In this document: positions 1-64,000 of the stretch, piece by piece
Position numbering within the stretch: position 1 is the first letter of the stretch
Layout: every line of letters starts with the position of its first letter
DNA from: Candidatus Woesearchaeota archaeon
Lineage (GTDB): Archaea; Nanobdellota; Nanobdellia; Woesearchaeales; JAFCFN01
Assembly (NCBI GenBank): GCA_017608625.1
Contig: JAFCFN010000001.1
Location: 19,828 to 83,827 of the forward strand
Direction of reading: 5' to 3'
DNA: 64,000 nucleotides
The notes under the pieces: model-generated
What the model saw: only the letters and a program-made list of their open reading frames with translations
Databases searched by the model: none
Told to the model about the DNA's origin: nothing
Made by a program: the position numbers and the translations under genes

Positions 1-318
1 TTTAACCAAACCAAAAGGTGTTTGAAAATCCTCTAATAAAGTTGATGTTTTTCCGAGGCCTGTATGATTTGGCCCAAGAATAATATATAAATCAACAAAA
101 GAACTTTCTCCTATTTCTTTATAAGCCCAAGCTGCGCATGGTCCAGAATAAATATAACCTGCGTGGGGGCAGATTGTTCCTAGAATATTTTTTTCTCTTT
201 TTTTTATTGGCAATTCTCCTGGACCAAGTTTTGATAAAAAGCAATCTTTTATCTGTTTTTCTAGTTGAGCAAAATCCTGAGCATAAAACTGGCCTGCTAC
301 AATTGGTTTTCTAGTCAT
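1..318 (-). CDS. MEMO1-family protein (AmmeMemoRadiSam system protein B-like); N-terminal ~106 aa, the gene runs off the window edge
   Basis: Reverse translation from the ATG at about 316-318 reads MTRKPIVAGQFYAQD...ICPHAGYIYSGPCAAWAY. The ICPHAGY/SGP stretch matches the Memo/UPF0103 signature as I remember it. The ORF is below the track length cutoff because it is truncated at position 1. Confidence 0.55.
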   Translation of the reverse strand, partial: MTRKPIVAGQFYAQDFAQLEKQIKDCFLSKLGPGELPIKKREKNILGTICPHAGYIYSGPCAAWAYKEIGESSFVDLYIILGPNHTGLGKTSTLLEDFQTPFGLVK

Positions 319-1273
319 TATCATATATAAGATTAAACTCTCTTAAATATTTATCTGCTATTTCTTTATTGTGAATAATTAAAATATTTTCGTCATTTCT
401 TTTGTTGGCTGATTTTGTCGGGTTAAAAGAACCAGTAATAACTGTTTTATTGTCAATAATGAACACTTTATGGTGCATATTATAACTATTATTATCCCAT
501 TTAACATCCAGACCAAAATCTTTCATCCTATCAAACTGACTGTACTTACTTCTTTGACTTTTTTCAAAAACACCTTTTACATCCAAACCTTTGCCATACT
601 TATTAATAATAGAATTAGCGATTTTTTCACTAGTGAAAGAGAAGGTCATAAAATAAATGCTTTTATTAGCACTGTTTAAAACATCTGTTATATGCCAGGC
701 ACAGTCATCTTCTGGGCAAAAATAATTCTCTATTTTTATATTATTCAGATAGATTATAGGATTTTTAACTTTATCTCCCTTACCAAAGTTTCCTTGCCAC
801 AATTCATCAAATTCTTTTTTATAATTTTCAGCTAAATATTTGGAATAAATAACTAACATATTATTATTGTTTTTGTAGGCACCTCTTTCAGTTGGATTAA
901 AAGAGCCTGTAAATATTTTTTTGTTATCAAATATACAAAATTTGTTATGCATTAACTGGTTACTATTATCAATTCTAACACCCTCTCCTTTTATTTGATT
1001 ATTAAAATTATCATTATCAATAATAATTTTTACATCTATGCTATGGCTTTTGTTAGCTAAAGCATAGATTACATCTTTTAAATCAATGTCGTATAATGCG
1101 CAATAAACAGAGCTTGAGCTATTTTTTATTAGATTGACTAGTTTGCTGTTACAGTTATCTCTTGGACAGAAGTAAACAGAGATATTGCCTTGTTCTGTGA
1201 GGACAATAGATCTGTTTAGATTAGCACACCCAGAGCATAGCAATAATAAGAGTAAGATTGTTCTGATACTCAT
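311..1273 (-). CDS. Phospholipase D-family protein with two HKD motifs, lipoprotein-type signal (extracellular nuclease/phospholipase)
   Basis: The N-terminus LLLLLLCSGC is hydrophobic and ends in a lipobox-like Cys. Two HxK(x4)D motifs are present: HNKFCIFDNKKIFTGSFNPT and HHKVFIIDNKTVITGSFNPT. Confidence 0.75.
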   Translation of the reverse strand: MSIRTILLLLLLCSGCANLNRSIVLTEQGNISVYFCPRDNCNSKLVNLIKNSSSSVYCALYDIDLKDVIYALANKSHSIDVKIIIDNDNFNNQIKGEGVRIDNSNQLMHNKFCIFDNKKIFTGSFNPTERGAYKNNNNMLVIYSKYLAENYKKEFDELWQGNFGKGDKVKNPIIYLNNIKIENYFCPEDDCAWHITDVLNSANKSIYFMTFSFTSEKIANSIINKYGKGLDVKGVFEKSQRSKYSQFDRMKDFGLDVKWDNNSYNMHHKVFIIDNKTVITGSFNPTKSANKRNDENILIIHNKEIADKYLREFNLIYDND

Positions 1274-1341
1274 GTTGTAACTACTCCAAAATAGAAAAGT
1301 TTATATATGAGTTTATATCTACTATACAATAGTAATACTAA

Positions 1342-3093
1342 TCACCTCTTTTTTCCTGAGATTGAGGCCCTTTTGGGCCTCTTTCTTGGGTTTTTATACA
1401 TTCTTTGAATGATAAATCCTGTTACAAATCCAAGAACAATTCCAAGCACAAATATAAATAAAGGTTTTATCTCAGTTTTTTCAGAAGTACTTATTTTTTC
1501 TATTTGTTTTCTTTCTTTTAGATAAGGATCAAGGTCACTAAGCTCTAAGGCATATTCTGAATATAGTAGAGCAGAATAAGGGTCATCTTCTTTTAAACTG
1601 TTAGCATATTCGTAATATGAATAACCTATTATTGGCCAGACACCTTGTTTTATCTGTTTGTTTATAGCTATTTTAACAAGATTGATTTTTGCATCTAAAA
1701 TTTTATTGAGTTGTTCTTTACTAGCGCCTAATGAAGATAATATAACATCAGCAGATGCTTTTGCTTTACTTGCTTCAAACAAACATAGTTCATATTCTTT
1801 TGCTTCTAAATGAGATTTTGCTTTGTTGATTTTTGTTTTTATTTCTCTAATTCTTAATGGAAAATAAATATTAGCATAGCTATATCTTTCTTCTGCTTCA
1901 GCAAGTTTGTTTAAGCAACCAGTTTTCAGTATTTTTTCATCTAGTTTTATTTCTTTTTTACCTTTTCCAAAGAATTTCATCCAGCTATAGGCTGAGAAAA
2001 TTCTTTCAATTGCATATGCCAAGTCAGCAGAACTTTCTTTTGTATTATTTATGTTATCCAGCGATTTATTAAGATAGTCCATGGCTTCAGACAGCCTATT
2101 TTTTGTAATTATATATGTCTGAAGATCAGTTATTGTTTTGATTGATTCTGTAGAAATATTAAATTCTTTAATTTCTTTTTTTGCATTCTCTATTTTATTT
2201 TTTATTTCCTCTATTGTTAGATTTTGAAATAGCAGTGTTCTATATTTGTAATTAGCTCCAAAGCAGTAACTGGCAGCTGTGTAATATTTTTCATCTTTGA
2301 TAGCAGAATAAGCTTTTTCTGTTAGATTATCTATTCCTGTTGTATTAAAATCAAGAAGTTTTTTAAGATTAGAACTTTTGTTACATAGTAAAATTGCTAA
2401 TTCATGCATTGTTTGTTTGTAGTTTGGATCAATTGCTAGTTCCTCAATTACTTCTTGACTATATTCTCCAGTAAATTCATATACTGCTTCTCCTAAACTT
2501 GCTACTTCAATAACTTCTATACCTTTTTCTTTGGCATATTGTGTTAGATTCATTATTTTATTGTTTATTTTTACATTAACATCAGCAGAAGGAACTAATA
2601 CTTTTTTTATTCCAGCTTCAGCAGCAGCATCTATTTTTTCTTTTAAACCACCGACAAAGCCAATAAATCCTCCTGAATTAATTGTACCTGTTATAGCTGT
2701 ATTTTCATCAAGCTCCAGGTTTTTTAGAGCAGCTACAGTTAAGACAGCAATAGCAGCTCCTGCAGATGGTCCCCCAACAATGCCTGACTCAGCTTCTATT
2801 GTATAAAAAAAATCATAGTTATTACAATTTACATCTAAAAAAGAACAAGCAATTTCTTTTGCAAATCGTGTGCTTAGCTGAGTATCTAGTTTTGTTAAAG
2901 GGAATGTTTCTAAAAAGACTCTTCCTGAGCCAGGTTGAATATCCAAGTAAAGATCAGCGAGACTTCCAGTAAGATTATCTCTTCCCTCCTTAACAGCCAA
3001 TAATATCATATGTTTTGTTGCTGTTACATTTGGTAAAAGAAATATTAAAATTACTATAAAAAAAAATGTCTTTCTCATTCTTTTTTTGAACAT
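1342..3093 (-). CDS. Membrane-anchored Lon-like S16 peptidase (no AAA+ ATPase) with a long alpha-helical extension and a C-terminal TM anchor
   Basis: GGPSAGAAIAVLTVAAL carries the Lon catalytic Ser, and GGLKEKIDAAAEAGIKKVLVP carries the Lys. The N-terminal hydrophobic segment FFFIVILIFLL and the C-terminal TM LFIFVLGIVLGFVTGFII flank the domain. The track ORF reaches 3162 but overlaps topA, so I placed the start at the internal Met (MFKK/MRKT). Confidence 0.6.
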   Translation of the reverse strand: MFKKRMRKTFFFIVILIFLLPNVTATKHMILLAVKEGRDNLTGSLADLYLDIQPGSGRVFLETFPLTKLDTQLSTRFAKEIACSFLDVNCNNYDFFYTIEAESGIVGGPSAGAAIAVLTVAALKNLELDENTAITGTINSGGFIGFVGGLKEKIDAAAEAGIKKVLVPSADVNVKINNKIMNLTQYAKEKGIEVIEVASLGEAVYEFTGEYSQEVIEELAIDPNYKQTMHELAILLCNKSSNLKKLLDFNTTGIDNLTEKAYSAIKDEKYYTAASYCFGANYKYRTLLFQNLTIEEIKNKIENAKKEIKEFNISTESIKTITDLQTYIITKNRLSEAMDYLNKSLDNINNTKESSADLAYAIERIFSAYSWMKFFGKGKKEIKLDEKILKTGCLNKLAEAEERYSYANIYFPLRIREIKTKINKAKSHLEAKEYELCLFEASKAKASADVILSSLGASKEQLNKILDAKINLVKIAINKQIKQGVWPIIGYSYYEYANSLKEDDPYSALLYSEYALELSDLDPYLKERKQIEKISTSEKTEIKPLFIFVLGIVLGFVTGFIIQRMYKNPRKRPKRASISGKKR

Positions 3094-5108
3094 TTTGGAT
3101 TTATGCATAACTGCCAAGGTCTTTTTCCTTTTCTGATTAAAACAACCATAGGGTATCCGCATTTAGGACACTCTTTATTTAGAGCTTTTACCAATCCCTT
3201 TTGTGGTAGAGGGAATGTTGTTTCACATTCAGGATATCTGTTGCAAGCTATAAATCTTTTTTTTGTTTTCTTAGAGAATATTATTCTTAACTCCCCTTCT
3301 TTACAAACTGGACACTTTCCAATTAAATTGGCCTGTTTTCTTGTTTCATATTCTGCCTTTGTTAACTCAGCACCTATTTCTCTCTCTTTTTGCTTGAATT
3401 TTTTTAGTATTTTAATCAATACCTCTTTTGCTTCTTTTAGAACAACTTCTTCTTTTTTCTTGTTTTGTCTTATTTCTTCCATTTCCTCTTCAAAGTGTCT
3501 TGTTAACTGCTCGTCAATAATCTCTGGAGAGTATTTTTCTAATGTTTCTATTGTTTTTATTCCTAGTTGAGTTGCTGTAATTGCTTGATCTTTGATATAA
3601 CCTCTTTGATAAAGTGTGTCTATGATTGCAGCTCTTGTTGCTTTTGTTCCAAGATTTCTTTTTTCTAACTCTTTTATTATTGATGAAGGAGTATATCTTT
3701 TTGGTGGCTGAGTTTCTTTATTATGCAATATAATCTTCTTAACTTTTACAATATCTCCTTTTGATAAAGAGGGAAGCTCCTCTTCTTTCAAATTAACATA
3801 AGGTTGATAGAATTTATGCCACCCTTGTTTAATTGTTCTTGTTCCTTTTGTTATGAAAATCTCTTTATTGACATCTATTTCAACCTTGACTGTTTCTCTT
3901 ATAGCTGAAGAAGCAAAAACAGTTAAGAATCTTTTGACTATTAAATCATAAATCTTCTTATGTTTTGAATCAAGCTTTTGTGGAATTTCTCCTGTAGGAA
4001 AGATTGCTGGATGAGCAGGATCAGTTTTTTTACCTTCTTTTGGAATCAAATCTGTTTTAAGAATTTCTTTAACTAATAGAGAGTATTCCTTTTGTTTTGA
4101 GAGGTTTTGTAAAATTGTTTTAAAACCTATTGAAGCAGGCAGTTTTTGAGAGCTAGTTCTCGGGTAAGATATTAATCCTCCTAAATAAAGATTTTGAGCT
4201 ATAGCTAGTGTTTCTTTAGGATTTATTCCAAAACATCTGTAAGCTTCTGTTTGCAGTGTTGTTAAATCAAAAGGTGTTAAGGTTGCTTGTTCAAACTTCT
4301 TTCTCTCTACAGAAGATATTTTTCCATCTTTGTCTTTTGTTCTTTCTAAGACATCCTCTGCTTCTTTTTTATTCCAAAATTTATCCTTGATATGCCATGC
4401 AGTTATATTTTCTTGTTTTACTTTTCCTGTTAACTCTATTTGCCAAAAAAGTGTTGGTTTGAATGCCTGGATTTCCTTTTCTTTATCAACAATTATTTTT
4501 AGTGCAGGCCCTTGTACCCTACCAATTGACATTACTTTGAATACTCCTCTTGATTTGATTGATTCTGTTAATGCTCTTGACAGATTGATTCCATAGTACC
4601 AATCTAGATAGTGTCTTGTTTCTCCAGCATTTGCTTGACCCCAGTCGAGATGCTTCAGCTTTTTTTCGTATGCTTCAATTAAATCTTGTTTTGTTAAAGT
4701 AGAGAACTTCATTCTGTTTGCATCTTTTTGATTGCAGATGAATCTTATTATATTTAAACCAATAACCTCTCCTTCTAAATCATAATCACAAGCAATTGTA
4801 AAAGAATCAGCTTTTTTTGTTAACTTTTTTAGTAAATCAAAATATTTTTTTGCAAATGTTGCTGCTTTATTTACTTTATAAGTAGGTTGCCATTCTATAT
4901 CAAAGACAGGATATGCATACTGAGGATTTTTTTCAGCTAAAGAGAACAAGTGTCCAACTGCACAACCGATAATTATTTCTTTACCTTTTCTTTTCAAAAT
5001 ATAATAACTTGCACCTTTTTCTGTTTCTTTTTTTATTTTACCTTCTGCTAGTGCATTAGCAATCTTCTCAGAAGCTGCTGGTTTTTCTGTTATAATCAAC
5101 TCAGCCAT
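3075..5108 (-). CDS. topA: DNA topoisomerase type IA (Toprim domain plus C-terminal zinc ribbons)
   Basis: An N-terminal Toprim region (ELIITEKPAASEKIA...TIACDYDLEGEVIG) is followed by a type IA core and C-terminal CxxC...CxxC ribbons (CPVCKEG...CNRYPEC, CPKCGYPM). Confidence 0.85.
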   Translation of the reverse strand: MAELIITEKPAASEKIANALAEGKIKKETEKGASYYILKRKGKEIIIGCAVGHLFSLAEKNPQYAYPVFDIEWQPTYKVNKAATFAKKYFDLLKKLTKKADSFTIACDYDLEGEVIGLNIIRFICNQKDANRMKFSTLTKQDLIEAYEKKLKHLDWGQANAGETRHYLDWYYGINLSRALTESIKSRGVFKVMSIGRVQGPALKIIVDKEKEIQAFKPTLFWQIELTGKVKQENITAWHIKDKFWNKKEAEDVLERTKDKDGKISSVERKKFEQATLTPFDLTTLQTEAYRCFGINPKETLAIAQNLYLGGLISYPRTSSQKLPASIGFKTILQNLSKQKEYSLLVKEILKTDLIPKEGKKTDPAHPAIFPTGEIPQKLDSKHKKIYDLIVKRFLTVFASSAIRETVKVEIDVNKEIFITKGTRTIKQGWHKFYQPYVNLKEEELPSLSKGDIVKVKKIILHNKETQPPKRYTPSSIIKELEKRNLGTKATRAAIIDTLYQRGYIKDQAITATQLGIKTIETLEKYSPEIIDEQLTRHFEEEMEEIRQNKKKEEVVLKEAKEVLIKILKKFKQKEREIGAELTKAEYETRKQANLIGKCPVCKEGELRIIFSKKTKKRFIACNRYPECETTFPLPQKGLVKALNKECPKCGYPMVVLIRKGKRPWQLCINPKCSKKE

Positions 5109-5167
5109 ATTCTTTTTTTCTTTTCTATTATATTTAAAGCCTTCGTTTTTAATAGGGAATACAAAAG

Positions 5168-5178
5168 TTTTATAAATA
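5168..5178 (+). promoter_or_regulatory. TATA-box-like element (ttttataaata) in the divergent topA/5255 intergenic region
   Basis: An AT-rich box lies about 80 nt upstream of the ATG at 5255, and a GGAGGG Shine-Dalgarno-like sequence lies about 8 nt before that ATG. The genome is AT-rich, so specificity is low. Confidence 0.2.
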
Positions 5179-5254
5179 ACAGATTTTTAATATATAACTA
5201 AAAAAAAGAGGGCAGCATAATTCTTGTTGCCAGAATAAATTTGGAGGGAAATAA

Positions 5255-5596
5255 ATGGCAAAGAAAAAGAAAGGCGTAATTGGCAAATGGGCATTCTCAA
5301 TTGCCTTATTGGTAGCAATTATCGCAGGACTAGCAGAGCCAGCAGGAAATACAACAATTTCTTGGGTGTTAGTTGTATTAGGATTAATAATTGGGTTGCT
5401 TAACATAACAGCGAAAGAAGTATCAACGTTTTTGATAGCAGCTATTGCTTTGGTATTGACGACAACTAGCTTGAGTATAATACCTGCTTTGGGAATGTAT
5501 TTGCAAGCAGTATTAGTAAATGTTGCTGTTTTTGTAGCACCAGCTGCAGTGGTTGTTGCTTTGAAAGCAATTTATGCAACAGCAGCAGCAAGATAA
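5255..5596 (+). CDS. Small hydrophobic membrane protein (3 predicted TM segments)
   Basis: The ORF has an SD-like GGAGGG upstream and a very hydrophobic composition. I found no recognisable family. Confidence 0.4.
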   Translation: MAKKKKGVIGKWAFSIALLVAIIAGLAEPAGNTTISWVLVVLGLIIGLLNITAKEVSTFLIAAIALVLTTTSLSIIPALGMYLQAVLVNVAVFVAPAAVVVALKAIYATAAAR

Positions 5597-5640
5597 CAAT
5601 TTTTTCTTTTTTATTTTTTAAGTTGAAAAACAAAGTTTTT
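5597..5640 (+). terminator. Oligo-T tract immediately downstream of the 5255..5596 stop (archaeal-type terminator)
   Basis: The sequence taacaattttttcttttttattttttaag has runs of 6-7 T directly after the stop codon. Confidence 0.4.
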
Positions 5641-5671
5641 TAACTTCCCAGAAATCTAGGAATAATTTCCC

Positions 5672-5760
5672 AGGTCTACGAAATTCTTCGAAATCAAGGA
5701 TTTCGAAGACCTAAAAATTGCAAAGCAATTTTTAGATTCCTCGAATTTCGAAGAATTTTC
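5672..5760. repeat. Cluster of nested perfect inverted repeats in a convergent intergenic region (candidate bidirectional terminator or small RNA)
   Basis: cttcgaaatc (5686-95) pairs with gatttcgaag (5699-5708) across a 3-nt loop, and aggt/acct closes that stem. aaaaattgc-aaa-gcaattttt (5713-33) is a perfect hairpin. gaaattcttcgaaat also pairs with atttcgaagaattt at 5745-59. Confidence 0.5.
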
Positions 5761-6406
5761 AATTTCTGTGAAATCCAAACACACCTTTTAGTGGTACAAA
5801 TCTGAAATCTCCTAAATTTTCTTCTATTAGTTTTCCTTTTATTTTTCTTGCTTTAATCATCTTTTGAATGTAATAACCGCCTACAGGAGCAACTATTATT
5901 CCGCCTTCTTTTAGTTGAGCTATTAAGGGTTGAGGAATAGTTGGACAAGCAGCTGTAATGATTATTTTATCATAAGGAGCTGCTTTTGGATATCCACAAC
6001 TGCCATCTCCGTGTATAACTTTAATGTTTTTAAGCCCTGTATTTTTAATATTTGATTTAGCAAAGTTTGCTAATTTTTCTATAATCTCTACTGTATAAAC
6101 AAATCCTTTTTTAACAATATAAGCTATCAAAGCAGCACACCAACCAGAACCAGCACCTATTTCCAAAACTTTATCTGTTTCTTTTAGTTCTAATGCTTCT
6201 ATCATTATCATTACTGTTGTTGGTTGAGATATTGTCTGGCCACCTGGAATTGGCAATGGATAATCTGCATAAGCTTCTGAGATATATTCTGGGAGAACGA
6301 AGTTTTCTCTTAAAATAGATCTAAATGCTTTAATTAGTCTTTTATCTTCTATCAACTTTGTTTCTTTCCAGTATTTAATTAATTTTTCTTTATTTAACAA
6401 AAACAT
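5759..6406 (-). CDS. pcm: Protein-L-isoaspartate O-methyltransferase
   Basis: The SAM-binding motif VLEIGAGSGWCAALIAYIV is present, and the length and overall pattern fit PIMT. Confidence 0.8.
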   Translation of the reverse strand: MFLLNKEKLIKYWKETKLIEDKRLIKAFRSILRENFVLPEYISEAYADYPLPIPGGQTISQPTTVMIMIEALELKETDKVLEIGAGSGWCAALIAYIVKKGFVYTVEIIEKLANFAKSNIKNTGLKNIKVIHGDGSCGYPKAAPYDKIIITAACPTIPQPLIAQLKEGGIIVAPVGGYYIQKMIKARKIKGKLIEENLGDFRFVPLKGVFGFHRN

Positions 6407-7217
6407 CGACTTCTTCTTTTATTGATTCTGGTTTATAACCTCCTTCTAAAACAAAAAAACTAGGATGAGGTTTTAAGATTTCTCTGATCTTTTTGTAGCT
6501 TTTGGTTGTTAGGTTAAAACCAATACCAAAACCTAGGCTATCCTTGTCTTTATAATAGGAATCAAAACCTGCTGATACAGCAACTATATCAGGATTAAAT
6601 GAGTATAAAATAGGGATTAGCTTTTTTTCTAGAGAGTTAATATAATCTGCATCACTTGTACCATATGGTAAAGGAATATTAATGCAATTGTTTTCTGAAA
6701 CTAAACCAGTTCCAGGATAACAGGGTGGACTTTGATGTAAGGAAAAATAGATTACATTCTTTTTATCTAGAAAAATCTCCTGAGTTCCATTGCCATGATG
6801 CAAGTCAAAGTCAAGAATAAACACTTTTTTACCATTGTTTAACAAATCCTGAACAGCTATTGCAATATTATTAAATAAACAAAAACCTCCACCAAAATTT
6901 TTACCAGCGTGATGTCCTGGCGGTCTTACTAAAGCGAATGCTTTTTCTTCTGCTGCCTTTATAGCAGCATTTGCAGCATAAACAGCTACTTGAAAACTCT
7001 TTTTACAAACTGGAGTGTCTAACGTTAAAGAACTTTCTCTTAAACAATGTTTTTTAACACTAGTTACGTACTCTTTGGTATGCACTAATTTAAGTATACT
7101 TTCATCATAATTTATTTTAGAGTTTGATAGTTGTGTAAAATAAATTAATCTTCCTTTATTTTCAGGATGATTGCCTGTATTATGTTCTAAGAAGATTTTG
7201 TTGTAAATGATCTTCAT
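6390..7217 (-). CDS. Histone deacetylase-family (HDAC/AcuC/AphA) deacetylase
   Basis: The RPPGHHA and FDLHHGNGTQ motifs of the arginase/deacetylase fold are present. Confidence 0.75.
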   Translation of the reverse strand: MKIIYNKIFLEHNTGNHPENKGRLIYFTQLSNSKINYDESILKLVHTKEYVTSVKKHCLRESSLTLDTPVCKKSFQVAVYAANAAIKAAEEKAFALVRPPGHHAGKNFGGGFCLFNNIAIAVQDLLNNGKKVFILDFDLHHGNGTQEIFLDKKNVIYFSLHQSPPCYPGTGLVSENNCINIPLPYGTSDADYINSLEKKLIPILYSFNPDIVAVSAGFDSYYKDKDSLGFGIGFNLTTKSYKKIREILKPHPSFFVLEGGYKPESIKEEVDVFVK

Positions 7218-7325
7218 TAATTTATTTATGTCTTCAAAACTTTAAAAATATTTGTATGATTAAAAACCAGATCATTCGAAACTTTTAAATATTCAGGTTA
7301 TATAAATTGAATAAAAAGAGGTAAA

Positions 7326-9644
7326 ATGCCAGAAAGAATTGCCTGGTTTAAAGATTTGAACAAAGATTCTGTTGCTATTGCAGGAGGGAAAGGAGCCAAT
7401 TTGGGAGAGATGTTTAATATAGGGTTGCCAGTTCCTCCTGGCTTTGCTGTTACAGCTCAAACCTATAAAGAGTTTATTGAAGAGACAGGAATAAAAGAAA
7501 AAATATTAGAGATTTTAAAAACAATAGATGTTAATAATACAGAACAATTACAAGAAAAAGCTAATGAAATCCAAAAATTAATTGTTTCTACAGAGGTTCC
7601 AGAAGAAATTAAAGAAGATATTTTAGAAGCCTATGATGCTTTGTCAGCTGAGAAATCAGACAAACCTCAAGATTTGGTAAGAGAAAAAGAGAAACCTTTT
7701 GTTGCAGTAAGAAGCTCTGCTACAGCAGAGGATTTGCCAGAAGCTAGTTTTGCTGGACAGCAAGCAACATTTCTTAATATCAGAGGTGATGAAGAGCTAA
7801 TAAGAGCTGTTAGAGGTTGTTGGGCTAGTTTGTTCACAGCAAGAGCGGTTTATTATAGAGAAAAAAACAATTTTCCTCATGAAAAGGTTTTAATTTCTGT
7901 TATAGTACAGAAGATGATTAACTCAGAGAAATCAGGAGTGATGTTTTCTATTAATCCTTCTACAAATAATATGAATGAGGTTGTTATAGAAGCTGCTTTT
8001 GGTTTAGGAGAGGCGATTGTCTCAGGAGCAGTTAACCCAGATCTATATGTTGTTGATAAAAATACGCTAGAAATAAAGAAGATTGAGATAAAGGAACAGA
8101 AAATAAAGTTTGTTAGAGATCCTGAAACAGGAAAAACAATTAAAAAACCACTGACAGAAAGAGAAGAAATTCAACAAGTTCTTAATGATGCAGAGATAAA
8201 ACAATTAGCAGTGTATGCAAAGAGAATTGAAAAACACTATAATAAACCCCAAGATATAGAGTGGGCAATTGAAAGGGACAATGTTTATATTGTTCAAAGT
8301 AGAGCTGTTACAACAATAAAAGAAGCTGTTAAAGAAAAAGTTGTTGAGAATGGAGAAAAAGAGATTCTGGTTAAAGGAGAAGTAGCTTCTCCAGGAGTAG
8401 CATCTGGAATAGTAAAGATTATTCATGAGATTTCTGAGTTAGATAAAATCCATAAAGGTGATGTTCTTGTAACAAGGATGACAACTCCTGATATGGTTCC
8501 TGCTATGCAAAGAGCTTCTGCCATAGTTACTGATGAAGGAGGTATTACATGTCATGCTGCTATTGTAAGTAGAGAAATGGGAATTCCTTGCATAGTTGGA
8601 ACAGGCAATGCAACTTCTATTTTAAAAGAAGGAGATGAGGTAACTGTTCATGCGACTCATGGTGTTGTTTATAGAGGACAGGTTATAGAAGAAAAAATTC
8701 CTGAAGAAGTAAAACCTGTTGTTGCTCCTATGCCTATAATAACTGCAACACAAATTAAAGTGATAATGGATTTGCCTGATTTTGCTGAAAAAGCAGCAGC
8801 AACTAATGCAGATGGTGTAGGTTTAGTAAGATTGGAAATGATGATCGCAGAAGGAGGAGAGTTACCTTCTCATTATATAAAAACAGGCAGAAAAGAGGAG
8901 TATATTAAATTGTTAGTGGATGGAATAGGAAAAATAGCAAGAGCTTTTAGAAATAAACCTGTTTGGGTAAGAACATCCGATATAAGAACTGATGAGTATA
9001 GAAGTTTAAAAGGCGGCGAGGATGAGCCACATGAAACAGATCCAATGATAGGATGGCATGGAATAAGAAGAAGTTTAGATGAACCAGAAATATTAAAAGC
9101 AGAGTTTGAAGCAATAAAGAGATTGCATGATCAAGGTTTGAAAAATATTGGTGTGATGCTACCATTTGTAATAAGAGCAAGAGAAGTAAGAAAAGCAAAA
9201 GAAATAATGAGGGAAATTGGCTTAGAACCTTGTAGAGATATTCAATTTGGAGTTATGATAGAGACTCCGGCAAGCTGTTTTATAATTAAAGAGTTGTGTG
9301 AAGAAGGGATTGATTTCATTAGCTTTGGGACAAACGACTTAACACAACTAACTTTAGGTATAGATAGAAATAATGAAAGAATTGCAAAATTATATGATGA
9401 AATGCATCCAGCTGTTCTAAGAGAGATAGCAGCTGTTATTAAAGTTTGCAAAAAATATGGTGTTAAAACTAGTATATGCGGTCAGGCTGGCTCTAGGCCA
9501 GATATGGCTGCTTTTCTTGTTAAGCATGGAATTGATTCAATTTCTGCTAATCCAGATGCTGTTCAACAAATAAGAGAGGTTGTTGCAAGAGCTGAGAGAA
9601 AGCTGTTATTAGCGGCTGAAAGAGAAGAATTATACGAAAAATAA
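7326..9644 (+). CDS. ppsA: Phosphoenolpyruvate synthase (pyruvate, water dikinase)
   Basis: An N-terminal ATP-grasp region (IAGGKGANLGEM) is followed by a phosphohistidine domain (GGITCHAAIVSREMGIPCIVG) and a C-terminal PEP-utilising TIM domain. Confidence 0.85.
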   Translation: MPERIAWFKDLNKDSVAIAGGKGANLGEMFNIGLPVPPGFAVTAQTYKEFIEETGIKEKILEILKTIDVNNTEQLQEKANEIQKLIVSTEVPEEIKEDILEAYDALSAEKSDKPQDLVREKEKPFVAVRSSATAEDLPEASFAGQQATFLNIRGDEELIRAVRGCWASLFTARAVYYREKNNFPHEKVLISVIVQKMINSEKSGVMFSINPSTNNMNEVVIEAAFGLGEAIVSGAVNPDLYVVDKNTLEIKKIEIKEQKIKFVRDPETGKTIKKPLTEREEIQQVLNDAEIKQLAVYAKRIEKHYNKPQDIEWAIERDNVYIVQSRAVTTIKEAVKEKVVENGEKEILVKGEVASPGVASGIVKIIHEISELDKIHKGDVLVTRMTTPDMVPAMQRASAIVTDEGGITCHAAIVSREMGIPCIVGTGNATSILKEGDEVTVHATHGVVYRGQVIEEKIPEEVKPVVAPMPIITATQIKVIMDLPDFAEKAAATNADGVGLVRLEMMIAEGGELPSHYIKTGRKEEYIKLLVDGIGKIARAFRNKPVWVRTSDIRTDEYRSLKGGEDEPHETDPMIGWHGIRRSLDEPEILKAEFEAIKRLHDQGLKNIGVMLPFVIRAREVRKAKEIMREIGLEPCRDIQFGVMIETPASCFIIKELCEEGIDFISFGTNDLTQLTLGIDRNNERIAKLYDEMHPAVLREIAAVIKVCKKYGVKTSICGQAGSRPDMAAFLVKHGIDSISANPDAVQQIREVVARAERKLLLAAEREELYEK

Positions 9645-9680
9645 AAATTTTTTATTAATTATTTTCAATATTATAAAAAA

Positions 9681-9995
9681 ATGCCAAGAGGAAGACCTGT
9701 AAAAAGCCAGATAAGACAGAATATAGTAGAAATACTCTATTTTTTAGGTGAAGCTCATGGTTATGAGATTTATAAAATCTACAAAGCAATTTTTCCAAAA
9801 GTTAGCATGAGATCAATTTATTATCATTTAAAAAAAGGTGTTGCTTTAGAAGAATTCAAAATAAAACAAATAAAACAAGAAAAAGGAGAATATAGTTGGG
9901 GAAGCCAGGCAGAGAAGATTTATTATAGTTTAGGAAGCAAAGCAAAACCAAAAATAGATAAAAAAACTAAAAAATATATTGAAAAAAGGAGGTAA
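9681..9995 (+). CDS. PadR-like winged-helix transcription regulator
   Basis: The pattern GEAHGYEIYKIYKAIFPKVSMRSIYYHLKKGVALEEF resembles the PadR HTH and wing. It is followed by a Lys-rich tail. Confidence 0.45.
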   Translation: MPRGRPVKSQIRQNIVEILYFLGEAHGYEIYKIYKAIFPKVSMRSIYYHLKKGVALEEFKIKQIKQEKGEYSWGSQAEKIYYSLGSKAKPKIDKKTKKYIEKRR

Positions 9996-9998
9996 AAA

Positions 9999-10211
9999 AT
10001 GACAAAACGGGAAGATAAAATGAAAAAACTTTTGATGAAACTGAATGATTTAAAGCATTTTTTAAAAAATAGCGCTTTAAGTGAAGAAAATATATTGGCA
10101 TTCTGTGCACCTCAGGCAAATGATAAAGACTTTAAAAAATTTTTAAGAAAGTTTGAGGAAATAGTAGATGAATTAAGAAAAAGCATAATAAAAGCAAGAA
10201 GATCAATTTAA
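9999..10211 (+). CDS. Hypothetical small protein
   Basis: The ORF is preceded by an SD-like AGGAGGT and has coding-like composition. Confidence 0.3.
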   Translation: MTKREDKMKKLLMKLNDLKHFLKNSALSEENILAFCAPQANDKDFKKFLRKFEEIVDELRKSIIKARRSI

Positions 10212-10886
10212 TTTTCTTAAAAAACCTAATAAAGCAAATGCTTCTCTCTTAGTTAGCATCGCTTTACCAATTATTCTTTTCCATAATCTTCTCTGGGTTT
10301 CTCTTTTTTGTTCTGTTTCAAAAGGCATTAATTTTAGTTTTTCATTAATTAATTTTAATATAATTTCTTTTTCTTTTTTTGTTATAGGAGGTATTCTTTT
10401 TGCCAGCTCCTTTTTCCCTTTTTCCTTAAATAATTCATAAAAAATAATTGCTGCTGCATGGGATATATTCAAAGCAGAATATTTAGAAGTAGGAATGTTT
10501 ATTATAAAATCACAGGCCAATATTTCTTTATTTGTCAAACCTGAATCTTCTCTGCCAAATAGAATTGCTATTTTTTCTTTTCTTCCTGTTATTTTTTCAG
10601 CAATTTGTTCAGGAAGCAGAGGAGATCTAGGAATGTTATAATCTCTACCTAACTTAGAGGTTGTTCCAATTAGATAATCAAATTTTTTAAGATATGAAAA
10701 ACCAACAATTTTAGCATTTTTTAGAATAGGTTTGGCGTGCTTTGCTCTTCTTATTGCTTCTGGACTTAAATGGTCGCATTTAGGATTTACTAAAATTAAA
10801 TTTTTCAAGTCAAAATTTAACATAACTCTTGCTATTGCTCCAACATTTCCAGGTGTTTTTGGTTCAATCAATATAACATAAATCAT
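10203..10886 (-). CDS. SpoU/TrmH-class RNA 2'-O-methyltransferase (TrmJ-like)
   Basis: The N-terminus IYVILIEPKTPGNVGAIARVMLNFDLKNLILVNP and the segments FGREDSGLTNKEI and SALNISHAAAIIFYE match the TrmJ/SPOUT knot motifs. Confidence 0.65.
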   Translation of the reverse strand: MIYVILIEPKTPGNVGAIARVMLNFDLKNLILVNPKCDHLSPEAIRRAKHAKPILKNAKIVGFSYLKKFDYLIGTTSKLGRDYNIPRSPLLPEQIAEKITGRKEKIAILFGREDSGLTNKEILACDFIINIPTSKYSALNISHAAAIIFYELFKEKGKKELAKRIPPITKKEKEIILKLINEKLKLMPFETEQKRETQRRLWKRIIGKAMLTKREAFALLGFLRKLN

Positions 10887-12103
10887 GGTAATAAAAATTT
10901 ACTTAAATAAGGAAATACTAAATTGATAACAATTAAAAATAAACAAATCAAAGAGATTGATTTCCATAATTTATGTGCTTTCTTTTTGTCGAAAAACTGA
11001 AGAAGAGTTGTATGAAGTATTCTTCCTCCGTCTACTGGGCCAAGTGGAAGTAAATTTGCCAAACCTAAACCAAAATTCAAGATTATTAGCCATATTAATA
11101 GATTAATTAGATGATAAAGCAGAGCAGAACCAAATTTACCATATCTTAATATGGCCCAGTCAGAATATTCAGGAATGAGTTTAAAACTAATTCCGATGAT
11201 TCCTTTATTTGGATTTTTAATACTTGGTTTTGTTGTTAGAATAAAATCTTTACCATCTGCCGTTAAACTAATTGTTTTATTTGGGGTTAAATTACTGATG
11301 AATGTAAAAAAAGCAGTTTCATTTTCAATAGGAATGTTATTTATTTTAGTAATTATCATTCCTTTTTTAAGCCCAACCTCTTCTGCAGCTGAGTCAGTAG
11401 AAATACTTTTTATTTCTAAACCTTTGTATTCTACTATATGGGGTGCTAATTCTCCAAAGTCAATAATTGCAGTTTTGGCAGTTAGATTATGGGGTATGCT
11501 AAAACTTAAGCCAAATAAATCTAAACCAGGCAGTGTAAAACCAAAAAGAAAAACAATGATTAAAGCTAAAACAATATTTGCAACAGGTCCAGCTGCAAAG
11601 ATAGCTAATTGTTTTAGTTTTTTCTTTTTAGTAAGTTTTTTCTCATCAGGCTCTACAAAAGCTCCAAATATTGGGCCGAAGAAAACTATACCTGTATTTT
11701 TTATTCTTACTTTATATAACGAGGCTATGACTCCATGACTGAATTCATGCACAACAGCAACAATAAATATGCTGATTAAGGTATACCAAAAGGGTGTTGT
11801 GATTCCAGGCAAAATTAAACCAAGAACAGGAGCAGCAGCTGGCTTAATAAAGAACTGGAAAAATCCTTTAACAAGTAAATAACTTATTAAGAATAATCCG
11901 AAATAAGCAACAAAAATGCTTGATATACCAAATATATTGAATAAACCAGGTATAAAACTGGTTATCTTTTTCATTAATTTTATGCCGATTTTTGTTCTAT
12001 ACAAAGCTATGAATTTTGCTTGTATATCAAATTTTTTTCTGTTAAGATAAATCAACAAAAAAACTAGAGAATAAAAGATTATAACAACTGACCATTCACT
12101 CAT
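10883..12103 (-). CDS. Site-2 protease-family (M50) zinc metallopeptidase with a PDZ-like domain
   Basis: An HEFSHG (HExxH) motif sits within a TM segment of a multi-TM protein. The soluble insert (KGMIITKINNIPIENETAF) is PDZ-like. Confidence 0.8.
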   Translation of the reverse strand: MSEWSVVIIFYSLVFLLIYLNRKKFDIQAKFIALYRTKIGIKLMKKITSFIPGLFNIFGISSIFVAYFGLFLISYLLVKGFFQFFIKPAAAPVLGLILPGITTPFWYTLISIFIVAVVHEFSHGVIASLYKVRIKNTGIVFFGPIFGAFVEPDEKKLTKKKKLKQLAIFAAGPVANIVLALIIVFLFGFTLPGLDLFGLSFSIPHNLTAKTAIIDFGELAPHIVEYKGLEIKSISTDSAAEEVGLKKGMIITKINNIPIENETAFFTFISNLTPNKTISLTADGKDFILTTKPSIKNPNKGIIGISFKLIPEYSDWAILRYGKFGSALLYHLINLLIWLIILNFGLGLANLLPLGPVDGGRILHTTLLQFFDKKKAHKLWKSISLICLFLIVINLVFPYLSKFLLP

Positions 12104-12104
12104 C

Positions 12105-12266
12105 TTATTTCTTTCTGATCGCTCTTAACGCTTTACTTTTACATCTTCTGCAAGAAACTTTACCTGCTAGAACTTTCATTGGATTAGCTCTTACCTTTGT
12201 TTTGCATTTTTTGCATACATAGATATTTCTAAACATCCTTGCTTCTGCTTCTTTGAATTTCGCCAT
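12105..12266 (-). CDS. rpl40e: Ribosomal protein L40e
   Basis: The 53-aa reverse translation is MAKFKEAEARMFRNIYVCKKCKTKVRANPMKVLAGKVSCRRCKSKALRAIRKK. It has the C4 zinc-ribbon pattern of L40e and an AGGAGG SD upstream. The gene is absent from the track because it is shorter than 60 aa. Confidence 0.7.
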   Translation of the reverse strand: MAKFKEAEARMFRNIYVCKKCKTKVRANPMKVLAGKVSCRRCKSKALRAIRKK

Positions 12267-12286
12267 TTAACCCTTTTCCTCCTTGC

Positions 12287-12338
12287 TAACGCTCGTCGCA
12301 AAAGCGTTAACGGAAAAAAATTTGCTCCGCAAATTTGC
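12287..12338. promoter_or_regulatory. GC-rich element in the aIF5A-to-L40e spacer: a hairpin plus a 10-bp perfect palindrome
   Basis: taacgct (12287-93) pairs with agcgtta (12303-09) across a 9-nt loop. The perfect palindrome GCAAATTTGC sits at 12329-38, and the direct repeat tttgctc occurs twice. The region is GC-rich in an AT-rich genome. Confidence 0.4.
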
Positions 12339-12355
12339 TCGCTTCGCTCGCATTT

Positions 12356-12754
12356 TTACTCGCCAGATTTAATCTGTTTCATAACTTTATCATTCAAGAT
12401 TATCCAATAGAGTACTTGACAACCTTCAACAACCTGACCTTCTAATTCTTCAGGGATCTTAAGATCAAATGTTTCATAAGTTTCTATATCCATCACATTA
12501 GCCATGTCGCCTTGTATTGACAATACAGTTGCTGTTTTCTTTTCTATTATGGGAGTTTCTATTCTATCATGACCTGGCATAACAATGACTCTTTTTTGAT
12601 TATCAATTAAACCAATTGCTTCTACTCTACATTTTGCGTGACCATGCTTACCTGGTCTAGAAGTTAATACATTTACAACTCTACAAGCAGCGCCATCTAT
12701 TACAACATAGTTACCAGGTTTTAAAGATGAAACTTGGACAAGTTTGACAGTCAT
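12356..12754 (-). CDS. eif5a: Translation initiation factor 5A (aIF-5A)
   Basis: The hypusine-loop signature SRPGKHGHAKCRVEA is present, and the length is about 132 aa. Confidence 0.85.
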   Translation of the reverse strand: MTVKLVQVSSLKPGNYVVIDGAACRVVNVLTSRPGKHGHAKCRVEAIGLIDNQKRVIVMPGHDRIETPIIEKKTATVLSIQGDMANVMDIETYETFDLKIPEELEGQVVEGCQVLYWIILNDKVMKQIKSGE

Positions 12755-12756
12755 TT

Positions 12757-12963
12757 TTATTTTGAAGCCAGTTTTATATCTCCAGCTTTAACAGTTTTTC
12801 TTCCAGCATGCATTGCAAGTTTAACAGCTTTAGCACCTATTTCTTCAGCAATTTCTTCTAGTACGTTTTTCAATGCAATTTTAGCTTTATCTGATACTCT
12901 CTCTGCTCCAGCTTTTTTAAGGATTTTTTCCATCGCTGCTAGCGGTAGTAGTCTTTTTACCAT
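12757..12963 (-). CDS. Archaeal histone (HMf-like histone fold)
   Basis: The sequence [61 protein letters not shown] closely follows archaeal histone sequences. Confidence 0.85.
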
Positions 12964-13018
12964 TTTTAGAAAAACCTCTCTTATTTAAAAAAGTTTTAAC
13001 TTCTATTTAAAGCTTTTG

Positions 13019-14116
13019 TTACTCCACAGCATATCTTAAAATTGCAGCAATTTTTCCTATATCTCTTAATTGCGCACCTTCCCTTGTTTCTGTTGAAATA
13101 ATTTTTACTGTCGCAGCTGTTTTTTTTGCTTCTGCTTCAAATTCTTCTATCTTCTCATCATCCAAATCTTCTGAGAGAAGTAAGATATCAACAGCACCAA
13201 TTTCAAGAACCTTTTTTACTTCATTTTCTCCATAACTGACTTTTGAAGGTTCTTTTGCTAAAAGTGTAAAAAACCTTTGCATTACTTCTTTTTCAGAAGC
13301 AACCTCTTCTTCAGCAAGAATGTCAGCTGATTTGTCCAATAGCTCCTGCAAACCAAATTCTCCTGTATAAGAGAGATCTTTTGTTCCAATTATCTTTTTT
13401 TGCAAGTCCCCTGTTAAGTAACCTCTATTGATAAAATCATTTACAGTTGTACCTGGTCCACCAATAATTATTCCTTTTAAATTTTTTATACCAAGAAATT
13501 CTTCTTTCATGTATTCTGCTATCTTTTTGTAATGATCTTTTAAAGCACCTTCTCTTAGTCTAGCAAATCTAGGAGCACTTTGTCCACCAGCTTTTATTTT
13601 TCCAGGTACTTCTGAATGGCTTTTTCTTATAGGAACTATTGTTTTTCCTTTTAAAAAAGCAAGCATAGCATCTCTTTGGTCCATAACAACTAATCCGTAA
13701 ACTTCTTTAACTTCCAGCATATTTTCTAGAATATCTAAAACAAATTGTTTGTCACATCTATAAATTCTTGTTTTAAGGGGAACAGGAGGTTCTATACTCC
13801 ATACTCTTACATCACTCTGTCCTTCTTTTTCTGCAACATTTCCTGAAAAAACAGCTAATCCATGATCAGGAGTTTTTTTGAACAATCTCAAATGTTGTAT
13901 CATTCTTTCTAAGGCATCTATTACATTTTTTCTTGTTGAAGTTGATTTAATATTAGAAGCAGTACCTTTTTCTTGGAATAAATGATTAATTATTTTGTTC
14001 ATATCATACCCAACAGGAATATAAACAGAAATAAGTTCAGTATGTCTAGCTCTATATCTAGCTAAATCTTTAATAAATTTTTTTAATTTATATTTTTGGT
14101 GAGCAGTTATTGACAT
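13019..14116 (-). CDS. prf1: Peptide chain release factor aRF1
   Basis: The GGQ motif (IKAGGQSAPRFARL) is present, and the domain order fits eRF1/aRF1. Confidence 0.85.
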   Translation of the reverse strand: MSITAHQKYKLKKFIKDLARYRARHTELISVYIPVGYDMNKIINHLFQEKGTASNIKSTSTRKNVIDALERMIQHLRLFKKTPDHGLAVFSGNVAEKEGQSDVRVWSIEPPVPLKTRIYRCDKQFVLDILENMLEVKEVYGLVVMDQRDAMLAFLKGKTIVPIRKSHSEVPGKIKAGGQSAPRFARLREGALKDHYKKIAEYMKEEFLGIKNLKGIIIGGPGTTVNDFINRGYLTGDLQKKIIGTKDLSYTGEFGLQELLDKSADILAEEEVASEKEVMQRFFTLLAKEPSKVSYGENEVKKVLEIGAVDILLLSEDLDDEKIEEFEAEAKKTAATVKIISTETREGAQLRDIGKIAAILRYAVE

Positions 14117-14215
14117 ATTTCAATAAATGAAAAGGAACATTTATAAATCTTATTGAAGATAGAAAGGTTTAAAAATAAACCAATACCTTCTAAAATGAAG
14201 GGCATTACTATGATA

Positions 14216-14412
14216 AAAAGCTACCCAAGGTGCGGGATCCTTTCAAGGACGCATAGCTGTGGGGTAGCTTGGTCTAGCCCTTCTGGTTTGGGTAGTTAAA
14301 ACTAAAAATACCAGACAACCCCGGTTCAAAAACAGCGTGCAGTTGAAACAGCATGCTGTATAACAGCTAACAGAAAGCTGTTTTTGAAACTCCGGGCAGC
14401 CCCATATATTTA
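14216..14412. ncRNA. Candidate structured non-coding RNA; class and strand undetermined
   Basis: A GC-rich island of about 190 nt sits in an AT-rich intergenic gap between aRF1 and L37ae. gctaccc (14220-26) pairs with gggtagc (14262-68). ttcaaaaacagc (14325-36) pairs with gctgtttttgaa (14377-88) over 12 bp, and ccgg/ccgg extends that helix. tctggt pairs with accaga. Only a spurious 60-aa ORF covers it. Confidence 0.4.
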
Positions 14413-14414
14413 AA

Positions 14415-14663
14415 ATGACAGCCACTAAAAAATACGATTCAGTTAAAAGATTTGGATCAAGGTATGGAAGAAGGATAAGGGAAAAAGTAGCTAAAATAGA
14501 ACAAGAGCTGAGAAAAAAACATACTTGTCCGTATTGCAGTTATAAACAAGTAAAAAGACTTGCAGCAGGAATTTGGTATTGTAAGAAATGTTCTACTAGA
14601 TTTACTGGTAAGGCCTATTCTCCTGTTAAAAGAATAGAGTTGGAGGTTGAGGAAAAATCGTAA
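14415..14663 (+). CDS. rpl37ae: Ribosomal protein L37Ae
   Basis: A C4 zinc ribbon (CPYCSYKQVKRLAAGIWYCKKCSTRFTGKAY) is present. The N-terminal RFGSRYGRRIR stretch is also consistent with L37ae. Confidence 0.85.
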   Translation: MTATKKYDSVKRFGSRYGRRIREKVAKIEQELRKKHTCPYCSYKQVKRLAAGIWYCKKCSTRFTGKAYSPVKRIELEVEEKS

Positions 14664-14665
14664 GC

Positions 14666-14794
14666 TACAAGTGTTTTAATTGTAATAAAAGAATTTCTTT
14701 GGAACATCTTAGAGGCAAGGTTAGATGTCCATATTGTGGAAGTATGATGTTATATAAAACAAAAAGTGTACCAACAAAAGTAAAAGCAAGATGA
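14666..14794 (+). CDS. rpoP: RNA polymerase subunit P (RpoP/Rpb12-like zinc ribbon); start codon unclear
   Basis: The frame encodes (I)VSYKCFNCNKRISLEHLRGKVRCPYCGSMMLYKTKSVPTKVKAR, which matches the RpoP pattern YKC..C...(x)..VRCPYCGS..LYK. There is no ATG, GTG or TTG between the upstream in-frame TGA and the first Cys. The stop overlaps the ATG of the next gene. Confidence 0.5.
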   Translation, partial: YKCFNCNKRISLEHLRGKVRCPYCGSMMLYKTKSVPTKVKAR

Positions 14795-15120
14795 ATAAGC
14801 AAACGGAAGAAAAGATTAGGGAGATGCAACTAATTGAACAAAGTCTACAAACTGTTCTGATACAAAAACAAAGTTTTCAGACACAATTGATTGAGTTAGA
14901 ATCAGCTCTTGAAGAATTAGAAAAAAGTTATGAACAGTATAAAATAGTTGGTTCTATTATGGTAAAATCCGAAAAAGAAAATTTAAAAAAAGATTTAAAA
15001 TCAAAAAAAGAACTATTAGAATTAAGAATTAAAAATTTAGAAAAGCAAGAAGCTAAATTTAAAGAGAGTGCAACTAAGTTACAGGATGAATTATTAAAGG
15101 AATTAAAAGAGAAAAAATAA
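14791..15120 (+). CDS. pfdB: Prefoldin beta subunit
   Basis: The 109-aa protein is coiled-coil at both ends with a central beta-hairpin region, and it lies in the conserved L37ae-rpoP neighbourhood. Confidence 0.6.
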   Translation: MNKQTEEKIREMQLIEQSLQTVLIQKQSFQTQLIELESALEELEKSYEQYKIVGSIMVKSEKENLKKDLKSKKELLELRIKNLEKQEAKFKESATKLQDELLKELKEKK

Positions 15121-15131
15121 TTCTTTTAAAA

Positions 15132-15374
15132 ATGGCTGAGAGAATAGAAAAGATTATTGATTCTTTGTCTGAAGTTCAACAAGATCCAACTGTTCCTAAG
15201 AATGTAAGAGATAAAATAGCAGATATAATTAACACTTTGAGAAAAGATGGTGAGCTTTCCATTAAAATTCACAAGGTATTAAATGAGCTGGATGAAATTG
15301 CAGGAGATATAAATCTGCAACCATATACTAGGACTTTGGTATGGAATATTGTTTCTGAATTAGAAAAAATTTAA
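15132..15374 (+). CDS. Small conserved archaeal protein (possibly UPF0147-like)
   Basis: The 80-aa helical protein has a DPTVPKNVRDKIADIINTL stretch, but the family assignment is uncertain. Confidence 0.35.
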   Translation: MAERIEKIIDSLSEVQQDPTVPKNVRDKIADIINTLRKDGELSIKIHKVLNELDEIAGDINLQPYTRTLVWNIVSELEKI

Positions 15375-15937
15375 TTCTTTTTCTTAGCTACTTCTTTTTT
15401 CATTAAAATTGAATTTGGGATATAAATATCCTCCTTCTTTGTTTCCATCAAGGTTTCTGTTAAAGTTATTTTTTTAATCTTGCCTTGTTTTCCTTGAACT
15501 GTAATTGTGTCGCCTTCTTTAATTAGGTTTTTTTGTTTGATTAAAAAACCAGCAAATATATTTGGCAAAGTATCTTTAAGCGAGATTATTACTAATAAAA
15601 TGGCAAGTGTTATTATTCCTGCAGCGAGTATATGTAAAATAGTTGTTGTTAAACCGAGTTTATTTAAAGCAATTAAAATAGTTGTAAAATATACAATGTA
15701 TGCTACAATATTCCCAAAAAGAGCTTCTAGAGAAAAACCTACACCCATTTTAGCCATTAAAGAATTCAAACCAATTCCATGCAATGCTTTTTGAACTAAT
15801 TTACCAAGCAATCTACCAATTACAAATCCAATTAAAAGAATGGCTAAAACTACAATTACTTTTGTAGCTATACCTATATATAATTCATTTAAGTATTTTA
15901 TACCTCCACTTATTGTTTCGCTAGTAATATTATTCAT
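15371..15937 (-). CDS. Small-conductance mechanosensitive channel (MscS-like), short form
   Basis: Three N-terminal TM helices are followed by a beta-rich domain (IKEGDTITVQGKQGKIKKITLTETLMETKKEDIYIPNSIL), as in the MscS core. Confidence 0.55.
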   Translation of the reverse strand: MNNITSETISGGIKYLNELYIGIATKVIVVLAILLIGFVIGRLLGKLVQKALHGIGLNSLMAKMGVGFSLEALFGNIVAYIVYFTTILIALNKLGLTTTILHILAAGIITLAILLVIISLKDTLPNIFAGFLIKQKNLIKEGDTITVQGKQGKIKKITLTETLMETKKEDIYIPNSILMKKEVAKKKN

Positions 15938-15991
15938 ATATTAAAAACAAAAGGAATAATCTTTATAAATTTTATTGGTATATAATCTAGT

Positions 15992-16831
15992 ATGCCAGCA
16001 AATGTTACAGCAGAGTACAAAGCAGCTGAGTTAGAATATACTAGAGCAAAGACTACAAAAGAAAAAATTGCAGCTTTACAAAAGATGTTACGAGAAGTAC
16101 CAAAGCATAAAGGCAGTGAGAAATTGCAAGCAGATATTAAATCAAAACTTGCAAAATTTAGAGCATTACTTAAAAAAGAAGCTCAGTTAAAGAAGAAAGC
16201 ACATTTAATAGCTATTAAAAAAGAAGGCACTGCCCAGGTTGTGTTGGTTGGAACAACAAACAGTGGTAAGTCTACATTGCTTAATGAATTAACTGGGGCA
16301 AAAGCAGAGATAGCTCCTTACCCTTTTACAACAAAAATGCCAGAAATAGGTATTATGGACTATAAAGGAGTTAAGATACAGATTATTGAGATCCCAGCAA
16401 TTGTTGAAAATTTTTATGAGACAGAGAGAGGACCTACATTTTTAGGTATAATAAGAAATGCCGATCTAATAGTAATGCTGTTTAATTCAGATGAAGAAAG
16501 AGAGCTTATTACAAAAGAATTATTCAAAGCAGAAATAGATCTGCCAATAGTGTATTATTATCATCAGGACAATATTAAAGATCTTATTTGGCAGAGACTA
16601 GGTTTGATTAAGGTATTTACAAAAGAACATGGTAAAAAGTCAACAGGAATCCCTTTTGCATTAAAGAGAGGTTCTACTGTAAGAGATTTAGCTGAACATA
16701 TACATAAAGACTTTATTAGAAAATTTCGTTATGCTAAAATTTGGGGGAAATCAGCAGCTTTTCCAGGGCAACAAGTTGGTTTAGATCATATTCTGGAAGA
16801 TGATGATATTGTACAAATATATCTGAAATGA
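15992..16831 (+). CDS. DRG/Rbg-family (Obg-related) GTPase with a C-terminal TGS domain, compact form
   Basis: An N-terminal helix (EKLQADIKSKLAKFRALL) precedes a P-loop (VLVGTTNSGKSTLLNELTG) and FTTK. A C-terminal TGS-like segment (VRDLAEHIHKDFIRKFRYAKIWG) follows. Confidence 0.7.
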   Translation: MPANVTAEYKAAELEYTRAKTTKEKIAALQKMLREVPKHKGSEKLQADIKSKLAKFRALLKKEAQLKKKAHLIAIKKEGTAQVVLVGTTNSGKSTLLNELTGAKAEIAPYPFTTKMPEIGIMDYKGVKIQIIEIPAIVENFYETERGPTFLGIIRNADLIVMLFNSDEERELITKELFKAEIDLPIVYYYHQDNIKDLIWQRLGLIKVFTKEHGKKSTGIPFALKRGSTVRDLAEHIHKDFIRKFRYAKIWGKSAAFPGQQVGLDHILEDDDIVQIYLK

Positions 16832-16898
16832 TACTAATTGAACTACCGATATTAGATAACAAAAAATTTATTAATCTAAGTTATCATTATTTTAATAT

Positions 16899-18686
16899 AT
16901 GAAAAAGGTACCATGGTACCTAAAATTTTTATTTACAATATCTTTTCTTTCAAATACTCATTCTGCTAATAGTTGGAAAGATTATCAAAAATTAAACTTT
17001 GATACACACATCTTAAGCACATATTATGACCACTTTGAGAAAAATTTTAAATTAACTTATTATAAGAACCGGTTAACAGGATTGGAATCAGTTATTAATG
17101 AAAAGAAAGATCTTATTAAAAGTTATTACAAACTACCGAATCCAACAATTGAAATTGAACATTATAAAAATAAATTGTTAGAAAATCAAAGTAAAAAATT
17201 AAATAAAAAATTTTTTACATTGCTTGCTGTTTATAAATCAGAGGTTGACAAACTAAATACAATTGATAAGGAAAAGTTCAATAGGTTTTTGAAATCTACA
17301 CTTAATAAAATTGAAGATCTTAATGGCGATAAAGAAAATATTAAGAATTTGGAAGCATTTCTTTTTGAAACAAATTTAGAAGATTTAAAAAACAAAGCTA
17401 AAGAGTTTTATCTTTCTAATCCTAAATTAATACAGCACTATAAAATTGAATTATATAGGCTTCTAAAATATGAATTAACCAAGTTTATAGATTTAAAGAC
17501 AAATAAAGAATTAGATAAAGCTAAAGATACATTAGAAAATTTTTGTGATAAAAAAAAGTTTACAGATCTGAAAAATAAAGCCAAGGAGATATCAGACTAT
17601 GTTGGAAAAATCGAGTCCAATAAAAATTCAGATTATCTCAATGTCGCATGTAAACTGTTTGATATTAAGATCAAGAAAGATCCTCTAATTAAAGAAATAA
17701 AAAACAATAAGAAAGAATTAGAAAAGATTGTAAAAAGGTATGGAAAAATAGATTTACGTAATGCCTCATCTAGACTACAAAATCTGCGTGAGTCACTTAA
17801 AGACGAATGGGAACTTGAAATAAATCATAAAAACTTTTACCATTTAGTTAAACTTGTTAAAGAACAAGGCATTATTCCGGTTATTGAAATAGGGAAGAAT
17901 AAAATTCCTCTTTATTGTATCTCTGAAATTTTAGTTGCTAATGATGTTGAAAACATAAGACTAAATCCTGAAATATTAAGAGGCATAACAGAAGAGAAAA
18001 ATGTTATAAAAAAAATTAAAAACATAAACAGTTCTCTAGGCAAAGAAGTAATTTCACTTCAAAAGATAGAAAAAATAGTAAATGAAGCGTTATTTCTTCT
18101 TGCTTCTCCACAAATTAATGATAAAAATTGGAGAGATTGGGAGAGGGATGTTTGTTTCTCGAACCAATATGTTAATTGGGGTTTTGCTAATTATATAACT
18201 AGTTCTTTTTGGTATGAATTGGCTCTACCAGAATTGTTTAAAATGCGGCCTTTAGGTTATATTGGGAAGACAGACATATCTTTTAATGTATTCCCATTAG
18301 CAGGGATTGAAGGAAAAGTAAAAGGAGAGATAATTAGTGGAGGAGTTATGTTAATAAAAGATTTAGGTCTATTTACAACCAAACTCACTTTGGGTATCTC
18401 GTCAATTCAAAAAGGAAATGCTCAATTGTTTTCAGGATTTGATAAAAAGTATCTTTTAATGGATAAAGATTTACAAGGATTTAAATTTCCAAGTAGCAGC
18501 TTTGAATTTGGCGTCATTTTTCCTCATTTTACTTTTATGACTCACTTTTATCCTAAGATTAAAATTAAAGAAAAGATTTACCCAGGGATATATCCTGTTT
18601 ATAGTATTTTATTGAATATACCTCTTCAGATCTCATATAATCCACTTACACACTCTTATTCTTGTTCAGCTAGTTTTAAATTTTAG
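16899..18686 (+). CDS. Hypothetical secreted/surface protein, Lys-rich, with an aromatic beta-rich C-terminal region
   Basis: A signal-peptide-like N-terminus (LKFLFTISFLSNTHSA) is followed by 595 aa with no motif I recognise. Confidence 0.4.
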   Translation: MKKVPWYLKFLFTISFLSNTHSANSWKDYQKLNFDTHILSTYYDHFEKNFKLTYYKNRLTGLESVINEKKDLIKSYYKLPNPTIEIEHYKNKLLENQSKKLNKKFFTLLAVYKSEVDKLNTIDKEKFNRFLKSTLNKIEDLNGDKENIKNLEAFLFETNLEDLKNKAKEFYLSNPKLIQHYKIELYRLLKYELTKFIDLKTNKELDKAKDTLENFCDKKKFTDLKNKAKEISDYVGKIESNKNSDYLNVACKLFDIKIKKDPLIKEIKNNKKELEKIVKRYGKIDLRNASSRLQNLRESLKDEWELEINHKNFYHLVKLVKEQGIIPVIEIGKNKIPLYCISEILVANDVENIRLNPEILRGITEEKNVIKKIKNINSSLGKEVISLQKIEKIVNEALFLLASPQINDKNWRDWERDVCFSNQYVNWGFANYITSSFWYELALPELFKMRPLGYIGKTDISFNVFPLAGIEGKVKGEIISGGVMLIKDLGLFTTKLTLGISSIQKGNAQLFSGFDKKYLLMDKDLQGFKFPSSSFEFGVIFPHFTFMTHFYPKIKIKEKIYPGIYPVYSILLNIPLQISYNPLTHSYSCSASFKF

Positions 18687-18720
18687 AAAATTTTTAATAA
18701 GAAACAAAAGACTTAAAAGT

Positions 18721-19458
18721 TTGATCTATTTCTTAAAAAATTATGAGAAAATGATAAAAGTGATTATTTTTGATTTTGATGATACTTTAGAAAAATATGA
18801 CATAGCAAAACATTATGCAGAAAGGAGAATTGACAGATACTTTTCCAAAATATACGGAATTAAAAATATAGCAAAGCTATTGAGAGATATAGACTTATTC
18901 TATACAATAGAAGGAAAAACTAGAAAAGATGTTAGTTTATACAGACGAGAGCTTTGGTTTAAGGATATTTTTCATAAACTTAAAATAAAACCAAAGAAGG
19001 ATGAAATTAAAAAACTAGTAAATCTTTACTGGAACTCCATATATGAGAAAATTACTTTAATGCCAAACACAAAAAATGTTTTAAGAACACTAAAAAAGAA
19101 ATTCAAACTTGCGATTATTTCTGATTCTGATGGGAATAAAACAATAAAAACTAGAAGACTTATGAAACTAGGCATAATCAGGTTTTTCGATGTAGTTGTT
19201 ACAGGCGATGATATTAAAACAACAAAACCAGATAAAAAATTCTATTTTATGATATTTAAAAAATTAAAGGTAAGACCTTTTGAGTGTGTAATTGTAGGTG
19301 ATAAGCCAGAATACGATTTAGAAGTAGCCAAGAAACTTGGTTTAACAACAGTTTGGTTTGTTTATGGTGATTGGGCAAAACGCGAGAAAAGAAAGCATTT
19401 TAAATACGTAGACTTTAAAATAAATTCTTTGAAAGAATTGATAAAATTATTTAATTAG
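18721..19458 (+). CDS. HAD-superfamily hydrolase
   Basis: Motif I (IIFDFDDTL) and motif IV (VGDKPEYDLEVAKKLG) are present. Confidence 0.65.
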   Translation: MIYFLKNYEKMIKVIIFDFDDTLEKYDIAKHYAERRIDRYFSKIYGIKNIAKLLRDIDLFYTIEGKTRKDVSLYRRELWFKDIFHKLKIKPKKDEIKKLVNLYWNSIYEKITLMPNTKNVLRTLKKKFKLAIISDSDGNKTIKTRRLMKLGIIRFFDVVVTGDDIKTTKPDKKFYFMIFKKLKVRPFECVIVGDKPEYDLEVAKKLGLTTVWFVYGDWAKREKRKHFKYVDFKINSLKELIKLFN

Positions 19459-20534
19459 TTCAGATTGCCTTTTGTTAAATCGCCTCCAAGTAAATGTTGT
19501 CTAGTTATGGAATAATCAACTCTTTTTACTCTTTCATTAATCAAGTATTTAACAAACTCTAAAGTTCGTCTTACCCATGATTTTCCTTGATTTATATTAG
19601 CAAAGTGTTCTTTTAATTCATCAAAAGTTAATCCTTTTAAATTCGATTTTGACATTTTTTCTCCATCCTCGCCATAAAATAATGGACCTATAAGATATAT
19701 TGGAACTTTAGTGCCTCTAAGCGAATCTGTTTTATTTGCTAAGATAGTGGTTATTTTCTTAGCTTTTTCAACCTTTGACAATTCTCCTGCATGACTCTCA
19801 AAATAATCCCCTCCATATACATGAACATCTGTCTGTGGTTCTGTAACAATATCTCTTATGGAATTAATTAAATAATGAGCCGAAATAGAAATATTTCGAT
19901 CATACAAATCAAATTTATATCTTTTTTGATCACAAGCTTCATTATTACAATCTGCTTCAATTTCTATTCTATCATTTTTTCCTTTTGCTAAGACAGGAAA
20001 TGTTCGTGTAACAGTATGACATTTAGGACAAATAGGATGTATTGGAATCTTACGATTTTTACTTTCATCTCCTGTAAGTATCTTTTTGATAGTGTCTCTT
20101 TCTTTAATAAGAGTTTCAAGACAATTTCTGTACTTTACAGTTGATTGAATATCAGAAAGCCAGTTAAAATGATAATTGATTCCGATCTCTGCTTGCACCA
20201 AAGACATAAACTCTTTAACTTTTGCAGTGCTATATGCAGCAAGGTTTGGATATTCCTCTAGTGGACTTTTAATATATTTAAAGGGATAAGCTATCTTGCC
20301 TTTTGACTCACTTGGCAAATCAATGTCTAAAACAGTTATTTCTAATTCAGTTGTACTTGTGCCTAGATAGTGTGTTAGCCATGATGCTAAAAGAAGCGTG
20401 CTTATATTTCCTAAGTGAATCTGTCCAGATGGTCTAAAACCTACACTCACTTTCTTTCTGGGTTTGTTAGATAATAACTCAACTATGCTGTCTAAAGAGA
20501 AGTATACTCCTTTTGGGGTTTTTCTTCCATCCAT
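19455..20534 (-). CDS. Class I aminoacyl-tRNA synthetase catalytic core, LysRS class I-like (HxGN, KMSKS, Cys-rich insertion); apparently lacks a C-terminal anticodon-binding domain
   Basis: GFRPSGQIHLGNISTLL carries the HIGH-variant HxGN typical of LysK. A KMSKS motif (GEKMSKSNLKG) and a CPKC...C..C insertion are present. The gene is only 359 aa, against more than 500 aa for full LysRS-I. Confidence 0.55.
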   Translation of the reverse strand: MDGRKTPKGVYFSLDSIVELLSNKPRKKVSVGFRPSGQIHLGNISTLLLASWLTHYLGTSTTELEITVLDIDLPSESKGKIAYPFKYIKSPLEEYPNLAAYSTAKVKEFMSLVQAEIGINYHFNWLSDIQSTVKYRNCLETLIKERDTIKKILTGDESKNRKIPIHPICPKCHTVTRTFPVLAKGKNDRIEIEADCNNEACDQKRYKFDLYDRNISISAHYLINSIRDIVTEPQTDVHVYGGDYFESHAGELSKVEKAKKITTILANKTDSLRGTKVPIYLIGPLFYGEDGEKMSKSNLKGLTFDELKEHFANINQGKSWVRRTLEFVKYLINERVKRVDYSITRQHLLGGDLTKGNLN

Positions 20535-20666
20535 TTTATTTAATAATATTATAAATCATAGTCATTTATAAATTTTTTGTTTTTAATCACTCTTTGGTAA
20601 CAAAAATAATTGAATATAGAATTCCTCTAATTTAACAACTTATAAAACTTTTTAATTTTTATACTT

Positions 20667-21137
20667 CTATCTTATTCTTCTTACTTTAGATACAAAATTT
20701 AATATTTTGCCTTCTTTTGCTTTTCCGCATCCTAAGAGATTATTTTTATATTTTATAAGCACAAAACCAGAGTAATTTTTTATTGTTAAATCCTGGCCAG
20801 AAAGCCATTCTTTAACTTGTTTTTCATTTATTTCAACCACATTTTTATATGCTTTTCTGCCAATCATTTGTGAACCTTCTATTGACAACCTTAACCCATC
20901 TTTCTCTAACTTCCCAAAATATAGGCCAACAGAATTTATTCTTAGTTTATCTAAATTCAAATTTTCAATTTCTTTGTTTACAATAAATATTTTCCTCTCT
21001 TTATTCTGGAGAAAAACATAATCTAAATCACCTTTAAAACCAAACTGTTTTTCAAGTAAATAAAGAATTACTTTAATTTGTTTTTTATTTAGAATTTGAA
21101 GATTCTGCATTTTTATATTAAAATTTAAATTCCCCAA
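20667..21137 (-). CDS. PUA-domain protein (Nip7-like ribosome biogenesis factor)
   Basis: The ORF lies downstream of aIF5B, as Nip7 does in many archaea, and the C-terminal half is a PUA-like beta-rich region. The call is weak. Confidence 0.4.
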   Translation of the reverse strand: MGNLNFNIKMQNLQILNKKQIKVILYLLEKQFGFKGDLDYVFLQNKERKIFIVNKEIENLNLDKLRINSVGLYFGKLEKDGLRLSIEGSQMIGRKAYKNVVEINEKQVKEWLSGQDLTIKNYSGFVLIKYKNNLLGCGKAKEGKILNFVSKVRRIR

Positions 21138-22888
21138 ATAACATTGCTTTTCCTTTTTATTTCTGCTATTTCTTTTAGGATTTCTATTTCATCTTTGTTT
21201 AAATATTTTTTAAATTGTTTTAGTTTTCTGAATTCTTCTTCAGAAATGTCTGATAATAAAATTTCTCCTTCATTGATTTGTCTACCAACTGTTGCTTCTG
21301 GGATAGCTATTGCTACTTGCTTTCCTTTTTCAGCTTCAGCTATGTTTTCTTGTTCTAACTGCATGCTTTTAATGGTTCCAATAGATTTTCCATCCTGTTT
21401 CATTAATGAAATGCCTGTTCTTGCTGTTCCAGCTAAAACCTCCACTCCAATTACAGCAGGATTACTCTGCCTAAAGACATAACCTCTGAGTATTTCTAAT
21501 TTGCAAGGTTTTGTTAGTTCAGCCAAAGCTTCTTGTTCTAATTTTGATTTCTCTTGCTCTTGCCAAAGTTCAAATTCCTCAATTAATCTGTAGATGATAT
21601 CAGATGTAATTATTTTGACTTTTTCTGGAATAGTGTCGATCTCTTTACTTAATGAAACATTAAAGCCAAGCACAACTGCTTGTAATGGATCTTTATCATA
21701 GTTTGCTTCTGCTTCTGCTATATCTTTTTTGGTTATATTGCCAATAGTTGCCTTTCTGATAGGCATATGTTTTTCTTTTAATAAGGTTATCAGTGCTTCC
21801 AAACTACCTAAAGAATCTGTTTTTACAATTATTCCTATTTTATCTGTTGCAATTAATACCTCCTTAACTATGTTTTGTATTTCTTCTTTTACCTTATCTA
21901 ATTCTTGCTCAGAACAAACTCTTATTGGCATACCTGCTGTTGCTTCATCTATTCCAGTAGCAGATATTTTAACGCCTGTTGCAGCTGCTACTTGGTCAAC
22001 TGGTTTAAACTGAGCCTTTTTAACTCTCATTTCTTCTAAAGGCATGGGTTCAAACAATGCTTTGACTTTTGTCACAATTGGTTTATTTAGACCTCCAATA
22101 ACAACAAGATCGTTTTTCTTTAGAATGCCATCATAGATTATTACATCTAGTGTTTTTCCTAAACCTTTTTCTTCTTTTACCTCAAGAATAGTCCCTTTTG
22201 CAGGTCCTTTTACTTCTATTTGTAGACTTTTTTCTAGATATTTTTGTGCAAGACCTGTTAAAACCATTAGTAATTCTGCTATACCTTGACCTGTTTTGGC
22301 TGAGCAAGGAATGATTGCTATTTGTTTTGTATAATCCTCTATTCTGTCAAATCTTTCAGAATTAAAACCTAGCTCAGAGAGTTTTCCAACTAAAGTGTAG
22401 ATTTTTTTGTCTAATTCTTCTTGGATATGTGGAAGTTGTTTGGGAATTACTTGTAATAAAGGACCTTGTTCATCTCTCCATCCAGAAATTAAGTCAATTT
22501 TATTAGCAGCTATTATAAAAGGTGTTTTATTATGTTTTAGAATTTCTATACATTCTTCTGTCTGAGGCATAAATCCTTCATTAATGTCTATGACAAGAAT
22601 AGCAATATCAGCTAAAGATCCACCCCTTTTTCTTAAATTTGTGAAAGCAGCATGGCCCGGCGTATCTATGAACAATAATCCGGGGATGGTTAAGTTAATC
22701 TTAAGCTGCTCTAGCAATTGACCACAAACTTCTTTTATTGTATTTAAAGGGATTATGCTTGCGCCTATTGCCTGAGTTATTGCTCCTGCCTCTGTTTTAA
22801 CAATAGCAGTCTTTCTAATAGAATCTAGTATAGATGTTTTTCCATGATCTACATGACCCATAAAGGTGCAAATAGGGCTTCTTATCAT
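21125..22888 (-). CDS. infB: Translation initiation factor aIF5B (IF2 homolog)
   Basis: The G-domain GHVDHGKTSILDSIR starts at the N-terminus with no bacterial-style extension, as in aIF5B (587 aa). Confidence 0.85.
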   Translation of the reverse strand: MIRSPICTFMGHVDHGKTSILDSIRKTAIVKTEAGAITQAIGASIIPLNTIKEVCGQLLEQLKINLTIPGLLFIDTPGHAAFTNLRKRGGSLADIAILVIDINEGFMPQTEECIEILKHNKTPFIIAANKIDLISGWRDEQGPLLQVIPKQLPHIQEELDKKIYTLVGKLSELGFNSERFDRIEDYTKQIAIIPCSAKTGQGIAELLMVLTGLAQKYLEKSLQIEVKGPAKGTILEVKEEKGLGKTLDVIIYDGILKKNDLVVIGGLNKPIVTKVKALFEPMPLEEMRVKKAQFKPVDQVAAATGVKISATGIDEATAGMPIRVCSEQELDKVKEEIQNIVKEVLIATDKIGIIVKTDSLGSLEALITLLKEKHMPIRKATIGNITKKDIAEAEANYDKDPLQAVVLGFNVSLSKEIDTIPEKVKIITSDIIYRLIEEFELWQEQEKSKLEQEALAELTKPCKLEILRGYVFRQSNPAVIGVEVLAGTARTGISLMKQDGKSIGTIKSMQLEQENIAEAEKGKQVAIAIPEATVGRQINEGEILLSDISEEEFRKLKQFKKYLNKDEIEILKEIAEIKRKSNVIWGI

Positions 22889-22921
22889 ATACTACTAGAA
22901 AGAGTAGGTGTTTTTAAATAT

Positions 22922-23200
22922 TTACCCTATTGCTCTCCTCACATCAATAACTTCAACAGAATTAACTCCTTCTAAAGCTTTGATCTTAGTCTCAAGTTCT
23001 TCTGTAGAGCCTTTTGATTCATCCATAACAAATAGGATTTTTAAAGCTTTTAATCCAAATGCAATTGGTTCTTGTTCTGTTTTTATTTCTGTTTCACCTG
23101 CAAATTCTGTTATTAATTTCTTTGCTTGTTCTTGTATTTTAGATAAGTCTGTTTCAGGACTTTCAGGCATTATTTTTAGAGTAACAATTATAGTGGCCAT
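22922..23200 (-). CDS. ef1b: Elongation factor 1-beta (aEF-1beta)
   Basis: MATIIVTLKIMPESPETD...VEVIDVRRAIG is the typical archaeal EF1B fold sequence. Confidence 0.8.
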   Translation of the reverse strand: MATIIVTLKIMPESPETDLSKIQEQAKKLITEFAGETEIKTEQEPIAFGLKALKILFVMDESKGSTEELETKIKALEGVNSVEVIDVRRAIG

Positions 23201-23205
23201 TTTAG

Positions 23206-23376
23206 TTAGGTCCTACAAAATGACATAAAGGACATTCATATTTAGCAACAATCTCTCTACAGTGTTTACATCTAACTATTTCATATTTACCACAATTAGG
23301 GCAAGGAAATTTTGTAGAGCCTGCCTTGTTTGTTATCTTTTTCTTACAACTTATACATATTAATTCTTTTTCCATA
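23206..23376 (-). CDS. Zn-ribbon protein (COG2888-like), the usual partner of aEF-1beta
   Basis: The reverse translation is MEKELICISCKKKITNKAGSTKFPCPNCGKYEIVRCKHCREIVAKYECPLCHFVGP, with four CxxC pairs. The gene is absent from the track because it is shorter than 60 aa. Confidence 0.5.
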
Positions 23377-23407
23377 TTGGTTAGGGCTTTGTCATTATTT
23401 ATAAATC

Positions 23408-24484
23408 TTATGCTGAAATTATGTTATTTTCCTCATCGACACTAAAAACCTTTCCTAAGAATTGTTCTGTTGTATAAATGTTTGTTTTAGTATGGTTAGT
23501 TATTTCAGCAACTTTTATTTTTCCTCCAAATAAAGCTAAGAAAGGTATTAAATTGTCAGACATGTGTTCATCAACAGCAGCTTTGCTTTCTATTTGTTTG
23601 ATTAAATTATCAGCTGCTTCTTTTCCTACACTTTCTGCTCTTTTGCCTCTCTCTCCTAAAGCATCTCCTCCTAAAATAATTGGATTTGAATCAAGCTCTT
23701 CTGAGAATATAGCATAGAGTGTAATGCCAGATCCTGGGGATAGAGTGTCACAATATTCTGTTCTTATGTTTATTGGGCAGCTATATTTGCTTAAGATTAA
23801 TTTAGCTGCTCTTGCTTGTCTTTCAGCAATATTTGCTTTTTCCAAAAATTTAGATGCATGAGAAATCCCTTTTATTTGTTGCAGATTTCCTTGATTTATT
23901 AATTCTATTTTTGGTGCATTTTCTTTTAAGAATTCCCAGAATTCTTCAAATGTATTAAAGTCTGATAATTTATATTTTTGATTTATTTTAATATCAACTT
24001 TTCCTCCACCTTTAGGAAAATAACCTCTTTTTATTAAATCAATCTTTATATCAACATATTTTTTAATTTGAGGCACAAAAATTTCCTTGAAAAAATCATA
24101 CGACATTGCCCATTTAACATCTGTTCCACCAGTTATTTTTAATCTTACTTTTTTATTAGCAAATAAACTTGGAAGCAATATTGCTTGAAGCAATAAAGAA
24201 ATGCTGCCTGCTGTTCCAATATCTATGCTAATTATTTTACCCCCTATTTTATTAGGATAATATTTTAGATATTCAGAACCTAAATAAGCCCCATCAACTT
24301 TTGCAGAACAAAGTTTTTGCAATGCTTTAACACAATATAGGTGTTGAGCTTTTAAACCAGGATTTGGTCTACCCTTTCTTATATTTGTAACCTCAAATGC
24401 CTCGCCAGTTAGAGTGGATAAAGCCAAAGCTGTTCTGACTATTTGACCACCACCTTCTAAATATGAACCATCTAATTTTATCAT
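23408..24484 (-). CDS. rtcA: RNA 3'-terminal phosphate cyclase
   Basis: The N-terminus MIKLDGSYLEGGGQIVRTALALSTLTG matches the RtcA signature. Confidence 0.8.
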   Translation of the reverse strand: MIKLDGSYLEGGGQIVRTALALSTLTGEAFEVTNIRKGRPNPGLKAQHLYCVKALQKLCSAKVDGAYLGSEYLKYYPNKIGGKIISIDIGTAGSISLLLQAILLPSLFANKKVRLKITGGTDVKWAMSYDFFKEIFVPQIKKYVDIKIDLIKRGYFPKGGGKVDIKINQKYKLSDFNTFEEFWEFLKENAPKIELINQGNLQQIKGISHASKFLEKANIAERQARAAKLILSKYSCPINIRTEYCDTLSPGSGITLYAIFSEELDSNPIILGGDALGERGKRAESVGKEAADNLIKQIESKAAVDEHMSDNLIPFLALFGGKIKVAEITNHTKTNIYTTEQFLGKVFSVDEENNIISA

Positions 24485-24538
24485 CTAAATTAAATAATTT
24501 GGTAACCTTTATAAACATTTTTTAATTATTAGATAATA

Positions 24539-25396
24539 ATGAGAAAATTATTGTTATTTGTGATATTTCTATTCTTTATACCACTTTGTCTAGCTCAAAC
24601 TATAGAATTAAATAATTATAATTTTAAAATTTTATATAATAAGGTTTTGGTTGAGAATGAAATAATCTTTAATAAAACTCAAAATATTAATTTTACAATT
24701 GATTTACCAGAAGATGCGTCTGGTTTATCTCTTTATATAAATAATAAGTTGCAAAATCCAGTTATTAGAGATAGTAAAATTAGTTTGATATATTCTTCAG
24801 TAAAAAAAATAAAATTAGATTATATAACCAAAGAACCTTTAGAAAAAGATACATTCTTGATCAGTTTGATTATGCCTTTTTCTACACAAGTACTTAAAAT
24901 AACTTTAACACTTCCTGAAGGGTCTGTTTTGGAAAAACCTTTAGAAGATAGTATAAGTGGATCTATCTATCCAAAACCAGATAAAGCAACAACAGATGGC
25001 AAAAGCTTAATATTTGAATGGCAAAGACAAAATTTAAAGAAAGGTGAGGAATTTGCTATTTTTGCCAGATATACATCAGAATCAAGGTTAAGGTTATTAT
25101 TGTGGTCATTGTTTCTAATTGTTATTGTTTTGGTAGCTTTTATTTTTTTGAAGAAGACTAAAACAACGGTGATTGTAAAAAAAGAAGAAGCAATTGAAAA
25201 ACATCTTAAAGAGGATGAAGAACAGATAGTAAATATCTTGAAAAAGAGGTCTGGCCAGTGTGAACAAGGAACTTTAAGAGTTATAACAGGGTTTTCAAAA
25301 GCGACCCTTTCTAGGCTTCTTAAGGAATTAGAAGAACGAAAAATCATTTATAAGGAAAAAAGAGGCAAAAAAAATCTTGTTTTTCTTAAAAAATAG
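24539..25396 (+). CDS. Membrane-anchored winged-helix regulator: signal peptide plus extracellular domain, one TM, cytoplasmic wHTH
   Basis: The signal peptide is LLFVIFLFFIPLCLA and the TM is LLLWSLFLIVIVLVAFIFL. The C-terminal segment KRSGQCEQGTLRVITGFSKATLSRLLKELEERKIIYKEKRGKKNLVFL is MarR/TrmB-like. Confidence 0.5.
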   Translation: MRKLLLFVIFLFFIPLCLAQTIELNNYNFKILYNKVLVENEIIFNKTQNINFTIDLPEDASGLSLYINNKLQNPVIRDSKISLIYSSVKKIKLDYITKEPLEKDTFLISLIMPFSTQVLKITLTLPEGSVLEKPLEDSISGSIYPKPDKATTDGKSLIFEWQRQNLKKGEEFAIFARYTSESRLRLLLWSLFLIVIVLVAFIFLKKTKTTVIVKKEEAIEKHLKEDEEQIVNILKKRSGQCEQGTLRVITGFSKATLSRLLKELEERKIIYKEKRGKKNLVFLKK

Positions 25397-25589
25397 TAAT
25401 GGAACATTATGGAACAATTATGAGGTTTTTTCTTCCTTTAAAATTCAAAATAAGCAACTGTTTCATGAATAAAATATAAGTATTTACTAAGTTTATAAAC
25501 ATAATATGGCGATCAAACAAAAAGCCATGGAGGCAGCAGGAAAATCTTTGATTTTCCTTGGTCTCCAAAATACTTTTGGAGGTAATAAA

Positions 25590-26885
25590 ATGAAAAAATT
25601 GTTTAGTTTGTTTGTGGCTATGCTATTATTGCTAGGTATAGCCCCAGTAGCATTTAGCCAAGAAGAAAACATAACTAAAAATATGAATGAAACAAATACA
25701 ACAGTTACAGCAACTACTCTTATTGAAGTAAATGAGACAGAAGATGTAACTGGAGACGAAGTAGAAGATGCAGGAATAACTCCAGACCAACCATTGTTAT
25801 GGGGGATTGAAAGAGCTTTAGAGAGAATAAGATTGGCAATGACATTTGGAGCAGAGAAAAAAGCTGCATACGGATTAAAGATTGCAGAAGAAAGGTTACT
25901 AGAAGCTAGAGTAATGGCTAGAAAAAATAAATTCAAAGAAATGACCAAAGCTGAAGGAGAGTATGAAAAGATTGCAAAAAAAGTAAAAAGAAGGATCAAA
26001 GAAATAAGACACAAAGATCCAGAAAAAGAGTTGGAGCTGAAATTAAAACTTGGAAGTAAAATAGAAGCCAATGAAAAAAAGCTTGAAGATATTGAAACAG
26101 AGATTGAAGTTAAGATAAAAGGCAATTTGACAGACGAGCAAAGGGAATTAATAGATCAAATAATAGCCTCTTTTAAGAATCAAACAGAAGAGCTTGGAAT
26201 GGAGATAGAGGTAGCAGAAGGAAAAGCAAAAACAAAGATAAAAGCTAAAACAGAAAAAACAGATGAAGAGATCGAGAAATTAATTAAAGAGAAGAAAAAG
26301 CAATTAGGAATTACAAAAACAAGGTTAGAATGGGCAGAAAAAGCAATAGAGCATGCAGAAGAAAAAATTACAGAAGCTGAAAAGGAAATTAGTGAGAAGA
26401 ATGAAGAAGGAATTAATGTAAGCATTGTAGAAAGTTTTCTTGATAGAGCAAAGGAAGTACTAGAACAAGCAAAAAATGCTCTTGCTGAAGAAGAATATAG
26501 AGTAGCAAGAAAACTAGCTCACGAAGCACATAAGCTAGCTATGCATGCTAAAAGAGGTAAAAGCTTTGATGAAGAGGGTGTTGAGAAAGCAATAGAAAGA
26601 ATAGAAAAAATAACAGAAAAACTTGAGGAAAAAGAAGTAACCGGTATAAATGTTAGTAAAGTAACAGAAAAATTAGAAAAAGTAAAAGAGAGATTGGAAG
26701 AAAAACTAGAAAAAATCAAAGAAAAGCAGGAAGAGGATAAGGAAGAGGAAGAAGAAGTGGAATGCACTAGTGATGAAGACTGCGATGAAGATGAGAAATG
26801 TGTAGAAGGCGAGTGTGAGAAAGTAAAGGAAGATAAGGAAGTAGAAATAGAAGTTGAGGTAGAAAAAGGAGCAAAAGAAGATTAA
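25590..26885 (+). CDS. Secreted Glu/Lys-rich coiled-coil protein with a C-terminal Cys/acidic cluster
   Basis: The internal Met (MKKLFSLFVAMLLLLGIAPVAFSQE) gives a signal peptide and is preceded by a GGAGGT SD. The track ORF (25506) starts earlier. The C-terminus reads CTSDEDCDEDEKCVEGECEK. Confidence 0.45.
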   Translation: MKKLFSLFVAMLLLLGIAPVAFSQEENITKNMNETNTTVTATTLIEVNETEDVTGDEVEDAGITPDQPLLWGIERALERIRLAMTFGAEKKAAYGLKIAEERLLEARVMARKNKFKEMTKAEGEYEKIAKKVKRRIKEIRHKDPEKELELKLKLGSKIEANEKKLEDIETEIEVKIKGNLTDEQRELIDQIIASFKNQTEELGMEIEVAEGKAKTKIKAKTEKTDEEIEKLIKEKKKQLGITKTRLEWAEKAIEHAEEKITEAEKEISEKNEEGINVSIVESFLDRAKEVLEQAKNALAEEEYRVARKLAHEAHKLAMHAKRGKSFDEEGVEKAIERIEKITEKLEEKEVTGINVSKVTEKLEKVKERLEEKLEKIKEKQEEDKEEEEEVECTSDEDCDEDEKCVEGECEKVKEDKEVEIEVEVEKGAKED

Positions 26886-26949
26886 AATTTAGTTTTTTTC
26901 TTTTTTTATTTCTTTTAATTAATAACATTTATAAATAACGATTTCTCTA

Positions 26950-27297
26950 GTGAGAGAGGGTGATATGATGGTAAGTTTTGCTGAATGGGAAAAGCTAGAT
27001 TTGAAGATAGGTACAATAAAAGCTGTCAAACAGCACCCAAATGCTGATAAACTTTATGTTTTGTTGATAGAGATGGGTGAAGGAGAACAAGATAGAGAAT
27101 TAGTTGCCGGATTAAAAGAGCATTACTCTGAAGATGAGTTGATAGGTAAAAAAGTAATTGTTCTTGCAAATTTAGAACCAAAGATAGTAAGAGGAATTAC
27201 TTCAGAGGGCATGGTGTTGGCAGCAGATGACGGGACAAATCCTATTGCTTTGCTAACTGTTGACAGAGATGTCAATGATGGAGCAAAGGTAAGGTGA
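26950..27297 (+). CDS. tRNA-binding domain protein (Trbp111/CsaA/MetRS C-terminal-like OB fold)
   Basis: The sequence WEKLDLKIGTIKAVKQHPNADKLYVLLIEMGEG...IVLANLEPKIVRGITSEGMVLAA fits that domain. Confidence 0.7.
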   Translation: MREGDMMVSFAEWEKLDLKIGTIKAVKQHPNADKLYVLLIEMGEGEQDRELVAGLKEHYSEDELIGKKVIVLANLEPKIVRGITSEGMVLAADDGTNPIALLTVDRDVNDGAKVR

Positions 27298-28457
27298 ATG
27301 ATACTGTTTTAATTTTGGGCATAGATCCTGGTACAACTTTGGGATGTGCTATTTTGGATACAGATGGCAATCTAGTAAAGTTATTTTCTTCAAAACAATT
27401 TGGTATTTCTTCGTTGATTTCAGTGGTAGCAGATAGTGGAAAACCTTTGATCATAGCTAGCGATAAAAAAAGAACTCCAAGTTTGATTAAAAATATTTCT
27501 TCAGCTTTTGGAGCAAGAATAATAGCACCTCCTCAAGATCTAACAATAAAAGAGAAGAATTCTCTAACAACTGGTTTTAATCCAAAAAATGATCATGAAA
27601 GAGATGCTCTTGCAGCAGCTTTATTTGGTTATAAAAAAATCAGACCTTTGCTTAAAAAAATAACTTTATTTGTTAAGGAAAATAAAAAAGAAGATATTAA
27701 AGATAGGTTAATAGAAATTGTAGTAAAGAAACAGATCAGCATTAAGAAAGCTGCAAAACTACTCGAGCCTTCTGAAAAGAAAATAAAAATTGAGAAGGAA
27801 ATTATACAACCAAAACAAAGAAATCCTAATTTGATTTACACTCGACTTAGAACAGCATTAAAGGATATAAGTTTACTTAGAAGGTATAATCAAAGATTAA
27901 AGAATAAAATAAAAAAATTAAAAGAAAAAAATAAAGCGTTGTTGAACAAAACCAGAATATTGGTTTCTGATACAAAACTGACTAAGATGCTTGAATTCAA
28001 AGAGAAGAGAATACTATTTCTTGATCAAGAATTAAAGAAGAAGGATAGAGAAATCAAAATAAAAGAAGAGGAAATAGCAAAATTGAATAAATTTTTATCT
28101 AAACTGAATGAAAATTTTGTTGCTAAGAAATTAATTAATTTAAGTTGGGCAGAATTTAAGTTAAAACATAATTTGTTGAATATTCAGGAAAGTGACATAC
28201 TATTGGTACATGACCCAAATCAGTATAGTAATAAAGTTGTTGAGAAACTAAAAGACAAAATAAAATTTATTATTGTTAATAAAGATCTTAACTCTAAACT
28301 TTCATTACCCTTTGTTTTTATTCCTGCTAAAAATTTAAGGATAGAAGAAAATAAATATTTTGCTTTGGTTAATAAGGACGATTTTAATAAAGAGAAAGGT
28401 AGAATTAATTTGCTATTTGAAATTATAGAAAGTTATAAAAAGAAAAGAAGGAGCTAG
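27294..28457 (+). CDS. RNase H-fold (RuvC/YqgF-like) nuclease domain followed by a coiled-coil region (DUF460-like)
   Basis: The N-terminus LILGIDPGTTLGCAILDTDGNLVKL resembles the RuvC/YqgF motif I. The middle has coiled-coil heptads (LKNKIKKLKEKNKALLNK). Confidence 0.45.
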   Translation: MNDTVLILGIDPGTTLGCAILDTDGNLVKLFSSKQFGISSLISVVADSGKPLIIASDKKRTPSLIKNISSAFGARIIAPPQDLTIKEKNSLTTGFNPKNDHERDALAAALFGYKKIRPLLKKITLFVKENKKEDIKDRLIEIVVKKQISIKKAAKLLEPSEKKIKIEKEIIQPKQRNPNLIYTRLRTALKDISLLRRYNQRLKNKIKKLKEKNKALLNKTRILVSDTKLTKMLEFKEKRILFLDQELKKKDREIKIKEEEIAKLNKFLSKLNENFVAKKLINLSWAEFKLKHNLLNIQESDILLVHDPNQYSNKVVEKLKDKIKFIIVNKDLNSKLSLPFVFIPAKNLRIEENKYFALVNKDDFNKEKGRINLLFEIIESYKKKRRS

Positions 28458-28463
28458 TATAGT

Positions 28464-29042
28464 ATGGATCTAAAAGAAATTTGGCATTTTATATGGGAGG
28501 AAGATTCTTTGTTAAGTTGGGTTGTGAATATAATTTTAGCTTTTGTTATAATTAAATTTATTCTTTACCCTGGCTTAGGTCTAATTTTAAATACTTCATA
28601 TCCAATTGTAGCTGTTGTTAGTTCATCAATGGAGCATAATATAGGTTTCGATGAATGGTGGCAGAACAACGGGAATTTTTACTTAGGTTTTAATATTACA
28701 AAAGAAGAATTCTCTAAATTTGATTTTAAGAATGGATTTAATAAAGGCGATATAATGATACTTGTAGGCAAATCTCCAGAGAAAATAGATGTTGGAGAAA
28801 TAATTGTTTACAGAAGCAAAAGGCCAGATCCTATAATTCACAGAGTTATTGATAAATGGCAAGAGAATGGAAAGTGGTTTTTTCAAACAAAAGGTGATAA
28901 TAATATTGCACAGATAAAAACAAATGATTTAGACGAAACAAGGGTTACAGAAGAACAATTAATAGGTAAGGCCTTGCTTAGAATTCCTTTATTGGGATAT
29001 ATTAAAATAATTTTTGTGGAAATAATTAATTTTTTCAGGTGA
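28464..29042 (+). CDS. Signal peptidase I (archaeal/ER-type S26B)
   Basis: An N-terminal TM precedes the serine box VVSSSMEH, the GDIMIL segment and IIHRVID. Confidence 0.7.
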   Translation: MDLKEIWHFIWEEDSLLSWVVNIILAFVIIKFILYPGLGLILNTSYPIVAVVSSSMEHNIGFDEWWQNNGNFYLGFNITKEEFSKFDFKNGFNKGDIMILVGKSPEKIDVGEIIVYRSKRPDPIIHRVIDKWQENGKWFFQTKGDNNIAQIKTNDLDETRVTEEQLIGKALLRIPLLGYIKIIFVEIINFFR

Positions 29043-29046
29043 AAAA

Positions 29047-29361
29047 ATGCTCTTTTGTCCTAAATGCGGATCTTTGCTTAAACCAAAAATAGAAGGAAAT
29101 AAGAAATTTTTAATTTGTTCTTGTGGATATAAAGCAGAGACAGAAGGAGTTCATTTAAAGGAGACAGTAACAAAGCAAACCCAAAAAGTAGAGGTTGCTG
29201 AAGAAAAGATGGATGCATTGCCAAAGACCTTTGCAGAGTGCCCTAAATGTGGAAATAAAGAGGCTTATTGGTGGATGGTTCAGACAAGAGCAGCTGATGA
29301 AGCTGCCACAAGATTTTTAAGATGTACTAAATGTAAGCATACTTGGAGAGAATATGACTGA
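29047..29361 (+). CDS. tfs: Transcription factor S (TFIIS-type zinc ribbon; RNAP subunit M paralog)
   Basis: The N-terminal ribbon CPKCGS...CSCGY and the C-terminal ribbon CPKCGNKEAYWWMVQTRAADEAATRFLRCTKCKHTW carry the RSADE-like acidic loop. Confidence 0.8.
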   Translation: MLFCPKCGSLLKPKIEGNKKFLICSCGYKAETEGVHLKETVTKQTQKVEVAEEKMDALPKTFAECPKCGNKEAYWWMVQTRAADEAATRFLRCTKCKHTWREYD

Positions 29362-29575
29362 AAATTTTAAGGTTATTGTAAAACCCAATTCTTCTAAAAA
29401 TGAGATAATCGATTTTGATAAAAACAATAATGTGTTAACAGTTAGGATTGCTGCTCCTCCTGCGAAGGATAAAGCAAACAAGGAATTAACAAAATTTCTT
29501 TCCAAGAAGTTTAAAAAGAAAGTTAGTATTGTGAAAGGTTTGAAGAGTAGAGAAAAAATAATTACTCTTTTTTAA
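29354..29575 (+). CDS. DUF167 (YggU/UPF0235) family protein
   Basis: The sequence KVIVKPNSSKNEIIDFD...LTVRIAAPPAKDKANKEL fits that family. Confidence 0.55.
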   Translation: MTENFKVIVKPNSSKNEIIDFDKNNNVLTVRIAAPPAKDKANKELTKFLSKKFKKKVSIVKGLKSREKIITLF

Positions 29576-30599
29576 TCCAGTCTTTTACATTAAATTTTTT
29601 GATTAATCCATTGCTTTGTTTTATAATCACTTGTTTTAGACCTGCATTAATTATTACTCTTTTACATAACTTACAAGGTTCTATGCCACAAATCATATTA
29701 GTTTTAACATCCCTTCCAAATAAATATAGTACGCCTCCTAAAACAGATGTTCCAGCTCTTGCTGCATTAATTATTGCGTTCATCTCAGCATGAACTGATC
29801 TGCAAAGCTCATACCTTTCTCCAGAAGGAATCTTCAGTTCTTCTCTTATGCATTTTCCAATATCAGTACAATTTTTTGCCCCTCTTGCTGCTCCACAATA
29901 GCCAGAAGAAATTATTTGGTCCTCTTTTACAATTATTGCTCCAAACTGCCTTCTTAAACAAGTAGCTCTTCTAGAAACTGCTTCAGCTATACCCAAATAA
30001 TATTCATCTTTTGATGGCCTTTTTTTGATTAATTTTAATCTTAGATCATAAACTAATCTATCAAGTTTGTTGTATAATTCTTTAAATCCTTTATCATGAA
30101 TAATTGTTATTTTTGCCATTTTTTGGCATTTTTTGAGCTGTTGTCCTGGACCTTTTATTTGAGATTCTTTTTTTTCTAACTTTAAAAATTCCTTAAATGT
30201 TTTTGGATCCTCTTCCCTATTTCTTGCCTTCATCCTTTCAAATCTTAATTTTGCAGGAGCATGTATATTAATTAAAAAGAAATCAGGCCTTTTTCTTAGG
30301 GCATTTATTTCAGCAGGATGTCTTATTGAATTGACAACATAATCTTTTTGATCCTTAAATGTTTCTAACGCTCTCTCAGCTAAAACAGCATTACCATATT
30401 TCTCTCTTAATTCATTTCCTAGCTTTTGCAAGTTTTCTCTTGTTTTCTTTATTCCTCTTCTATCAGCTTCTTCTCTAATGGCGTCTGATAAAGAATAATG
30501 AATGAAACCTTTTTTAACAAGATATTCTGCTGCAGTGTCTTTTCCAGCACAAAAACTGCCAGTTAATCCAATTATCATACTTTTCTTATCAATAAACAT
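29562..30599 (-). CDS. Fusion protein: P-loop nucleoside/nucleotide kinase-like domain plus dCMP deaminase (zinc cytidine-deaminase fold)
   Basis: The N-terminal P-loop is IIGLTGSFCAGKDTAAEYL. The C-terminal domain has HAEMNAI (H-A-E) and PCKLCKRVI (PCxxC), the dCMP/CMP deaminase zinc ligands. Confidence 0.65.
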   Translation of the reverse strand: MFIDKKSMIIGLTGSFCAGKDTAAEYLVKKGFIHYSLSDAIREEADRRGIKKTRENLQKLGNELREKYGNAVLAERALETFKDQKDYVVNSIRHPAEINALRKRPDFFLINIHAPAKLRFERMKARNREEDPKTFKEFLKLEKKESQIKGPGQQLKKCQKMAKITIIHDKGFKELYNKLDRLVYDLRLKLIKKRPSKDEYYLGIAEAVSRRATCLRRQFGAIIVKEDQIISSGYCGAARGAKNCTDIGKCIREELKIPSGERYELCRSVHAEMNAIINAARAGTSVLGGVLYLFGRDVKTNMICGIEPCKLCKRVIINAGLKQVIIKQSNGLIKKFNVKDWIKKE

Positions 30600-30681
30600 T
30601 TATTAAAATTTTACTATTCTAAAATAGTTATGATTGAGGATATAAATGTTTAAATATTGTAATTAAGAATTTTTAATTAAG

Positions 30682-31410
30682 TTGGAGGGATGTATGGAGT
30701 CTAAGCTTAATATTAAACTTCTTAAATATACGCCAAATCCAATAGAAACTATTGCAATGGCTGCCAAGCTTTGCTATTCACCTAGTAATATAAGCAATTT
30801 AGAGGAAAAGATATCTAATCAAGATCAGATAAAATTTGTGGAATATCTAGTAAAAGTAGGTCATCATTCTCCTCTTGAACATGCGTCTTTTACTTTTGGT
30901 ATAGAAGGTATTTCTAGAGCTTGCTCGCATCAGTTAGTTAGACATAGGATTGCATCGTATTCCCAACAAAGCCAAAGATATGTTAGAGCCAATGATTTTG
31001 ATTATATAATTCCACCTTCAATTAAGGAGGCTGGTTTGGAAGAAGAGTTTAGAAAGGATATGGAGTATCTACAAAAAAGATACAATTTTTATAATGAAAA
31101 ATTAGGCAATAAAGGAGAGAAGTCTAATCAGGATGCAAGATTTATTTTACCGAATGCTGCAGAGACAAAGATTGTTGTCACAATGAATGCGAGAGAACTA
31201 TTATATTTCTTCTCCAAAAGAACATGTAATAGAGCTCAGTGGGAAATAAGAAATATGGCAAAAGAAATGTTAAAGTTAGTTTATCCTGTTGCTCCTGCTA
31301 TTTTCAAATATGCTGGACCATCATGTGTAACAGACAGATGTCACGAAGGAAAGTTAAGTTGCGGCAAAGCTAATGAGGTAAAAAAGGAGTTTGAAAACTT
31401 TTTCAAATGA
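30682..31410 (+). CDS. thyX: Flavin-dependent thymidylate synthase
   Basis: The ThyX motif RHRIASYSQQSQRY (RHRxxSxxxxSxR) is present. Confidence 0.85.
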   Translation: MEGCMESKLNIKLLKYTPNPIETIAMAAKLCYSPSNISNLEEKISNQDQIKFVEYLVKVGHHSPLEHASFTFGIEGISRACSHQLVRHRIASYSQQSQRYVRANDFDYIIPPSIKEAGLEEEFRKDMEYLQKRYNFYNEKLGNKGEKSNQDARFILPNAAETKIVVTMNARELLYFFSKRTCNRAQWEIRNMAKEMLKLVYPVAPAIFKYAGPSCVTDRCHEGKLSCGKANEVKKEFENFFK

Positions 31411-32009
31411 GAAGCTATTTTATTGTTTTGGAAGGAATAGATGGTTGTGGTAAAGGGACAATAGCAACCAAACTAGTTGAATATCTATTTAGAAAAAATA
31501 AAAAATATTCTGTTATATTAACAAGAGAGCCAACTTATGGTAAATATGGAGCTAGGATCAGACAGATTCTAGCAAAAGAGAAAGATCCTATTGCTGGCGC
31601 TAAAAAATGTTTTTATTTATATGTTAAGGATAGAAAAGATCATTCAAAAAAACTTATCCTGCCCCTTTACAAACAAAGTGGAAATATTATAATTTCTGAT
31701 AGATATTATCATTCAACAGTGGCTTTTCAGCATGTACAGGGAAATTCTATGACAAAGTTGATTAAAGTACATAAAAAATTTCTAAGACCAGATTTAACAA
31801 TAATTCTTGATCTTCCTGCAAAGAAAGCCATTGGGAGATGTGGTGGGAAAGAAAAATTTGAGGAGTTAAATTTTCTAGAAAAAGTAAGAAAAGTTTATCT
31901 TAAATTTCCAGTATTATTGGATGAAAATATTTTAATAATAAATGCTGACCAGAGTAAAGCAAAGGTTTTAAAAGATGTCAAAATAGCTATTGATAAATTA
32001 ATCTATTGA
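31407..32009 (+). CDS. tmk: Thymidylate kinase
   Basis: A P-loop (IVLEGIDGCGKGT) is present and the DRY segment is conserved (ISDRYYHST). Confidence 0.8.
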   Translation: MRSYFIVLEGIDGCGKGTIATKLVEYLFRKNKKYSVILTREPTYGKYGARIRQILAKEKDPIAGAKKCFYLYVKDRKDHSKKLILPLYKQSGNIIISDRYYHSTVAFQHVQGNSMTKLIKVHKKFLRPDLTIILDLPAKKAIGRCGGKEKFEELNFLEKVRKVYLKFPVLLDENILIINADQSKAKVLKDVKIAIDKLIY

Positions 32010-32076
32010 TTTTTTTCCTCATTATCATCTTTAATAAATTCTGTTAATTCTCTATTATTCTTTATTGTTTCATAAC

Positions 32077-32346
32077 TTATTTTTTTATCATTTGGGTAAT
32101 GCATTCTACCACCTCTTTTTTTGTTGGCATTTCTCCCTGCCATGATTTGATTACATCTTCATTATCATCAACCAATAAGATAACAGGTGTTGTTGCTATT
32201 GAATAAAAACTAGCTTCTGCTAGACCATCCCTTTCAGCAGTGTTATACCTTTCTACTACTACCCCTTCTTTTTCAAGCTCATCGCATAATTCTTTAGCTT
32301 TAGGACATTTTGGGCAGTTTGGTTGCCAAAAAAGTTTTATTTTCAT
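32077..32346 (-). CDS. Glutaredoxin/thioredoxin-like small redox protein (NrdH-like)
   Basis: An N-terminal CPKC active site (WQPNCPKCPKAKE) is present. The gene is 89 aa and sits directly upstream of nrdD in the same operon. Confidence 0.6.
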   Translation of the reverse strand: MKIKLFWQPNCPKCPKAKELCDELEKEGVVVERYNTAERDGLAEASFYSIATTPVILLVDDNEDVIKSWQGEMPTKKEVVECITQMIKK

Positions 32347-34421
32347 TGTAACTCACTCCTATGTCTATCTTTAAGTTCTGCTAGTTTACCTTTGTTCCAA
32401 GAGCTAACTTTTGAAAAAAATCCAGTAACTCTTGTTATGTGTTCTATGTTACTTGAGTTACAAAAAGGGCAAGTTTCCTGTAACCCTCTTGCTGTTTTGT
32501 TGCAATCTATGCAAGTTGTGAATTCAGGAGAAAATGCGATTTGATCGTTTGTTGTATTCTTGAACGTTTTAATAACAAAATTGGAGATAGATGGTGGCAA
32601 AGGCTTGGATTCTCCTAACCAAACATGAGTTAGTGCGCCTGCTTCTATCATTGGATGGAATAAACCTTCGTCATGCACTCTTTTAATTGGATCAATAGGA
32701 GCACTAATATTATAGTAAGTACTATTTGTGTAGTAAACCTCGTTTTTACCCACATTACCCTTAACAACCTGGCTTGCGTGTATTGGATAATGTTTTAAAT
32801 CAAGTTTTGCTAATCTATACGCTGTTGATTCAGCAGGAGTCTGTTCTAAGGCCAATTTTATATTATTTTTCTTTGCTAATCTTTCAGCCTCTTTATTCAT
32901 GTGAGCAATCACTTTCAACCCAAATTTTAAGGAAGATTTGCTTTCATGCATTTCTTGACCAGTAAAATGCTGTACCATTTCATTTAAACCAAGCATTCCT
33001 ATCAAAAAACTTGCATTATTGAATCTATAGTATGGTTCACCATCTTTTTCCATTGCTAATAAAGATAAAGGTCCTGCTTTGCCTAGATCAAGCAAAGATT
33101 TGATAAATGCTCTTTTTTCTAAATGAGCTCTTATTGCAAGTTCTATTCTTTTTGTTAATAACTCAAAAAGTTCATCTTCGTTTCTACTCTCATAAGCGAT
33201 TCTTGGAAGATTAATAGTTACATTTTGCATAGCAGAGTATCTCATCTTCCAAGGAGTTAGGGCATCCTCTAAATCTGATTTTCTTAGTTTGAATGCTAGT
33301 CTGCAACATTCTGAAATCTTTGCTGTTTCACCTCTATCAAATACATAGTAAGTGTTACCTTTTTCAGCAGAAACTTTAGATATAAGATCAAGAAATTCTT
33401 CATGGCCTTCTGTTCTAAAAAATTCTTCAGTCATATGTACTTCTGGCTTTGGAAAGAAGAAAGGTCTACCATTTGCATCCCCTTCTAGATAAACATTAAA
33501 TAATGCTTTTGCAAATTTTTGAGCTTCTGGGAGATAGTCTGAATATGTGTTGCCTGTGAATTTTCCTCCTGGCCCTATTGCCTTTACCTCTCTGAAGTGT
33601 TTTGGGCATTCCCAATATATATTAAGGTCTGAAAATATACTCTGGCCACCTCTCGCAACAGCTTGCTGAGCAAACTCATATACTAGTACTTGGGCTAGTT
33701 GTTTTAGTTCTTTCTCATTCATACCTGTGAGATAAGGAGCTAAGAAGATGTTAACAGCATCCCATCCAATTGCTCCTGCAAAGCACCCTTGTAAAGCTGC
33801 TGAAAATTTGATTAGATGTTCTAATAAAACTAGAGCATATTTTGCTGGTCTTGCAATTGAAAGAGAGTTTGGCAAACTTAAACCAAATTTAGCAACATAA
33901 GCCATATTGTTCCCAGAACAATAAGGCCTGTCAATAAAACCAAGATCATGAATATGAATATCTCCTTTCATATGAGCTAAGCTGATATCAGAAGAAAAAA
34001 CATTCATTAAAGCGTATTCTTTTTTTATCCCTTCAGCAAGAGTAAGATTAGTTGCTTCTGGTCCATGAGGAATATTTGCATTTTCTTTATTATGGGCTCT
34101 GATTATCTGTCCAACATCATAAATAGGAAAGCCTAATCTGGCGTGTTTGTTTCTTATATCTTCTAAACCATATTCAACAAGTTTTGCATTTGTCAATTCT
34201 CTTACTAAAGGCGCTGTTATATTTTTCACTCCAGCGTTTTTTATCATGTTTTCAACTTCTCTGCTAACTATATCTGCAACAACAGGATCTATTCCAGTTT
34301 CTCTTATTAGAGCATTAACTATTTTTTGCCTGTTCCATTTTACAAGATCTTTGCTAGAAGTTCTTACAAATAAAGCTATTTCAGTACTATCCTCTTTTTC
34401 CATCCTAAAATTGGGAAACAT
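32343..34421 (-). CDS. nrdD: Anaerobic ribonucleoside-triphosphate reductase (class III)
   Basis: The N-terminus is ATP-cone-like. The C-terminal zinc ribbon is CIDCNKTARGLQETCPFCNS, and the glycyl-radical motif is TRVTGFF. Confidence 0.8.
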   Translation of the reverse strand: MFPNFRMEKEDSTEIALFVRTSSKDLVKWNRQKIVNALIRETGIDPVVADIVSREVENMIKNAGVKNITAPLVRELTNAKLVEYGLEDIRNKHARLGFPIYDVGQIIRAHNKENANIPHGPEATNLTLAEGIKKEYALMNVFSSDISLAHMKGDIHIHDLGFIDRPYCSGNNMAYVAKFGLSLPNSLSIARPAKYALVLLEHLIKFSAALQGCFAGAIGWDAVNIFLAPYLTGMNEKELKQLAQVLVYEFAQQAVARGGQSIFSDLNIYWECPKHFREVKAIGPGGKFTGNTYSDYLPEAQKFAKALFNVYLEGDANGRPFFFPKPEVHMTEEFFRTEGHEEFLDLISKVSAEKGNTYYVFDRGETAKISECCRLAFKLRKSDLEDALTPWKMRYSAMQNVTINLPRIAYESRNEDELFELLTKRIELAIRAHLEKRAFIKSLLDLGKAGPLSLLAMEKDGEPYYRFNNASFLIGMLGLNEMVQHFTGQEMHESKSSLKFGLKVIAHMNKEAERLAKKNNIKLALEQTPAESTAYRLAKLDLKHYPIHASQVVKGNVGKNEVYYTNSTYYNISAPIDPIKRVHDEGLFHPMIEAGALTHVWLGESKPLPPSISNFVIKTFKNTTNDQIAFSPEFTTCIDCNKTARGLQETCPFCNSSNIEHITRVTGFFSKVSSWNKGKLAELKDRHRSELQ

Positions 34422-34587
34422 ATCAAATATTTAAATAATGTTAAACTAAGAAATATATAAAAGATAAAGATAATTTTCTTATGAAAAAGAAGCTTAAAAA
34501 GAAGGTTATTTTTTATTTTATTGGTTTATTAAAGCCTTTTTCCAAAAATTCCATTAGAAATAAAGGTTTGTTCTATTTGAAATAGAG

Positions 34588-35076
34588 CTAACTTGCTTTG
34601 TATTGTAAGAATGATGTCTTGTTCTGATGCAAAATCTTACCATTTATTGCATCAATTTTAAGATTTATTACATTGAATGACTTAGTTAAATAAGTAATGT
34701 TCCAAACTGTACCCATATCAAGGTTCTGCAGAATTGCTATTGTTTCTGCTATTATTTCCTTGTGTTTCTTTTGTTCTCTCTCTGCTATATCCAGTGCTTT
34801 ATCCAAGTTTATTTTTATCTTATCTATATCTAGTTTATGCAAAATTCCTTGTTTTTTAAAAATATCAGCAGGAGGGCTTATTTTTATTTTTTCTTCCATA
34901 AAGAAAGCAGTTACTTTGTCTGCTTTTTTATCATAATATCCAATTTGCCATGCCGTTTGTTTATCTCCTTTTAGCATAATGAAACCATGAACTAGGTATG
35001 TTTGTTTATTTTGCTTTTTCCATTCTTTGAATTCTTTACTATTATGCAATCTTTCTACTTCTTGTTTTAGGCCCAT
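34588..35076 (-). CDS. Hypothetical protein
   Basis: The ORF has coding-like composition and no motif I recognise. Confidence 0.3.
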   Translation of the reverse strand: MGLKQEVERLHNSKEFKEWKKQNKQTYLVHGFIMLKGDKQTAWQIGYYDKKADKVTAFFMEEKIKISPPADIFKKQGILHKLDIDKIKINLDKALDIAEREQKKHKEIIAETIAILQNLDMGTVWNITYLTKSFNVINLKIDAINGKILHQNKTSFLQYKAS

Positions 35077-35133
35077 ATCTTGTGAGTTAACTTAGTAGTA
35101 TATTAAATTTTGCATTCAAAAAGCTTTTAAATC

Positions 35134-36108
35134 TTGTTTTTATGGTCATTAGATATGGTACAGATAAGCGCCAAATTAAAGTCATTATTGGAGAAACAGC
35201 ATTATGAAGTAGTTGGTAGACACTCTGCTGTTGAGATTTGTGGTTGGACAAAGAAGAGCTTATTAGATAAAGGATATTGTTATAAGCAAAAGTTTTATGG
35301 AATTAAAAGTCATAGATGCTGTCAGATGACTCCTTCAGTAGGTTTCTGTAATCAGAGATGTATATTCTGCTGGAGAGCAATTGAAGAAACAGTAGGCAAT
35401 AAAATGGACAGAGATGTTGATGATCCTAATGAAATTATTAAAGGCTGTTTAGAAGCTCAAAGAAGAAAGCTCTCTGGTTTTGGTGGGAATCCAAAGTTGA
35501 ACAAAAAAAAATTCAAAGAAGCTCAAGATCCTATGCATTTTGCAATATCTCTTGCTGGAGAGCCTACATTATATCCAAAACTACCTGATTTAATAAAAGA
35601 ATTGCATAAACAAGGGAAAACAACATTCCTTGTTACAAATGGAACTAATCCCGCCATGCTTAAAAGGTTGATAAGGGAAAATGCTATGCCAACTCAGCTT
35701 TATATTAGTCTAGATGCTCCAAATAAAGAGTTATATAAAAAAATAGATATGCCTGTAATAAAAGGTGGTTGGGAAAGATTGCAACAAAGTCTAGCTTTGA
35801 TGAAAAAATTCAAGAGAAATGTTCTTAGAATAACCGCTATAAAAGGTTTAAATATGGAGCATGCTGAACAATACGCTGCTTTGATCAAGAAATATAAGCC
35901 ATTGTTTGTTGAGGTTAAGGCTTATATGTGGGTGGGATGGAGCAGGAAGAGATTAAGTATTGAGAATATGCCCTTGCATTCTGATATTAAAAGATTTTCC
36001 AAAGAAATTGCTAAATATTCTGGTTACAAGATAATTGATGAAAAGAAAGAGAGTAGAGTTTGCTTGCTTGCTGAAAAGGATTTTAAAGACAGGAAATTAC
36101 GGTTCTAA
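35134..36108 (+). CDS. taw1: tRNA 4-demethylwyosine synthase (radical SAM, Taw1/TYW1)
   Basis: A CxxxCxxC cluster (FCNQRCIFCW) follows extra Cys residues (SHRCCQMTPS). The string AVEICGWTKKSLLDKGYCYKQKFYGIKSH and the later AISLAGEPTLYP closely resemble archaeal Taw1 as I recall it. The true start is probably the internal MVQIS. Confidence 0.7.
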   Translation: MFLWSLDMVQISAKLKSLLEKQHYEVVGRHSAVEICGWTKKSLLDKGYCYKQKFYGIKSHRCCQMTPSVGFCNQRCIFCWRAIEETVGNKMDRDVDDPNEIIKGCLEAQRRKLSGFGGNPKLNKKKFKEAQDPMHFAISLAGEPTLYPKLPDLIKELHKQGKTTFLVTNGTNPAMLKRLIRENAMPTQLYISLDAPNKELYKKIDMPVIKGGWERLQQSLALMKKFKRNVLRITAIKGLNMEHAEQYAALIKKYKPLFVEVKAYMWVGWSRKRLSIENMPLHSDIKRFSKEIAKYSGYKIIDEKKESRVCLLAEKDFKDRKLRF

Positions 36109-36170
36109 ATTTCAAAATATATTTCTTTTTACAACAATAATTAAATAGGTGGTTTGTTCTTTATTGTTTT

Positions 36171-36416
36171 ATGACTATAGATTCTATTGTTGGTGATGAT
36201 GGAATTAATTTAAGCCATCCTGTTGTGAAATTATTTAGGAAGTTGATGCTACAAGAAGAAGCAAAAAAACAAAATTCAGACATATATTGTCCTAACTGTA
36301 AGACAAATTTGCCTCATAGACCGCCTTTTGTCGCATGGGATAATGAGAAAGCTAAACCTTCTTATTTTTGTACCCTTTGTCAGAAGGAATTCTATGACTT
36401 GAACTCTATGACTTGA
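36171..36416 (+). CDS. Hypothetical small Cys-pair protein
   Basis: The pairs CPNCK...CTLCQ are present. Confidence 0.3.
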   Translation: MTIDSIVGDDGINLSHPVVKLFRKLMLQEEAKKQNSDIYCPNCKTNLPHRPPFVAWDNEKAKPSYFCTLCQKEFYDLNSMT

Positions 36417-36419
36417 ACA

Positions 36420-37004
36420 TTAGACCTCAATAATCTTTCCTCTTGGACCGGGATTAATAATCAATGTTTTGCCTATTTTTTGATTTAATCCAGCTGTTTC
36501 ATGGAAATGTCCACAAACAACTAATTTTGGCTTGAATTTTTCAATAAATTTGGTTATTGATTTATTACCGTAATGTTCAGAATTTAGTTTATCTAACTTT
36601 GTTCCAAAAGGAGGGGCATGCACTATTAAAACAACCTTTCCTTTGATTTTGTTTTTGTTCTTTTTAACAAACTTTTCAAAATCAGGCTCTGTTAAGCTGA
36701 ATCCTCCTCCACCATATCCCACAAAAAGAACATCTTTGAATTTATGAAATTTTTTATGGATGAATGTTAAATTATCTAGTGGTTTGCATAGATTCTTTAA
36801 CAAAGAACTTGATTCATGATTTCCGTGTATCATTAGAACAGGTTTTCCTAGTTTATTTATCTCGTAAAGTAGGTAATCTATATCTGCTTCAAATAAGGTG
36901 AAATCACCTGCACAAACAACAATATCTACTTTTTTCGCTTTTTTCTTTAGTGCTATTAGAGATGATAAATCTCCATGCAGATCTACAAAAGCAAGTATTT
37001 TCAT
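36420..37004 (-). CDS. Calcineurin-like metallophosphoesterase
   Basis: The motifs DLHGD, GDF, GNHE and GHFHE are present. Confidence 0.7.
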   Translation of the reverse strand: MKILAFVDLHGDLSSLIALKKKAKKVDIVVCAGDFTLFEADIDYLLYEINKLGKPVLMIHGNHESSSLLKNLCKPLDNLTFIHKKFHKFKDVLFVGYGGGGFSLTEPDFEKFVKKNKNKIKGKVVLIVHAPPFGTKLDKLNSEHYGNKSITKFIEKFKPKLVVCGHFHETAGLNQKIGKTLIINPGPRGKIIEV

Positions 37005-37612
37005 TTTACGATTGTTCTTAAAATTAGAACAGCTGTTCCAGCTGCCAAAGGAACTGTTACATTATCATCAACCAATTTTTTGTTTACTTCTATTTCCAGA
37101 ACCTCTATTATTGTTCCTGCCATGGCTGCTACAAATGCCTCTAAAGGATTTACAAAAAACATAGCTGTTATAAAACCAAATACAAGTCCTGCTAAAGAGC
37201 CTTCCAAAACTTTCTTACTACTTAAAGGATGTTTTATTGTTCCAAAATATTTTCCAACTAAATGAGATGCTGAGTCACCAAATGCTAGAATAGCAATAGA
37301 AGCTAATGCAATATCTTTTGGAAAAAGTTTTATTGCTAATAAGACTCCTGCAAAGAATAGTATTGGACCTTTTCCTGGGAGTTTTTTTAGCTCACTTCTT
37401 CTTTCAAATTTTTTTAAAAACCAATATATGATAGGGATTTTATATTTTCTGCTTAGCAAAGCTAAGATTCCTCCAATAACAAGAACAATAAAGAGATGCC
37501 AGGCAGTTATTAAGTTTAGAACTAATAAAATAATTAAAACTAATCCTAGTAATGAATGAAAGATTTGTCTTCTTATTTCCAGTTTTGGAATCTTTTTGTA
37601 ATTATTTTTCAT
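37001..37612 (-). CDS. CTP-dependent polyprenol/dolichol kinase-family membrane protein (SEC59/CdsA superfamily)
   Basis: A multi-TM protein carries a C-terminal GDSASHLVGKYFG motif, similar to the dolichol kinase/CdsA signature. Confidence 0.5.
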   Translation of the reverse strand: MKNNYKKIPKLEIRRQIFHSLLGLVLIILLVLNLITAWHLFIVLVIGGILALLSRKYKIPIIYWFLKKFERRSELKKLPGKGPILFFAGVLLAIKLFPKDIALASIAILAFGDSASHLVGKYFGTIKHPLSSKKVLEGSLAGLVFGFITAMFFVNPLEAFVAAMAGTIIEVLEIEVNKKLVDDNVTVPLAAGTAVLILRTIVK

Positions 37613-38108
37613 TTTTAAAATGTTTGATTAGATCACCAATTCCATAACCAATTATGGCTCCTGCGATGACGTCAGATGAGTAATGCTGATTTAAATAAAT
37701 TCTGCTTATGGCAATATAACATGCTATTATTATCCAAAAAATTTTAAATCTTTTCAAAAATATGATGGGAGTAAAGGATAAACCTGAGTGACCAGATGGA
37801 AAGGAGTGACTTAAATAATTTGGTCTTTCTCTTCCAATTAGAACTTTGAGCACAATTGTTATTAAAGAAGTTACAATTAAAGCCAGAAATAATTTTAAAC
37901 TAGGTTTTTTATTTTCAATAAAAAAAAGCGATTCTGTTATGATAGCTATAACAAAAAATACTGATAATACTGATTCTATTAAAACAGCAGGTTTGAATAA
38001 ATAATCTAAAACAGGACTTTTTATAATATTAAAAACATGCAAAACAAGCTTATCAAAAATAAACGAGGTGACTAATAAGATAACCCCTATCCAATAAAAT
38101 TTTTTCAT
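37602..38108 (-). CDS. PAP2-family lipid phosphatase
   Basis: The motifs KxxxxxxRP (GRERPNY), PSGH (FPSGHSGLSF) and SRxxxxxHxxxD (SRIYLNQHYSSDV) are present. Confidence 0.7.
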   Translation of the reverse strand: MKKFYWIGVILLVTSFIFDKLVLHVFNIIKSPVLDYLFKPAVLIESVLSVFFVIAIITESLFFIENKKPSLKLFLALIVTSLITIVLKVLIGRERPNYLSHSFPSGHSGLSFTPIIFLKRFKIFWIIIACYIAISRIYLNQHYSSDVIAGAIIGYGIGDLIKHFKNEK

Positions 38109-38572
38109 TATAACACCCAGCTTAAAGCTTGAGCTCCTGTTAAATACGCTGCTGTAACAATCAGACCTGCTATGACAACTCCTAGACTAATTGCAAGGAA
38201 TGATTTGAGTTTTTTCATTCCAAAAAACCAAGCTGCTAGCGTTCCTGTATACGCACCTGTGATAGGTAAGGGAATCGTAACAAATAATGTTAAGCCAATA
38301 TAGCCATATTTTTCTATTTTTTTCCGCACTTTTTTTCTCGTTCTTTCAAGAAATTTTTCAAATGTTCTTTTATAGATGGGAATAATCATAAAGATTCTGT
38401 GCAATGTTCCTAAAAAGATAAATACAAGAGGTATGACAAAAATATTTGCTATGACGCACACAAAATATGCTGTAACTGGATTTACTCCAGAAGCTAATGC
38501 TAATGGGATACCTCCTCTTAATTCTGCTATTGGCAATAATGAAAGAATTATTGCATTGATTATTGCTTCCAT
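38108..38572 (-). CDS. Small multi-TM membrane protein
   Basis: Four predicted TM segments are present, and no family is recognised. Confidence 0.4.
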   Translation of the reverse strand: MEAIINAIILSLLPIAELRGGIPLALASGVNPVTAYFVCVIANIFVIPLVFIFLGTLHRIFMIIPIYKRTFEKFLERTRKKVRKKIEKYGYIGLTLFVTIPLPITGAYTGTLAAWFFGMKKLKSFLAISLGVVIAGLIVTAAYLTGAQALSWVL

Positions 38573-38599
38573 CTTAACCGCAAAATCGGTTAACGCTTT

Positions 38600-38627
38600 G
38601 TCCTATCTTCGCTTTGCTCGATAGGTC
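38600..38627 (-). repeat. GC-rich stem-loop (gtcctatc...gataggtc) overlapping the cca stop codon; same motif family as 44885-44916
   Basis: The stem gtcctatc / gataggtc is 7 of 8 bp, with the loop ttcgctttgctc. A second hairpin, ttaaccg-caaaat-cggttaa, lies at 38574-38593. The region is GC-rich. Confidence 0.45.
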
Positions 38628-39958
38628 TCGCCTCGCTTACGCTCGGCAATTTTGCTAACCTTTGCTTTTATATACTTATCAGTTTTAATTAGATTTTTTA
38701 CAAGATTTTCTGGTTTGGTAAAAGTTCTCTTTGTTTTTGCCCATAATCTACCATTTCTTGTAAATGTTTTTTTATACTTTTTTTTGAAATTTGCTATAAA
38801 ATGTTTTGGAGCTGTTAAAGGAGGACCGATTATTTCTTTATATTTTGGTAGCTCTCTTTTGTTAGTTATTATCCAGAATAAAGCTTTTTTCTTTTTATCC
38901 CACTCCCAGCCATAATTAACTACCTTGAAATCATTTTGTTTTAATTTTTTAACAATCCATTTTAAGGCTTTTAATAACTTACTCCCAACAATATCTTCTT
39001 TACCACTTAAAGCTATTATATCAAGCAAAATTAATTTTCTATTCTTAGCTTTTTTTCTTAAATCTTCTATTGAAAATTTTTTTTCTTCAAAAAATTCCTT
39101 GCTCGGTCTTTTTAAAAATCTTTGACAAGTTTTTTTGAAGATATTGAATTTTTCCAAGGACAGAGCAGCTGTTATATTTCGTGTTTTTTGCACAGGATCT
39201 ATTATCACTAAAGGAGACTGTAGTTTTGATGGATTTAATTCATTGAGAGGATTTTTTCCTTTATAATACCTTTTTAAATCAATAACAACTTTTGGTTTCC
39301 ATTTGACTGCCTTTTTGACTAAGTTTATAAATGAGCCATAATAAATAATTAACACTTCACAAGCGTAGCCTGAAAAACCACTTATATAGCTTTCAGCTCC
39401 ATAGCAGTTCTGAGCTTTGCAGAATTTTTTTAATAATCTTATTTCATCACATAGCTTAGAATATTTTTTAACAAACAAGGCATGTAAAGGAGAAATATCA
39501 GTTATATTCATTGCTTGCGCTGGTTTTTTTATGTTTAAAATAGGAACTACTTCAAATGTAAAATTCTTTTCTTTTATTTGGAAATAATCCCTACTTCCAT
39601 GCAGTCTTGTTATCTTGAAATGTTTTTTTAATATTGGTTCTAAAATATCTGAAAGTTTATCTGATTTATCTTTATATTTTTTATAGTTAAATAAAACAAA
39701 GATGTCAGCATCTTTAACACCTTTCAGCCATGTATCTTTTGCTCCTGAGCCTCCTAGAATGGCCTTAGCGTCTTTAAGTGATTTATTTAGTTTGTTCAAA
39801 AAATTAGTTATCTTTTTTTTGAGCTCTTCTCTTTCTTTTTGAGTAGGTTTTATCTCCTTAAGAACCTCTTTTAGGATTTCCATGATGTTTATATAATTTG
39901 GGCAGTTTAAAAGGTTTTCTAAAGGTTCTGTAAAATTGTTATATTTATTTGTTGTCAA
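38603..39958 (-). CDS. cca: CCA-adding tRNA nucleotidyltransferase (archaeal class I)
   Basis: The N-terminus is EILKEVLKEIKPTQKEREELKK...AILGGSGAKDTWLKGVKDADIFVLF. The pattern G[SG]xxxGxxxxx[SD]D[IV]D of the class I nucleotidyltransferase fold is present. Confidence 0.75.
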   Translation of the reverse strand: MTTNKYNNFTEPLENLLNCPNYINIMEILKEVLKEIKPTQKEREELKKKITNFLNKLNKSLKDAKAILGGSGAKDTWLKGVKDADIFVLFNYKKYKDKSDKLSDILEPILKKHFKITRLHGSRDYFQIKEKNFTFEVVPILNIKKPAQAMNITDISPLHALFVKKYSKLCDEIRLLKKFCKAQNCYGAESYISGFSGYACEVLIIYYGSFINLVKKAVKWKPKVVIDLKRYYKGKNPLNELNPSKLQSPLVIIDPVQKTRNITAALSLEKFNIFKKTCQRFLKRPSKEFFEEKKFSIEDLRKKAKNRKLILLDIIALSGKEDIVGSKLLKALKWIVKKLKQNDFKVVNYGWEWDKKKKALFWIITNKRELPKYKEIIGPPLTAPKHFIANFKKKYKKTFTRNGRLWAKTKRTFTKPENLVKNLIKTDKYIKAKVSKIAERKRGETYRAKRR

Positions 39959-40012
39959 AGCAAAAACTTAATAAAGAAAATATTTATATTTTAATTAAAA
40001 AGAGGTGAAAAA

Positions 40013-41200
40013 TTGGTAGCAACACTGACAATTCTTACTTCATTAGCTGTTCTGCTTTTGGTAGGAGTGATTTGCTCTATTATTGCAACAAAACTTAAGA
40101 TACCTGATGTTCTTTTGTTGATCTTAGCAGGAATGGCTATTGGTCAGATAAAATATGAGGGTCTGCCTGCTGTTGAATTTCCACAATCTTTTCTAACAGC
40201 AATATCTATTTTAGCTCTGGTTATGATTGTTTTTCATTCTTCATCTAGGTTTAAATTTAGGGAAATGGATACTTTTTCTTTTAAAGCAATAAAACTTACA
40301 TTTATTTTTCTTTTTATGAATCTTATTTTTCTGACAATTGCTGTTTACAAAGTTTATGAGATTCCGGTTATTATAGGTTTAGCATTCTCTGCATTAATGG
40401 CAGGAACATCTCCTTCAACAACATTAACTATACTCAAAAAAGGCAAGAATAAAATCATTGAGCTACTGGAAATAGAGTCTTTGATTAATACTCCAATGAT
40501 TGTTCTTTTACCATTTGTTATTCTGGATATGCGGGGCATAGAGTTTAAGTTAATATTGACAAAATTTGTTGAGCAGATCTCTCCTTTTTTGCAGCAGATT
40601 GTTTCAGGTGTAGGAGCAGGCGTTGTATTAGGAATAATCGCTTTTGAGATTATGAGAAGAAAATATTCTGAAAAATATTCACCAATTGCTATTGTTGTTA
40701 TTGCTTTATTAACATATATCTTGGCTGAGAATTTAGGAGGAAATGGTGTTTTAGCTGTTGCTGTTCTTGGTTTGATATTTGGGAATTTTCATTTAAAAGA
40801 GAGAGCTGCTGTTAAGACATTTGAAACTGTTTTTACAGATTTTCTGCAAATACTTGTGTTTCTGCTAATTGGTTTGATGATTAAGATCCCTCTTACAAAG
40901 GACTTTTTATTATCTTCATTTTCCATATTTTTTATATTTATGTTAATAAGATGGTTTGCTGTTGTAATTTTTTCTGCAAAAGAGAAATACACTTTTAGGG
41001 AAAAGTTGTTTTTGACATTGCATGTACCAAAAGGAATTGCAACTGCAGTTGTAGCATTCTCGTTAATCTCATATACTCTAGTAGGAATAAAAGAGATTCT
41101 TGATTTGATACTAGCATTTATTCTTTATAGTGTTGTATTAGCTACAATAGCTACATATTTTAGGGGTTTCTTTTTAGGTAAAGAGGTTGTTGAAAAATGA
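40013..41200 (+). CDS. Monovalent cation:proton antiporter (CPA1/CPA2, NhaP/Kef-like)
   Basis: The protein has about 11 TM segments, with the N-terminus ...SIIATKLKIPDVLLLILAGMAIG. Confidence 0.65.
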   Translation: MVATLTILTSLAVLLLVGVICSIIATKLKIPDVLLLILAGMAIGQIKYEGLPAVEFPQSFLTAISILALVMIVFHSSSRFKFREMDTFSFKAIKLTFIFLFMNLIFLTIAVYKVYEIPVIIGLAFSALMAGTSPSTTLTILKKGKNKIIELLEIESLINTPMIVLLPFVILDMRGIEFKLILTKFVEQISPFLQQIVSGVGAGVVLGIIAFEIMRRKYSEKYSPIAIVVIALLTYILAENLGGNGVLAVAVLGLIFGNFHLKERAAVKTFETVFTDFLQILVFLLIGLMIKIPLTKDFLLSSFSIFFIFMLIRWFAVVIFSAKEKYTFREKLFLTLHVPKGIATAVVAFSLISYTLVGIKEILDLILAFILYSVVLATIATYFRGFFLGKEVVEK

Positions 41201-41964
41201 TAAGAGTAGGACCTTCAGGAATTGGGGGAGTAAAGGAAGCCATAGATGTATTAAAGCAATATAAAAAAGCAGGTCTTAGTGCAGCAGAGGTTGAGTTTAC
41301 TTATGGTGTTTATATAAAGAATAATGAAGATGCTAGAAAGATTGGAGAGGTAGCCAAAAAGCTAGGAATTATGTTAAGTATTCATGCGCCATATTACATA
41401 AATCTTGCTTCTAATGACAAGAAAAAAATAGAAGCAAGCAAAAAACGGATTCTTAGTTGTTGTGAGAAAGCTCATTACTTAAAAGCTAAATATGTTGTAT
41501 TTCATGCAGCATATTATGGAAAAAGAAATGCTGCTCAAACTTATGAAATGGTTAAAAAAGCAATTATTGATATGCAAAAAGTGATTAAAAAGAAAAGATG
41601 GAATGTTAAACTGGCTCCCGAAACAACTGGAAAAAGATCTCAGTTTGGCAACTTGGATGAGCTTTTAAAATTAGCAAAGGAAACTGGATGCAGTTTTTGT
41701 GTTGACTTTGCACATATGCTTGCAAGAGAAGGCAGGATAGATTATGATGAGATTTTCAGAAAAATTAAGAAATTTGAACACATACACTCTCATTTTTCTG
41801 GAATAGAATTTACAGATAAAGGAGAAAGAAGACATCTAATAACTCCTATAGCAAAGATAAAGGAATTACTTAAATATATAAAAAAATATAAGGTAGATAT
41901 AACTATAATAAATGAATCTCCTGATCCTGTTGGGGACAGTATTAAAACAACAAAGTTAATATGA
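41197..41964 (+). CDS. nfo: AP endonuclease family 2 (endonuclease IV-like TIM barrel)
   Basis: The motifs SIHAPYYINLAS and VVFHAA, the sequence KLAPETTGK..FGNLDEL, and the HSHF segment are present. Confidence 0.65.
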   Translation: MIRVGPSGIGGVKEAIDVLKQYKKAGLSAAEVEFTYGVYIKNNEDARKIGEVAKKLGIMLSIHAPYYINLASNDKKKIEASKKRILSCCEKAHYLKAKYVVFHAAYYGKRNAAQTYEMVKKAIIDMQKVIKKKRWNVKLAPETTGKRSQFGNLDELLKLAKETGCSFCVDFAHMLAREGRIDYDEIFRKIKKFEHIHSHFSGIEFTDKGERRHLITPIAKIKELLKYIKKYKVDITIINESPDPVGDSIKTTKLI

Positions 41965-42341
41965 AAAAAATAATATTAGATACAAATTTTGTTTTGATCC
42001 CTGCTCAATTTAATGTGGACATATTCTCTGAGATTGATAGAATATGCAATTTTGAGTATTCCTTGTGTGTTTTAGATAAAACATTTGATGAATTAAAAAA
42101 TATCATTGAGAAGCAAAGAGGAAAGCACAAACAAGCTGCTTTATTAGCTTTAAAGTTATTAAAAGCTAAGAAAGTAAAAGTGGTCAGGACAAAAGAAGAT
42201 AAGAGTGTTGATGAATTATTAATAGACTTGGCAAAAGATAAAGATGTTATAGTTGCTACACAAGACAGGTTGCTTAAGAAAAAGCTTAAAAAGCCTGTAA
42301 TAATGCTGAGACAGAGAAGATATTTAAAAATGTTTAGTTAA
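41961..42341 (+). CDS. PIN-domain protein
   Basis: An N-terminal ILDTNFVL (acidic Asp) and DVIVATQD are present. The gene lies upstream of rpoE', as in many archaea. Confidence 0.55.
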   Translation: MKKIILDTNFVLIPAQFNVDIFSEIDRICNFEYSLCVLDKTFDELKNIIEKQRGKHKQAALLALKLLKAKKVKVVRTKEDKSVDELLIDLAKDKDVIVATQDRLLKKKLKKPVIMLRQRRYLKMFS

Positions 42342-42413
42342 AAATATACCCTTTCTTAACTCAAAAACCGAAGCCTTTAAAAAGAGGAATTAACCACTTT
42401 TATAAGGGTTAAG

Positions 42414-42962
42414 ATGTTTTATAAAATAGAGCTAAAGGATCATATAAGAGTTCCTCCTAGTTTGTTTAGTCTGCCTGTGACAGAGGCAATAATGAAAAGA
42501 ATTAGAAAAAAGTATGAAAATTATGTTTCAAAAGAGATAGGTATAGTTATAGATGTTTTGGCTGTGAAAAATATTGGAGAGGGTATTGTTATTCCTGGTG
42601 ATGGAGCAAGTTATTATGATACAAATTTTGAATTACTGACTTTTAAGCCAGAGATACAAGAAGTACTTTATGGAGAGATTAAAGAGATTGCTGATTTTGG
42701 AGCTTTTATGACAATTGGACCAATAGATGGAATGATTCACATTAGCCAGACAATGGATGATTTTGTAAGTTTTAGCAAAGATAAAACATTGCAGGGTAAG
42801 GAGAGTAAAAAAACCTTAAGAGTGGGGGACAGATGCAGAGCAAGGTTAGTTGCTATCTCTTATAAAGATATAGCAAACCCTAAATTAGGTTTAACAATGA
42901 GACAGTCTGGTTTAGGTAGATTGGATTGGATAGAAGAAGAGATTAAAAAGGGTAAGAAATGA
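42414..42962 (+). CDS. rpoE: DNA-directed RNA polymerase subunit E' (Rpb7 homolog, S1 domain)
   Basis: MFYKIELKDHIRVPPSLFS is followed by an S1 domain, and the length is 182 aa. Confidence 0.85.
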   Translation: MFYKIELKDHIRVPPSLFSLPVTEAIMKRIRKKYENYVSKEIGIVIDVLAVKNIGEGIVIPGDGASYYDTNFELLTFKPEIQEVLYGEIKEIADFGAFMTIGPIDGMIHISQTMDDFVSFSKDKTLQGKESKKTLRVGDRCRARLVAISYKDIANPKLGLTMRQSGLGRLDWIEEEIKKGKK

Positions 42963-43141
42963 AAAAGGTATGCAAAAAGTGTAAGTTGTTTTATGAAGGA
43001 ACTACTTGTCCTATATGTAAAAGTAATGAGACAGCAACTGGATGGCAGGGAAGAATAAATGTTTTGGATGCAAACAAGTCAGAGATAGCTAAGAAAATAG
43101 GAATTAATGTTAAAGGAGAGTATGCTTTGAAGGTAAGATGA
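42959..43141 (+). CDS. spt4: Transcription elongation factor Spt4 / RNAP subunit E''
   Basis: A zinc ribbon (CKKCKLFYEGTTCPICKS) is present, the gene is 60 aa, and it sits immediately after rpoE'. Confidence 0.7.
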   Translation: MKKVCKKCKLFYEGTTCPICKSNETATGWQGRINVLDANKSEIAKKIGINVKGEYALKVR

Positions 43142-43488
43142 AAATATTAGAAAAAAAACCGAATCCGCTTCTTTCGAGAACTGAAATAAAGGCTGAGATA
43201 GAATATACAGGAGCAACTCCATCTAACAATGATGTTAAAAATGAATTAGCTAAACAGCTTTCAGCTGATGTTAATTTAGTTGTTGTTAAACAGATTCTTC
43301 CTATTTTTGGATTAAGAAAATCAACTGTCAATGCATATTTGTATGATAGTAAGGAAGCACTGATGAAGATAGAAAGAATAAAAGAGACAAAACCAAAAAC
43401 TGAAGAAAAGCCCAAAGAAGATGCAAAACCTGAAGAAGGTAGTACTGAAAAACCTAAAGAAGAAAAACCTGCTGAAGCAAAAGAGTAA
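43138..43488 (+). CDS. rps24e: Ribosomal protein S24e (with a Lys/Glu-rich C-terminal tail)
   Basis: The N-terminus is [29 protein letters not shown]. Confidence 0.8.
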
Positions 43489-43490
43489 AA

Positions 43491-43661
43491 ATGGCTAAAA
43501 AGAAGAAAAACCCAAAAAAACCGATGCAAATATGGAAAATATATGAACAAGGTAAGGCAAAGAATCCTGAGTGTCCTAAATGTGGTAAAGGAGTTTTTAT
43601 GGCTGTTCATAAAGACAGGAAAGTATGCGGCAAGTGCGGTTATACAGAATTTAACAAATAG
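43491..43661 (+). CDS. rps27ae: Ribosomal protein S27ae
   Basis: The hand translation is [54 protein letters not shown], a C4 zinc ribbon in the canonical S24e-S27ae order. The gene is absent from the track because it is shorter than 60 aa. Confidence 0.75.
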
Positions 43662-44549
43662 TTATTGCTCTAGTTTTTGAAGAACAAGCAGATCTTCTGT
43701 TGTGAGTTTTTCCTTTCTCCTGAGTTTTTCTTTAACAAGCTCTTCTTTTTTCTTAAGCTTTATTTCTTCTAAAATTTGTTTCTTATTTTTTATTTTCTTT
43801 TTCTGTTCATCTATCTTTTCCTTTGACTTACTTAATTCTAATAATGTTTGCTTTAATTCATTGTCTATTTTTTTGAATTGTTCCTTTATTTCTTTTATCT
43901 TTTTTGTTAACTGGCTCTTTTTTTCTTTTAGTTCTTTAACTCCACCAGAAAGAGAGATTATTTGCATATGCTTTTCCTGACTTATTTTTGCTTTTTCCTG
44001 AATGCTTTTATGAGTTGATTCTGCTTTATTTTTAAGTTCATCAATCTCTTTTGATAGAGTGTGTATTCTTTCTAGGACTGAATCCAGTTTTTCAAATTCC
44101 TTTTCTTTTTTCTTAAGATCTTTTAGTACTTTCATAAGCTGTTGTTCTTTCTCAAAGCTCATTACTTCTGTTTCTATCTTTTTCTCGAGAAGTTCTATCT
44201 GATTTTTTATTGAAGAAGGATCTCCTTTAATCTTATATCTTTTAGTTAGTTTATCTTTATCAGCCCTTGCTTTTTTAACATCTGCTATTTTATTTTTTAT
44301 TTCTTTGTTATAGTTATTTCTTTTCTTCTTAGCATCTTTTATTTCTGTGATTAATGTGTCTCTTTCTTTTTTTAATAATGCTATTTGATTTATTAAAGAA
44401 GAGATCTTTTTATCAATCTCTTCTTTTTCAGAGAAAAAAGCTTCTTTCTGATCAGCTATTTTGTTTAATTCAGATCTTAGCTTTAGTATTTTAGCCTTAT
44501 AACTATCTGATTCTCTAACTAGCTCTGATTTCTGTTCTTTTTCTGACAT
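43662..44549 (-). CDS. Lys/Glu-rich coiled-coil protein
   Basis: Long heptad-like K/E repeats are present. The start is set at the internal Met (MSEKEQ) to avoid overlapping rpl12. The function is unknown. Confidence 0.4.
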   Translation of the reverse strand: MSEKEQKSELVRESDSYKAKILKLRSELNKIADQKEAFFSEKEEIDKKISSLINQIALLKKERDTLITEIKDAKKKRNNYNKEIKNKIADVKKARADKDKLTKRYKIKGDPSSIKNQIELLEKKIETEVMSFEKEQQLMKVLKDLKKKEKEFEKLDSVLERIHTLSKEIDELKNKAESTHKSIQEKAKISQEKHMQIISLSGGVKELKEKKSQLTKKIKEIKEQFKKIDNELKQTLLELSKSKEKIDEQKKKIKNKKQILEEIKLKKKEELVKEKLRRKEKLTTEDLLVLQKLEQ

Positions 44550-44553
44550 AGGT

Positions 44554-44856
44554 TTATCCAAATAATGCTCCCAAACCTGCAGCTGCTTGTGCTTCCTCTT
44601 TCTTTTCTTCTTCAGGTGATTTCTCTTCTTTCTTTTCTTCAGGTTTTTCTGTTGCTGCTGGCGCTGCTGCAACTGGTGCTACAGCTGCTTTTTTAATAGC
44701 TTCGTCTATGTTAACACCTTCTAAAGCCGCTATTAGCGCTTTTATTCTGTTTTCGTCTGGCTTAACTCCAGCTGCTTCTAAAACTTTTTTAACTGTTGGC
44801 TCATCTATTTTGCCACCAGCTTTATGTATTAACATTGCTGCATAGATGTATTCCAT
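44554..44856 (-). CDS. rpl12: Ribosomal stalk protein P1 (L12e)
   Basis: The N-terminus is [31 protein letters not shown], followed by an Ala/Pro/Glu hinge and a conserved C-terminal GLGALFG. Confidence 0.8.
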
Positions 44857-44884
44857 TTTTTATACCTCCACAAACTGCAAACAG

Positions 44885-44916
44885 TTTGATCATTTGACCT
44901 ATCTGCGCTTTTGGCT
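44885..44916 (-). repeat. Perfect 9-bp-stem GC-rich hairpin in the P0-P1 intercistronic spacer (tgacctatc...gataggtca)
   Basis: tgacctatc (44885-93) pairs with gataggtca (44908-16) across the loop tgcgcttttggctt. Stem and loop are closely similar to the 38600-38627 element. Confidence 0.5.
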
Positions 44917-44951
44917 TGATAGGTCACTAATTTATTTTGCTTATAGCCCTT

Positions 44952-46022
44952 TTATTTTCTTTTTTCAGCTAGCTCATGTGCACTAGGCACTTTCTCAGGC
45001 TCTTTCTTTTCTTCTTTTGGAACTTCTTTTTCTGCCTCTTTTACTAGTTCGGTTGCTGTTGGCGGTTTTTTTCCTTCTGCAAATTCTTTTGTTTTCTGCA
45101 CCAATTCTTCTGCAGACGGAATCGCTTCTTTCTCTTCTGTTTTTTCCTCTTTCTTTTCTTCAGATTTAAGCTCTATCTTCGCTTTTGCTTGTAATGTCTT
45201 TGCTTCAGATTCTGCCTGAGCTAACATTTTTTCAATAACAACATCAGAAATAATATTTTGCTCTAGAGCAAGTGTTTTTGCTTCATTAAATGCTTTTACC
45301 AACAATTGTTCTATTAATTCTTTTGTAGGGTAAGCTATTTCAATAGCTAAATTTATTGATTCTGATGCAGCTGTTGTGATATTATTAAAGTACTCTTCTT
45401 CGTTGATTGTTAAAACACTCTTTGGTATTATGCTTCCATTATCATAAACAGCAATTAGGTTAAGACCAATTTCCATTGGCTCTATTTTTAATTTGCCTAA
45501 AACGTCTGCTATTTTCTCGCTTATTACTTCTCCTTCTTTTACCAGTAGCTTATCTTCTTTAACAGCTACTTTTCCATTTTCAACACCCACTTTTAATCCA
45601 ACAGAACTTAGTTCAGAAATAATCGGACCTGGAGGAAAGCCTGTTGATCCTTTTTGAACAACTATATCTTTAGGAGCTGTCTGGCCTGCTTTTGCAGGCG
45701 CAGTTGTTTTGTTTTTATCTAATAGTTTGCATAACTTGAAAGGATCTTTATCTGTGAATATCAAAGCAGGCATACCTTTTAACTCATCAATAAGCTTTTC
45801 TATTCCTGGTTTTTTATCTTTTGCTTGCTCAATAGCCAGCTTAATAAGACTCCTTTTTGCCATCCTTAAAAATGCTATATCTCTTATTTTTGCTCTTATC
45901 TGTTGCAACTGAGGAGCAGGAAGATTCTCCAAATTAACAGAACCAATTATTGGGTATTTCAGTATAAGATTAGCTAATTCCTTTACCTCTTCTTTCTTTT
46001 TCTCTGATACATGCGTTTTCAT
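44952..46022 (-). CDS. rplP0: Ribosomal stalk protein P0 (L10e)
   Basis: The N-terminus is KELANLILKYPIIGSVNLENLPAPQLQQIR. The C-terminal acidic/Ala tail resembles that of P1. Confidence 0.85.
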   Translation of the reverse strand: MKTHVSEKKKEEVKELANLILKYPIIGSVNLENLPAPQLQQIRAKIRDIAFLRMAKRSLIKLAIEQAKDKKPGIEKLIDELKGMPALIFTDKDPFKLCKLLDKNKTTAPAKAGQTAPKDIVVQKGSTGFPPGPIISELSSVGLKVGVENGKVAVKEDKLLVKEGEVISEKIADVLGKLKIEPMEIGLNLIAVYDNGSIIPKSVLTINEEEYFNNITTAASESINLAIEIAYPTKELIEQLLVKAFNEAKTLALEQNIISDVVIEKMLAQAESEAKTLQAKAKIELKSEEKKEEKTEEKEAIPSAEELVQKTKEFAEGKKPPTATELVKEAEKEVPKEEKKEPEKVPSAHELAEKRK

Positions 46023-46705
46023 TCTATCCTCACTGGTTTACCCATTGTAAGTTTTAGTAGAACTGATTTTATGTTTTCTTTTTCTCGTGGTAAATGATGC
46101 AGTAAAGCATTATATATTGACAATATATTTTCTACAATATATTCATCTGGTGCGTCTTCTTTTCCAACAAGGCATTTAAAGGAATAGCTTGTTTTTAGTG
46201 AGACTTTAACTGTTTTTTGCAATTTTTCATATAATAGCTTAAGGTTAGCTGAAGGAGGAACAACGCATCCTGCTTTTGGATTAGGCATCTTTCCTCTTGG
46301 ACCCAATACTCTTCCAAGTGTTGCAGCCACTTTTGGCATTACATTTGCCTGAGCAATAAAAAAATCAAATTCTCTTGCTAATTTTTTTGCTATCTTTTTA
46401 TCTGTATATTTTGGTAGTTCATCTGCTAAAATTGTTTTATCACATATTTGTTCTGCCTGTGATTTTAGTTCAGGACCTACAATAGCACAAATCTTTTTCT
46501 TTTTTCCTATGTCAAAAGGCAATTGTGTGAAGAATTCTATTTGATTAGTAGGTTTTTTAAGGTCTAATCCTTTTACATTTATTATTAGGTCATAGCTCTG
46601 TTTAAAATTCCTTTTAGGACCTTCCTTAACCTTTTTCAGAACTTCCAATACTTTTTCTTTATTCATGGTTTCATTCCTCCTACCAGGGTCCTCAGATTTT
46701 TTCAA
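46019..46705 (-). CDS. rpl1: Ribosomal protein L1
   Basis: The gene is 228 aa. The sequence FDLIINVKGLDLKKP...VMPKVAATLGRVLGPRGKMPNPKAG matches the L1 signature. Confidence 0.85.
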   Translation of the reverse strand: MKKSEDPGRRNETMNKEKVLEVLKKVKEGPKRNFKQSYDLIINVKGLDLKKPTNQIEFFTQLPFDIGKKKKICAIVGPELKSQAEQICDKTILADELPKYTDKKIAKKLAREFDFFIAQANVMPKVAATLGRVLGPRGKMPNPKAGCVVPPSANLKLLYEKLQKTVKVSLKTSYSFKCLVGKEDAPDEYIVENILSIYNALLHHLPREKENIKSVLLKLTMGKPVRIE

Positions 46706-46790
46706 GGTAGTGCAAGCGGAATCGCTTTTCTAACCATACCTTTCTTATAGAATACTGGAGAAATTAGATGTTTATAAAGGTTTTGGATTT

Positions 46791-47444
46791 TTAATCTACG
46801 TAAGTTTTAAATTTGTTAATATTCTTTATAGGTATCTCTCCAAATTCGCAATTCTTGCAAGTAGGGTCTAGATTAACCCAATCTTCCTCTGTTTTGTATT
46901 TTTTTAAAGCCTCTGGCAAATATGCCTGTATATAAACATGTCCTGGAATAAATACAAATCTTGTTCTTATTCCAACTGCTCCTAATAAATTAGCAGCCAA
47001 AACAGATGCATCGTCACAATCTCCACCTCCATTAACAAGGCTTTCTTTTGCTGTTTTTACATATTCAAATGCGTTTGGATCAGAAACATAGTCAAATCTA
47101 TCTCTTACAAAATAGAATATTGCTTTTGCATGGCATACTTTATTACTTTTACAAGCTTTTGTTACAATTCTGTCAGCTGTTTGCTTTATAACAGGATCAT
47201 TGAAATTCAAAAATCTCAAAAAATCCTCCTTAGTGTTAATGGAATTATTAATAGTATCTAAAGAAATCTGGCTAGGAATAACCTCTTCAATTGTAGGTAT
47301 GTATTTAGGATAAGGGTCAATCTTAACAGCATAGCTTGGAATGTACCATAATACAATAATTAGAGCTAAGAATATCGCTAATATCCATTTAATAGGACCT
47401 TTGTACCATGGTTCTGGTTCTTCAGCTGGCTGTTTTTCTATCAT
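46791..47444 (-). CDS. Transglutaminase-like cysteine protease-fold protein, N-terminal TM
   Basis: GGGDCDDASVLAANLL carries the Cys nucleophile, and FIPGHVY carries a His. One N-terminal TM is present. Confidence 0.55.
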   Translation of the reverse strand: MIEKQPAEEPEPWYKGPIKWILAIFLALIIVLWYIPSYAVKIDPYPKYIPTIEEVIPSQISLDTINNSINTKEDFLRFLNFNDPVIKQTADRIVTKACKSNKVCHAKAIFYFVRDRFDYVSDPNAFEYVKTAKESLVNGGGDCDDASVLAANLLGAVGIRTRFVFIPGHVYIQAYLPEALKKYKTEEDWVNLDPTCKNCEFGEIPIKNINKFKTYVD

Positions 47445-47995
47445 TCCTTAAAAATTTGCGTTTGGAATTTATAAACCTTGACATTTAATTCTTTCCATGC
47501 ATTTGGAGGCAAGCCAGCTTTTATACAAGTATTTGCTAGAAATTCTTCTTTATTCCATTTCCATTCAACAGCAACTTGTGGGAGCAGTAAGCCTTTTAAT
47601 GGTCCTTTTTCGATAATTAGGCCATCTTTCCCTATTTCAATTTGCCTGAGTAATTCATCAGGTTTTTTGAATTTTATTTCAGCAGGTTTTGTTAAAACAG
47701 AAATTTCTATTTTAATATCTTTTAACTCATCTTCACTTACTGGTATAAATCTTGGGTCACCAAAAGCAGCTGCTTGAGCTGCTTGAATAACAGCTTTGTA
47801 CAAAGGAAAAACAGGTTCTGAATAACCAATACATCCTCTTAGTTCTTTGTTTTTGTACAATGTTACAAAAGCTCCCTGTTTTGTTGAGAATTCTTTTTTT
47901 ATATCCTCACTAATTTCAAGCCCTTCACCAAAATAAGAATTAATAGCTTGTCTGGCTAATTTTAGAAGTTTTTTGCCTTGTTCATTATTTAGCAT
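47441..47995 (-). CDS. AMMECR1-domain protein
   Basis: The conserved CIGYSEPVFPLYKAVIQAAQAAAFGDPRF region (CxG...DPRF) is present. Confidence 0.8.
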   Translation of the reverse strand: MLNNEQGKKLLKLARQAINSYFGEGLEISEDIKKEFSTKQGAFVTLYKNKELRGCIGYSEPVFPLYKAVIQAAQAAAFGDPRFIPVSEDELKDIKIEISVLTKPAEIKFKKPDELLRQIEIGKDGLIIEKGPLKGLLLPQVAVEWKWNKEEFLANTCIKAGLPPNAWKELNVKVYKFQTQIFKE

Positions 47996-48002
47996 AGTAG
48001 AA

Positions 48003-48281
48003 CTAACATTTTATCTTTTTAGCTTCTTGCTTAAATTTGTTTAACTGAGTTTCTAATCTTTTAATAGCTGCTGCTAGTGCTTTTCTTGGTGTTTCTTTTC
48101 CATCTGTCTCTACCAATAATCGTGGAATTCCAACTATAGGATGTTCTATTCTGTAAGCAGCTACTTTTACATGGGGATCATTCCACAATTCTGATTTCAA
48201 GAAATTACAGAAAGTGTGAGTTTCTCCTTTTATTTCTAATTCTAGCTTGTTTTTGGTTTCATTGATAATTTTTAATTCCAT
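48003..48281 (-). CDS. rpoL: DNA-directed RNA polymerase subunit L (Rpb11 homolog)
   Basis: The sequence is MELKIINETKNKLELEIKGETHTFCNFLKSELWNDPHVKVAAYRIEHPIVGIPRLLVET. Confidence 0.75.
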   Translation of the reverse strand: MELKIINETKNKLELEIKGETHTFCNFLKSELWNDPHVKVAAYRIEHPIVGIPRLLVETDGKETPRKALAAAIKRLETQLNKFKQEAKKIKC

Positions 48282-48408
48282 ACAAAAACAAAAAGTTCCT
48301 GGGTTTTTAAAGTTTTCTAAATGTTTTGATGTTAAAATCTGCTTCTTTTATAAGTACTATATGGTCTCAAAGAAAGTTTTAAATAGCTCTATTTAATAGC
48401 ATAAAACT

Positions 48409-50175
48409 ATGATAACAGCAAAGGAATTGAAACAGAAGTATTTTGAATTTTTTAAGAGCAAAGGCCATGCCTTGATTAGTTCTGCTTCTTTGATTCCGGA
48501 GCATGATCCGACTGTTTTGTTTACAACAGCTGGAATGCATCCTTTAGTTCCATTTTTAATGGGTCAGCCTCATCCTTTAGGCAAGAGATTGGTAGATGTT
48601 CAGAAATGCATTAGAACAGGAGATATTGATGCAGTAGGAGATGGTATGCATTTAACTTTTTTTGAGATGCTTGGCAATTGGTCATTAGGAGATTATTTCA
48701 AGAAAGAGGCAATAGAATGGAGTTTTGAGTTTTTGACTAAATGGCTTGGTTTTAATTCAGATAAAATATCTGTTACAGTGTTTGCAGGAGATAAGGATGC
48801 TCCTAGAGACGAGGAATCAGCAAGCATATGGAAATCTTTGGGAATTCCGGAAGAAAGGATTTATTATTTGCCAAAAGAGGATAATTGGTGGGGTCCAGCA
48901 GGAAAGACTGGTCCTTGTGGACCTTGTACAGAAATGTTTATTGATACAGGTAAGAGAAAATGTTCTCCAGAATGCAGGCCTGGATGTAACTGTGGAAAAT
49001 ATTTTGAGATATGGAATGATGTTTTTATGGAGTATAATAAAAAGGAAGATGGGAGTTATGAAAAATTAAAACAAAGAAATGTTGATACCGGAATGGGGGT
49101 AGAGAGAACAGTTGCAATGATAAATGGTTATGATTCTGTTTATGAAACAGACGTTTTTAAACCTATCATTGATAAGATAAAAGAGTTAGCAAAGGTTGAT
49201 AATTTTACTCATGAACAAATAAGAAGTGTGAGAATAATAGCTGATCATATGAAGGCAGCTACTTTTATTTTAGGTGATGAAAGAGGTGTTACACCATCTA
49301 ACCTAGACCAAGGTTATATTTTAAGAAGATTCATTAGAAGAAGCATAAGACATGGAAGATTATTGGGAATTGAATCAGATCTTTGCAGACCAATTGCCAA
49401 GGTTGTTATTGAATTATACAAAGATGGCTATCCTGAACTGAAAGAAAAAGAGAAATTCGTAATGGATGAATTACTAAAAGAAGAGGAAAGATTTAGACAC
49501 ACTTTAGAAAGAGGATTAAAAGAGTTTGAGAAGATTTCAAGAAAGGGAGATATCTCAGGAAAAGATGCATTTTTGTTATTTCAAAGCTATGGATTTCCAT
49601 TTGAGATTGTGAGAGAGCTTGCTCATGAAAAAGGTATTAAAGTAGATGAAGAAGGATTTAATGCAGAGTATAAGAAGCACCAAGAATTATCAAGAAAAGG
49701 TGCTGAAAAAAGATTTAAAGGAGGTTTATCAGAGGCTTCTGCTATAACAGCAAAACTTCATACCGCAACTCACCTTCTTGGAGAGGCATTGAGAAGAGTT
49801 CTTGGAAGTAAGGATATAAAACAAAAAGGATCTAATATTACTCCAGAAAGGTTAAGGTATGATTTTAATTTTGATAGAAAATTAACACCGGAGGAGATCA
49901 AAAAAGTAGAGGATTTGGTGAATGAAAAAATAAAAGAGGGCTTAGATGTAATAAGAGAAGAGATACCTTTGGAAGAAGCAATTAAATCAGGAGCACAGGC
50001 AGAGTTTGGAGCAAAATATCCTCCAAGGGTTTTTGTGTATTCTATAGGAGATTTTTCAAAAGAGATTTGCATGGGTCCTCATGTCACTAATACAAAAGAA
50101 CTAGGACATTTCAAAATAATAAAAGAAGAATCAGTTGCAGCTGGGATCAGGAGAATCAAAGCTATTTTAGAGTAA
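48409..50175 (+). CDS. alaS: Alanyl-tRNA synthetase, bacterial-type, compact (catalytic, tRNA-recognition and editing domains; no C-Ala domain)
   Basis: The segments FFKSKGHALISSASLIPEHDPTVLFTTAGM, FFEMLGNWSLGDYFK, TGPCGPCTE and WNDVFMEY are close to E. coli AlaRS. The editing-domain HxxxH (HTATHLL) and CxxxH (CMGPHV) are present. The gene is 588 aa. Confidence 0.8.
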   Translation: MITAKELKQKYFEFFKSKGHALISSASLIPEHDPTVLFTTAGMHPLVPFLMGQPHPLGKRLVDVQKCIRTGDIDAVGDGMHLTFFEMLGNWSLGDYFKKEAIEWSFEFLTKWLGFNSDKISVTVFAGDKDAPRDEESASIWKSLGIPEERIYYLPKEDNWWGPAGKTGPCGPCTEMFIDTGKRKCSPECRPGCNCGKYFEIWNDVFMEYNKKEDGSYEKLKQRNVDTGMGVERTVAMINGYDSVYETDVFKPIIDKIKELAKVDNFTHEQIRSVRIIADHMKAATFILGDERGVTPSNLDQGYILRRFIRRSIRHGRLLGIESDLCRPIAKVVIELYKDGYPELKEKEKFVMDELLKEEERFRHTLERGLKEFEKISRKGDISGKDAFLLFQSYGFPFEIVRELAHEKGIKVDEEGFNAEYKKHQELSRKGAEKRFKGGLSEASAITAKLHTATHLLGEALRRVLGSKDIKQKGSNITPERLRYDFNFDRKLTPEEIKKVEDLVNEKIKEGLDVIREEIPLEEAIKSGAQAEFGAKYPPRVFVYSIGDFSKEICMGPHVTNTKELGHFKIIKEESVAAGIRRIKAILE

Positions 50176-50193
50176 TTTATGTTATTTTTTTAC

Positions 50194-50559
50194 TTAACCA
50201 AAAATAGCATAAAGTGTCCAGATTGCTATTGCTAACCAAATCAATACTGATAACCACGATTTCTTAAGAGATACTACTTTTCTTAGTTTTAATACAGCGT
50301 TTGGGTAAGGAGCCCATGCTACTGCTATTAATAGAGATGTAAATAACATTACAGCAGCTACTTGTACTATGCTTATACTAGCAAAGATGTAATATCCGAC
50401 AACTGCTGAAAGAACTAAACAGATTATACCTAGTAGTGTGCCATTTTTCCAAACTGCTTCAGTTAGCTTCATCCATGATTTTGGGCTGATAATAACGAAC
50501 AAAAGCTTTACCAAAACCAAAATTGCAAAGATTGCTGCCAAAGTTTCTAAAGCTGCCAT
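50194..50559 (-). CDS. Small membrane protein (4 TM)
   Basis: The composition is hydrophobic and no family is recognised. Confidence 0.35.
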   Translation of the reverse strand: MAALETLAAIFAILVLVKLLFVIISPKSWMKLTEAVWKNGTLLGIICLVLSAVVGYYIFASISIVQVAAVMLFTSLLIAVAWAPYPNAVLKLRKVVSLKKSWLSVLIWLAIAIWTLYAIFG

Positions 50560-50817
50560 TCATTCCACCACTTTGTATACAATATCATTCTCTCTCGCAT
50601 GCTCTGTAACTTTTAATCCTATTGCTTGACCTTGTTTTGCTTCTTCTACTTGTTCATGCTCTATTTGCATACTATCTACTTTTTGTGTAAAATCAGATGT
50701 TGCTCCTTTTATATGTATTGTATCTCCTACTTTTAAATCACCTTTTGTTAGCTCTATTACAGCTACACCTATCTTTGTAAAGTAGTGTTTTACAACACCT
50801 ATTTCTTCTTCAGGCAT
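50560..50817 (-). CDS. Hypothetical small beta-rich protein
   Basis: The 85-aa ORF has the pattern GVVKHYFTKIGVAVIELTKGDLKVGDTIHIKG, which suggests a small beta-barrel. Confidence 0.3.
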   Translation of the reverse strand: MPEEEIGVVKHYFTKIGVAVIELTKGDLKVGDTIHIKGATSDFTQKVDSMQIEHEQVEEAKQGQAIGLKVTEHARENDIVYKVVE

Positions 50818-50854
50818 TTGATCACCTCAAGTGTAAATAAAGAATTGCTTCTTA

Positions 50855-51886
50855 TTAAACTTTCGGTTTATTGAAGTAGTAACTCAACCTTCTGATTGCT
50901 CTCAGTTTATCTTTCTCTCCTATTTTGGCTTGTTGGATAGCATTCCTGAGTATTTCTGTAGTATGATCTATGAGTTTTTTATCAATAGGATACGGTATGC
51001 CGTCTTTACCTCCATGAGCAAAAGAGTATTTGACAGGATCTTTCCATGTTAATTTATTACCATAAATTATTTCAGCTGTTAAAGCAAGGCTTCTTATTGC
51101 TTTTGGACCAATTCCTTTTATTGCTACCAATTCTTCGTAATTCTCTGGTTGAATCTCAGCTGCTTTTCTTAAAATTTCAATATTTCTTTTTTCCATGTTT
51201 TTAATAAGATGATTCTTCTGCATTGTAAAATCATTAACTAAGTCAACAGAAGCTTTTCTGATTTCTTCATTTTCTTTGTTTGTCATATCTAAAACATTTT
51301 TCTCTTTTTTATCACAACATATTGCTGTTTGAGGCTCATCAACAAAGCTTTCAATCTCTTCACTTAACCAGTGATATCTTCTTGCATAATTGTTGTAATT
51401 ATTCATTCCTTGCTGAATAACAGCCCAGTTACCCTTTTCTGTGAAAATAAAACAGTGATGATAAAGTTGATAATTATCTTGTACTAAACTATTATCAACT
51501 TTTGCTGATAGTTTTGAAGCATAGATAAGTTTGTTAATCTTTTTTGTTGATAAAGAAAAATTACAGTTTAAAATTTCATCAGGAGTTTTTCTGCTTGTAT
51601 TGCCTTTTCCACCACAAATCTTTATTCCAATTTCAGCATCTTTCAAAGCCTCTCTCAGAGCCCCACAAGTTGTTGTAGTTAAACCAGAGCTATGCCAGTC
51701 AAACCCTAGAACACAACCTAGACCTTGAAACCAATAAGGGTTTGATAACCTTCTTAAAAATTCATCTTGGTTATATTCATAAACAATTACTTCTGTTATT
51801 GCTTTTGCTAGTTTGACCATTCTTCCAAATAGCCATCTCGGAGCTTTGCCTGTATGTAATGGAAGATTTACTACACCAGTTCTCAT
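50855..51886 (-). CDS. DUF763-like archaeal protein with a C-terminal helix-hairpin-helix
   Basis: The N-terminus MRTGVVNLPLHTGKAPRWLFGRMVKLAKAI matches my memory of DUF763. The C-terminal HhH is AIKGIGPKAIRSLALTAEI. Confidence 0.45.
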   Translation of the reverse strand: MRTGVVNLPLHTGKAPRWLFGRMVKLAKAITEVIVYEYNQDEFLRRLSNPYWFQGLGCVLGFDWHSSGLTTTTCGALREALKDAEIGIKICGGKGNTSRKTPDEILNCNFSLSTKKINKLIYASKLSAKVDNSLVQDNYQLYHHCFIFTEKGNWAVIQQGMNNYNNYARRYHWLSEEIESFVDEPQTAICCDKKEKNVLDMTNKENEEIRKASVDLVNDFTMQKNHLIKNMEKRNIEILRKAAEIQPENYEELVAIKGIGPKAIRSLALTAEIIYGNKLTWKDPVKYSFAHGGKDGIPYPIDKKLIDHTTEILRNAIQQAKIGEKDKLRAIRRLSYYFNKPKV

Positions 51887-51923
51887 GCTTTTTTATGAGA
51901 AATGAATATATTTAAATGCTCTG

Positions 51924-52751
51924 TCAGACCTTGTCCAGTGACCAGTGAAGTTTGTTGTTCTTAGCCCAGTAAAATAAATACTCTTGGGCATAGCCAGCAT
52001 AACCATCAAAATATTTTTGTGCAAATTTAACAATCTTTTCATTAGAAATCATTTTTCCTTTAAAGTAATATTTTTGCATTACTCTTCTTATCCAGACATC
52101 AACTGGAAATGCTTCCATTTTATCAAAAGCGTAAAGCAAGACACAGTCAGCTATCTTGCTTCCGACACCCGGCAATTTGATTAATTCTTTTTTTGCTTCC
52201 TTATAAGTCATATTTCTTAATCTATTTAAATTAAATCTTTTACTGGCAATAAATTTGGATACAGCAAGAACATACTTGGCTTTAAAACCAAGTTTACATC
52301 CCTTTAATTGCTTTAAACTTGCTTTTGCTAATCTTTTTGCTGATGGAAAGGCATAAAATCCATCAACCTTTTTACCAAATTTTTTGCTTAAATTCAAAAC
52401 CTGTCTTTTAATATTTGGAATATTTGTGTTTGCAGAGCAGATATAGGAAATTAAGCATTGAAATGGGTCTTCTCTAACCAATCTTAGGCCTTTATAGTTT
52501 TTGATTGCTTGTTTGATGATCTTATCCTTCGATATCTTTTTGTAAATCTTATTTAAATCATCATCCAATCTTAATAGATAATTCAAGATATTTTTACTAG
52601 AATTAGTAATCAGATAATTGCCTTGCTGTTTAACTTTGATTAATCTATTCTCCCGTACAGTATAATACCAATCATCTATCTTGTGCCATCTGAATGTTTG
52701 GCCACATTCTAGAGTGTGTTTAAGACTAAAATTTTTGACTCTGATTTTCAT
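51924..52751 (-). CDS. ogg: 8-oxoguanine DNA glycosylase / HhH-GPD DNA glycosylase-lyase (Ogg-type)
   Basis: The HhH-GPD segment LIKLPGVGSKIADCVLLYAF is followed by the catalytic Asp region DVWIRRV. Confidence 0.65.
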   Translation of the reverse strand: MKIRVKNFSLKHTLECGQTFRWHKIDDWYYTVRENRLIKVKQQGNYLITNSSKNILNYLLRLDDDLNKIYKKISKDKIIKQAIKNYKGLRLVREDPFQCLISYICSANTNIPNIKRQVLNLSKKFGKKVDGFYAFPSAKRLAKASLKQLKGCKLGFKAKYVLAVSKFIASKRFNLNRLRNMTYKEAKKELIKLPGVGSKIADCVLLYAFDKMEAFPVDVWIRRVMQKYYFKGKMISNEKIVKFAQKYFDGYAGYAQEYLFYWAKNNKLHWSLDKV

Positions 52752-52780
52752 ATCAAAAAGAAAAGAAAGAAACAGATTAT

Positions 52781-53149
52781 TTAAGCTTTTTCTATCAGTT
52801 TCTTTCCTCTTTTTTTCATAAATTTTTCAGCACATTCATTACAACAGAACAAGAATATCTCAGCTCCAATTTTTCTCTCTACAATGCTTGACTTATCTTG
52901 GCCTAATAATTTGCCACAATATCTGCAAGAAGTTTTACTGCCTCTTCCTTCAGCTCCTTCCATAAAAGCTTCTTCCCAAGGAGCTATTGCATCCTCATCA
53001 AGCATCATTTCTCTTGCTTCTTCAGAATAAACAGTTTTTTCTGCTTCTCCTTCTTGAATTTCTTCTGTTTTTTCTTCTTCTGTTTCTCCTGTTTTATCTT
53101 CTTCTTTGTAAACGTTTTCTTCAACAATTTCTTCTTTAGCCTCTTCCAT
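52781..53149 (-). CDS. Acidic N-terminus plus a TRASH/FCS-like zinc-finger protein
   Basis: The C-terminus CRYCGKLLGQDKSSIVERKIGAEIFLFCCNECAEKF fits the C-x2-C ... FC-x-C pattern. Confidence 0.4.
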   Translation of the reverse strand: MEEAKEEIVEENVYKEEDKTGETEEEKTEEIQEGEAEKTVYSEEAREMMLDEDAIAPWEEAFMEGAEGRGSKTSCRYCGKLLGQDKSSIVERKIGAEIFLFCCNECAEKFMKKRGKKLIEKA

Positions 53150-53219
53150 AGAAAGCTTTAAATAGTGAGGGGTATTTAAAGGTTTTGTTGGTGGAGCTAC
53201 TTGGGGAGGTGATGAGTAC

Positions 53220-53261
53220 TTCGGTGCTTTACACCGAATGAAGATTTTTCGGAATCTTCAT
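53220..53261 (-). promoter_or_regulatory. Two adjacent perfect hairpins in the leader/upstream region of the TRASH-protein gene
   Basis: ttcggtg-cttta-caccgaa is a 7-bp stem, and atgaagatt-tttcgg-aatcttcat is a 9-bp stem. caccgaa recurs at 53276-82. Confidence 0.4.
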
Positions 53262-53321
53262 ATCCCAAGCTTTGACACCGAAAAGAATTCTAATCTTTTA
53301 GAAAAAACAAAAAGAAATAAA

Positions 53322-53377
53322 AGCTCCCTATTGTTTTAAGTGGGGGTGGTTAGTTAGAAGGAGGGCAATAGGGAGCT
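53322..53377 (-). terminator. Strong stem-loop (12-bp perfect stem) followed by a T-rich tract, abutting the stop of 53377..53781
   Basis: agctccctattg (53322-33) pairs with caatagggagct (53366-77). On the minus-strand RNA the hairpin is followed by UUUUAUUUCUUUUUGUUUUUU. Confidence 0.5.
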
Positions 53378-53781
53378 TATAAGTATGAACCAGGCTTTTT
53401 TCTCAGCTCTCTGAGCCACATGATTCCTATTCTGATTAATTCTTTGTTGAATGCATCTGACAGTTTGTATGTTTTTTTGTAAAGGTCATATTCAATAATA
53501 CCCATTCCTTTCATTGGTGTTAGTATTCTGTCATAAAACTGCCTTTTGTTGTATGAGATCTTTACTTTTTTTCCTTTGTATGGTTCTTCTTCAATCTCTG
53601 TTATTAAATTGCCCTCATGAAGCTTTGTTGCAAACAGGCTCATTTCAGTTTTGCCTAATTCACCTCCTTTTTCCTTCATCTCATTAACTAACAATTTAGC
53701 AACAATCTTTTGTTGTTTTGTTGCAAATATTATTTCAAATATGTCTTTTGGAAGGTTAAATCTATCAAATAATATTACCAT
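53377..53781 (-). CDS. Hypothetical protein
   Basis: The ORF is coding-like, 134 aa, with no motif I recognise. Confidence 0.3.
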   Translation of the reverse strand: MVILFDRFNLPKDIFEIIFATKQQKIVAKLLVNEMKEKGGELGKTEMSLFATKLHEGNLITEIEEEPYKGKKVKISYNKRQFYDRILTPMKGMGIIEYDLYKKTYKLSDAFNKELIRIGIMWLRELRKKPGSYL

Positions 53782-53904
53782 TTTTCATTCTACTTGCTAT
53801 TCGTCAGATATATGGAAAGATAAACTAGTATATAAATATTACGATTTTGTATACTGGCTCAAGATGGAAAAAATTAAAAATAACTAATATTTTAAGCTTC
53901 TTAA

Positions 53905-54309
53905 ATGGAAGAGATAATTCTTAATACAACAAAACATAATGAAATAATTAATATAACAGACAAGATACAAAAAATAGTTGATAAGTCTAAGGTTAAAGAT
54001 GGAATTTGCTCTGTTTTTACACCGCATGCAACAGGTGCAATTATAATAAATGAGAATTATGATCCTGGATTGTGTAAGGATATTATAAAAGCTTTAGGTG
54101 TGATTGTACCTGAGAGATCAGATTGGGAACATGACAGAATTGATAATAATGCAGCTGCTCATATAAAGGCAGCTATTTTAGGCCCTTCTGAGACAATTCA
54201 AATTAGGAATGGAAGATTGCAACTTGGACAGTGGCAAGACATAAGTTTTATTGAGTTTGATGGTCCAAGAGCTGGAAGAAGGATTTTGGTTGAGATTATT
54301 GAAAAATGA
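53905..54309 (+). CDS. YjbQ/UPF0047 family protein
   Basis: The sequence CSVFTPHATGAIIINENYDPGLCKDI...WEHDRIDNNAAAHIKAAILGPSETI matches the UPF0047 conserved blocks. Confidence 0.7.
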   Translation: MEEIILNTTKHNEIINITDKIQKIVDKSKVKDGICSVFTPHATGAIIINENYDPGLCKDIIKALGVIVPERSDWEHDRIDNNAAAHIKAAILGPSETIQIRNGRLQLGQWQDISFIEFDGPRAGRRILVEIIEK

Positions 54310-54761
54310 TATGTGAATTATGCGGAAAGGAAGCGCAGTTGTTTAAAACAGAGATAGAAGGAACACAGTTAAATGTTTGTAAAGACTGTGCTAAATTTGG
54401 CAATATTTTAGAAGAAGTCAAAGAAAAAAAAGTAGAAATAAAAACAAAAGTAAAAAAGAAAGAACCAGGAGATGAGATTATAGAGATAGTTGTAAGTGAT
54501 TTTGCTCAAAAAATAAAAAACAGGAGAGAAAAACTTAAACTAAAGCAAGAAGAGTTAGCAAAAAAATTAGGGATAAAAGAAAGTTTACTTCATCATATAG
54601 AATCTAGAAAGTTTATGCCGAGTATAGAACTTGCAAAGAGAATAGAGAAGTTTTTAAAGATTAAATTAGTGGAAGAATATATTGAAACAGGAATGAATAT
54701 CGCAAAAGGAGAGACAGCTGAGTTAACAATAGGCGATATTGTAGAATTAAAAAGAAAATGA
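54306..54761 (+). CDS. mbf1: Multiprotein-bridging factor 1 homolog (aMBF1: N-terminal zinc ribbon plus Cro/C1 HTH)
   Basis: The zinc ribbon is CELCGKEA...CKDCAKFG. The C-terminal XRE-type HTH is LKQEELAKKLGIKESLLHHIE. Confidence 0.7.
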   Translation: MICELCGKEAQLFKTEIEGTQLNVCKDCAKFGNILEEVKEKKVEIKTKVKKKEPGDEIIEIVVSDFAQKIKNRREKLKLKQEELAKKLGIKESLLHHIESRKFMPSIELAKRIEKFLKIKLVEEYIETGMNIAKGETAELTIGDIVELKRK

Positions 54762-55324
54762 TGTCTAAACAAATAACAAAAATATTCTATTTAATAGCAG
54801 AAGGATATAATTATAATGCTAAGCTATCAAAACTTCTCAAAAGAAGCAAAGCAACACTTAACTCGCAACTGAATGAGCTTAAAAAACTACAGCTTATTAA
54901 ATGGGTTAAGAAGCCAGGCAATATAACTGAGTATGATTTGAATTTTGATAAACTAGCTGAGCTGATTATTGAGTTAATTGATGAAGCTGATCAAAGATAT
55001 CAAAAAAAATTCAAAAAACTCCCCTCTTTAAATATCAAAGAAGCTGAAAAAGCTATTAAAGCTGCTTTAAAAGAAAATTTTATTCAATTACTTCTGAAAG
55101 AGCATTTTTCTGTTTGTTCAAAACAGGATGTTGAGTTAAAGAATGCATTATCAATGTTTTTGAGAGCAATTGGTTCTTTTACAAAAGAAGAAATAAAGAA
55201 AATAAAAACCGATAAAATAAAAAGTTTTCAAGTTTTGTATAAATATGCGAGAGATTTCTATTTGAAGGAGCTAGTTTTTAATCCTATTTTTATATTAAGA
55301 CAAAGAATAATGAGAGGTAGTTAA
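54758..55324 (+). CDS. Hypothetical protein with an N-terminal wHTH-like segment
   Basis: YLIAEGYNYNAKLSKLLKRSKATLNSQLNELKKLQLIKWV is HTH-like. The call is weak. Confidence 0.3.
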   Translation: MMSKQITKIFYLIAEGYNYNAKLSKLLKRSKATLNSQLNELKKLQLIKWVKKPGNITEYDLNFDKLAELIIELIDEADQRYQKKFKKLPSLNIKEAEKAIKAALKENFIQLLLKEHFSVCSKQDVELKNALSMFLRAIGSFTKEEIKKIKTDKIKSFQVLYKYARDFYLKELVFNPIFILRQRIMRGS

Positions 55325-55669
55325 ATGCAAACAAAGGTTTGGGTATTATTAGTTGCTGCTTTTTGCGCTATTTTGGGTGCAATAGGACAGTTGTTATTTA
55401 AACTTAGCTCATCTACAATAACAAAGAATATTTTTTCATGGATAGGTAATATTAAACTACTAGCAGGTATAGCACTATATGCTGTAGCTATGATACTTTT
55501 TGTATGGGCATTAAAATATGGGAATCTATCTGTATTATATCCAATAATTGCTACATCTTATATCTGGGTGGCTTTGCTTTCTACAATATTTTTGAAAGAA
55601 CCTTTTGGTTTCATTAAATGGATTGGCATATTTTTTATATTGTTAGGAATTATACTTATCATTAAATGA
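55325..55669 (+). CDS. Small EamA/SMR-like DMT-superfamily membrane protein (ArnE/ArnF-like candidate flippase subunit)
   Basis: The gene is 114 aa with four TM segments, and it is the first gene of the glycosyltransferase cluster. Confidence 0.45.
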   Translation: MQTKVWVLLVAAFCAILGAIGQLLFKLSSSTITKNIFSWIGNIKLLAGIALYAVAMILFVWALKYGNLSVLYPIIATSYIWVALLSTIFLKEPFGFIKWIGIFFILLGIILIIK

Positions 55670-56976
55670 AAATCGACCTTTGGATAAAGAAAAATAAAAT
55701 TTTGTCTTTTTTGTATATTTTCTCATTGATATTTTTTATTTATCAACATACAACAGGATTGTCATGGGATTTTTCTGTTTATGTATTAAATGCCAAGTAT
55801 CTATTTGGTCAAGGAATATATTTTGAATGGTTAAGACCACCTTTAACACCTGTTATTATTGGAATTTTTTCTGTTTTTGGATGGCTCATAGCAGAATATC
55901 TTTACATCATATTTGTTGTAACGCTTTATTGCTTTGCTACTGTAAAATTAGCTGAAAAATTAAAAATCAAGCCAGCACTACTTTATATCTTTCTAATAAC
56001 GCCTTTTATATTAAATTATTCGTTGGTTGCAGGCAACTATCTTCTAGCTCTTGCATTAATACTATTAACTATTTCTGCTGTTCCGAGTCCAACAGCAGGC
56101 GCATTTTTAGGATTAGCAACATTGACAGATTATAAATGCATTATTTTTTTGCCACTTTTACTGTTTAATAAAAATTTCAAAAAGATTATCTTGGCAATAG
56201 CACTTTTTATAGCTATATTACTGCCTTGGTTATTGTTTAATTATTTTGTTACAGGGAATGCACTAACATCCATTGCAGATTCTTTTTTTCTTAATATAAC
56301 AAATACAGAGAGGGTTTCAATGCAAGTAAATTTTGCTCATCTTTTAGATGTTATAAACATATCTTTACCTTTCTTTATCTTTGGTTTAATAAAAAGACTG
56401 AAACAATTAAAAAGAATTGATTTAATTATGCTTTTTATAGTTGTATTAAGCTTTTTTTCTTATTCAAGAATACCTTTTAAACATCCAATTTATATGATCT
56501 ATCTAATAATACCTGTTGCTTATTTTTCTTCAATTGCTTTGACAAGAATCAAGAAAATATTACCTTTGCTTATCATTGTGAACATCATCTTAGCAATTCA
56601 TTCTTTTTTTCCTCTACCCGATACAACAATTTATAAGCAAGCAACTGAAAATATTGATGATTGTATGTTATATTCAAATGCATGGGTATTTTTTGATTAT
56701 TTTGGCATACCTTCTGCATTTGTTCCAAAGACTGTTGAGAAAACAAAGGAAGTGATTGAGTCTGGTGGAAGAGTGTTGATTTTTAGTAATCTTCCTGATC
56801 CACCATATGCAACAAACAAAACACTCTTGCTTCAGTTTCCACTGATTAAAGAAACAAAAAATTATTTGCTGTTTGGCAATGTAACTAAATGCGAAAAACC
56901 ATATATAGTTGATACTCCTTTAACAAGGGGTATGGGCAATTGTGAAATATTTGATTTTCCAATAATCTGCAAATGA
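55666..56976 (+). CDS. Multi-TM GT-C-fold glycosyltransferase-like membrane protein
   Basis: About 11 TM segments are present, and the gene sits within the glycan cluster. No sharp motif is identified. Confidence 0.4.
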   Translation: MKIDLWIKKNKILSFLYIFSLIFFIYQHTTGLSWDFSVYVLNAKYLFGQGIYFEWLRPPLTPVIIGIFSVFGWLIAEYLYIIFVVTLYCFATVKLAEKLKIKPALLYIFLITPFILNYSLVAGNYLLALALILLTISAVPSPTAGAFLGLATLTDYKCIIFLPLLLFNKNFKKIILAIALFIAILLPWLLFNYFVTGNALTSIADSFFLNITNTERVSMQVNFAHLLDVINISLPFFIFGLIKRLKQLKRIDLIMLFIVVLSFFSYSRIPFKHPIYMIYLIIPVAYFSSIALTRIKKILPLLIIVNIILAIHSFFPLPDTTIYKQATENIDDCMLYSNAWVFFDYFGIPSAFVPKTVEKTKEVIESGGRVLIFSNLPDPPYATNKTLLLQFPLIKETKNYLLFGNVTKCEKPYIVDTPLTRGMGNCEIFDFPIICK

Positions 56977-57674
56977 AACTGTCAATAATTATTCCAGCAT
57001 ATAATGAAGAACAGAATATTCCAAGATTAGATTCAGAGTTAATACCTTTTTTGAAAGGAGATTATGAAATTTTGATTGTTGATGATGGAAGTAATGATAA
57101 TACAGCAGAGCAAGTACTTAAATTAAAAAAGAAGCATAAACATATCAAATTAATCAAACATCCAAAAAATTTAGGTCTTGGTTATGCTATTCGAACAGGG
57201 ATTAAGAATGCTAAAGGAGATATTATTATTACTTTGGATGCAGATTTTACATTTCATCCATCTCAAATTCCATTATTGTTAGAAGCATATAAACAAACTA
57301 AGGCGGATTGTATAATCGGTTCTCCTTTATTGAAATCAGGTTATGCTAATGTTGTTAAGTCAAGATTATTTTTGAGCAAGGCTGTTAATATGTTATATCA
57401 GCTTTTACTTGGTAAGAGAATTAAAGCAGTTTCTACAATATTCAGATTGTACAGAAGTTCGGCTTTGAAAAGGTTAAAATTAAGTAGCAAAGGATTCACC
57501 ATTAATGCTGAGATCTTATTTAAATTTATTCAAGAGAAAAAGAAGATTTTGGAAATTCCAGCTGTTTTGACAAAACGGAAATTTGGCAAATCAAAAATAA
57601 AAACTTTAACAGAGATAAAGAATCACTTGATTTTATTGGGTAGGATATTTTATTGGAAACTAACTAAAGATTAA
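56973..57674 (+). CDS. GT2 glycosyltransferase, dolichyl-phosphate sugar synthase-like (DPM1/GtrB/AglD-type)
   Basis: IIIPAYNEEQNI is followed by DDGSNDNT and the DxD motif (TLDADF). Confidence 0.7.
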   Translation: MKLSIIIPAYNEEQNIPRLDSELIPFLKGDYEILIVDDGSNDNTAEQVLKLKKKHKHIKLIKHPKNLGLGYAIRTGIKNAKGDIIITLDADFTFHPSQIPLLLEAYKQTKADCIIGSPLLKSGYANVVKSRLFLSKAVNMLYQLLLGKRIKAVSTIFRLYRSSALKRLKLSSKGFTINAEILFKFIQEKKKILEIPAVLTKRKFGKSKIKTLTEIKNHLILLGRIFYWKLTKD

Positions 57675-58304
57675 CTCTTCTAACTCAGCTTTATTTTTAA
57701 ACCCGTAATATGTTTCATCATTTATTATTAAGATAGGAGTTTGACCTTTAACTTCGTATGTTTCTTTTAAAGTATCTAATGCTATGTCATGGATGTTTAT
57801 ATCAAAAGAGTAGACATTAATATTTGGAAATTTTTTTCTCAAATGTGTTAAAACATAGCCTTGTTCTTCACATTTACTACAGTCTCCTAAATTTGAATAA
57901 AAATATAAAATCAGAGTGACATTTGCATTACATTCTTTTCGCATTTTTTTCAAAAGTAGCCAGTGTTGAATTTCTAGTAAAGATGTATACTCTTTTAGTT
58001 TCAATACAGTTGGATCATTTGGTCCTCTTTCATTTTCTAGAGTTGCCAACCTAGAACTTAATTTGTAAAGCTCTTCTGTTAGTGGATTCTCACTAGCTAT
58101 TGAACAAGGATTTTCTGCCATAAGCAGGTTTTGAGTTTCTATAGCTAAAATATCCATCTTTAAGTCTTCTTCCATGCTTTCCAACATACTAACTTTAGCA
58201 TTACTTAAAGTATTCCCAATGATTATTCCTAATATAAATATCAGTGTGGCTAATGCAAATGCTGCTATTAATCTTGATTTTGGTATTTTTCTTTTATCTA
58301 ACAC
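57660..58304 (-). CDS. Membrane-anchored thioredoxin-fold protein (CxxC)
   Basis: One N-terminal TM is present, and CSKCEEQG has thioredoxin-like Cys spacing. The call is weak. Confidence 0.35.
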   Translation of the reverse strand: MLDKRKIPKSRLIAAFALATLIFILGIIIGNTLSNAKVSMLESMEEDLKMDILAIETQNLLMAENPCSIASENPLTEELYKLSSRLATLENERGPNDPTVLKLKEYTSLLEIQHWLLLKKMRKECNANVTLILYFYSNLGDCSKCEEQGYVLTHLRKKFPNINVYSFDINIHDIALDTLKETYEVKGQTPILIINDETYYGFKNKAELEELIFS

Positions 58305-59539
58305 TTTTCATTTCTCCATTTTACTTTTTTGCCTAAAATTTTACATACCCATACAATTGTCCACCATACTCCGTAAAGCACCCAATAAAAGGCAAGATAG
58401 AAAACATAAAAAGAACTCATTTTTCCTTTTTCCTTTGAGAGAGTTTTTCCTAATGCAAATATCATAATACTGAAAAAAAGTCCTACAGCTGCTAAAAATA
58501 GCAGGGCATTTGTATTTATTTTAAACAAATCAATATTAAATTTTAATATTTGAGATAGATCAAAGTTAACAGCAATTAAGTTTTGTAAATGAGTTAAGAT
58601 TTTTGATCCATATTTATATGTAAAATATAATAAAGTAGTTGTAACAAAAGCAACAGATATCAAAGCTGACGGTAAAATTATTAGAGCAAGATTTCCATGT
58701 CTTTTTGGATTAAAAAGGTGAAAATATCTTATGATATTTTCTATAAAGCCAGAATACCACCTTATTCTTTGTCTAAGTAATCCTTTGAATGTTGGTGGAG
58801 CTACTGTATATACAGATGCATCAATTGAGTTTTCTATTTCATAATCGCGGCTTTGAATTCTTAATGCTATTTCAATATCTTCTGTTATATTGCCTACGTC
58901 ATATCCTCCATATTTATCAAAAAATCTTTTTCTGTAAATCGTGAATGGTCCTGGTGTAACATGTATTGCACCAAGAAATGAGAAAATCTTTCTTAAAAGG
59001 ACACCAACCATATATTCTATTGCCTGTATTTTCTGAAGAATTGTTTTTGGTTTATATACTTTTAAAGAAGGTGTTACTGCCATTACTCTAGATTTCTGGA
59101 AATAGCCAATCATCTTTTTTAATGCATCAGGACTAACAAAGGAATCTGCATCAAGTGCAGCAACAAGCTCTCCAGAACATCTTTCCAAACCATAATTTAA
59201 GGCATCAGCTTTGCCTCCATTTTTTTTGGTGAATACCTTTACACGTTTTGATTTAAATCTTTTTGCAATTGAATATGTTTTATCCTCGCTTCCATCATCT
59301 ATTACTAATATTTCTAATTTGTTTTTAGGCCAATCAAGTTTAAGTAAGGATTTTATTGTTTTTGCTATTGTAGCTTCTTCATTGTATGCTGGAACTATTA
59401 TGCTTACTTTTGGATACTCTTTAATGGCAGGGTTTTGGAGTCTTTTTTTATTTTCTATAAGTGTCAATAAGAAGAATATTGCTGTAAATAAACCAAAGTA
59501 TGAAAGAGAATATAATAAATATGTTCCGAAAATATCCAT
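58298..59539 (-). CDS. Processive-type GT2 synthase (NodC / cellulose / chitin / hyaluronan synthase-like) with flanking TMs
   Basis: IIVPAYNEE is followed by DDGSEDKT, DAD (ALDADS) and QRIRW (the QxxRW motif). TM segments lie on the N- and C-terminal sides. Confidence 0.7.
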   Translation of the reverse strand: MDIFGTYLLYSLSYFGLFTAIFFLLTLIENKKRLQNPAIKEYPKVSIIVPAYNEEATIAKTIKSLLKLDWPKNKLEILVIDDGSEDKTYSIAKRFKSKRVKVFTKKNGGKADALNYGLERCSGELVAALDADSFVSPDALKKMIGYFQKSRVMAVTPSLKVYKPKTILQKIQAIEYMVGVLLRKIFSFLGAIHVTPGPFTIYRKRFFDKYGGYDVGNITEDIEIALRIQSRDYEIENSIDASVYTVAPPTFKGLLRQRIRWYSGFIENIIRYFHLFNPKRHGNLALIILPSALISVAFVTTTLLYFTYKYGSKILTHLQNLIAVNFDLSQILKFNIDLFKINTNALLFLAAVGLFFSIMIFALGKTLSKEKGKMSSFYVFYLAFYWVLYGVWWTIVWVCKILGKKVKWRNEKC

Positions 59540-59540
59540 T

Positions 59541-60992
59541 TTAGGCTTTTTTTAGGTACTCCCAAATCTCTATTCCATCTTTGTTATAGACGTTTTTAAA
59601 TGTTTCGTTATTTCTGAACAAGAAAAGAAGACCTGTTCTTTTATTTTCCCAGATATCTTGTTTCATTTCTGGGTCAGTCCAGATGTATTTTATATTATAT
59701 TTGTCCAATAAATTTTTGGTTTCCTCTAATTTATATGAATGAAATATTTTTTTGCTGTCTTCCATTCTTTTGTTGAGTTGAGGGGCATATGTAAATAAGT
59801 CATCCGTTACAACAGCTCTTTTTGCAAAATATTCTATCCAAAATCCTTTATCATGGCTAGAAAAGACAACATATTTCTTGTTCGAGTTTACCCCTAACCA
59901 TGTTAAGCTATCTGCTATTGATTGATTAGGCTTACTGACGCTTAATTCTTTGATATAAGCAATGGGTGAGAAGATTATTCCACATATTAAAACAATAATA
60001 CTAAAGTTTCTAAGTATAGGAGATGCCCATTTTCTTTTCAACAAACTGAAAAATCCATTTCCAGCAAAAAAGGCAATTATAAAATTAAGATATAGATTCA
60101 AATAATTATCAAAGTAAAAAGCAGCAATAATTAAAGTAATAAGGATAATAATCGGAAGTTTTCTTTTATATGATATATAAAAGAAACCAACAAATGCAAG
60201 TATTAAACTAAATATACTGAATCCTGTTTCTCCACCAATATCAGAGATAAAATTTTCTATTTTATTTTCTCTTAAATTAAAAGTAGGCATACCATGAGCA
60301 TAGTAGATTTGGCCATAATAAATAATGCAAACAACTAGTACAATAAAAAGCACTGAATAAAACTTTTTAAGATTTTTAGTAGTTAGAGAATAGCAGAATA
60401 ATGTTAAGATTCCAATTATTGCTGAAAATAGGTTGAAAAAAGAAACAGTTATTAGGATTAATATACTTAACAATGCTAAGATTTTATTTTTGTGCATAAA
60501 AAAATAAAACTGGAGTAATAATAAAAAAATAACCAGAGCGTGGTAATCTAGAACAGTGAAAGAATAAATGAATATCGGAGTAAGTATCAATATTGCACAA
60601 ATCAAAAATATTTTTTCTGAATCTAAGTCCAGTTTCTTTAAAATAAGATAAAACATTAATACTGATAATAATCCCAATATGAATGGCAGCAACTTTGCGA
60701 TAAGATTAAAATTTAAAAAAGTTGTCAGAGACGCTATAATATAGTGGAATGGATTAAATAAATAGTCTCTGCCTCCAAAAGAAAGTTCATCATGAGCAGG
60801 AATGCCTTGTTCTACAAGCGTTTGACTTAATCTTCCATGATAATAGGGAATATCACCTATTAAAGTGTTGTTTTTAGATAAGATTCTAATTAAATAAGGC
60901 AATGATAAAACTATTGTTGCTAGTAAAAGCAGAGTAATTAATACTTTTTTCTCACTAACTTTGCTTAATTTCATTTTAATTTGCACAAACAT
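59541..60992 (-). CDS. GT-C-fold membrane glycosyltransferase, PMT/ArnT-like (paralog 1)
   Basis: At least 12 TM segments are present. An acidic motif sits in the first external loop (IPAHDELSFGGRDYLF). A soluble C-terminal domain is present. Confidence 0.5.
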   Translation of the reverse strand: MFVQIKMKLSKVSEKKVLITLLLLATIVLSLPYLIRILSKNNTLIGDIPYYHGRLSQTLVEQGIPAHDELSFGGRDYLFNPFHYIIASLTTFLNFNLIAKLLPFILGLLSVLMFYLILKKLDLDSEKIFLICAILILTPIFIYSFTVLDYHALVIFLLLLQFYFFMHKNKILALLSILILITVSFFNLFSAIIGILTLFCYSLTTKNLKKFYSVLFIVLVVCIIYYGQIYYAHGMPTFNLRENKIENFISDIGGETGFSIFSLILAFVGFFYISYKRKLPIIILITLIIAAFYFDNYLNLYLNFIIAFFAGNGFFSLLKRKWASPILRNFSIIVLICGIIFSPIAYIKELSVSKPNQSIADSLTWLGVNSNKKYVVFSSHDKGFWIEYFAKRAVVTDDLFTYAPQLNKRMEDSKKIFHSYKLEETKNLLDKYNIKYIWTDPEMKQDIWENKRTGLLFLFRNNETFKNVYNKDGIEIWEYLKKA

Positions 60993-62554
60993 TCATATAT
61001 CTTTACTTCACTATCATAAACTAAATTAAAACATTCGTCATCAATATATCTTGGTGTCTCAACATCATATTTATTTCTAGCATTTCTTGAAAAGTATATA
61101 TATTTTGTATTGTATTTTTCCAATAAACTTATTGCAACTGTTTTATAAGGTGTTGCAAGTATTCTTTCAATATCTTCAAATCTCTGGTTTGCGTCAGCTA
61201 TTAATAAGAAGTTAAGATCTGCAATTACAGGCCTTTCTGCAACATAATTTATTAAATATCCTTCTTCCAGTGTTGCAACAACGCTCTCATTTTTATTTGT
61301 GTTGTTTTTTAACCAAATTAGAGCATTTATTTCTTCTTGCGTTGGACTTAACTGTTCTATTTTCTTAGCATAAGTTAGACTAGGAAGTATCGCGGATACT
61401 AATAGAATGATAAACAGGATACAAAGAGTGAAATTGCGACCTGTTTTCATTCTTTTCATTTTTTTGAAAGCTTTTTTATAAAATATACTTGCTATTATTG
61501 GCAGTACCAGTCCAATTGAAAAGAATTTCTCATAAAATACTGCAAATAATATAGAGAATATTACACCTAAAAGAATTAGGCCGGTATCTGCTTGCATTAA
61601 TTTTAACCACAAACATAAAGATGCAGCAAAGGCAAATGAGATTAGCAAATAAATTTTCCTATCTTTTTTGATAAACAAATAGGAGTAAATGACAAATATT
61701 CCTGTTATGAACGGAATCACCCCTATTTTATATACTGCTCCTAAAATAGATGTTTCAGGAAAATACATCCCTAATATTTGAGAAGGGATGTTTTGCCAGA
61801 TAAATCCAGATCCATATAATAAAAATGCTTTTTTAAAAATTAGAAACGACAACCAAAAAACCACAAGAACTGAAAAAAGTATAGATTCTGACTCAATTTT
61901 TTCAATTTTTAGATTTTCTATTTTTGTTAAAAGCATGAAAATTAATAATCCTAAGATAAACAAGAAAGATAACAATGTATGGATTAGCGGCAAAAGAAAT
62001 ACTGTTACTATAAACCAATACATATATTTTTTCTTTTCACTAATTTTCATAAAACAGTAAATCGAGAAAAACATTAATGGAATTGCTAGTGAATATACAG
62101 TTGCAGAATTAATGGTTTTAAAAAAGAATATTGGAATAAATGCAGCTAAAAATGCTGAAAATAAAGCAGGGATCTGTTTTTTTGTTAGTTCTTTAGCAAT
62201 AAGATAAACAGCAAGTATGGGCAAGATAGCAAATACATTACTAATTAACTTTATTGCGGTTATAGTTGGTATTAAAAAGCTGAGTAAAGCTAAAATATAA
62301 TAAAATAAAGGTGAAAAAACAAGTGTTCTGCCCTGATAACTTAGATCATCATATATTAGAGGTACGCCTTTTTCTTTTATATGCTCTACTTGTCTTACGG
62401 CAAAATAAGAATCATAGCTTAGATAAGGTGTTGAAAATGTGAAATATAATCTAATAGCCAGTGTTACAAAGATTGTTGCAAATAAAATTATATTCTTTTT
62501 TTTCATATTTGTAACAGATTCGTTTTTAGTATTTATTCTTTTTGCTAAAAGCAA
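60971..62554 (-). CDS. GT-C-fold membrane glycosyltransferase, PMT/ArnT-like (paralog 2)
   Basis: The architecture matches that of 59541..60992. The first-loop motif is PLIYDDLSYQGRTLVF. The two genes are in tandem. Confidence 0.5.
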   Translation of the reverse strand: MLLAKRINTKNESVTNMKKKNIILFATIFVTLAIRLYFTFSTPYLSYDSYFAVRQVEHIKEKGVPLIYDDLSYQGRTLVFSPLFYYILALLSFLIPTITAIKLISNVFAILPILAVYLIAKELTKKQIPALFSAFLAAFIPIFFFKTINSATVYSLAIPLMFFSIYCFMKISEKKKYMYWFIVTVFLLPLIHTLLSFLFILGLLIFMLLTKIENLKIEKIESESILFSVLVVFWLSFLIFKKAFLLYGSGFIWQNIPSQILGMYFPETSILGAVYKIGVIPFITGIFVIYSYLFIKKDRKIYLLISFAFAASLCLWLKLMQADTGLILLGVIFSILFAVFYEKFFSIGLVLPIIASIFYKKAFKKMKRMKTGRNFTLCILFIILLVSAILPSLTYAKKIEQLSPTQEEINALIWLKNNTNKNESVVATLEEGYLINYVAERPVIADLNFLLIADANQRFEDIERILATPYKTVAISLLEKYNTKYIYFSRNARNKYDVETPRYIDDECFNLVYDSEVKIYECLCKLK

Positions 62555-62632
62555 ACTTTTACTAGATTTATAGATGTAATCGTTTCTAAATTTTTAGAAA
62601 ATTATATATAAATCCAAAACCTATAAAAAATT

Positions 62633-63337
62633 ATGGAAAAAAACAGAATACCAACTGGTTCAAAAATTCTGGATTACATGCTTAAGGGAGGTTATGAAAA
62701 GGATATTATCACTACTATTTATGGTCCAGCGGGGTCTGGTAAAACATGTTTATGCTTGTTAGCTACTATCTATATGGCTAGACAAGGAAAAAAAATTATT
62801 TATATAGATACAGAGGGCGGATTCTCTTTAGAAAGACTAAAGCAAATGGCTTTAGATTATAAAAAAGTGCTTGAAAGGACTATTTTTTTGAGACCTACAA
62901 ATTTTAAAGAGCAAAAAAAAGTATTTGCACAATTGAAAGATATTATAAACAACAAAATTGGTTTAATCATAGTTGATACTATTGCTATGCTTTATAGATT
63001 AGAGCTTGGAAAGGATGAGAATGTGCATGAGGTTAATAGAGAGCTTGGAAAACAGCTTTCTTATTTAGCTGAGATTGCTAGAAAAAAAAACATTCCAGTT
63101 TTAATTACTAATCAGGTTTATGCTAATTTTGATGATAAAAACAAAGTGAATATAGTGGGTGGAGATTTATTAAAGTACAGTTCTAAATGTCTTATTGAGT
63201 TACAGGTAACCCCTGCAAATAATAGGAGAGCTATTTTAAAGAAACATAGATCAATAATGGAAGAAAAAGAGATTTTATTCAAAATAATTGATAGAGGCAT
63301 TATAGGTACTAAGGAAAGCAGATTTAGATTGTTTTGA
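62633..63337 (+). CDS. radB: RadB (archaeal RecA/Rad51 paralog, KaiC-like ATPase)
   Basis: Walker A is TTIYGPAGSGKTCLCL and Walker B is LIIVDTIA. The 234-aa length is typical of RadB. Confidence 0.75.
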   Translation: MEKNRIPTGSKILDYMLKGGYEKDIITTIYGPAGSGKTCLCLLATIYMARQGKKIIYIDTEGGFSLERLKQMALDYKKVLERTIFLRPTNFKEQKKVFAQLKDIINNKIGLIIVDTIAMLYRLELGKDENVHEVNRELGKQLSYLAEIARKKNIPVLITNQVYANFDDKNKVNIVGGDLLKYSSKCLIELQVTPANNRRAILKKHRSIMEEKEILFKIIDRGIIGTKESRFRLF

Positions 63338-63952
63338 TAAAAATGATTTAGAGTATAACTCGAGATATTTCTCAATTGCATTCTCTATTTGTTTTTTAAT
63401 TAGGTATTTTGCTTGTACATTAATCATTGCTTTTGATTTTTTTGATAAAGCAATGAATTCCTCGTTATCTCCAAAGACAATTCTCGATTTATATAATTCT
63501 GTTTTTGTTTTTTTATCTATTAAATCTCCATTTTTAATAATTAATGATGCGTTCTTGCCTGTTTTTATTTCTCCAGTATATACCGCATTATTTGATAAAA
63601 AGCAATTTCCTACTGGAATAAAATTAAGACCATATCTTTTGAATATTTCGTCATTAGCAGGGAATTTTAGAAAATTCTCGATAAAATCTTCATCATTTCT
63701 TGTAGTTAATATAACATCTACTAATTTATCTTTATTTATAACTTCTTTGTTAAAAAGTTTATTTTTCAATTCAGAGAAAGATTCTAAAAAGACAGGATTT
63801 ATTTGTAAATAAGGTATGATATCATAAAGTTCTTTGACAGCCACTCCTTTAATACTCTTTGCTTTTCTTATAATGGAATCATAATCATTGAAATCATTTT
63901 TTCCAGTTACAAATCCAATAAAATTTCTAGTTATTTCTTTTCCCCAAACCAC
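63275..63952 (-). CDS. Hypothetical protein
   Basis: The ORF is 225 aa with no motif I recognise, and it overlaps the radB 3' end by about 60 nt. Confidence 0.3.
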   Translation of the reverse strand: MVWGKEITRNFIGFVTGKNDFNDYDSIIRKAKSIKGVAVKELYDIIPYLQINPVFLESFSELKNKLFNKEVINKDKLVDVILTTRNDEDFIENFLKFPANDEIFKRYGLNFIPVGNCFLSNNAVYTGEIKTGKNASLIIKNGDLIDKKTKTELYKSRIVFGDNEEFIALSKKSKAMINVQAKYLIKKQIENAIEKYLELYSKSFLSKQSKSAFLSTYNASINYFE

Positions 63953-64000
63953 TCCTGCTTTAATTGCTTTTTTTATAGCACTATATTTCTCTTTGACATT

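Follow-up and report, generated by a model that had tools for sequence, protein, structure and literature searches.

One example of a multiply interrupted archaeal tRNA gene is that of the tRNA-Pro(UGG) of Pyrobaculum islandicum, which carries introns at positions 25/26, 37/38 and 56/57 (Sugahara et al. 2007, via PMC4090602), and introns at 59/60 and at 3/4 (Thermoproteales, an "extreme case", 2008) have already been published as well, according to PMC4090602. The corresponding splice sites lie in bulge-helix-bulge (BHB) motifs, which we take, following the same source, to consist of a 4-bp helix between two 3-nt bulges, each cut after its second nucleotide; at canonical introns, the first two anticodon nucleotides are part of the central helix of the archaeal motif (PMC4090602). 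Within the DPANN archaea, ARMAN-2 possesses a broad-specificity epsilon2 EndA (PMC3239211), and an alpha4 EndA with an L3 loop occurs in several lineages according to a survey that took in a Woesearchaeota genome and that ascribed incomplete DPANN tRNA sets to undetected disrupted genes (PMC5829648).

Here we describe a locus of this kind within the window, i.e., the whole 64-kb stretch of DNA that was analysed. A structured GC-rich island, in which a first-pass annotation had failed to find a cloverleaf, very probably represents a tRNA-Pro(UGG) gene (14234-14404, + strand) of a Woesearchaeota-like DPANN archaeon, with three predicted BHB introns at positions 3/4, 37/38 and 59/60. The tRNA was thus the correct class all along, hidden by its introns.

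A structured island between aRF1 and L37ae

The island (14194-14405) is the highest GC peak of the whole 64 kb, in agreement with its earlier description as GC-rich, reaching 0.57 in 70-nt windows against a window mean of 0.306 (30.6 %); in 100-nt windows, GC is 0.47-0.49 over 14200-14349 versus about 0.20-0.36 on each side. Its placement between the aRF1 and L37ae genes is borne out by Pfam, and the inverted repeats listed in the first-pass annotation are all present and are recovered in the minimum free energy (MFE) fold:

13019-14116, - strand: aRF1 gene (Pfam eRF1_1/2/3, eRF1 family), divergent from the tRNA
14220-14226 with 14262-14268: stem GCTACCC/GGGTAGC
14282-14287 with 14310-14315: stem TCTGGT/ACCAGA
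14321-14324 with 14392-14395: stem CCGG/CCGG
14325-14336 with 14377-14388: 12-bp stem TTCAAAAACAGC/GCTGTTTTTGAA
14243-14425, antisense: 60-aa ORF with a GTG start, spurious, as already held before
14415-14663, + strand: ribosomal protein L37ae gene (Pfam PF01780, E = 3e-23)

The 298 nt previously given as the distance to both flanking genes is in fact the entire aRF1-L37ae spacer (14117-14414), within which the structured part leaves about 100 nt free on the side of the aRF1 ATG and 10 nt on that of the L37ae ATG. The + strand folds at -74.7 kcal/mol, compared with -55.6 +/- 4.0 kcal/mol for dinucleotide shuffles (z = -4.74; equalled by 0 of 200 shuffles), whereas the - strand is less stable relative to its shuffles (z = -3.02). 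The assignment of the island to a non-coding RNA gene on the + strand holds.

Two further GC peaks of the window were characterised. The one at 2704-2805 is coding. The second-highest of all (38563-38671) contains a structured stretch of about 90 nt (38573-38660, - strand; -30.4 kcal/mol, z = -3.7), which has no Rfam match at E <= 5 and overlaps the final ~19 codons of the CCA-adding enzyme gene as well as the 30 nt that separate this gene from one for a small multidrug exporter.

Standard RNA searches leave the unspliced island unassigned. Rfam at gathering scores returns zero matches over the whole window, and at E <= 10 over 14100-14480, on both strands, it finds no tRNA, SRP RNA, RNase P RNA or H/ACA RNA, in keeping with the earlier label of an unclassified RNA; the four matches obtained (snoR41, cow-rumen-4, DUF2693 and RUF1) are at chance level and do not meaningfully overlap the core. 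ARAGORN likewise calls zero tRNAs in the unspliced window, and none in the native island with or without its intron option. Taken together with the GC richness, the fold (z = -4.7) and a loose likeness to known motifs noticed by eye, this lack of an Rfam match is what recommends a new or highly reduced structured ncRNA, be it an SRP RNA, an RNase P RNA, an H/ACA guide or another class. However, the SRP, RNase P and H/ACA models remain without a match even at the permissive threshold, and for a tRNA gene interrupted by introns the failure of the genomic sequence to reach the RF00005 tRNA gathering score (29 bits) is the expected result.

Exons, introns and bulge-helix-bulge junctions

Reading the island as an interrupted tRNA gene resolves it into four exons and three introns, preceded by a leader:

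14168-14177, + strand: putative TATA-like box TTTAAAAATA for the pre-tRNA, read from the sequence
14200-14233, + strand: 5' leader, with a presumed start
14234-14236, + strand: exon 1 (GGG, positions 1-3)
14237-14255, + strand: intron 1 (19 nt, position 3/4)
14256-14292, + strand: exon 2 (positions 4-37)
14293-14309, + strand: intron 2 (17 nt, canonical position 37/38)
14310-14330, + strand: exon 3 (positions 38-59)
14331-14390, + strand: intron 3 (60 nt, position 59/60)
14391-14404, + strand: exon 4 (positions 60-73)

Boxes resembling the putative promoter element (TTTAAATA/TTTATAAA) lie upstream of the orthologous tRNA in related loci, and the element in the window would put the transcript start near 14198-14203. 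Joining exon 1 to exon 2 yields GGGGCUG, the full complement of CAGCCCC at 14397-14403. Exon 2 comprises GCUG, U8 and G9, the D arm GGGU-AGCUUGGUCUA-GCCC and U26, followed by the anticodon stem strand UCUGG and the loop UUUGGG with the anticodon UGG and G37. Exon 3 supplies A38, CCAGA, the variable loop CAAC (at 4 nt short, a length seen in all orthologues), the T stem strand CCCGG and the T loop UUCAAA, and exon 4 adds U60, the 3' strand of the T stem (CCGGG), that of the acceptor stem (CAGCCCC) and the discriminator A73. CCA is not encoded by the gene; TAT comes next after A73.

In-silico splicing gives the 75-nt product GGGGCTGTGGGGTAGCTTGGTCTAGCCCTTCTGGTTTGGGACCAGACAACCCCGGTTCAAATCCGGGCAGCCCCA, which ARAGORN identifies as tRNA-Pro(tgg) with 7 of 7 acceptor pairs and 5 bp each in the anticodon and T stems; the call is lost when intron 3 is kept together with intron 1 or intron 2. 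Besides the anticodon UGG, G37, the anticodon loop UUUGGGA, the T loop UUCAAAU and A73, the spliced sequence has the features of a canonical cloverleaf, namely U8, G18-G19, U33, G53-U54-U55-C56-R57-A58, C61 and a 7-bp acceptor stem. That this cloverleaf was not visible by eye is explained by the three introns that interrupt the gene.

All stems of the island, and both motifs that had suggested other RNA classes, are accounted for by tRNA exons and BHB helices. The GCUACCC/GGGUAGC stem joins the 5' leader to tRNA nucleotides 10-16, UCUGGU/ACCAGA corresponds to the anticodon stem extended by U32-A38 and CCGG/CCGG to the T stem, and in the 12-bp helix the T loop and the first part of intron 3 pair with the last part of that intron. 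The segment GAAACUCCGGGCAGCC, previously compared with the RNase P CR-I motif, is the end of intron 3 followed by the 3' strands of the T and acceptor stems, and GGUUCAAAAACAGCGUGCAG, previously compared with the SRP RNA helix 5/8 junction, is G52-G53 with the T loop UUCAAA, continuing into intron 3. Thus, what had been proposed as a reduced SRP or RNase P RNA, an H/ACA guide or a new structured RNA has no model match and is composed of tRNA and BHB parts.

A BHB or a recognised relaxed form of it is found at every junction, and the central helix is fully paired (4/4) at nearly all junctions of the window and related loci. Intron 1 has a strict hBHBh' motif. Its central helix pairs UGCG (14231-14234), made up of the leader nucleotides UGC 14231-14233 and G1, with CGCA (14250-14253); the bulges are GG|A and UA|G, and the inner helix h' is UCCU (14238-14241) with AGGA (14246-14249). 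The outer helix consists of two pairs, formed by leader GG 14229-14230 with C5-U6 (14257-14258), and of the 7-bp leader-D-arm helix, in which GCUACCC (14220-14226) pairs with GGGUAGC (14262-14268). This strict conformer, at -21.4 kcal/mol, lies 0.9 kcal/mol from the local MFE (-22.3).

An ARAGORN call of a 75-nt tRNA-Pro starting at about 14253, obtained when introns 2 and 3 are removed and intron 1 is kept, would allow a gene with two introns only (37/38 and 59/60), in which AUAGCUG forms the acceptor strand and the upstream hairpin is a leader structure. We consider this highly improbable. AUAGCUG leaves positions 1-3 unpaired opposite CCC, whereas GGG 14234-14236 gives 7 of 7 pairs; the strict hBHBh' motif brackets exactly the 19 nt in question; and the same arrangement, with a covarying central helix, recurs in four other loci. 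In one of these (L049), the RF00005 match is limited to model positions 4-67, and its beginning at position 4 fits a 3/4 intron.

At intron 2, within the three-intron gene, the anticodon stem serves as outer helix, the bulges are GG|U and AU|A, and h' is AGU/ACU. The A-U-rich central helix (UUUG with AAAA) has 3 of 4 pairs in the window, where G35 stands opposite A, and is fully paired in 11 of the 13 loci that bear this intron, the exceptions being the window and L023; in the window, the energy model disfavours the BHB conformer (-2.8 versus -10.0 kcal/mol). At intron 3, the outer helix is the T stem, the central helix UUCA (14325-14328) with UGAA (14385-14388) is complete (4/4), and the 3-nt 3' bulge AC|U (14389-14391) is clean. 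The 5' splice site AA|A falls within a weak A-U helix or junction loop, the MFE fold pairing AAA with UUU, and the BHB/loop conformer has -30.4 kcal/mol compared with -32.4 kcal/mol for the MFE. This junction is a relaxed motif, hBH/BHL-like, and as such needs a broad-specificity endonuclease.

Several other properties of the introns and of the window were searched for. The 60-nt intron 3, read by eye, has neither the RUGAUGA nor the CUGA box of a C/D-box guide. As to transposed intron copies elsewhere in the window, blastn-short gave just 12-16-nt chance matches, and a search of the window for further hidden tRNAs through intact T arms (G-TTCRA with a 5-bp stem) gave three A/T-rich chance matches, none of them credible.

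Orthologous loci and covariation

With the aRF1 protein as anchor, 70 related loci were collected from species-representative genomes, the closest of which (65-74 % aRF1 identity) belong to Woesearchaeota/Nanoarchaeota MAGs. A fully delimited tRNA-Pro(UGG) orthologue lies between aRF1 and L37ae in at least 22 MAG loci, with exons 75-92 % identical to the spliced window sequence across these 22. The same three intron sites apply throughout the 23 loci (these 22 and the window), with each intron occurring independently of the others:

No intron: L036, L040
Intron 1 only: L049
Intron 2 only: L010, L011, L012, L016, L018, L027
Intron 3 only: L001, L004, L014, L058, L069
Introns 1 and 3: L013, L056
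Introns 2 and 3: L022, L029, L033, L038, L051
All three introns: L023 and the window

Seven of the eight possible combinations are therefore represented. Intron 1 occurs in five loci (the window, L013, L023, L049 and L056), while intron 2 is absent from 10 and intron 3 from 9, so that each intron is missing from 9-18 of the 23. Intron lengths vary from 19 to 45 nt (intron 1), 14 to 43 nt (intron 2) and 19 to 122 nt (intron 3), and their sequences are little conserved among loci. The intron-less orthologues L036 and L040 score 53.5 and 53.9 bits with RF00005 (gathering score 29), and ARAGORN calls tRNA-Pro(tgg) in seven related loci.

The existence of intron-free orthologues shows that the introns can be dispensed with in making the mature RNA. 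Since these loci hold an uninterrupted tRNA of 75-76 nt at the same position, the extra segments of the window are dispensable insertions rather than parts of a larger conserved RNA, and these segments are not conserved across genomes. With this, the proposal of a new or reduced structured ncRNA is effectively refuted.

Compensatory changes, which the first-pass annotation had named as the signature to seek in homologous loci, are indeed present in both the cloverleaf and the BHB helices of the 23 sequences. In the cloverleaf, 96.4 % of cells are paired versus 33-60 % with slid partners, and 8 of 21 pairs have changed on both sides; 0 of 500 shuffles attain the observed covariation score, a control that overstates significance because the sequences are related, whereas the slid-partner controls and the exon-intron compensatory changes are independent of kinship. 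In junction alignments constructed from fixed-length flanks rather than aligned freely, the central helix of intron 1 is 100 % paired in its five loci, with 3 of 4 pairs changed on both sides (UGCG/CGCA, UGUG/CACA, CAUG/CAUG and AAUG/CAUU), and at intron 3 exon nucleotide 57 covaries with its intron partner (A-U in 7, G-C in 5, unpaired in 2).

These data also bear on whether the gene in the window is a decaying pseudogene, its insertions left unremoved and its function taken over by another tRNA-Pro(UGG) elsewhere in the genome. Three interruptions within one gene, the mismatch in the intron 2 helix and an intron 3 5' site outside a clean bulge would suit such decay, and a further tRNA-Pro gene could lie beyond the 64 kb covered. 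Yet the exon stems are all perfectly paired, the residues invariant in the 23 aligned genes are retained, the insertions sit exactly at the BHB intron sites of the orthologues with their central helices kept by compensatory changes, and synteny is conserved across aRF1 identities of 65-74 %, which leaves decay a very unlikely explanation compared with an intact, intron-bearing tRNA-Pro(UGG) gene.

The distribution of the introns has implications for their history. Nearly every combination at three fixed sites points to repeated recent gain and/or precise loss at "hot" positions, and we regard such turnover of BHB introns as plausible. A leader segment complementary to the D arm is present in 5 of the 5 loci that bear intron 1. 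Four loci that lack this intron (L018, L027, L058 and L069) also have a leader CTAC or CTACC, about 10-20 nt upstream of G1, complementary to D-arm GGUAG, the same pairing as that of the outer helix of the intron 1 BHB where the intron is present. This pairing may have outlasted an intron since lost, or may reflect an interaction of leader and D arm in its own right; in the former case these leader remnants would be footprints of the lost intron. Separately, intron 3 of L014, L023 and L029 has the motif AAGGGG(C/T)T(C/T)CC in common, sequence and length differing otherwise, which suggests common descent of some of the 59/60 introns.

Proposed maturation, a possible L37ae co-transcript and known systems

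The exon structure, the cloverleaf, the BHB motifs with their covariation and the orthologues that carry or lack each intron are established computationally; the transcription start, the splicing itself, the order of its steps and the enzymes involved are what we infer, on the archaeal tRNA processing scheme (PMC4090602, PMC5829648). Transcription from the TATA-like box near 14168 would yield a precursor carrying about 34 nt of leader, which would fold so as to place every exon-intron junction in a BHB motif, that of intron 1 drawing on the 5' leader, on G1 and on the D arm (5' half). EndA would then cleave six sites, predicted at G14236/A14237 and A14255/G14256 (intron 1), G14292/U14293 and U14309/A14310 (intron 2), and A14330/A14331 and C14390/U14391 (intron 3). 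The four exons would be ligated by an RtcB-type ligase, the tRNA ends trimmed by RNase P and RNase Z, and CCA added by the CCA-adding enzyme encoded at 38603-39883. Because the BHB of intron 1 uses the leader and a strand of the D arm, its excision would have to precede both leader trimming by RNase P and formation of the cloverleaf; it is therefore plausible, as implied by the sequence, that intron 1 is excised before 5' maturation.

Neither EndA nor RtcB was found among the ~70 ORFs encoded in the 64 kb, with the threshold relaxed to E <= 0.05 for those lacking a family assignment, so that the splicing machinery is assumed from the lineage only. Other genes related to tRNA or RNA processing are encoded there:

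10203-10886, - strand: SpoU methylase
23408-24484, - strand: RNA 3'-phosphate cyclase RtcA
26965-27297, + strand: tRNA_bind-domain protein
35155-36108, + strand: Tyw1-like radical-SAM wyosine enzyme
38603-39883, - strand: CCA-adding enzyme

Additionally, a 359-aa ORF (19455-20534, - strand) matches only the N-terminal half of class I lysyl-tRNA synthetase (profile positions 21-205 of 360, E = 1e-12) and may encode a truncated, split or divergent LysRS.

The tRNA 3' end is separated from the L37ae ATG by 10 nt in the window (14404-14417), and by 8-36 nt in 14 of the 17 related loci in which L37ae was located (L001, L014, L027, L029, L033 and L051 included). This spacing is too short for a separate TATA promoter, which suggests that the tRNA and L37ae are co-transcribed; cleavage of the co-transcript by RNase Z would, the arrangement suggests, free an almost leaderless L37ae mRNA. 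The same short distance, leaving no room for a separate promoter, is what could make the island primarily a cis-acting 5'-UTR or processing element of an L37ae-RpoP-prefoldin operon instead of a tRNA gene in its own right. This reading retains virtually no probability: the element is a complete, conserved tRNA-Pro with its anticodon and stems intact, and a separate TATA-like box is present in the spacer of L011, L018 and L049 (61-81 nt) and of L013 (36 nt). Moreover, co-transcription is compatible with the tRNA gene and is no substitute for it.

Downstream of L37ae lies a small zinc-ribbon ORF (14657-14794, + strand; KCFNC...CPYCG), which we take to resemble RNA polymerase subunit P/Rpb12 (RpoP). 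It begins with ATC at 14657-14659, and no standard start codon is present ahead of its first CxxC; in 19 of 19 orthologous loci the ORF starts with ATG (ATG GTA xxx TAY AAR TGY). The gene may use a non-canonical start or be defective, or the ATC may be a sequencing error.

The locus represents neither a new RNA class nor a new mechanism, this kind of gene being already known, and what it adds is modest: a 3/4 intron in a Woesearchaeota-like lineage and a series of loci with and without each intron. The former extends to a DPANN lineage a rare acceptor-stem intron hitherto described for Thermoproteales, and the latter, with its 23 loci, provides a compact natural data set for studying how introns are gained and lost and how BHB helices covary. 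The tRNA may further act, at the 5' end of a transcript shared with L37ae and RpoP, as a processing module that frees the ribosomal-protein mRNA with almost no leader. That recurrent BHB intron gain and precise loss, splicing before RNase P, intron-loss footprints and an L37ae processing module should all hold jointly is a tentative proposal, and on balance a doubtful one. On a practical level, where a GC-rich "orphan" structured island of a DPANN genome escapes both ARAGORN and Rfam, a multiply interrupted tRNA gene is the likely explanation, and a BHB-aware splicing check is due before either a new RNA or a missing tRNA is called.

Among known systems, the closest counterpart is the tRNA-Pro(UGG) gene of P. 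islandicum, the same isoacceptor with three protein-spliced introns, one canonical and two non-canonical. It differs in that the non-canonical introns of the window gene are at 3/4 and 59/60, and in that the host is a low-GC DPANN archaeon, whereas P. islandicum is a hyperthermophilic crenarchaeon. As in the multi-intron tRNAs of Thermoproteales, the junctions combine strict and relaxed BHB motifs and the gene is missed by standard tRNA finders. Similar to the Thermoproteales 3/4 intron, intron 1 splits the acceptor stem after nucleotide 3, and its BHB must therefore include the 5' leader; in contrast to that case, it occurs in Woesearchaeota-like genomes (the window, L013, L023, L049 and L056), with a strict hBHBh' motif, the outer helix of which forms between leader and D arm. 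For disrupted tRNA genes in the same superphylum, genome-level counts have been reported (PMC3239211, PMC5829648), whereas the present analysis follows one locus and its orthologues. Finally, as in the split tRNAs of Nanoarchaeum equitans (PMC4090602), a GC-rich leader or intervening sequence pairs with parts of the tRNA to create a BHB-like EndA substrate; unlike those, the four exons lie in cis and in order within 171 bp, so that trans-splicing is unneeded.

Follow-up and report, generated by a model that had tools for sequence, protein, structure and literature searches.

The question raised by this locus is whether a short class I synthetase-like protein, which has the catalytic signatures of a lysyl-tRNA synthetase (LysRS) and ends soon after the last of them, is a lysine-charging enzyme of the cell or an enzyme with some other task. 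The protein, of 359 amino acids, is the product of a complete open reading frame (19455-20534, minus strand, with an ATG start and a stop codon) in the window, that is, the whole 64,000-nucleotide stretch of woesearchaeotal DNA that was analysed. The preliminary description took the ORF for a LysRS-I-like catalytic core without an anticodon-binding domain, and this proved correct by profile, by fold and by family alignment. The HxGN variant of the HIGH motif, the intact KMSKS and the Cys-rich insertion on which that description drew were all verified by translation. The ORF and its signature elements are as follows:

19455..20534, minus strand: stand-alone LysRS-I-type class I catalytic core, complete 359-aa ORF (translation, profile and fold matches)
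20406..20432, minus strand: PSGQIHLGN, the HIGH-type signature, residues 35-43 (translation)
20313..20330, minus strand: LDIDLP, residues 69-74, with D70 and D72 conserved in the family alignment
19932..20030, minus strand: four-cysteine knuckle, CPKC...CNNEAC, in the connective-peptide insertion, C169-x2-C172 ... C196-x4-C201 (translation and alignment)
19851..19877, minus strand: HYLINSIRD helix, residues 220-228, carrying the family-specific motif (V)HY-L-x-D-P-I-R-D
19803..19823, minus strand: HVYGGDY, residues 238-244, counterpart of canonical E-P-F-G-K-D-H
19644..19658, minus strand: KMSKS loop, residues 293-297, with K296 invariant in the family
19458..19643, minus strand: C-terminal tail after KMSKS, predicted to form three helices

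Like canonical LysRS-I (PF01921 / TIGR00467; structure 1IRX), the ORF product has a Rossmann catalytic core with an HxGN-type HIGH motif, a LysRS-I-type segment after beta-2, a G-x-D ribose motif, KMSKS, and a four-cysteine knuckle in the connective-peptide insertion. The catalytic elements and the knuckle are conserved among 40 aligned members of the short family to which the protein belongs. In the alignment the family shows little or no variation at G32, P35, G37, H40 and G42, which are common to canonical LysRS-I. So are the knuckle cysteines C169, C172, C196 and C201, each with a conservation of 90% or more in the family; the canonical counterparts of C169, C172 and C196 are C169, C172 and C195, respectively. 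D72 of LDIDLP aligns with the invariant D65 of canonical LysRS-I and may contact the alpha-amino group of the substrate, and the Asp retained in HVYGGDY may, by class I analogy, contact the ribose of ATP. The AF2 model of the ORF (pLDDT 91.5) found 1IRX as its best Foldseek match, at 1e-12, with the next match at 3e-7, and family and canonical LysRS-I profiles were paired by hhalign with a probability of 99.5% (E 1e-22), the paired region being confined to canonical residues 21-320 of 531. On these comparisons of sequence and fold the core can be assigned to descent from the class I LysRS lineage.

The same comparisons indicate that the ORF is not itself a canonical LysRS. The canonical enzyme has ~530 amino acids, whereas the ORF stops at about canonical residue 325, and is therefore without the helical anticodon-binding domain; absent are the ~200 residues of ABD-EK / PF19269. 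The tail, put at about 60 residues past KMSKS in the preliminary description and measured at 62, stops where the canonical IDFD motif sits (about residue 320-325 of 531), and the structural model that had been proposed as a check predicts only three helices after KMSKS, with no anticodon-binding module. The Pfam model PF01921 is passed (48 vs 27), over residues 24-196 only, and neither of the NCBIfam LysRS equivalog models is: TIGR00467 gives 38.1 bits against a cut-off of 147.55, and NF001968 31.8 bits against 648. Most of the LysRS-specific invariant residues are changed. Where canonical LysRS-I is at least 90% conserved (68 positions), the canonical residue is still the family majority at about 12-17, depending on alignment register; a local hhalign re-run placed the surroundings of GGDY and KMSKS 2 residues out of register, and a motif-consistent alignment was therefore used for the second half of the protein.

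The changes extend to the amino-acid pocket. Four residues which we take to form the lysine pocket of 1IRX are E41, W218, H240 and Y268 (P. horikoshii numbering); the literature searched gave nothing usable on the roles of pocket residues in LysRS-I. The four putative pocket residues are invariant in 21 canonical LysRS-I sequences and none is kept in the ORF, the canonical invariants E37, W212, H234 and Y262 being replaced by T46, I217, Y244 and G283, respectively. The canonical W-R-x-x-W-P-A-x-W motif has its place taken by the family motif of the HYLINSIRD helix, in which R227 is nearly invariant and D228 invariant across the short family, and within HVYGGDY, next to the retained Asp, canonical E228 and K232 have become H238 and G242. 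The pocket being remodelled, lysine as the substrate is not assured. Position 34 is Arg in the close subgroup that includes the ORF and varies among distant members, and the substrate may therefore differ within the family. A neighbor-joining tree sets the family apart from canonical LysRS-I in 200/200 bootstraps, and the internal distance is 1.90 in the family vs 0.93 in the canonical set; the family evolves about twice as fast.

A short reading frame invites the suspicion of a sequencing frameshift, which the preliminary description had named as a possible mask for the C-terminal domain. This is refuted. The same protein occurs, identical, on 5 contigs, which come from assemblies made independently (JGI and NCBI); its homologues are short as well, with a median length of 331 aa among the 93 of less than 480 aa; and an HMM for the LysRS-I C-terminal domain, which matched three LysRS genes at 1e-49 to 7e-59 as positive control, was blank in all six frames of the window and 21 homologous loci (~330 kb). 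Because of these three results the shortness is to be seen as a family trait, and a truncation artefact, whether by frameshift or by faulty assembly, is ruled out.

Nor is the ORF a one-off, as it had at first been handled. It belongs to a family with 98 homologue clusters that have intact reading frames and conserved catalytic motifs, whose members were located only in DPANN-type archaeal contigs; this DPANN-restricted family consists of proteins of about 330-360 aa without an anticodon-binding domain. Large contigs that carry family members include JAQUOT010000001.1 (536 kb), CAZNJU010000001.1 (760 kb) and Ga0374055_0000081 (512 kb). A candidate group (P0092/P0137/P0158) was set aside as bacterial, with SecA, MreB and PBP neighbours. 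The family became visible only by exhaustive search, word-indexed searches giving 2 matches with the single protein and 9 with a 40-sequence profile. Among GTDB species genomes 20 of 185,579 match, a count made with patterns that recover 31 of the 98 known family members. (Nanobdellota alone supplied a calibration pool of 1,288 MAG genomes in R232.) A scan of viral contigs was negative, and no description of a short LysRS-like family was met in the literature searched, so that the family is apparently undescribed so far. Comparison of charge and pI across the family was uninformative because composition dominates.

The genes around the ORF bear on its role, and those in the window that matter here are:

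18721..19458, plus strand: HAD-family hydrolase, convergent, with a 4-nt overlap with the ORF stop codon; not the missing synthetase domain
20667..21137, minus strand: 156-aa protein with a C-terminal PUA RNA-binding domain, upstream of the ORF
21125..22888, minus strand: aIF5B translation initiation GTPase, first gene of the same-strand string
26950-27297: stand-alone PF01588 protein

With the hydrolase gene as the 3' neighbour, the earlier statement that no downstream ORF supplies the missing domain holds. The order aIF5B, PUA protein, short synthetase-like gene is found in the window and in two other loci (L006 and L010), and aIF5B is also beside the family gene in L021. In 5 loci gatE lies directly downstream of the family gene and in a sixth gatB does; two further loci have gatD, gatB or gatE within 7 kb, and in one locus the family gene follows Rpb3-L13-S9. 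Linkage to gatE/gatB accounts for about a third of loci and is in part inherited synteny. The window has no tRNA genes and no Rfam families. The genomic context of the close subgroup, the ORF included, is translational; distant members are found in unrelated, non-translational contexts.

Taken with the rarity, the fast evolution and the apparently undescribed state of the family, which argue that the ORF product is probably not the ordinary lysine-charging enzyme of the cell, these data are best accommodated by an accessory paralogue, directed to tRNA in the manner of GluQRS and having a remodelled amino-acid pocket; we would give this reading about an even chance of being right. The preliminary description had listed a truncated paralogue with a non-canonical role among its options. 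That option fits best, given the remodelled pocket, the scores under the cut-offs, the deep split in the tree, the fast evolution, the rarity, and the presence in the same phylum of a well-conserved full-length LysRS-I; the role that we propose for what would be a functional enzyme is as follows. By analogy with GluQRS, the short core would bind ATP with the HIGH-type, GGD and KMSKS elements that it has kept, and would adenylate an amino acid. Activation by class I LysRS is tRNA-dependent. The amino acid would then be passed to an RNA (most probably a tRNA) that the zinc-knuckle insertion holds, with either the tRNA 3' end or a modified nucleoside as the target of transfer. Acceptor specificity would come from a source other than anticodon reading, possibly from a tRNA-binding partner, for example GatE or GatB.

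GluQRS (YadB) activates an amino acid and places it on a tRNA nucleoside, with no direct service to translation. The likeness to the ORF is one of design and not of membership: both are class I catalytic cores (~300 aa in GluQRS) that have a zinc site but lack an anticodon-binding domain, yet the ancestor of GluQRS is GluRS, that of the ORF LysRS-I, and GluQRS models reach only 17-19 bits on the ORF against cut-offs of 250-277. GluQRS is also bacterial and queuosine-dependent, and queuosine is not known from archaea. A second parallel is EpmA (PoxA, GenX), a LysRS-II paralogue with a translation-related non-canonical job, which like the ORF has a LysRS-derived catalytic domain and has lost the anticodon-binding domain. 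Its class II fold is unrelated to that of the ORF, and its acceptor is a protein, EF-P; the present analysis gave no sign of a protein acceptor for the ORF product. A more particular proposal, which we consider improbable, is that the LysRS-I-derived core has its tRNA specificity provided in trans: it would have switched its amino acid, plausibly to glutamate, and would dock on GatE or GatB to load tRNA(Gln) in a transamidosome-like complex.

Among the alternatives to an accessory tRNA-directed paralogue, one that we think unlikely is an amino-acid ligase which, like MshC, BshC or EpmA/PoxA, would act on some acceptor other than tRNA, either a small molecule or a protein; a polyamine and aIF5A are possible acceptors. 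One distant family member (P0083) is fused with an AdoMet-decarboxylase domain, L016 has an AdoMetDC-spermidine synthase gene after gatE, the more distant members have their non-translational contexts, and in the window an aIF5A gene lies ~7 kb from the ORF. The polyamine links thus amount to one remote fusion and one neighbour, and aIF5A is adjacent to the family gene in no locus; the close subgroup that includes the ORF is consistently amid tRNA and translation genes, and the zinc knuckle of the insertion that binds the acceptor helix is strictly conserved. BshC and MshC, which use the class I synthetase fold to ligate cysteine in the making of low-molecular-weight thiols, belong to bacterial pathways and share only 7-13% identity with the ORF, and the family neighbourhoods examined hold no bacillithiol or mycothiol genes.

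About as probable is the genuine minimal LysRS of the preliminary description, an option that is weakened by the data and that we likewise rate as unlikely. The ORF product would be the sole lysyl-tRNA synthetase of the cell, charging tRNA(Lys) either without reading the anticodon or with a tRNA-binding helper in trans, for which the stand-alone PF01588 protein of the window is a possible candidate. Sequence and fold comparisons both place LysRS-I nearest to it, none of the catalytic motifs is disrupted, the gene lies among essential translation genes, reduced and split synthetases are known from DPANN genomes, and the window also encodes a short-form AlaRS; moreover, no canonical LysRS was found in the ~85 kb examined of the same genome. 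Against these points stand the replacement of all the presumed lysine-pocket invariants, the small share of conserved positions left, and scores far under the equivalog cut-offs. The family is also rare and patchy, yet full-length LysRS-I, 60-72% conserved, is common in Pacearchaeota-type contigs of the same phylum. Finally, the gene evolves much faster than neighbouring translation genes, which one would not usually expect of an essential synthetase that is the only one of its kind: between the same pairs of genomes the short protein has 30% identity vs 59% for aIF5B, or 42-45% vs 55-64% for GatE.

A profile of three canonical LysRS-I sequences was used to look for a full-length LysRS from the population of the window by its 'ncbi,jgi / 5 contigs' fingerprint, and Thermoplasmatota dominate the 120 matches listed. 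A metagenome scan with a Pacearchaeota LysRS-I (P0223) found 197 relatives, and among the best 80 of these none came from the samples of the window and none occurred with a short family member; the single extra match of the LysRS-I scan was a TrpRS and was discarded. A synteny-gap test, in which the neighbours of canonical LysRS were compared with the window, gave nothing consistent.

A split LysRS, in which another gene of the genome would supply the anticodon-binding domain and the halves would assemble as in Nanoarchaeum, is very improbable: split synthetase genes are documented in DPANN, but six-frame ORFs of the window and the 21 loci (~330 kb) include no stand-alone LysRS-I C-terminal domain, and the catalytic half has diverged from LysRS-I far beyond expectation for a recent split. 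Least probable of all, and refuted as far as mis-assignment goes, is the suggestion of a TyrRS or TrpRS, or of a decaying remnant. The HIGH region has weak local matches to archaeal TyrRS, but TyrRS and TrpRS models reach only 12-20 bits where the cut-offs are 114-478; the insertion with its zinc knuckle has LysRS-I character, as has the motif that links beta-2 to it; and the intact frames and conserved motifs of the 98 clusters speak against decay.

New biochemistry is known to arise among synthetase paralogues that have lost the anticodon-binding domain, as in GluQRS, EpmA, MshC and HisZ. In the available reviews LysRS paralogues are class II-derived only, with no class I LysRS-derived example, and one survey counted a single class I paralogue case in more than 2,500 genomes. 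Should some DPANN cells have the ORF product as their only LysRS, or should it be the partner of a tRNA-dependent amidotransferase, it would in either case represent a new way of maintaining the genetic code in ultra-small genomes; were the transamidosome proposal correct, the indirect Gln-tRNA pathway would have a class I enzyme of LysRS ancestry to itself. The existence of a LysRS-I-type core on its own is also relevant to the origin of LysRS-I, the anticodon domain of which is common to GluRS while the catalytic domain is not: a lineage with the catalytic domain only could reflect secondary loss, or could be a relic that predates the joining of the two domains.

A catalytic core derived from class I lysyl-tRNA synthetase (LysRS-I) has been kept as a family of short proteins that retain the ATP-binding elements and the zinc knuckle, lack the anticodon domain and have LysRS-specific residues replaced. 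The window that encodes the member studied here is archaeal, with a G+C content of about 30%, and its gene products include aIF5B, EF-1beta, aRF1, histone, aIF5A and L37ae. The motifs were read by translation of exact coordinates, and the locus is arranged as follows.

Features of the short synthetase-like gene and its neighbors
19455-20534, minus strand: ORF of 359 codons, ATG start
20406-20432, minus strand: PSGQIHLGN
19932-20030, minus strand: CPKC...CNNEAC
19803-19823, minus strand: HVYGGDY
19644-19658, minus strand: KMSKS
18721-19458, convergent to the ORF: HAD-family hydrolase gene, directly downstream, 4-nt overlap with the ORF stop codon
20667-21137, minus strand: 156-aa protein with a C-terminal PUA RNA-binding domain (PF13636), 13-nt overlap with the aIF5B gene

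The PSGQIHLGN and KMSKS motifs, Cys-rich insertion and 359-aa length pointed out in the preliminary description are all present on translation, as is the end about 60 residues after KMSKS (62 by our count). Across the 64-kb window (1-64000), ARAGORN found no tRNA genes and none of the Rfam families passed its gathering threshold.

Pfam PF01921 (class I LysRS) matches the ORF at 48 bits versus a gathering cut-off of 27, over residues 24-196 only. The NCBIfam LysRS equivalogs are not passed (38 and 32 bits versus cut-offs of 148 and 648), nor are the TyrRS, TrpRS and GluQRS models (11-20 bits versus 114-478). Comparison of a 40-member family alignment with 21 canonical LysRS-I sequences gave a probability of 99.5% (E 1e-22), family columns 20-331 corresponding to canonical columns 21-320 of 531. 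An AlphaFold2 model based on the family alignment has high confidence (pLDDT 91.5, pTM 0.91), and its top Foldseek match is 1IRX, a class I LysRS from P. horikoshii (1e-12), with GluRS and TyrRS as runners-up at 3e-7 or worse. Structure comparison scored 24.0 for 1IRX (288 residues aligned), 19.1 for BshC, 16.4 for CysRS, 15.8 for GlnRS, 14.5 for GluRS, 14.4 for MshC, 13.6 for GluQRS and about 13 for TrpRS and TyrRS. Model scores, profile and structure together thus identify the ORF protein as a catalytic core of LysRS-I type, and they refute the earlier suggestion of a mis-assigned TyrRS or TrpRS.

The short length is genuine. Five contigs, drawn from separate assemblies at JGI and NCBI, encode the identical protein. 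When 1.84 billion cluster representatives were searched exhaustively with phmmer, 98 homologues came up at E <1e-3 (47 at E <1e-10), nearly all of 300-390 aa (median 331 aa). An HMM built from the C-terminal part of the 21 canonical sequences was run against all six-frame stop-to-stop ORFs of the window and of every locus fetched; it matched three control LysRS genes only (E 7e-59 to 1e-49), and no LysRS-I C-terminal domain was found in the window or in 21 family loci. Together these results rule out both a nearby split partner and the sequencing frameshift that had been considered as a source of a hidden C-terminal domain, and they bear out the initial reading of a core lacking an anticodon-binding domain, with no downstream ORF to supply it.

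In canonical LysRS-I, 68 positions of residues 1-329 are at least 90% conserved. Twelve of these remain the family majority, and a few more do so under a motif-consistent register of the profile alignment. What survives is generic: the HIGH region, one beta-2-motif Asp, three of the cysteines in the knuckle, the G-x-D motif and KMSKS. In the alignments, the positions that changed are LysRS-specific: E37 became T46, W212 I217, H234 Y244, Y262 G283, E228 H238, K232 G242 and T25 R34 (canonical residue first, family residue second). E37, W212, H234 and Y262 are invariant in canonical LysRS-I and correspond, with consistent numbering offsets, to P. horikoshii E41, W218, H240 and Y268, which we take to form the lysine pocket in 1IRX; no confirmation of the residue roles in this pocket was found in the searchable literature. 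The family has conserved residues of its own, namely R227 (at least 90% of members) and an invariant D228, both in a D-P-I-R-D helix, together with H238 and Y244. Neighbor-joining on the shared core, with a canonical set that included archaeal, CPR-like bacterial and Pacearchaeota sequences, separated the short family from canonical LysRS-I in 200/200 bootstraps, the mean internal distance being 1.90 for the short family versus 0.93 for the canonical set. The short family is not canonical LysRS.

It is also rare, DPANN-restricted and fast-evolving. Two family motifs, searched against GTDB R232 (185,579 genomes, one per species), picked out 20 loci. A separate scan of viral contigs yielded no member. 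Of the 20 loci, 15 carry the labels Nanoarchaeia, Woesearchaeota, Pacearchaeota or Aenigmatarchaeota; the other five carry "Methanosarcinales" (L010, L019, L020, L021) or "Campylobacterales" (L014), and these labels look wrong for the contigs that bear the family. L014 is taken as mis-binned because its gene order matches that of Aenigmatarchaeota locus L013. Since the motifs capture 31 of the 98 known members, the actual number of species is probably a few dozen; a recent preprint uses a Nanobdellota calibration pool of 1,288 genomes, described as the phylum's high-quality MAGs in GTDB R232, and places aminoacyl-tRNA synthetases in the single-copy core of the phylum. Full-length class I LysRS does occur there: P0223 (494 aa, archaeal context) is named "lysine--tRNA ligase [Candidatus Pacearchaeota archaeon]" at NCBI. 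JGI metagenomes contain at least 197 of its relatives, the best 80 of which are nearly all 60-72% identical, on contigs averaging 30% G+C. Between the same genome pairs, short-family proteins are 30% identical versus 59% for aIF5B, and 42-45% versus 55-64% for GatE.

The short gene often adjoins translation and tRNA-dependent amidotransferase genes. In the window, L006 and L010 it is last in a same-strand string of aIF5B, PUA-domain protein and short gene, and aIF5B adjoins it in L021 as well. The aIF5B neighbors in L010 and L021 are 58-60% identical to that of the window, and L010 shares the PUA-protein neighbor. In five loci a gene for GatE, a Glu-tRNA(Gln) amidotransferase subunit, follows 37-68 nt downstream (L004 7123-8568, L005 4400-5863, L009 11016-12470, L012 1158-2708, L016 648-2129). 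GatE of L004 and L009 scores 490-518 bits versus an NCBIfam cut-off of 456. These proteins are about 481-516 aa and lack the usual insertion domain: Pfam scans of L004, L009, L012 and L016 gave no GAD match, and L005 was grouped with the other short GatEs by BLAST only. At distant locus L114, GatE is normal, with 591 aa and a GAD domain. The family members of L008 and L005 are 72% identical, and in L008 a true GatB takes the place of GatE. Other neighbors are GatD and ProRS (just upstream in L004), GatB and GatD (upstream in L007), a non-discriminating AspRS (downstream in L005) and, in L009, LeuRS on the upstream side and an AspRS of bacterial type on the downstream side. In L011 the gene follows Rpb3-L13-S9, and distant member P0219 adjoins Pelota, with GatD-GatE 6.8 kb away; remoter members have unrelated contexts. 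The pattern is partly inherited synteny; even so, several different gene arrangements show the tie to tRNA-handling genes. In the L009 LeuRS (6094-8985, minus strand; 963 aa), a NUDIX hydrolase domain (PF00293, residues 374-491) is inserted directly after the editing domain.

We infer, at about even confidence, an accessory tRNA-directed paralogue on the GluQRS principle rather than a housekeeping LysRS. Such a protein would be catalytically active and adenylate-forming, and its acceptor would be a tRNA because the acceptor-binding insertion is kept and the context is translational. Lysine is a doubtful substrate, since the acidic equivalent of E37 is gone and conserved Arg residues have been acquired; glutamate on tRNA(Gln) is a speculative product suggested by the gatE/gatB linkage. 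An amino-acid ligase with a non-tRNA acceptor would fit the BshC structural match and the fusion of one distant member to an AdoMet decarboxylase, but the close subgroup lies consistently among tRNA and translation genes, and we consider this unlikely. It is similarly improbable that the protein is the sole, minimal LysRS of its cell: residue replacement, a separate clade, rarity and the full-length LysRS-I in the phylum all weaken that half of the original choice between minimal LysRS and truncated paralogue, and the replacements, the bootstrap split and rarity favor the paralogue. A split LysRS is very improbable, a separate C-terminal domain gene being absent near every family locus searched. 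A TyrRS, TrpRS or dead remnant is contradicted by the model and fold comparisons and by family-wide conservation.

The fused protein, P0083 (L111 1244-2713), carries the S-adenosylmethionine decarboxylase domain (PF02675, 68 bits) at its C-terminus, and its gene neighbors encode AlaDH/PNT-type dehydrogenase and methyltransferase domains. In L016, the gene after gatE (2129-3199) encodes a fusion of AdoMetDC and spermidine synthase, and a polyamine link is possible.

In public sources, members of the family are unnamed or "hypothetical protein". The LysRS paralogues listed in available reviews and surveys (LysU, PoxA, LysX) are all class II-derived, and a survey covering more than 2,500 genomes counts one class I paralogue case. 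Synthetase paralogues without an anticodon domain are well known; the LysRS-I-derived lineage appears to be new. It bears on the debated origin of LysRS-I, which has its anticodon domain, though not its catalytic domain, in common with GluRS.

Elsewhere in the window, a stand-alone PF01588 tRNA-binding domain protein (Trbp111-like, 115 aa; 26950-27297, plus strand) lies directly upstream of a DUF460 protein (27294-28457, plus strand) and could be a trans tRNA-binding helper of a domain-poor synthetase. Neither of two large plus-strand ORFs, at 16899-18686 (595 aa, with a hydrophobic, signal-like segment at its start) and 25506-26885 (459 aa), is matched by Pfam or NCBIfam. At 588 aa, the AlaRS at 48409-50175 (plus strand) is another unusually short synthetase; it scores 911 bits against NF002436/PRK01584 (cut-off 529) and falls below the archaeal-type model TIGR03683 (259 bits versus 745).

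Follow-up and report, generated by a model that had tools for sequence, protein, structure and literature searches.

What is a P-loop nucleotide kinase domain doing on the same polypeptide as a dCMP deaminase, in a gene that lies beside thymidylate and ribonucleotide reductase (RNR) genes in a small DPANN (Woesearchaeota-like) archaeon? The locus could serve the everyday supply of deoxynucleotides, or it could encode one of the anti-phage enzymes that have the same domain architecture. To address this question, we analysed the 64-kb window (the whole stretch of DNA under study) plus 10 kb past either end, ~84 kb in all, and compared the encoded proteins with curated families, solved structures and homologous loci.

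Gene content and organization of the cluster

Five DNA-precursor genes are grouped here, with all of the ORFs located where the sequence-only reading had placed them. These are the kinase-deaminase fusion (29562..30599, minus strand, 345 aa), thyX and tmk on the plus strand, and a redoxin gene and nrdD, both on the minus strand. In Pfam and NCBIfam profile searches the products match their respective families far above chance, showing that the gene set is real and had been read correctly. The assignments are also consistent with the pathway proposed in that reading, leading from dCMP to dUMP, dTMP and dTDP, together with NTP reduction. The fusion gene is flanked by TFS, DUF167, thyX, tmk and a Taw1/TYW1 radical-SAM gene at 35134, the last of which had been suspected to be Taw1 and scores 421 bits against TIGR03972 (cutoff 318).

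The flavin-dependent thymidylate synthase gene thyX (30682..31410, plus strand) matches Thy1 with 244 bits and TIGR02170 with 197 bits (cutoff 88), and its RHRxxxxxxxSxR motif reads RHRIASYSQQSQR, from residue 87. A start at ATG 30694 is more likely than one at 30682, since GGAGGG lies 5 nt upstream of it and the JGI gene call (238 aa) agrees. The dTMP kinase gene tmk (31407..32009, plus strand; PF02223, 124 bits; TIGR00041, 138 bits, cutoff 83) overlaps the thyX stop by 4 nt. Judged by these profiles, ThyX and Tmk are standard enzymes encoded in a 4-nt-overlap operon, in the order and on the divergent strand originally described. Depending on the thyX start, 82-94 bp separate this operon from the fusion gene; direct reading of this AT-rich region (30600..30693) reveals a TATA-like TTTAAATA ahead of thyX and TTTATAT, on the minus strand, ahead of the fusion.

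An NrdD2-type reductase and its overlapping redoxin

The nrdD gene (32343..34421, minus strand) encodes a class III RNR, as had been proposed from its glycyl radical site RVTGFF: the protein scores 465 bits against PF13597 and 423 bits against TIGR02487 (cutoff 326), and RVTG667FF aligns with RITGYL and RIVGYL of solved NrdDs. Its residues include C168, C372-C373, E526, a zinc ribbon (C637/C640/C651/C654) and the glycyl radical G667. In an alignment to the Thermotoga maritima enzyme (4coi), C168 falls at C125, SECCRL at SCCR, and E526 at the Glu of NIEQ. When the subtype criteria of PMC4493059 are applied, the protein passes the model cutoff, has the glycyl-radical Gly after the zinc ribbon, and possesses both the third Cys and the active-site Glu. 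Its family membership makes it a glycyl-radical reductase of NTPs, and its active site has the NrdD2 set (Cys168, Cys372-Cys373, Glu526).

The adjoining redoxin gene (32077..32346, minus strand, 89 aa, C11-P-K-C14) overlaps the nrdD stop by 4 nt, and the pair also occurs in an 80%-identical relative. Its product had been called glutaredoxin-like. The thioredoxin fold holds (Thioredoxin_3, 28.8 bits, GA 24.8), but a preference for glutaredoxin over thioredoxin is not assignable, and the Glutaredoxin model falls below its own GA. Because NrdD carries the NrdD2 residues (Cys-Cys plus Glu), the redoxin is likely to be its reductant, and would re-reduce NrdD in the manner of thioredoxin with NrdD2 enzymes; the NrdD2 signature thus explains the overlapping gene. 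The likeness to the thioredoxin-dependent NrdD2 systems of T. maritima and N. bacilliformis comprises the third cysteine (CC in an SCCR-like motif), the active-site Glu and the coupling of a redoxin gene to nrdD. The window system differs in having a small CPKC redoxin instead of a classical Trx, in having FF after the radical glycine where the compared NrdDs have Y-L, and in lacking an adjacent nrdG.

The absence of an NrdG-like activase gene next to nrdD, pointed out earlier, is real but unremarkable. The NrdG motif CxxxCxxC was searched for in any frame of the 64-kb window, where only that of Taw1 was found, and in the 10 kb past either window end, where there was none. Since ~84 kb is a small part of the genome, a missing adjacent NrdG is not evidence of anything unusual, and the activase would be encoded elsewhere.

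Domains of the kinase-deaminase fusion

No canonical enzyme with such a fusion was known to the sequence-only reading. In fact, this architecture was published in 2021-22 for DcdV (Vibrio cholerae VC0175), also termed anti-phage dCTP deaminase (Hsueh et al. and Tal et al., preprints 2021), and two curated models for it, NCBIfam NF041025 and PADLOC dCTPase, match the window fusion. What is new is a compact, uncharacterised variant.

The C-terminal domain (29565..30023, minus strand, aa 193-345) scores 64 bits against dCMP_cyt_deam_1 (PF00383; GA 25). Both motifs on which a dCMP deaminase had been proposed, H270-A-E272 and P308-C309-x-x-C312, are present, and an alignment of the zinc ligands found them intact and invariant across 25 homologues. 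Further motif residues are C214, G233-Y-C-G236, N274-A275 within HAEMNA, and the insert cysteines C243, C249 and C265. Of the allosteric motif GYxG, G, Y and G are invariant in the compact family, so that in the fusion the motif appears largely intact. The domain matches Streptococcus mutans dCMP deaminase (2hvv) at E 3e-14, its best solved matches are dCMP deaminases, and its identity to stand-alone clostridial deaminases, as to phage deaminases, is ~55%.

Compared with canonical dCMP deaminases (S. mutans 2hvv/2hvw, T4 Cd 1vq2, human DCTD 2w4l and ComEB, TIGR02571), the window domain shares the fold, HxE...NA, the cysteine before strand 1, the zinc-bearing insert, PCxxC and, in a GYxG form, the allosteric motif. 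It departs from them in reading GYCG where they have G[YW]NG, in an extra insert between HAE and PCxxC, and in the fused kinase. It is not a ComEB-type deaminase according to the TIGR02571 equivalog (59.6 bits, cutoff 219). The features that define the dCMP deaminase clade (Iyer et al. 2011, PMC3239186) are all found in it, and its motifs identify it as a zinc-dependent enzyme of that clade, with catalytic ligands complete and structural zinc-site cysteines present.

The N-terminal domain (30045..30578, minus strand, aa 8-185) matches AAA_17 (44 bits) and AAA_18 (40 bits) in Pfam. It contains a P-loop, G14-x4-G19-K20, and four arginines (R42, R93, R122, R126) that align with arginines of yeast uridylate (UMP/CMP) kinase 1UKY. 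A PDB profile search ranked SSO1041 (3h0k/3lw7) best, at E 3e-30, above CoaE, yeast UMP kinase and AK1, and a Foldseek search with the AF2 model of the fusion (pLDDT 85.6) matched 3lw7 with a TM of 0.85. SSO1041, a UPF0200 'adenylate kinase-related protein', is accordingly the closest solved relative. The two have a common P-loop and arginine set; they differ in that SSO1041 is a stand-alone protein of unassigned function, whereas the window domain is fused to a deaminase. Fold and residues together identify a UPF0200-type NMP-kinase-fold domain with a P-loop lysine and four arginines.

Other kinase families were also considered. The check for a CoaE-like N-terminus left the dephospho-CoA kinase models below threshold (PF01121, 19.5 bits, GA 27; TIGR00152, 17.1 bits, cutoff 65.6), and Legionella pneumophila CoaE (4ttp) has residues other than Arg where R42 and R93 align. 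The Pfam DNMK match is confined to the P-loop and, at 21 bits, stays below GA, and the fusion is not a PRK08356 equivalog because its 75.7 bits fall short of the cutoff of 189. The kinase had been thought to be either a (d)CMP kinase or a deoxynucleoside kinase. No dNK-like match appeared in the profile searches; the (d)CMP-kinase proposal, in contrast, is reasonable because the domain has an NMP-kinase fold with arginines aligning to those of yeast UMP/CMP kinase. The two guides to the substrate are the fusion partner and the conservation of these arginines.

By its likeness to UPF0200 and NMP kinases, and by its conserved arginines, the domain looks catalytic. There is nevertheless an alternative, which we regard as unlikely though deserving of serious attention, that the fusion is solely a regulated dCMP deaminase and that its P-loop domain is a nucleotide-binding sensor gating the deaminase, the rest of the cluster being read as before. 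P-loop mutants of DcdV and of the Escherichia coli dCTP deaminase lose activity, and phosphotransfer has not been demonstrated in either. The residue following the P-loop lysine is D or G, not S or T, and SSO1041 was crystallised with AMP while its activity is unassigned. However, the four arginines are kept in fused, split and stand-alone forms of the compact family as well as in SSO1041, and a pure sensor would not need them. Moreover, the deaminase has an allosteric motif of its own, of the G[YW]NG type and mostly preserved as GYxG, and the kinase domain is also encoded by separate genes and by a stand-alone paralogue.

Relationship to DcdV and anti-phage dCTP deaminases

Like DcdV, the window fusion combines an N-terminal P-loop kinase-like domain with a C-terminal zinc-dependent domain of the dCMP deaminase clade, with HAE and PCxxC conserved. 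A second alternative is that it is a DcdV-type anti-virus enzyme, depleting dCTP and dCMP upon infection, and that it adjoins thyX by chance. The fusion is colinear over both domains (residues 8-325) with a Photobacterium protein named anti-phage dCTP deaminase by PGAP (27% identity, E 3e-23). The PADLOC dCTPase model matches residues 5-325 with 192 bits (E 4.5e-57), over profile positions 152-484 of 630 and with no curated cutoff listed, and NF041025 is the best NCBIfam match. Yet the NF041025 score of 132.4 bits is far below the equivalog cutoff of 400; close relatives of the fusion score 113-159 bits, whereas scores of 488 and 498 bits were obtained for two real defence proteins. At 345 aa, the window fusion is also much shorter than the defence proteins (499-576 aa), without their insertions in both domains or their N- or C-terminal extensions. 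Its allosteric site reads GYCG, compared with GCND in the defence protein, and the NMP-kinase arginines that it retains are missing from both defence proteins examined.

The surroundings of the gene differ as well. Defence loci have a 56-61-aa ORF upstream, but ahead of the window fusion there is only the divergent promoter region of 94 bp, with no room for a small upstream ORF or a DifV-like 174-nt RNA, and an Rfam search of this region gave no match. Defence genes lie beside Cas3, recombinase, IS3 or conjugation genes, whereas the position of the window fusion is conserved in housekeeping synteny down to 54% identity, and gene calls and clustering of its neighbours brought up no defence or mobile-element genes. 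A defence role is accordingly improbable. Alignments, scores and motifs place the window fusion as a compact sister form of the DcdV architecture, and not as a member of the defence family or a defence gene.

Distribution and genomic context of the compact family

Fused homologues number at least 120. The compact form is frequent among DPANN archaea and CPR bacteria, where the two domains are found fused, permuted or encoded by adjacent overlapping genes. For example, the domain order is reversed in one homologue (P0023); at 34 loci both domains are adjacent genes on the same strand, in either order and often with a 4-bp overlap; and a second, canonical ComEB-like subtype of deaminase also has this kinase domain as a fusion partner. 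The fusions, the reversed order, the gene pairs and the second deaminase partner point to a functional link between the two domains.

In relatives of 80%, 54% and 54% identity, thyX and/or tmk adjoin the fusion gene and the TFS/DUF167/Taw1 synteny is retained. A 48%-identical relative with different synteny has an SHMT-x-thyX-fusion operon, and another locus presents an nrdR-nrdD-nrdG-x-kinase-deaminase cluster. Unsupervised clustering of 373 neighbour ORFs identified no metabolic families other than Tmk, ThyX and SHMT that recur in both fused and split lineages; the transcription factor TFS likewise recurs, reflecting archaeal synteny. It should be noted that at most CPR and other distant loci the fusion gene does not adjoin thymidylate genes. 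The link to thyX and tmk is thus recurrent, not universal, and in part reflects synteny common to related archaea. The genomic context is that of thymidylate metabolism, not defence.

Proposed role of the fusion

The explanation that we favour, with somewhat better than even confidence, is that the cluster provides housekeeping deoxypyrimidine and dNTP supply for a DPANN archaeon, with the fusion as a compact, non-defence sister form of the DcdV architecture; the strong PADLOC match counts against it. The fusion would be located at the dCMP branch point between dCTP and dTTP. Its deaminase would supply dUMP to ThyX, while the fused kinase would interconvert dCMP and dCDP, drawing on the same pool of deoxycytidine nucleotides. 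Running in reverse, the kinase could convert dCDP, and via Ndk also dCTP, to dCMP, which would then be deaminated irreversibly. Phage T4 offers an analogy in the functional pairing of gp1 dNMP kinase and Cd dCMP deaminase on a common dCMP pool, although the T4 enzymes are separate proteins of other subfamilies and the window domains are fused.

This assignment leaves some latitude. The fusion is not the sole possible route to dUMP because a canonical dCTP deaminase (Dcd; TIGR02274, 187 bits) is encoded on the same contig, ~7 kb outside the window, and the phosphorylation state of the substrate is not fixed at dCMP because the homologous defence enzymes deaminate dCTP as well. That the fusion is mainly a housekeeping zinc-dependent dCTP deaminase, whose kinase fold binds the triphosphate and whose dUTP passes to a dUTPase, has little probability: the defence enzymes and PBCV-1 bi-DCD do use dCTP, class III RNR delivers triphosphates, and the 80% relative has a dut gene overlapping the fusion gene's 3' end, but no dut homologue was found in the window, Dcd is already at hand, and the solved proteins most similar to the deaminase domain act on dCMP.

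Extending the housekeeping explanation, we tentatively suggest, as a possibility that we hold with considerable doubt, that the compact fusion is a truly bifunctional DPANN/CPR housekeeping enzyme in which an active (d)CMP kinase and the deaminase share one pool of dCMP, acting either as a controller of the branch point between dCTP and dTTP or in an energy-conserving route from dCTP through dCDP and dCMP to dUMP, and that it was also the stock from which DcdV-type defence proteins arose. If this is true, the compact family would serve as a simple and non-toxic model in which to study what the defence enzymes use their kinase domain for.

Gene content and surroundings of the cluster

The cluster is an ordinary, coherent housekeeping dTTP/dNTP module. 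All five ORFs reported by the sequence-only reading are present at the coordinates it gave, with strong family matches. The kinase-deaminase fusion (29562-30599, minus strand, 345 aa) matches AAA_17 and AAA_18 in its N-terminal half and dCMP_cyt_deam_1 (64 bits) in its C-terminal half. On the plus strand, thyX (Thy1, 244 bits; TIGR02170, 197 bits; cutoff 88) has its probable start at ATG 30694, shortly after a GGAGGG, rather than at TTG 30682, and its stop is overlapped by 4 nt by tmk, which lies 3' of it (TIGR00041, 138 bits; cutoff 83). Back on the minus strand, the gene for an 89-aa thioredoxin-fold redoxin with a CPKC active site (residues 11-14) lies beside nrdD (32343-34421; PF13597, 465 bits; TIGR02487, 423 bits; cutoff 326), with a 4-nt overlap at the nrdD stop. 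As had been proposed, TYW1/Taw1 is encoded by the radical-SAM gene at 35134 (TIGR03972, 421 bits; cutoff 318). Between nrdD and this gene, a PepSY-like protein of 162 aa is encoded (34588-35076, minus strand), and five related fusion loci have a homologous ORF at this point as well. Family membership also backs the pathway originally drawn from these genes, in which NrdD reduces NTPs, ThyX converts dUMP to dTMP and Tmk converts dTMP to dTDP; the deaminase domain would feed ThyX, and the CPKC redoxin would reduce NrdD.

The flanking genes are archaeal, with TFS, Taw1, aIF5B, EF-1beta and class I LysRS among them, the GC content of the window is ~30%, and two metagenome contigs from JGI (61.8 kb and 127.6 kb) match it. 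Rfam and tRNA scans of the whole 64-kb window returned no family and no tRNA gene, and a tblastn search of the window for dUTPase, using Dut from the relative with an 80%-identical fusion, returned no match.

The class III RNR, its reductant and its activase

In an alignment with Thermotoga maritima NrdD (4coi), C168 of the window NrdD pairs with C125, E526 with the Glu of NIEQ, and S370-E-C372-C373-R-L with the SCCR motif, which is MGCR in T4. A third Cys and an active-site Glu define the NrdD2 subtype (PMC4493059). Since both residues are present, the enzyme is, by its sequence, of the NrdD2 type, the kind whose reductant is of the thioredoxin type rather than formate, which would account for the redoxin gene overlapping nrdD. 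The nrdD-redoxin pair is also found in the 80% relative. The protein has a zinc ribbon (C637/C640/C651/C654) and a glycyl radical residue, G667, within RVTGFF. The residues following the radical glycine are F-F here, compared with Y-L (RITGYL, RIVGYL) in solved NrdDs, and this variant is kept in the 80% relative. The N-terminal ATP-cone match falls below threshold (21.5 vs 25.8 bits).

The initial observation that no NrdG-like activase lies beside nrdD can be extended to ~84 kb, as a six-frame scan for CxxxCxxC across the window and 10 kb past each end recovered Taw1 only. An NrdG-like gene does occur next to nrdD in the L167 lineage, and we read the missing nearby NrdG as an unlinked gene, not as a sign of an activase-free RNR. 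On present evidence, the lack of an adjacent NrdG is of no importance.

Gene neighborhoods of related fusions

The order TFS-DUF167-fusion-thyX/tmk-...-Taw1 is kept in relatives of 80%, 54% and 54% identity. In the 80% relative (L082), a dUTPase gene (L082:7011-7442) and the fusion gene overlap at the 3' end of the latter, and the place of tmk is taken (L082:4217-5173) by a gene whose 318-aa product has the P-loop-like motif GGPDMSGTGTQ; this product has no Pfam or NCBIfam match and may be a divergent dNMP kinase. One of the 54% relatives has, 1.7 kb downstream of its fusion, an additional gene for the kinase domain by itself (L084:8813-9397); this stand-alone paralogue is 194 aa long and shares 38% identity with the N-terminal domain. 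In two relatives, the ThyX beside the fusion is about twice the usual length (539 aa, L086:4062-5681; 505 aa, L087:3470-4987), which suggests a tandem-duplicated ThyX. In a relative of 48% identity, where the synteny differs, SHMT-x-thyX-fusion forms a co-directional operon. In the L167 lineage, the order (L167:2798-8147) is nrdR-like (147 aa), nrdD (681 aa), nrdG-like, one ORF, kinase (181 aa) and deaminase (199 aa); this NrdD has an MCCRL motif and an ORF end without an obvious RxxGY glycyl-radical motif, and the nrdG-like gene is a radical-SAM gene with GCNFRCPFCYN.

Unsupervised clustering of 373 neighbor ORFs from 63 fused or split loci identified Tmk, ThyX and SHMT as the only metabolic families common across lineages and gene configurations, and detected no recurring defence or mobile-element genes. 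TFS is also recurrent among archaea, reflecting synteny. It should be noted that the SHMT matches near split pairs have weak raw BLAST scores (~100 bits) and partly represent synteny within one lineage; they were accepted because the representative of the neighbor cluster has an SHMT-like THKT..GP..G motif. The link between the fusion and thymidylate genes is recurrent, not universal: two CPR loci have housekeeping neighbors unrelated to thymidylate, and most of the distant fusion loci lack a nearby thymidylate gene.

Domain composition of the fusion

The sequence-only reading knew of no enzyme with this fusion and left its N-terminal domain as dNK-, CMPK- or CoaE-like. The first of these points does not stand. 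The same architecture is that of DcdV, the anti-phage dCTP deaminase: in NCBIfam, the fusion scores best against NF041025 'anti-phage dCTP deaminase' (132 bits, E 2e-38), its residues 5-325 are matched by the PADLOC dCTPase model (192 bits), and a Photobacterium defence protein aligns over both domains (27% identity, E 3e-23). A preprint describes DcdV as a P-loop kinase joined to a deoxycytidylate deaminase, acting on dCMP and dCTP, requiring both domains and inhibited by an upstream RNA, with homologues 'across the tree of life', a few of them archaeal. Likewise, Tal et al. describe a 576-aa Escherichia coli enzyme of the same build that loses defence when either domain is mutated, and report homologues as sparse, in only 2.5% of genomes. 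No solved structure of the entire fusion was found in the PDB, the Foldseek matches being to single domains only, and no useful literature was found on UPF0200/SSO1041, or on DcdV after 2022. The fusion is a compact, uncharacterised, new variant of a known architecture and not a new kind of enzyme.

The N-terminal domain proved to be UPF0200/NMP-kinase-like. Among solved structures, the uncharacterised SSO1041 of UPF0200 comes closest (3h0k/3lw7; profile E 3e-30, Foldseek TM-score 0.85), followed at ~1e-7 by CoaE, UMP/CMP kinases and AK1. In the profile alignment, R42, R93, R122 and R126 coincide with arginines of yeast uridylate kinase (1UKY). We take these four to be the NMP-phosphate and LID arginines of NMP kinases. 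The Legionella pneumophila CoaE structure (4ttp), unlike the fusion, has no arginines at the R42 and R93 positions. CoaE or a T4-type dNMP kinase was rejected, the CoaE and DNMK Pfam models giving P-loop-only matches below threshold, as was a deoxynucleoside kinase, for which there was no dNK-like match.

The best matches of the C-terminal domain are the dCMP deaminases of Streptococcus mutans, T4, human and cyanophage. The zinc ligands, which had been singled out for checking, are present (HxE and PCxxC), as is the remainder of the dCMP-deaminase clade signature of Iyer et al. (the NA motif, a Cys before strand 1 and a Cys-bearing insert). By its motifs, this domain is a catalytically complete dCMP-clade deaminase. 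The AF2 model of the fusion has good per-domain confidence (pLDDT 85.6) and an unreliable inter-domain orientation (pTM 0.59).

Distribution and linkage of the two domains

A search of a large protein database yielded 2468 homologues, the best 120 of which are 297-400 aa long, all with both domains; named sources among these 120 are Woesearchaeota, Nanoarchaeota, Micrarchaeia, Patescibacteria and other CPR groups, and Nitrospirota. Among 169 loci recovered from genomes and metagenomes (the metagenome search using the full fusion alignment as query), 32 have the fused gene and 34 have kinase and deaminase genes side by side on one strand, whichever comes first, and frequently with a 4-bp overlap; such split pairs were found in Aminicenantes, 'Eubacteriales' MAGs and elsewhere. 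One Falkowbacteria protein (P0023, 381 aa) is circularly permuted, with the deaminase preceding the kinase. In some fusions, the same kinase is joined to a second, canonical ComEB-like deaminase subtype, and the deaminase subtype of the window fusion also occurs solo (~55% identity) in many Clostridia, Saccharibacteria, Elusimicrobia and phage contigs. Together, fusion, fission, permutation and partner swapping argue for strong functional coupling of the two activities.

A viral origin of the fusion was rejected: the best 80 IMG/VR matches cover essentially the deaminase domain only, and BFVD matches are single-domain. The best viral structural match, the unnamed BFVD entry G8DGT5 (E 4e-14, 185 aligned columns, 30% identity), is 328 aa, longer than one domain, and might be a viral two-domain relative.

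Candidate functions of the fusion

Given the dual substrates of DcdV, the fusion could be a housekeeping dCTP deaminase. A canonical dUTPase-fold dCTP deaminase, Dcd, is encoded on the same contig (TIGR02274, 187 bits, cutoff 93; DCD Pfam, 135 bits), at L172:17915-18478, 6.6-7.2 kb before window position 1 and on the window minus strand. The organism thus has the standard dCTP-level route, making a dCMP-level role of the fusion likelier than a dCTP-deaminase role. The neighbors of dcd are a run of small ORFs without family match and an SLT/phage-lysozyme-like gene (L172:15184-16401), and this region is possibly an integrated virus or a mobile block of another kind.

Alternatively, the kinase domain could be a sensor only. 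The four arginines are conserved in compact fusions, in SSO1041, and in kinases that are split off or stand alone, whereas two plasmid-borne defence proteins used for comparison (Photobacterium, 510 aa, 'anti-phage dCTP deaminase'; E. coli, 499 aa, 'deoxycytidylate deaminase') carry Ala in place of R42, Lys in place of R93, and a shortened LID. We favor an active (d)CMP-type NMP kinase that would have its dCMP pool in common with the deaminase, and that may divide dCMP between dCDP and dUMP or, in the reverse direction, draw on dCDP to give dCMP.

That the fusion is itself a defence enzyme is the explanation to which its database matches would lead. Against NF041025 (cutoff 400), the scores are 488 and 498 bits for the two defence proteins, compared with 113-159 bits for the window protein and five diverse relatives. 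Each domain of the defence proteins contains large insertions, and the chain is extended by ~35 residues at the front and ~90 at the end; the window protein has none of these. Their genes lie next to Cas3, a recombinase and IS3, or next to conjugation genes, each with a 56-61-aa ORF upstream, whereas a divergent promoter region, 94 bp long and AT-rich, is common to the window fusion and thyX. The allosteric motif G[YW]NG of canonical dCMP deaminases, degenerated to GCND in DcdV, is GCND in the Photobacterium protein and GYCG at the aligned position here, with G, Y and G invariant in the family of the window protein. Despite the resemblance, the fusion falls outside the defence family.

Implications

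Judging by the cluster, these reduced-genome archaea have retained a dTTP branch of their own: NrdD2, which is thiol-dependent, and the redoxin that goes with it, together with ThyX, Tmk and a dCMP deaminase. A canonical Dcd is encoded not far away. The interest of the fusion extends to the defence proteins, in which the kinase domain is essential and its role unexplained. The compact relative is widespread, has a housekeeping context and, because the NMP-kinase arginines are still present, offers a tractable system that may provide a clue to this role; it may also show the recruitment of a metabolic enzyme pair into immunity. The PADLOC match means that automated surveys may miscall dCTP-deaminase defence in DPANN and CPR genomes, where a compact gene matching this model is probably metabolic.
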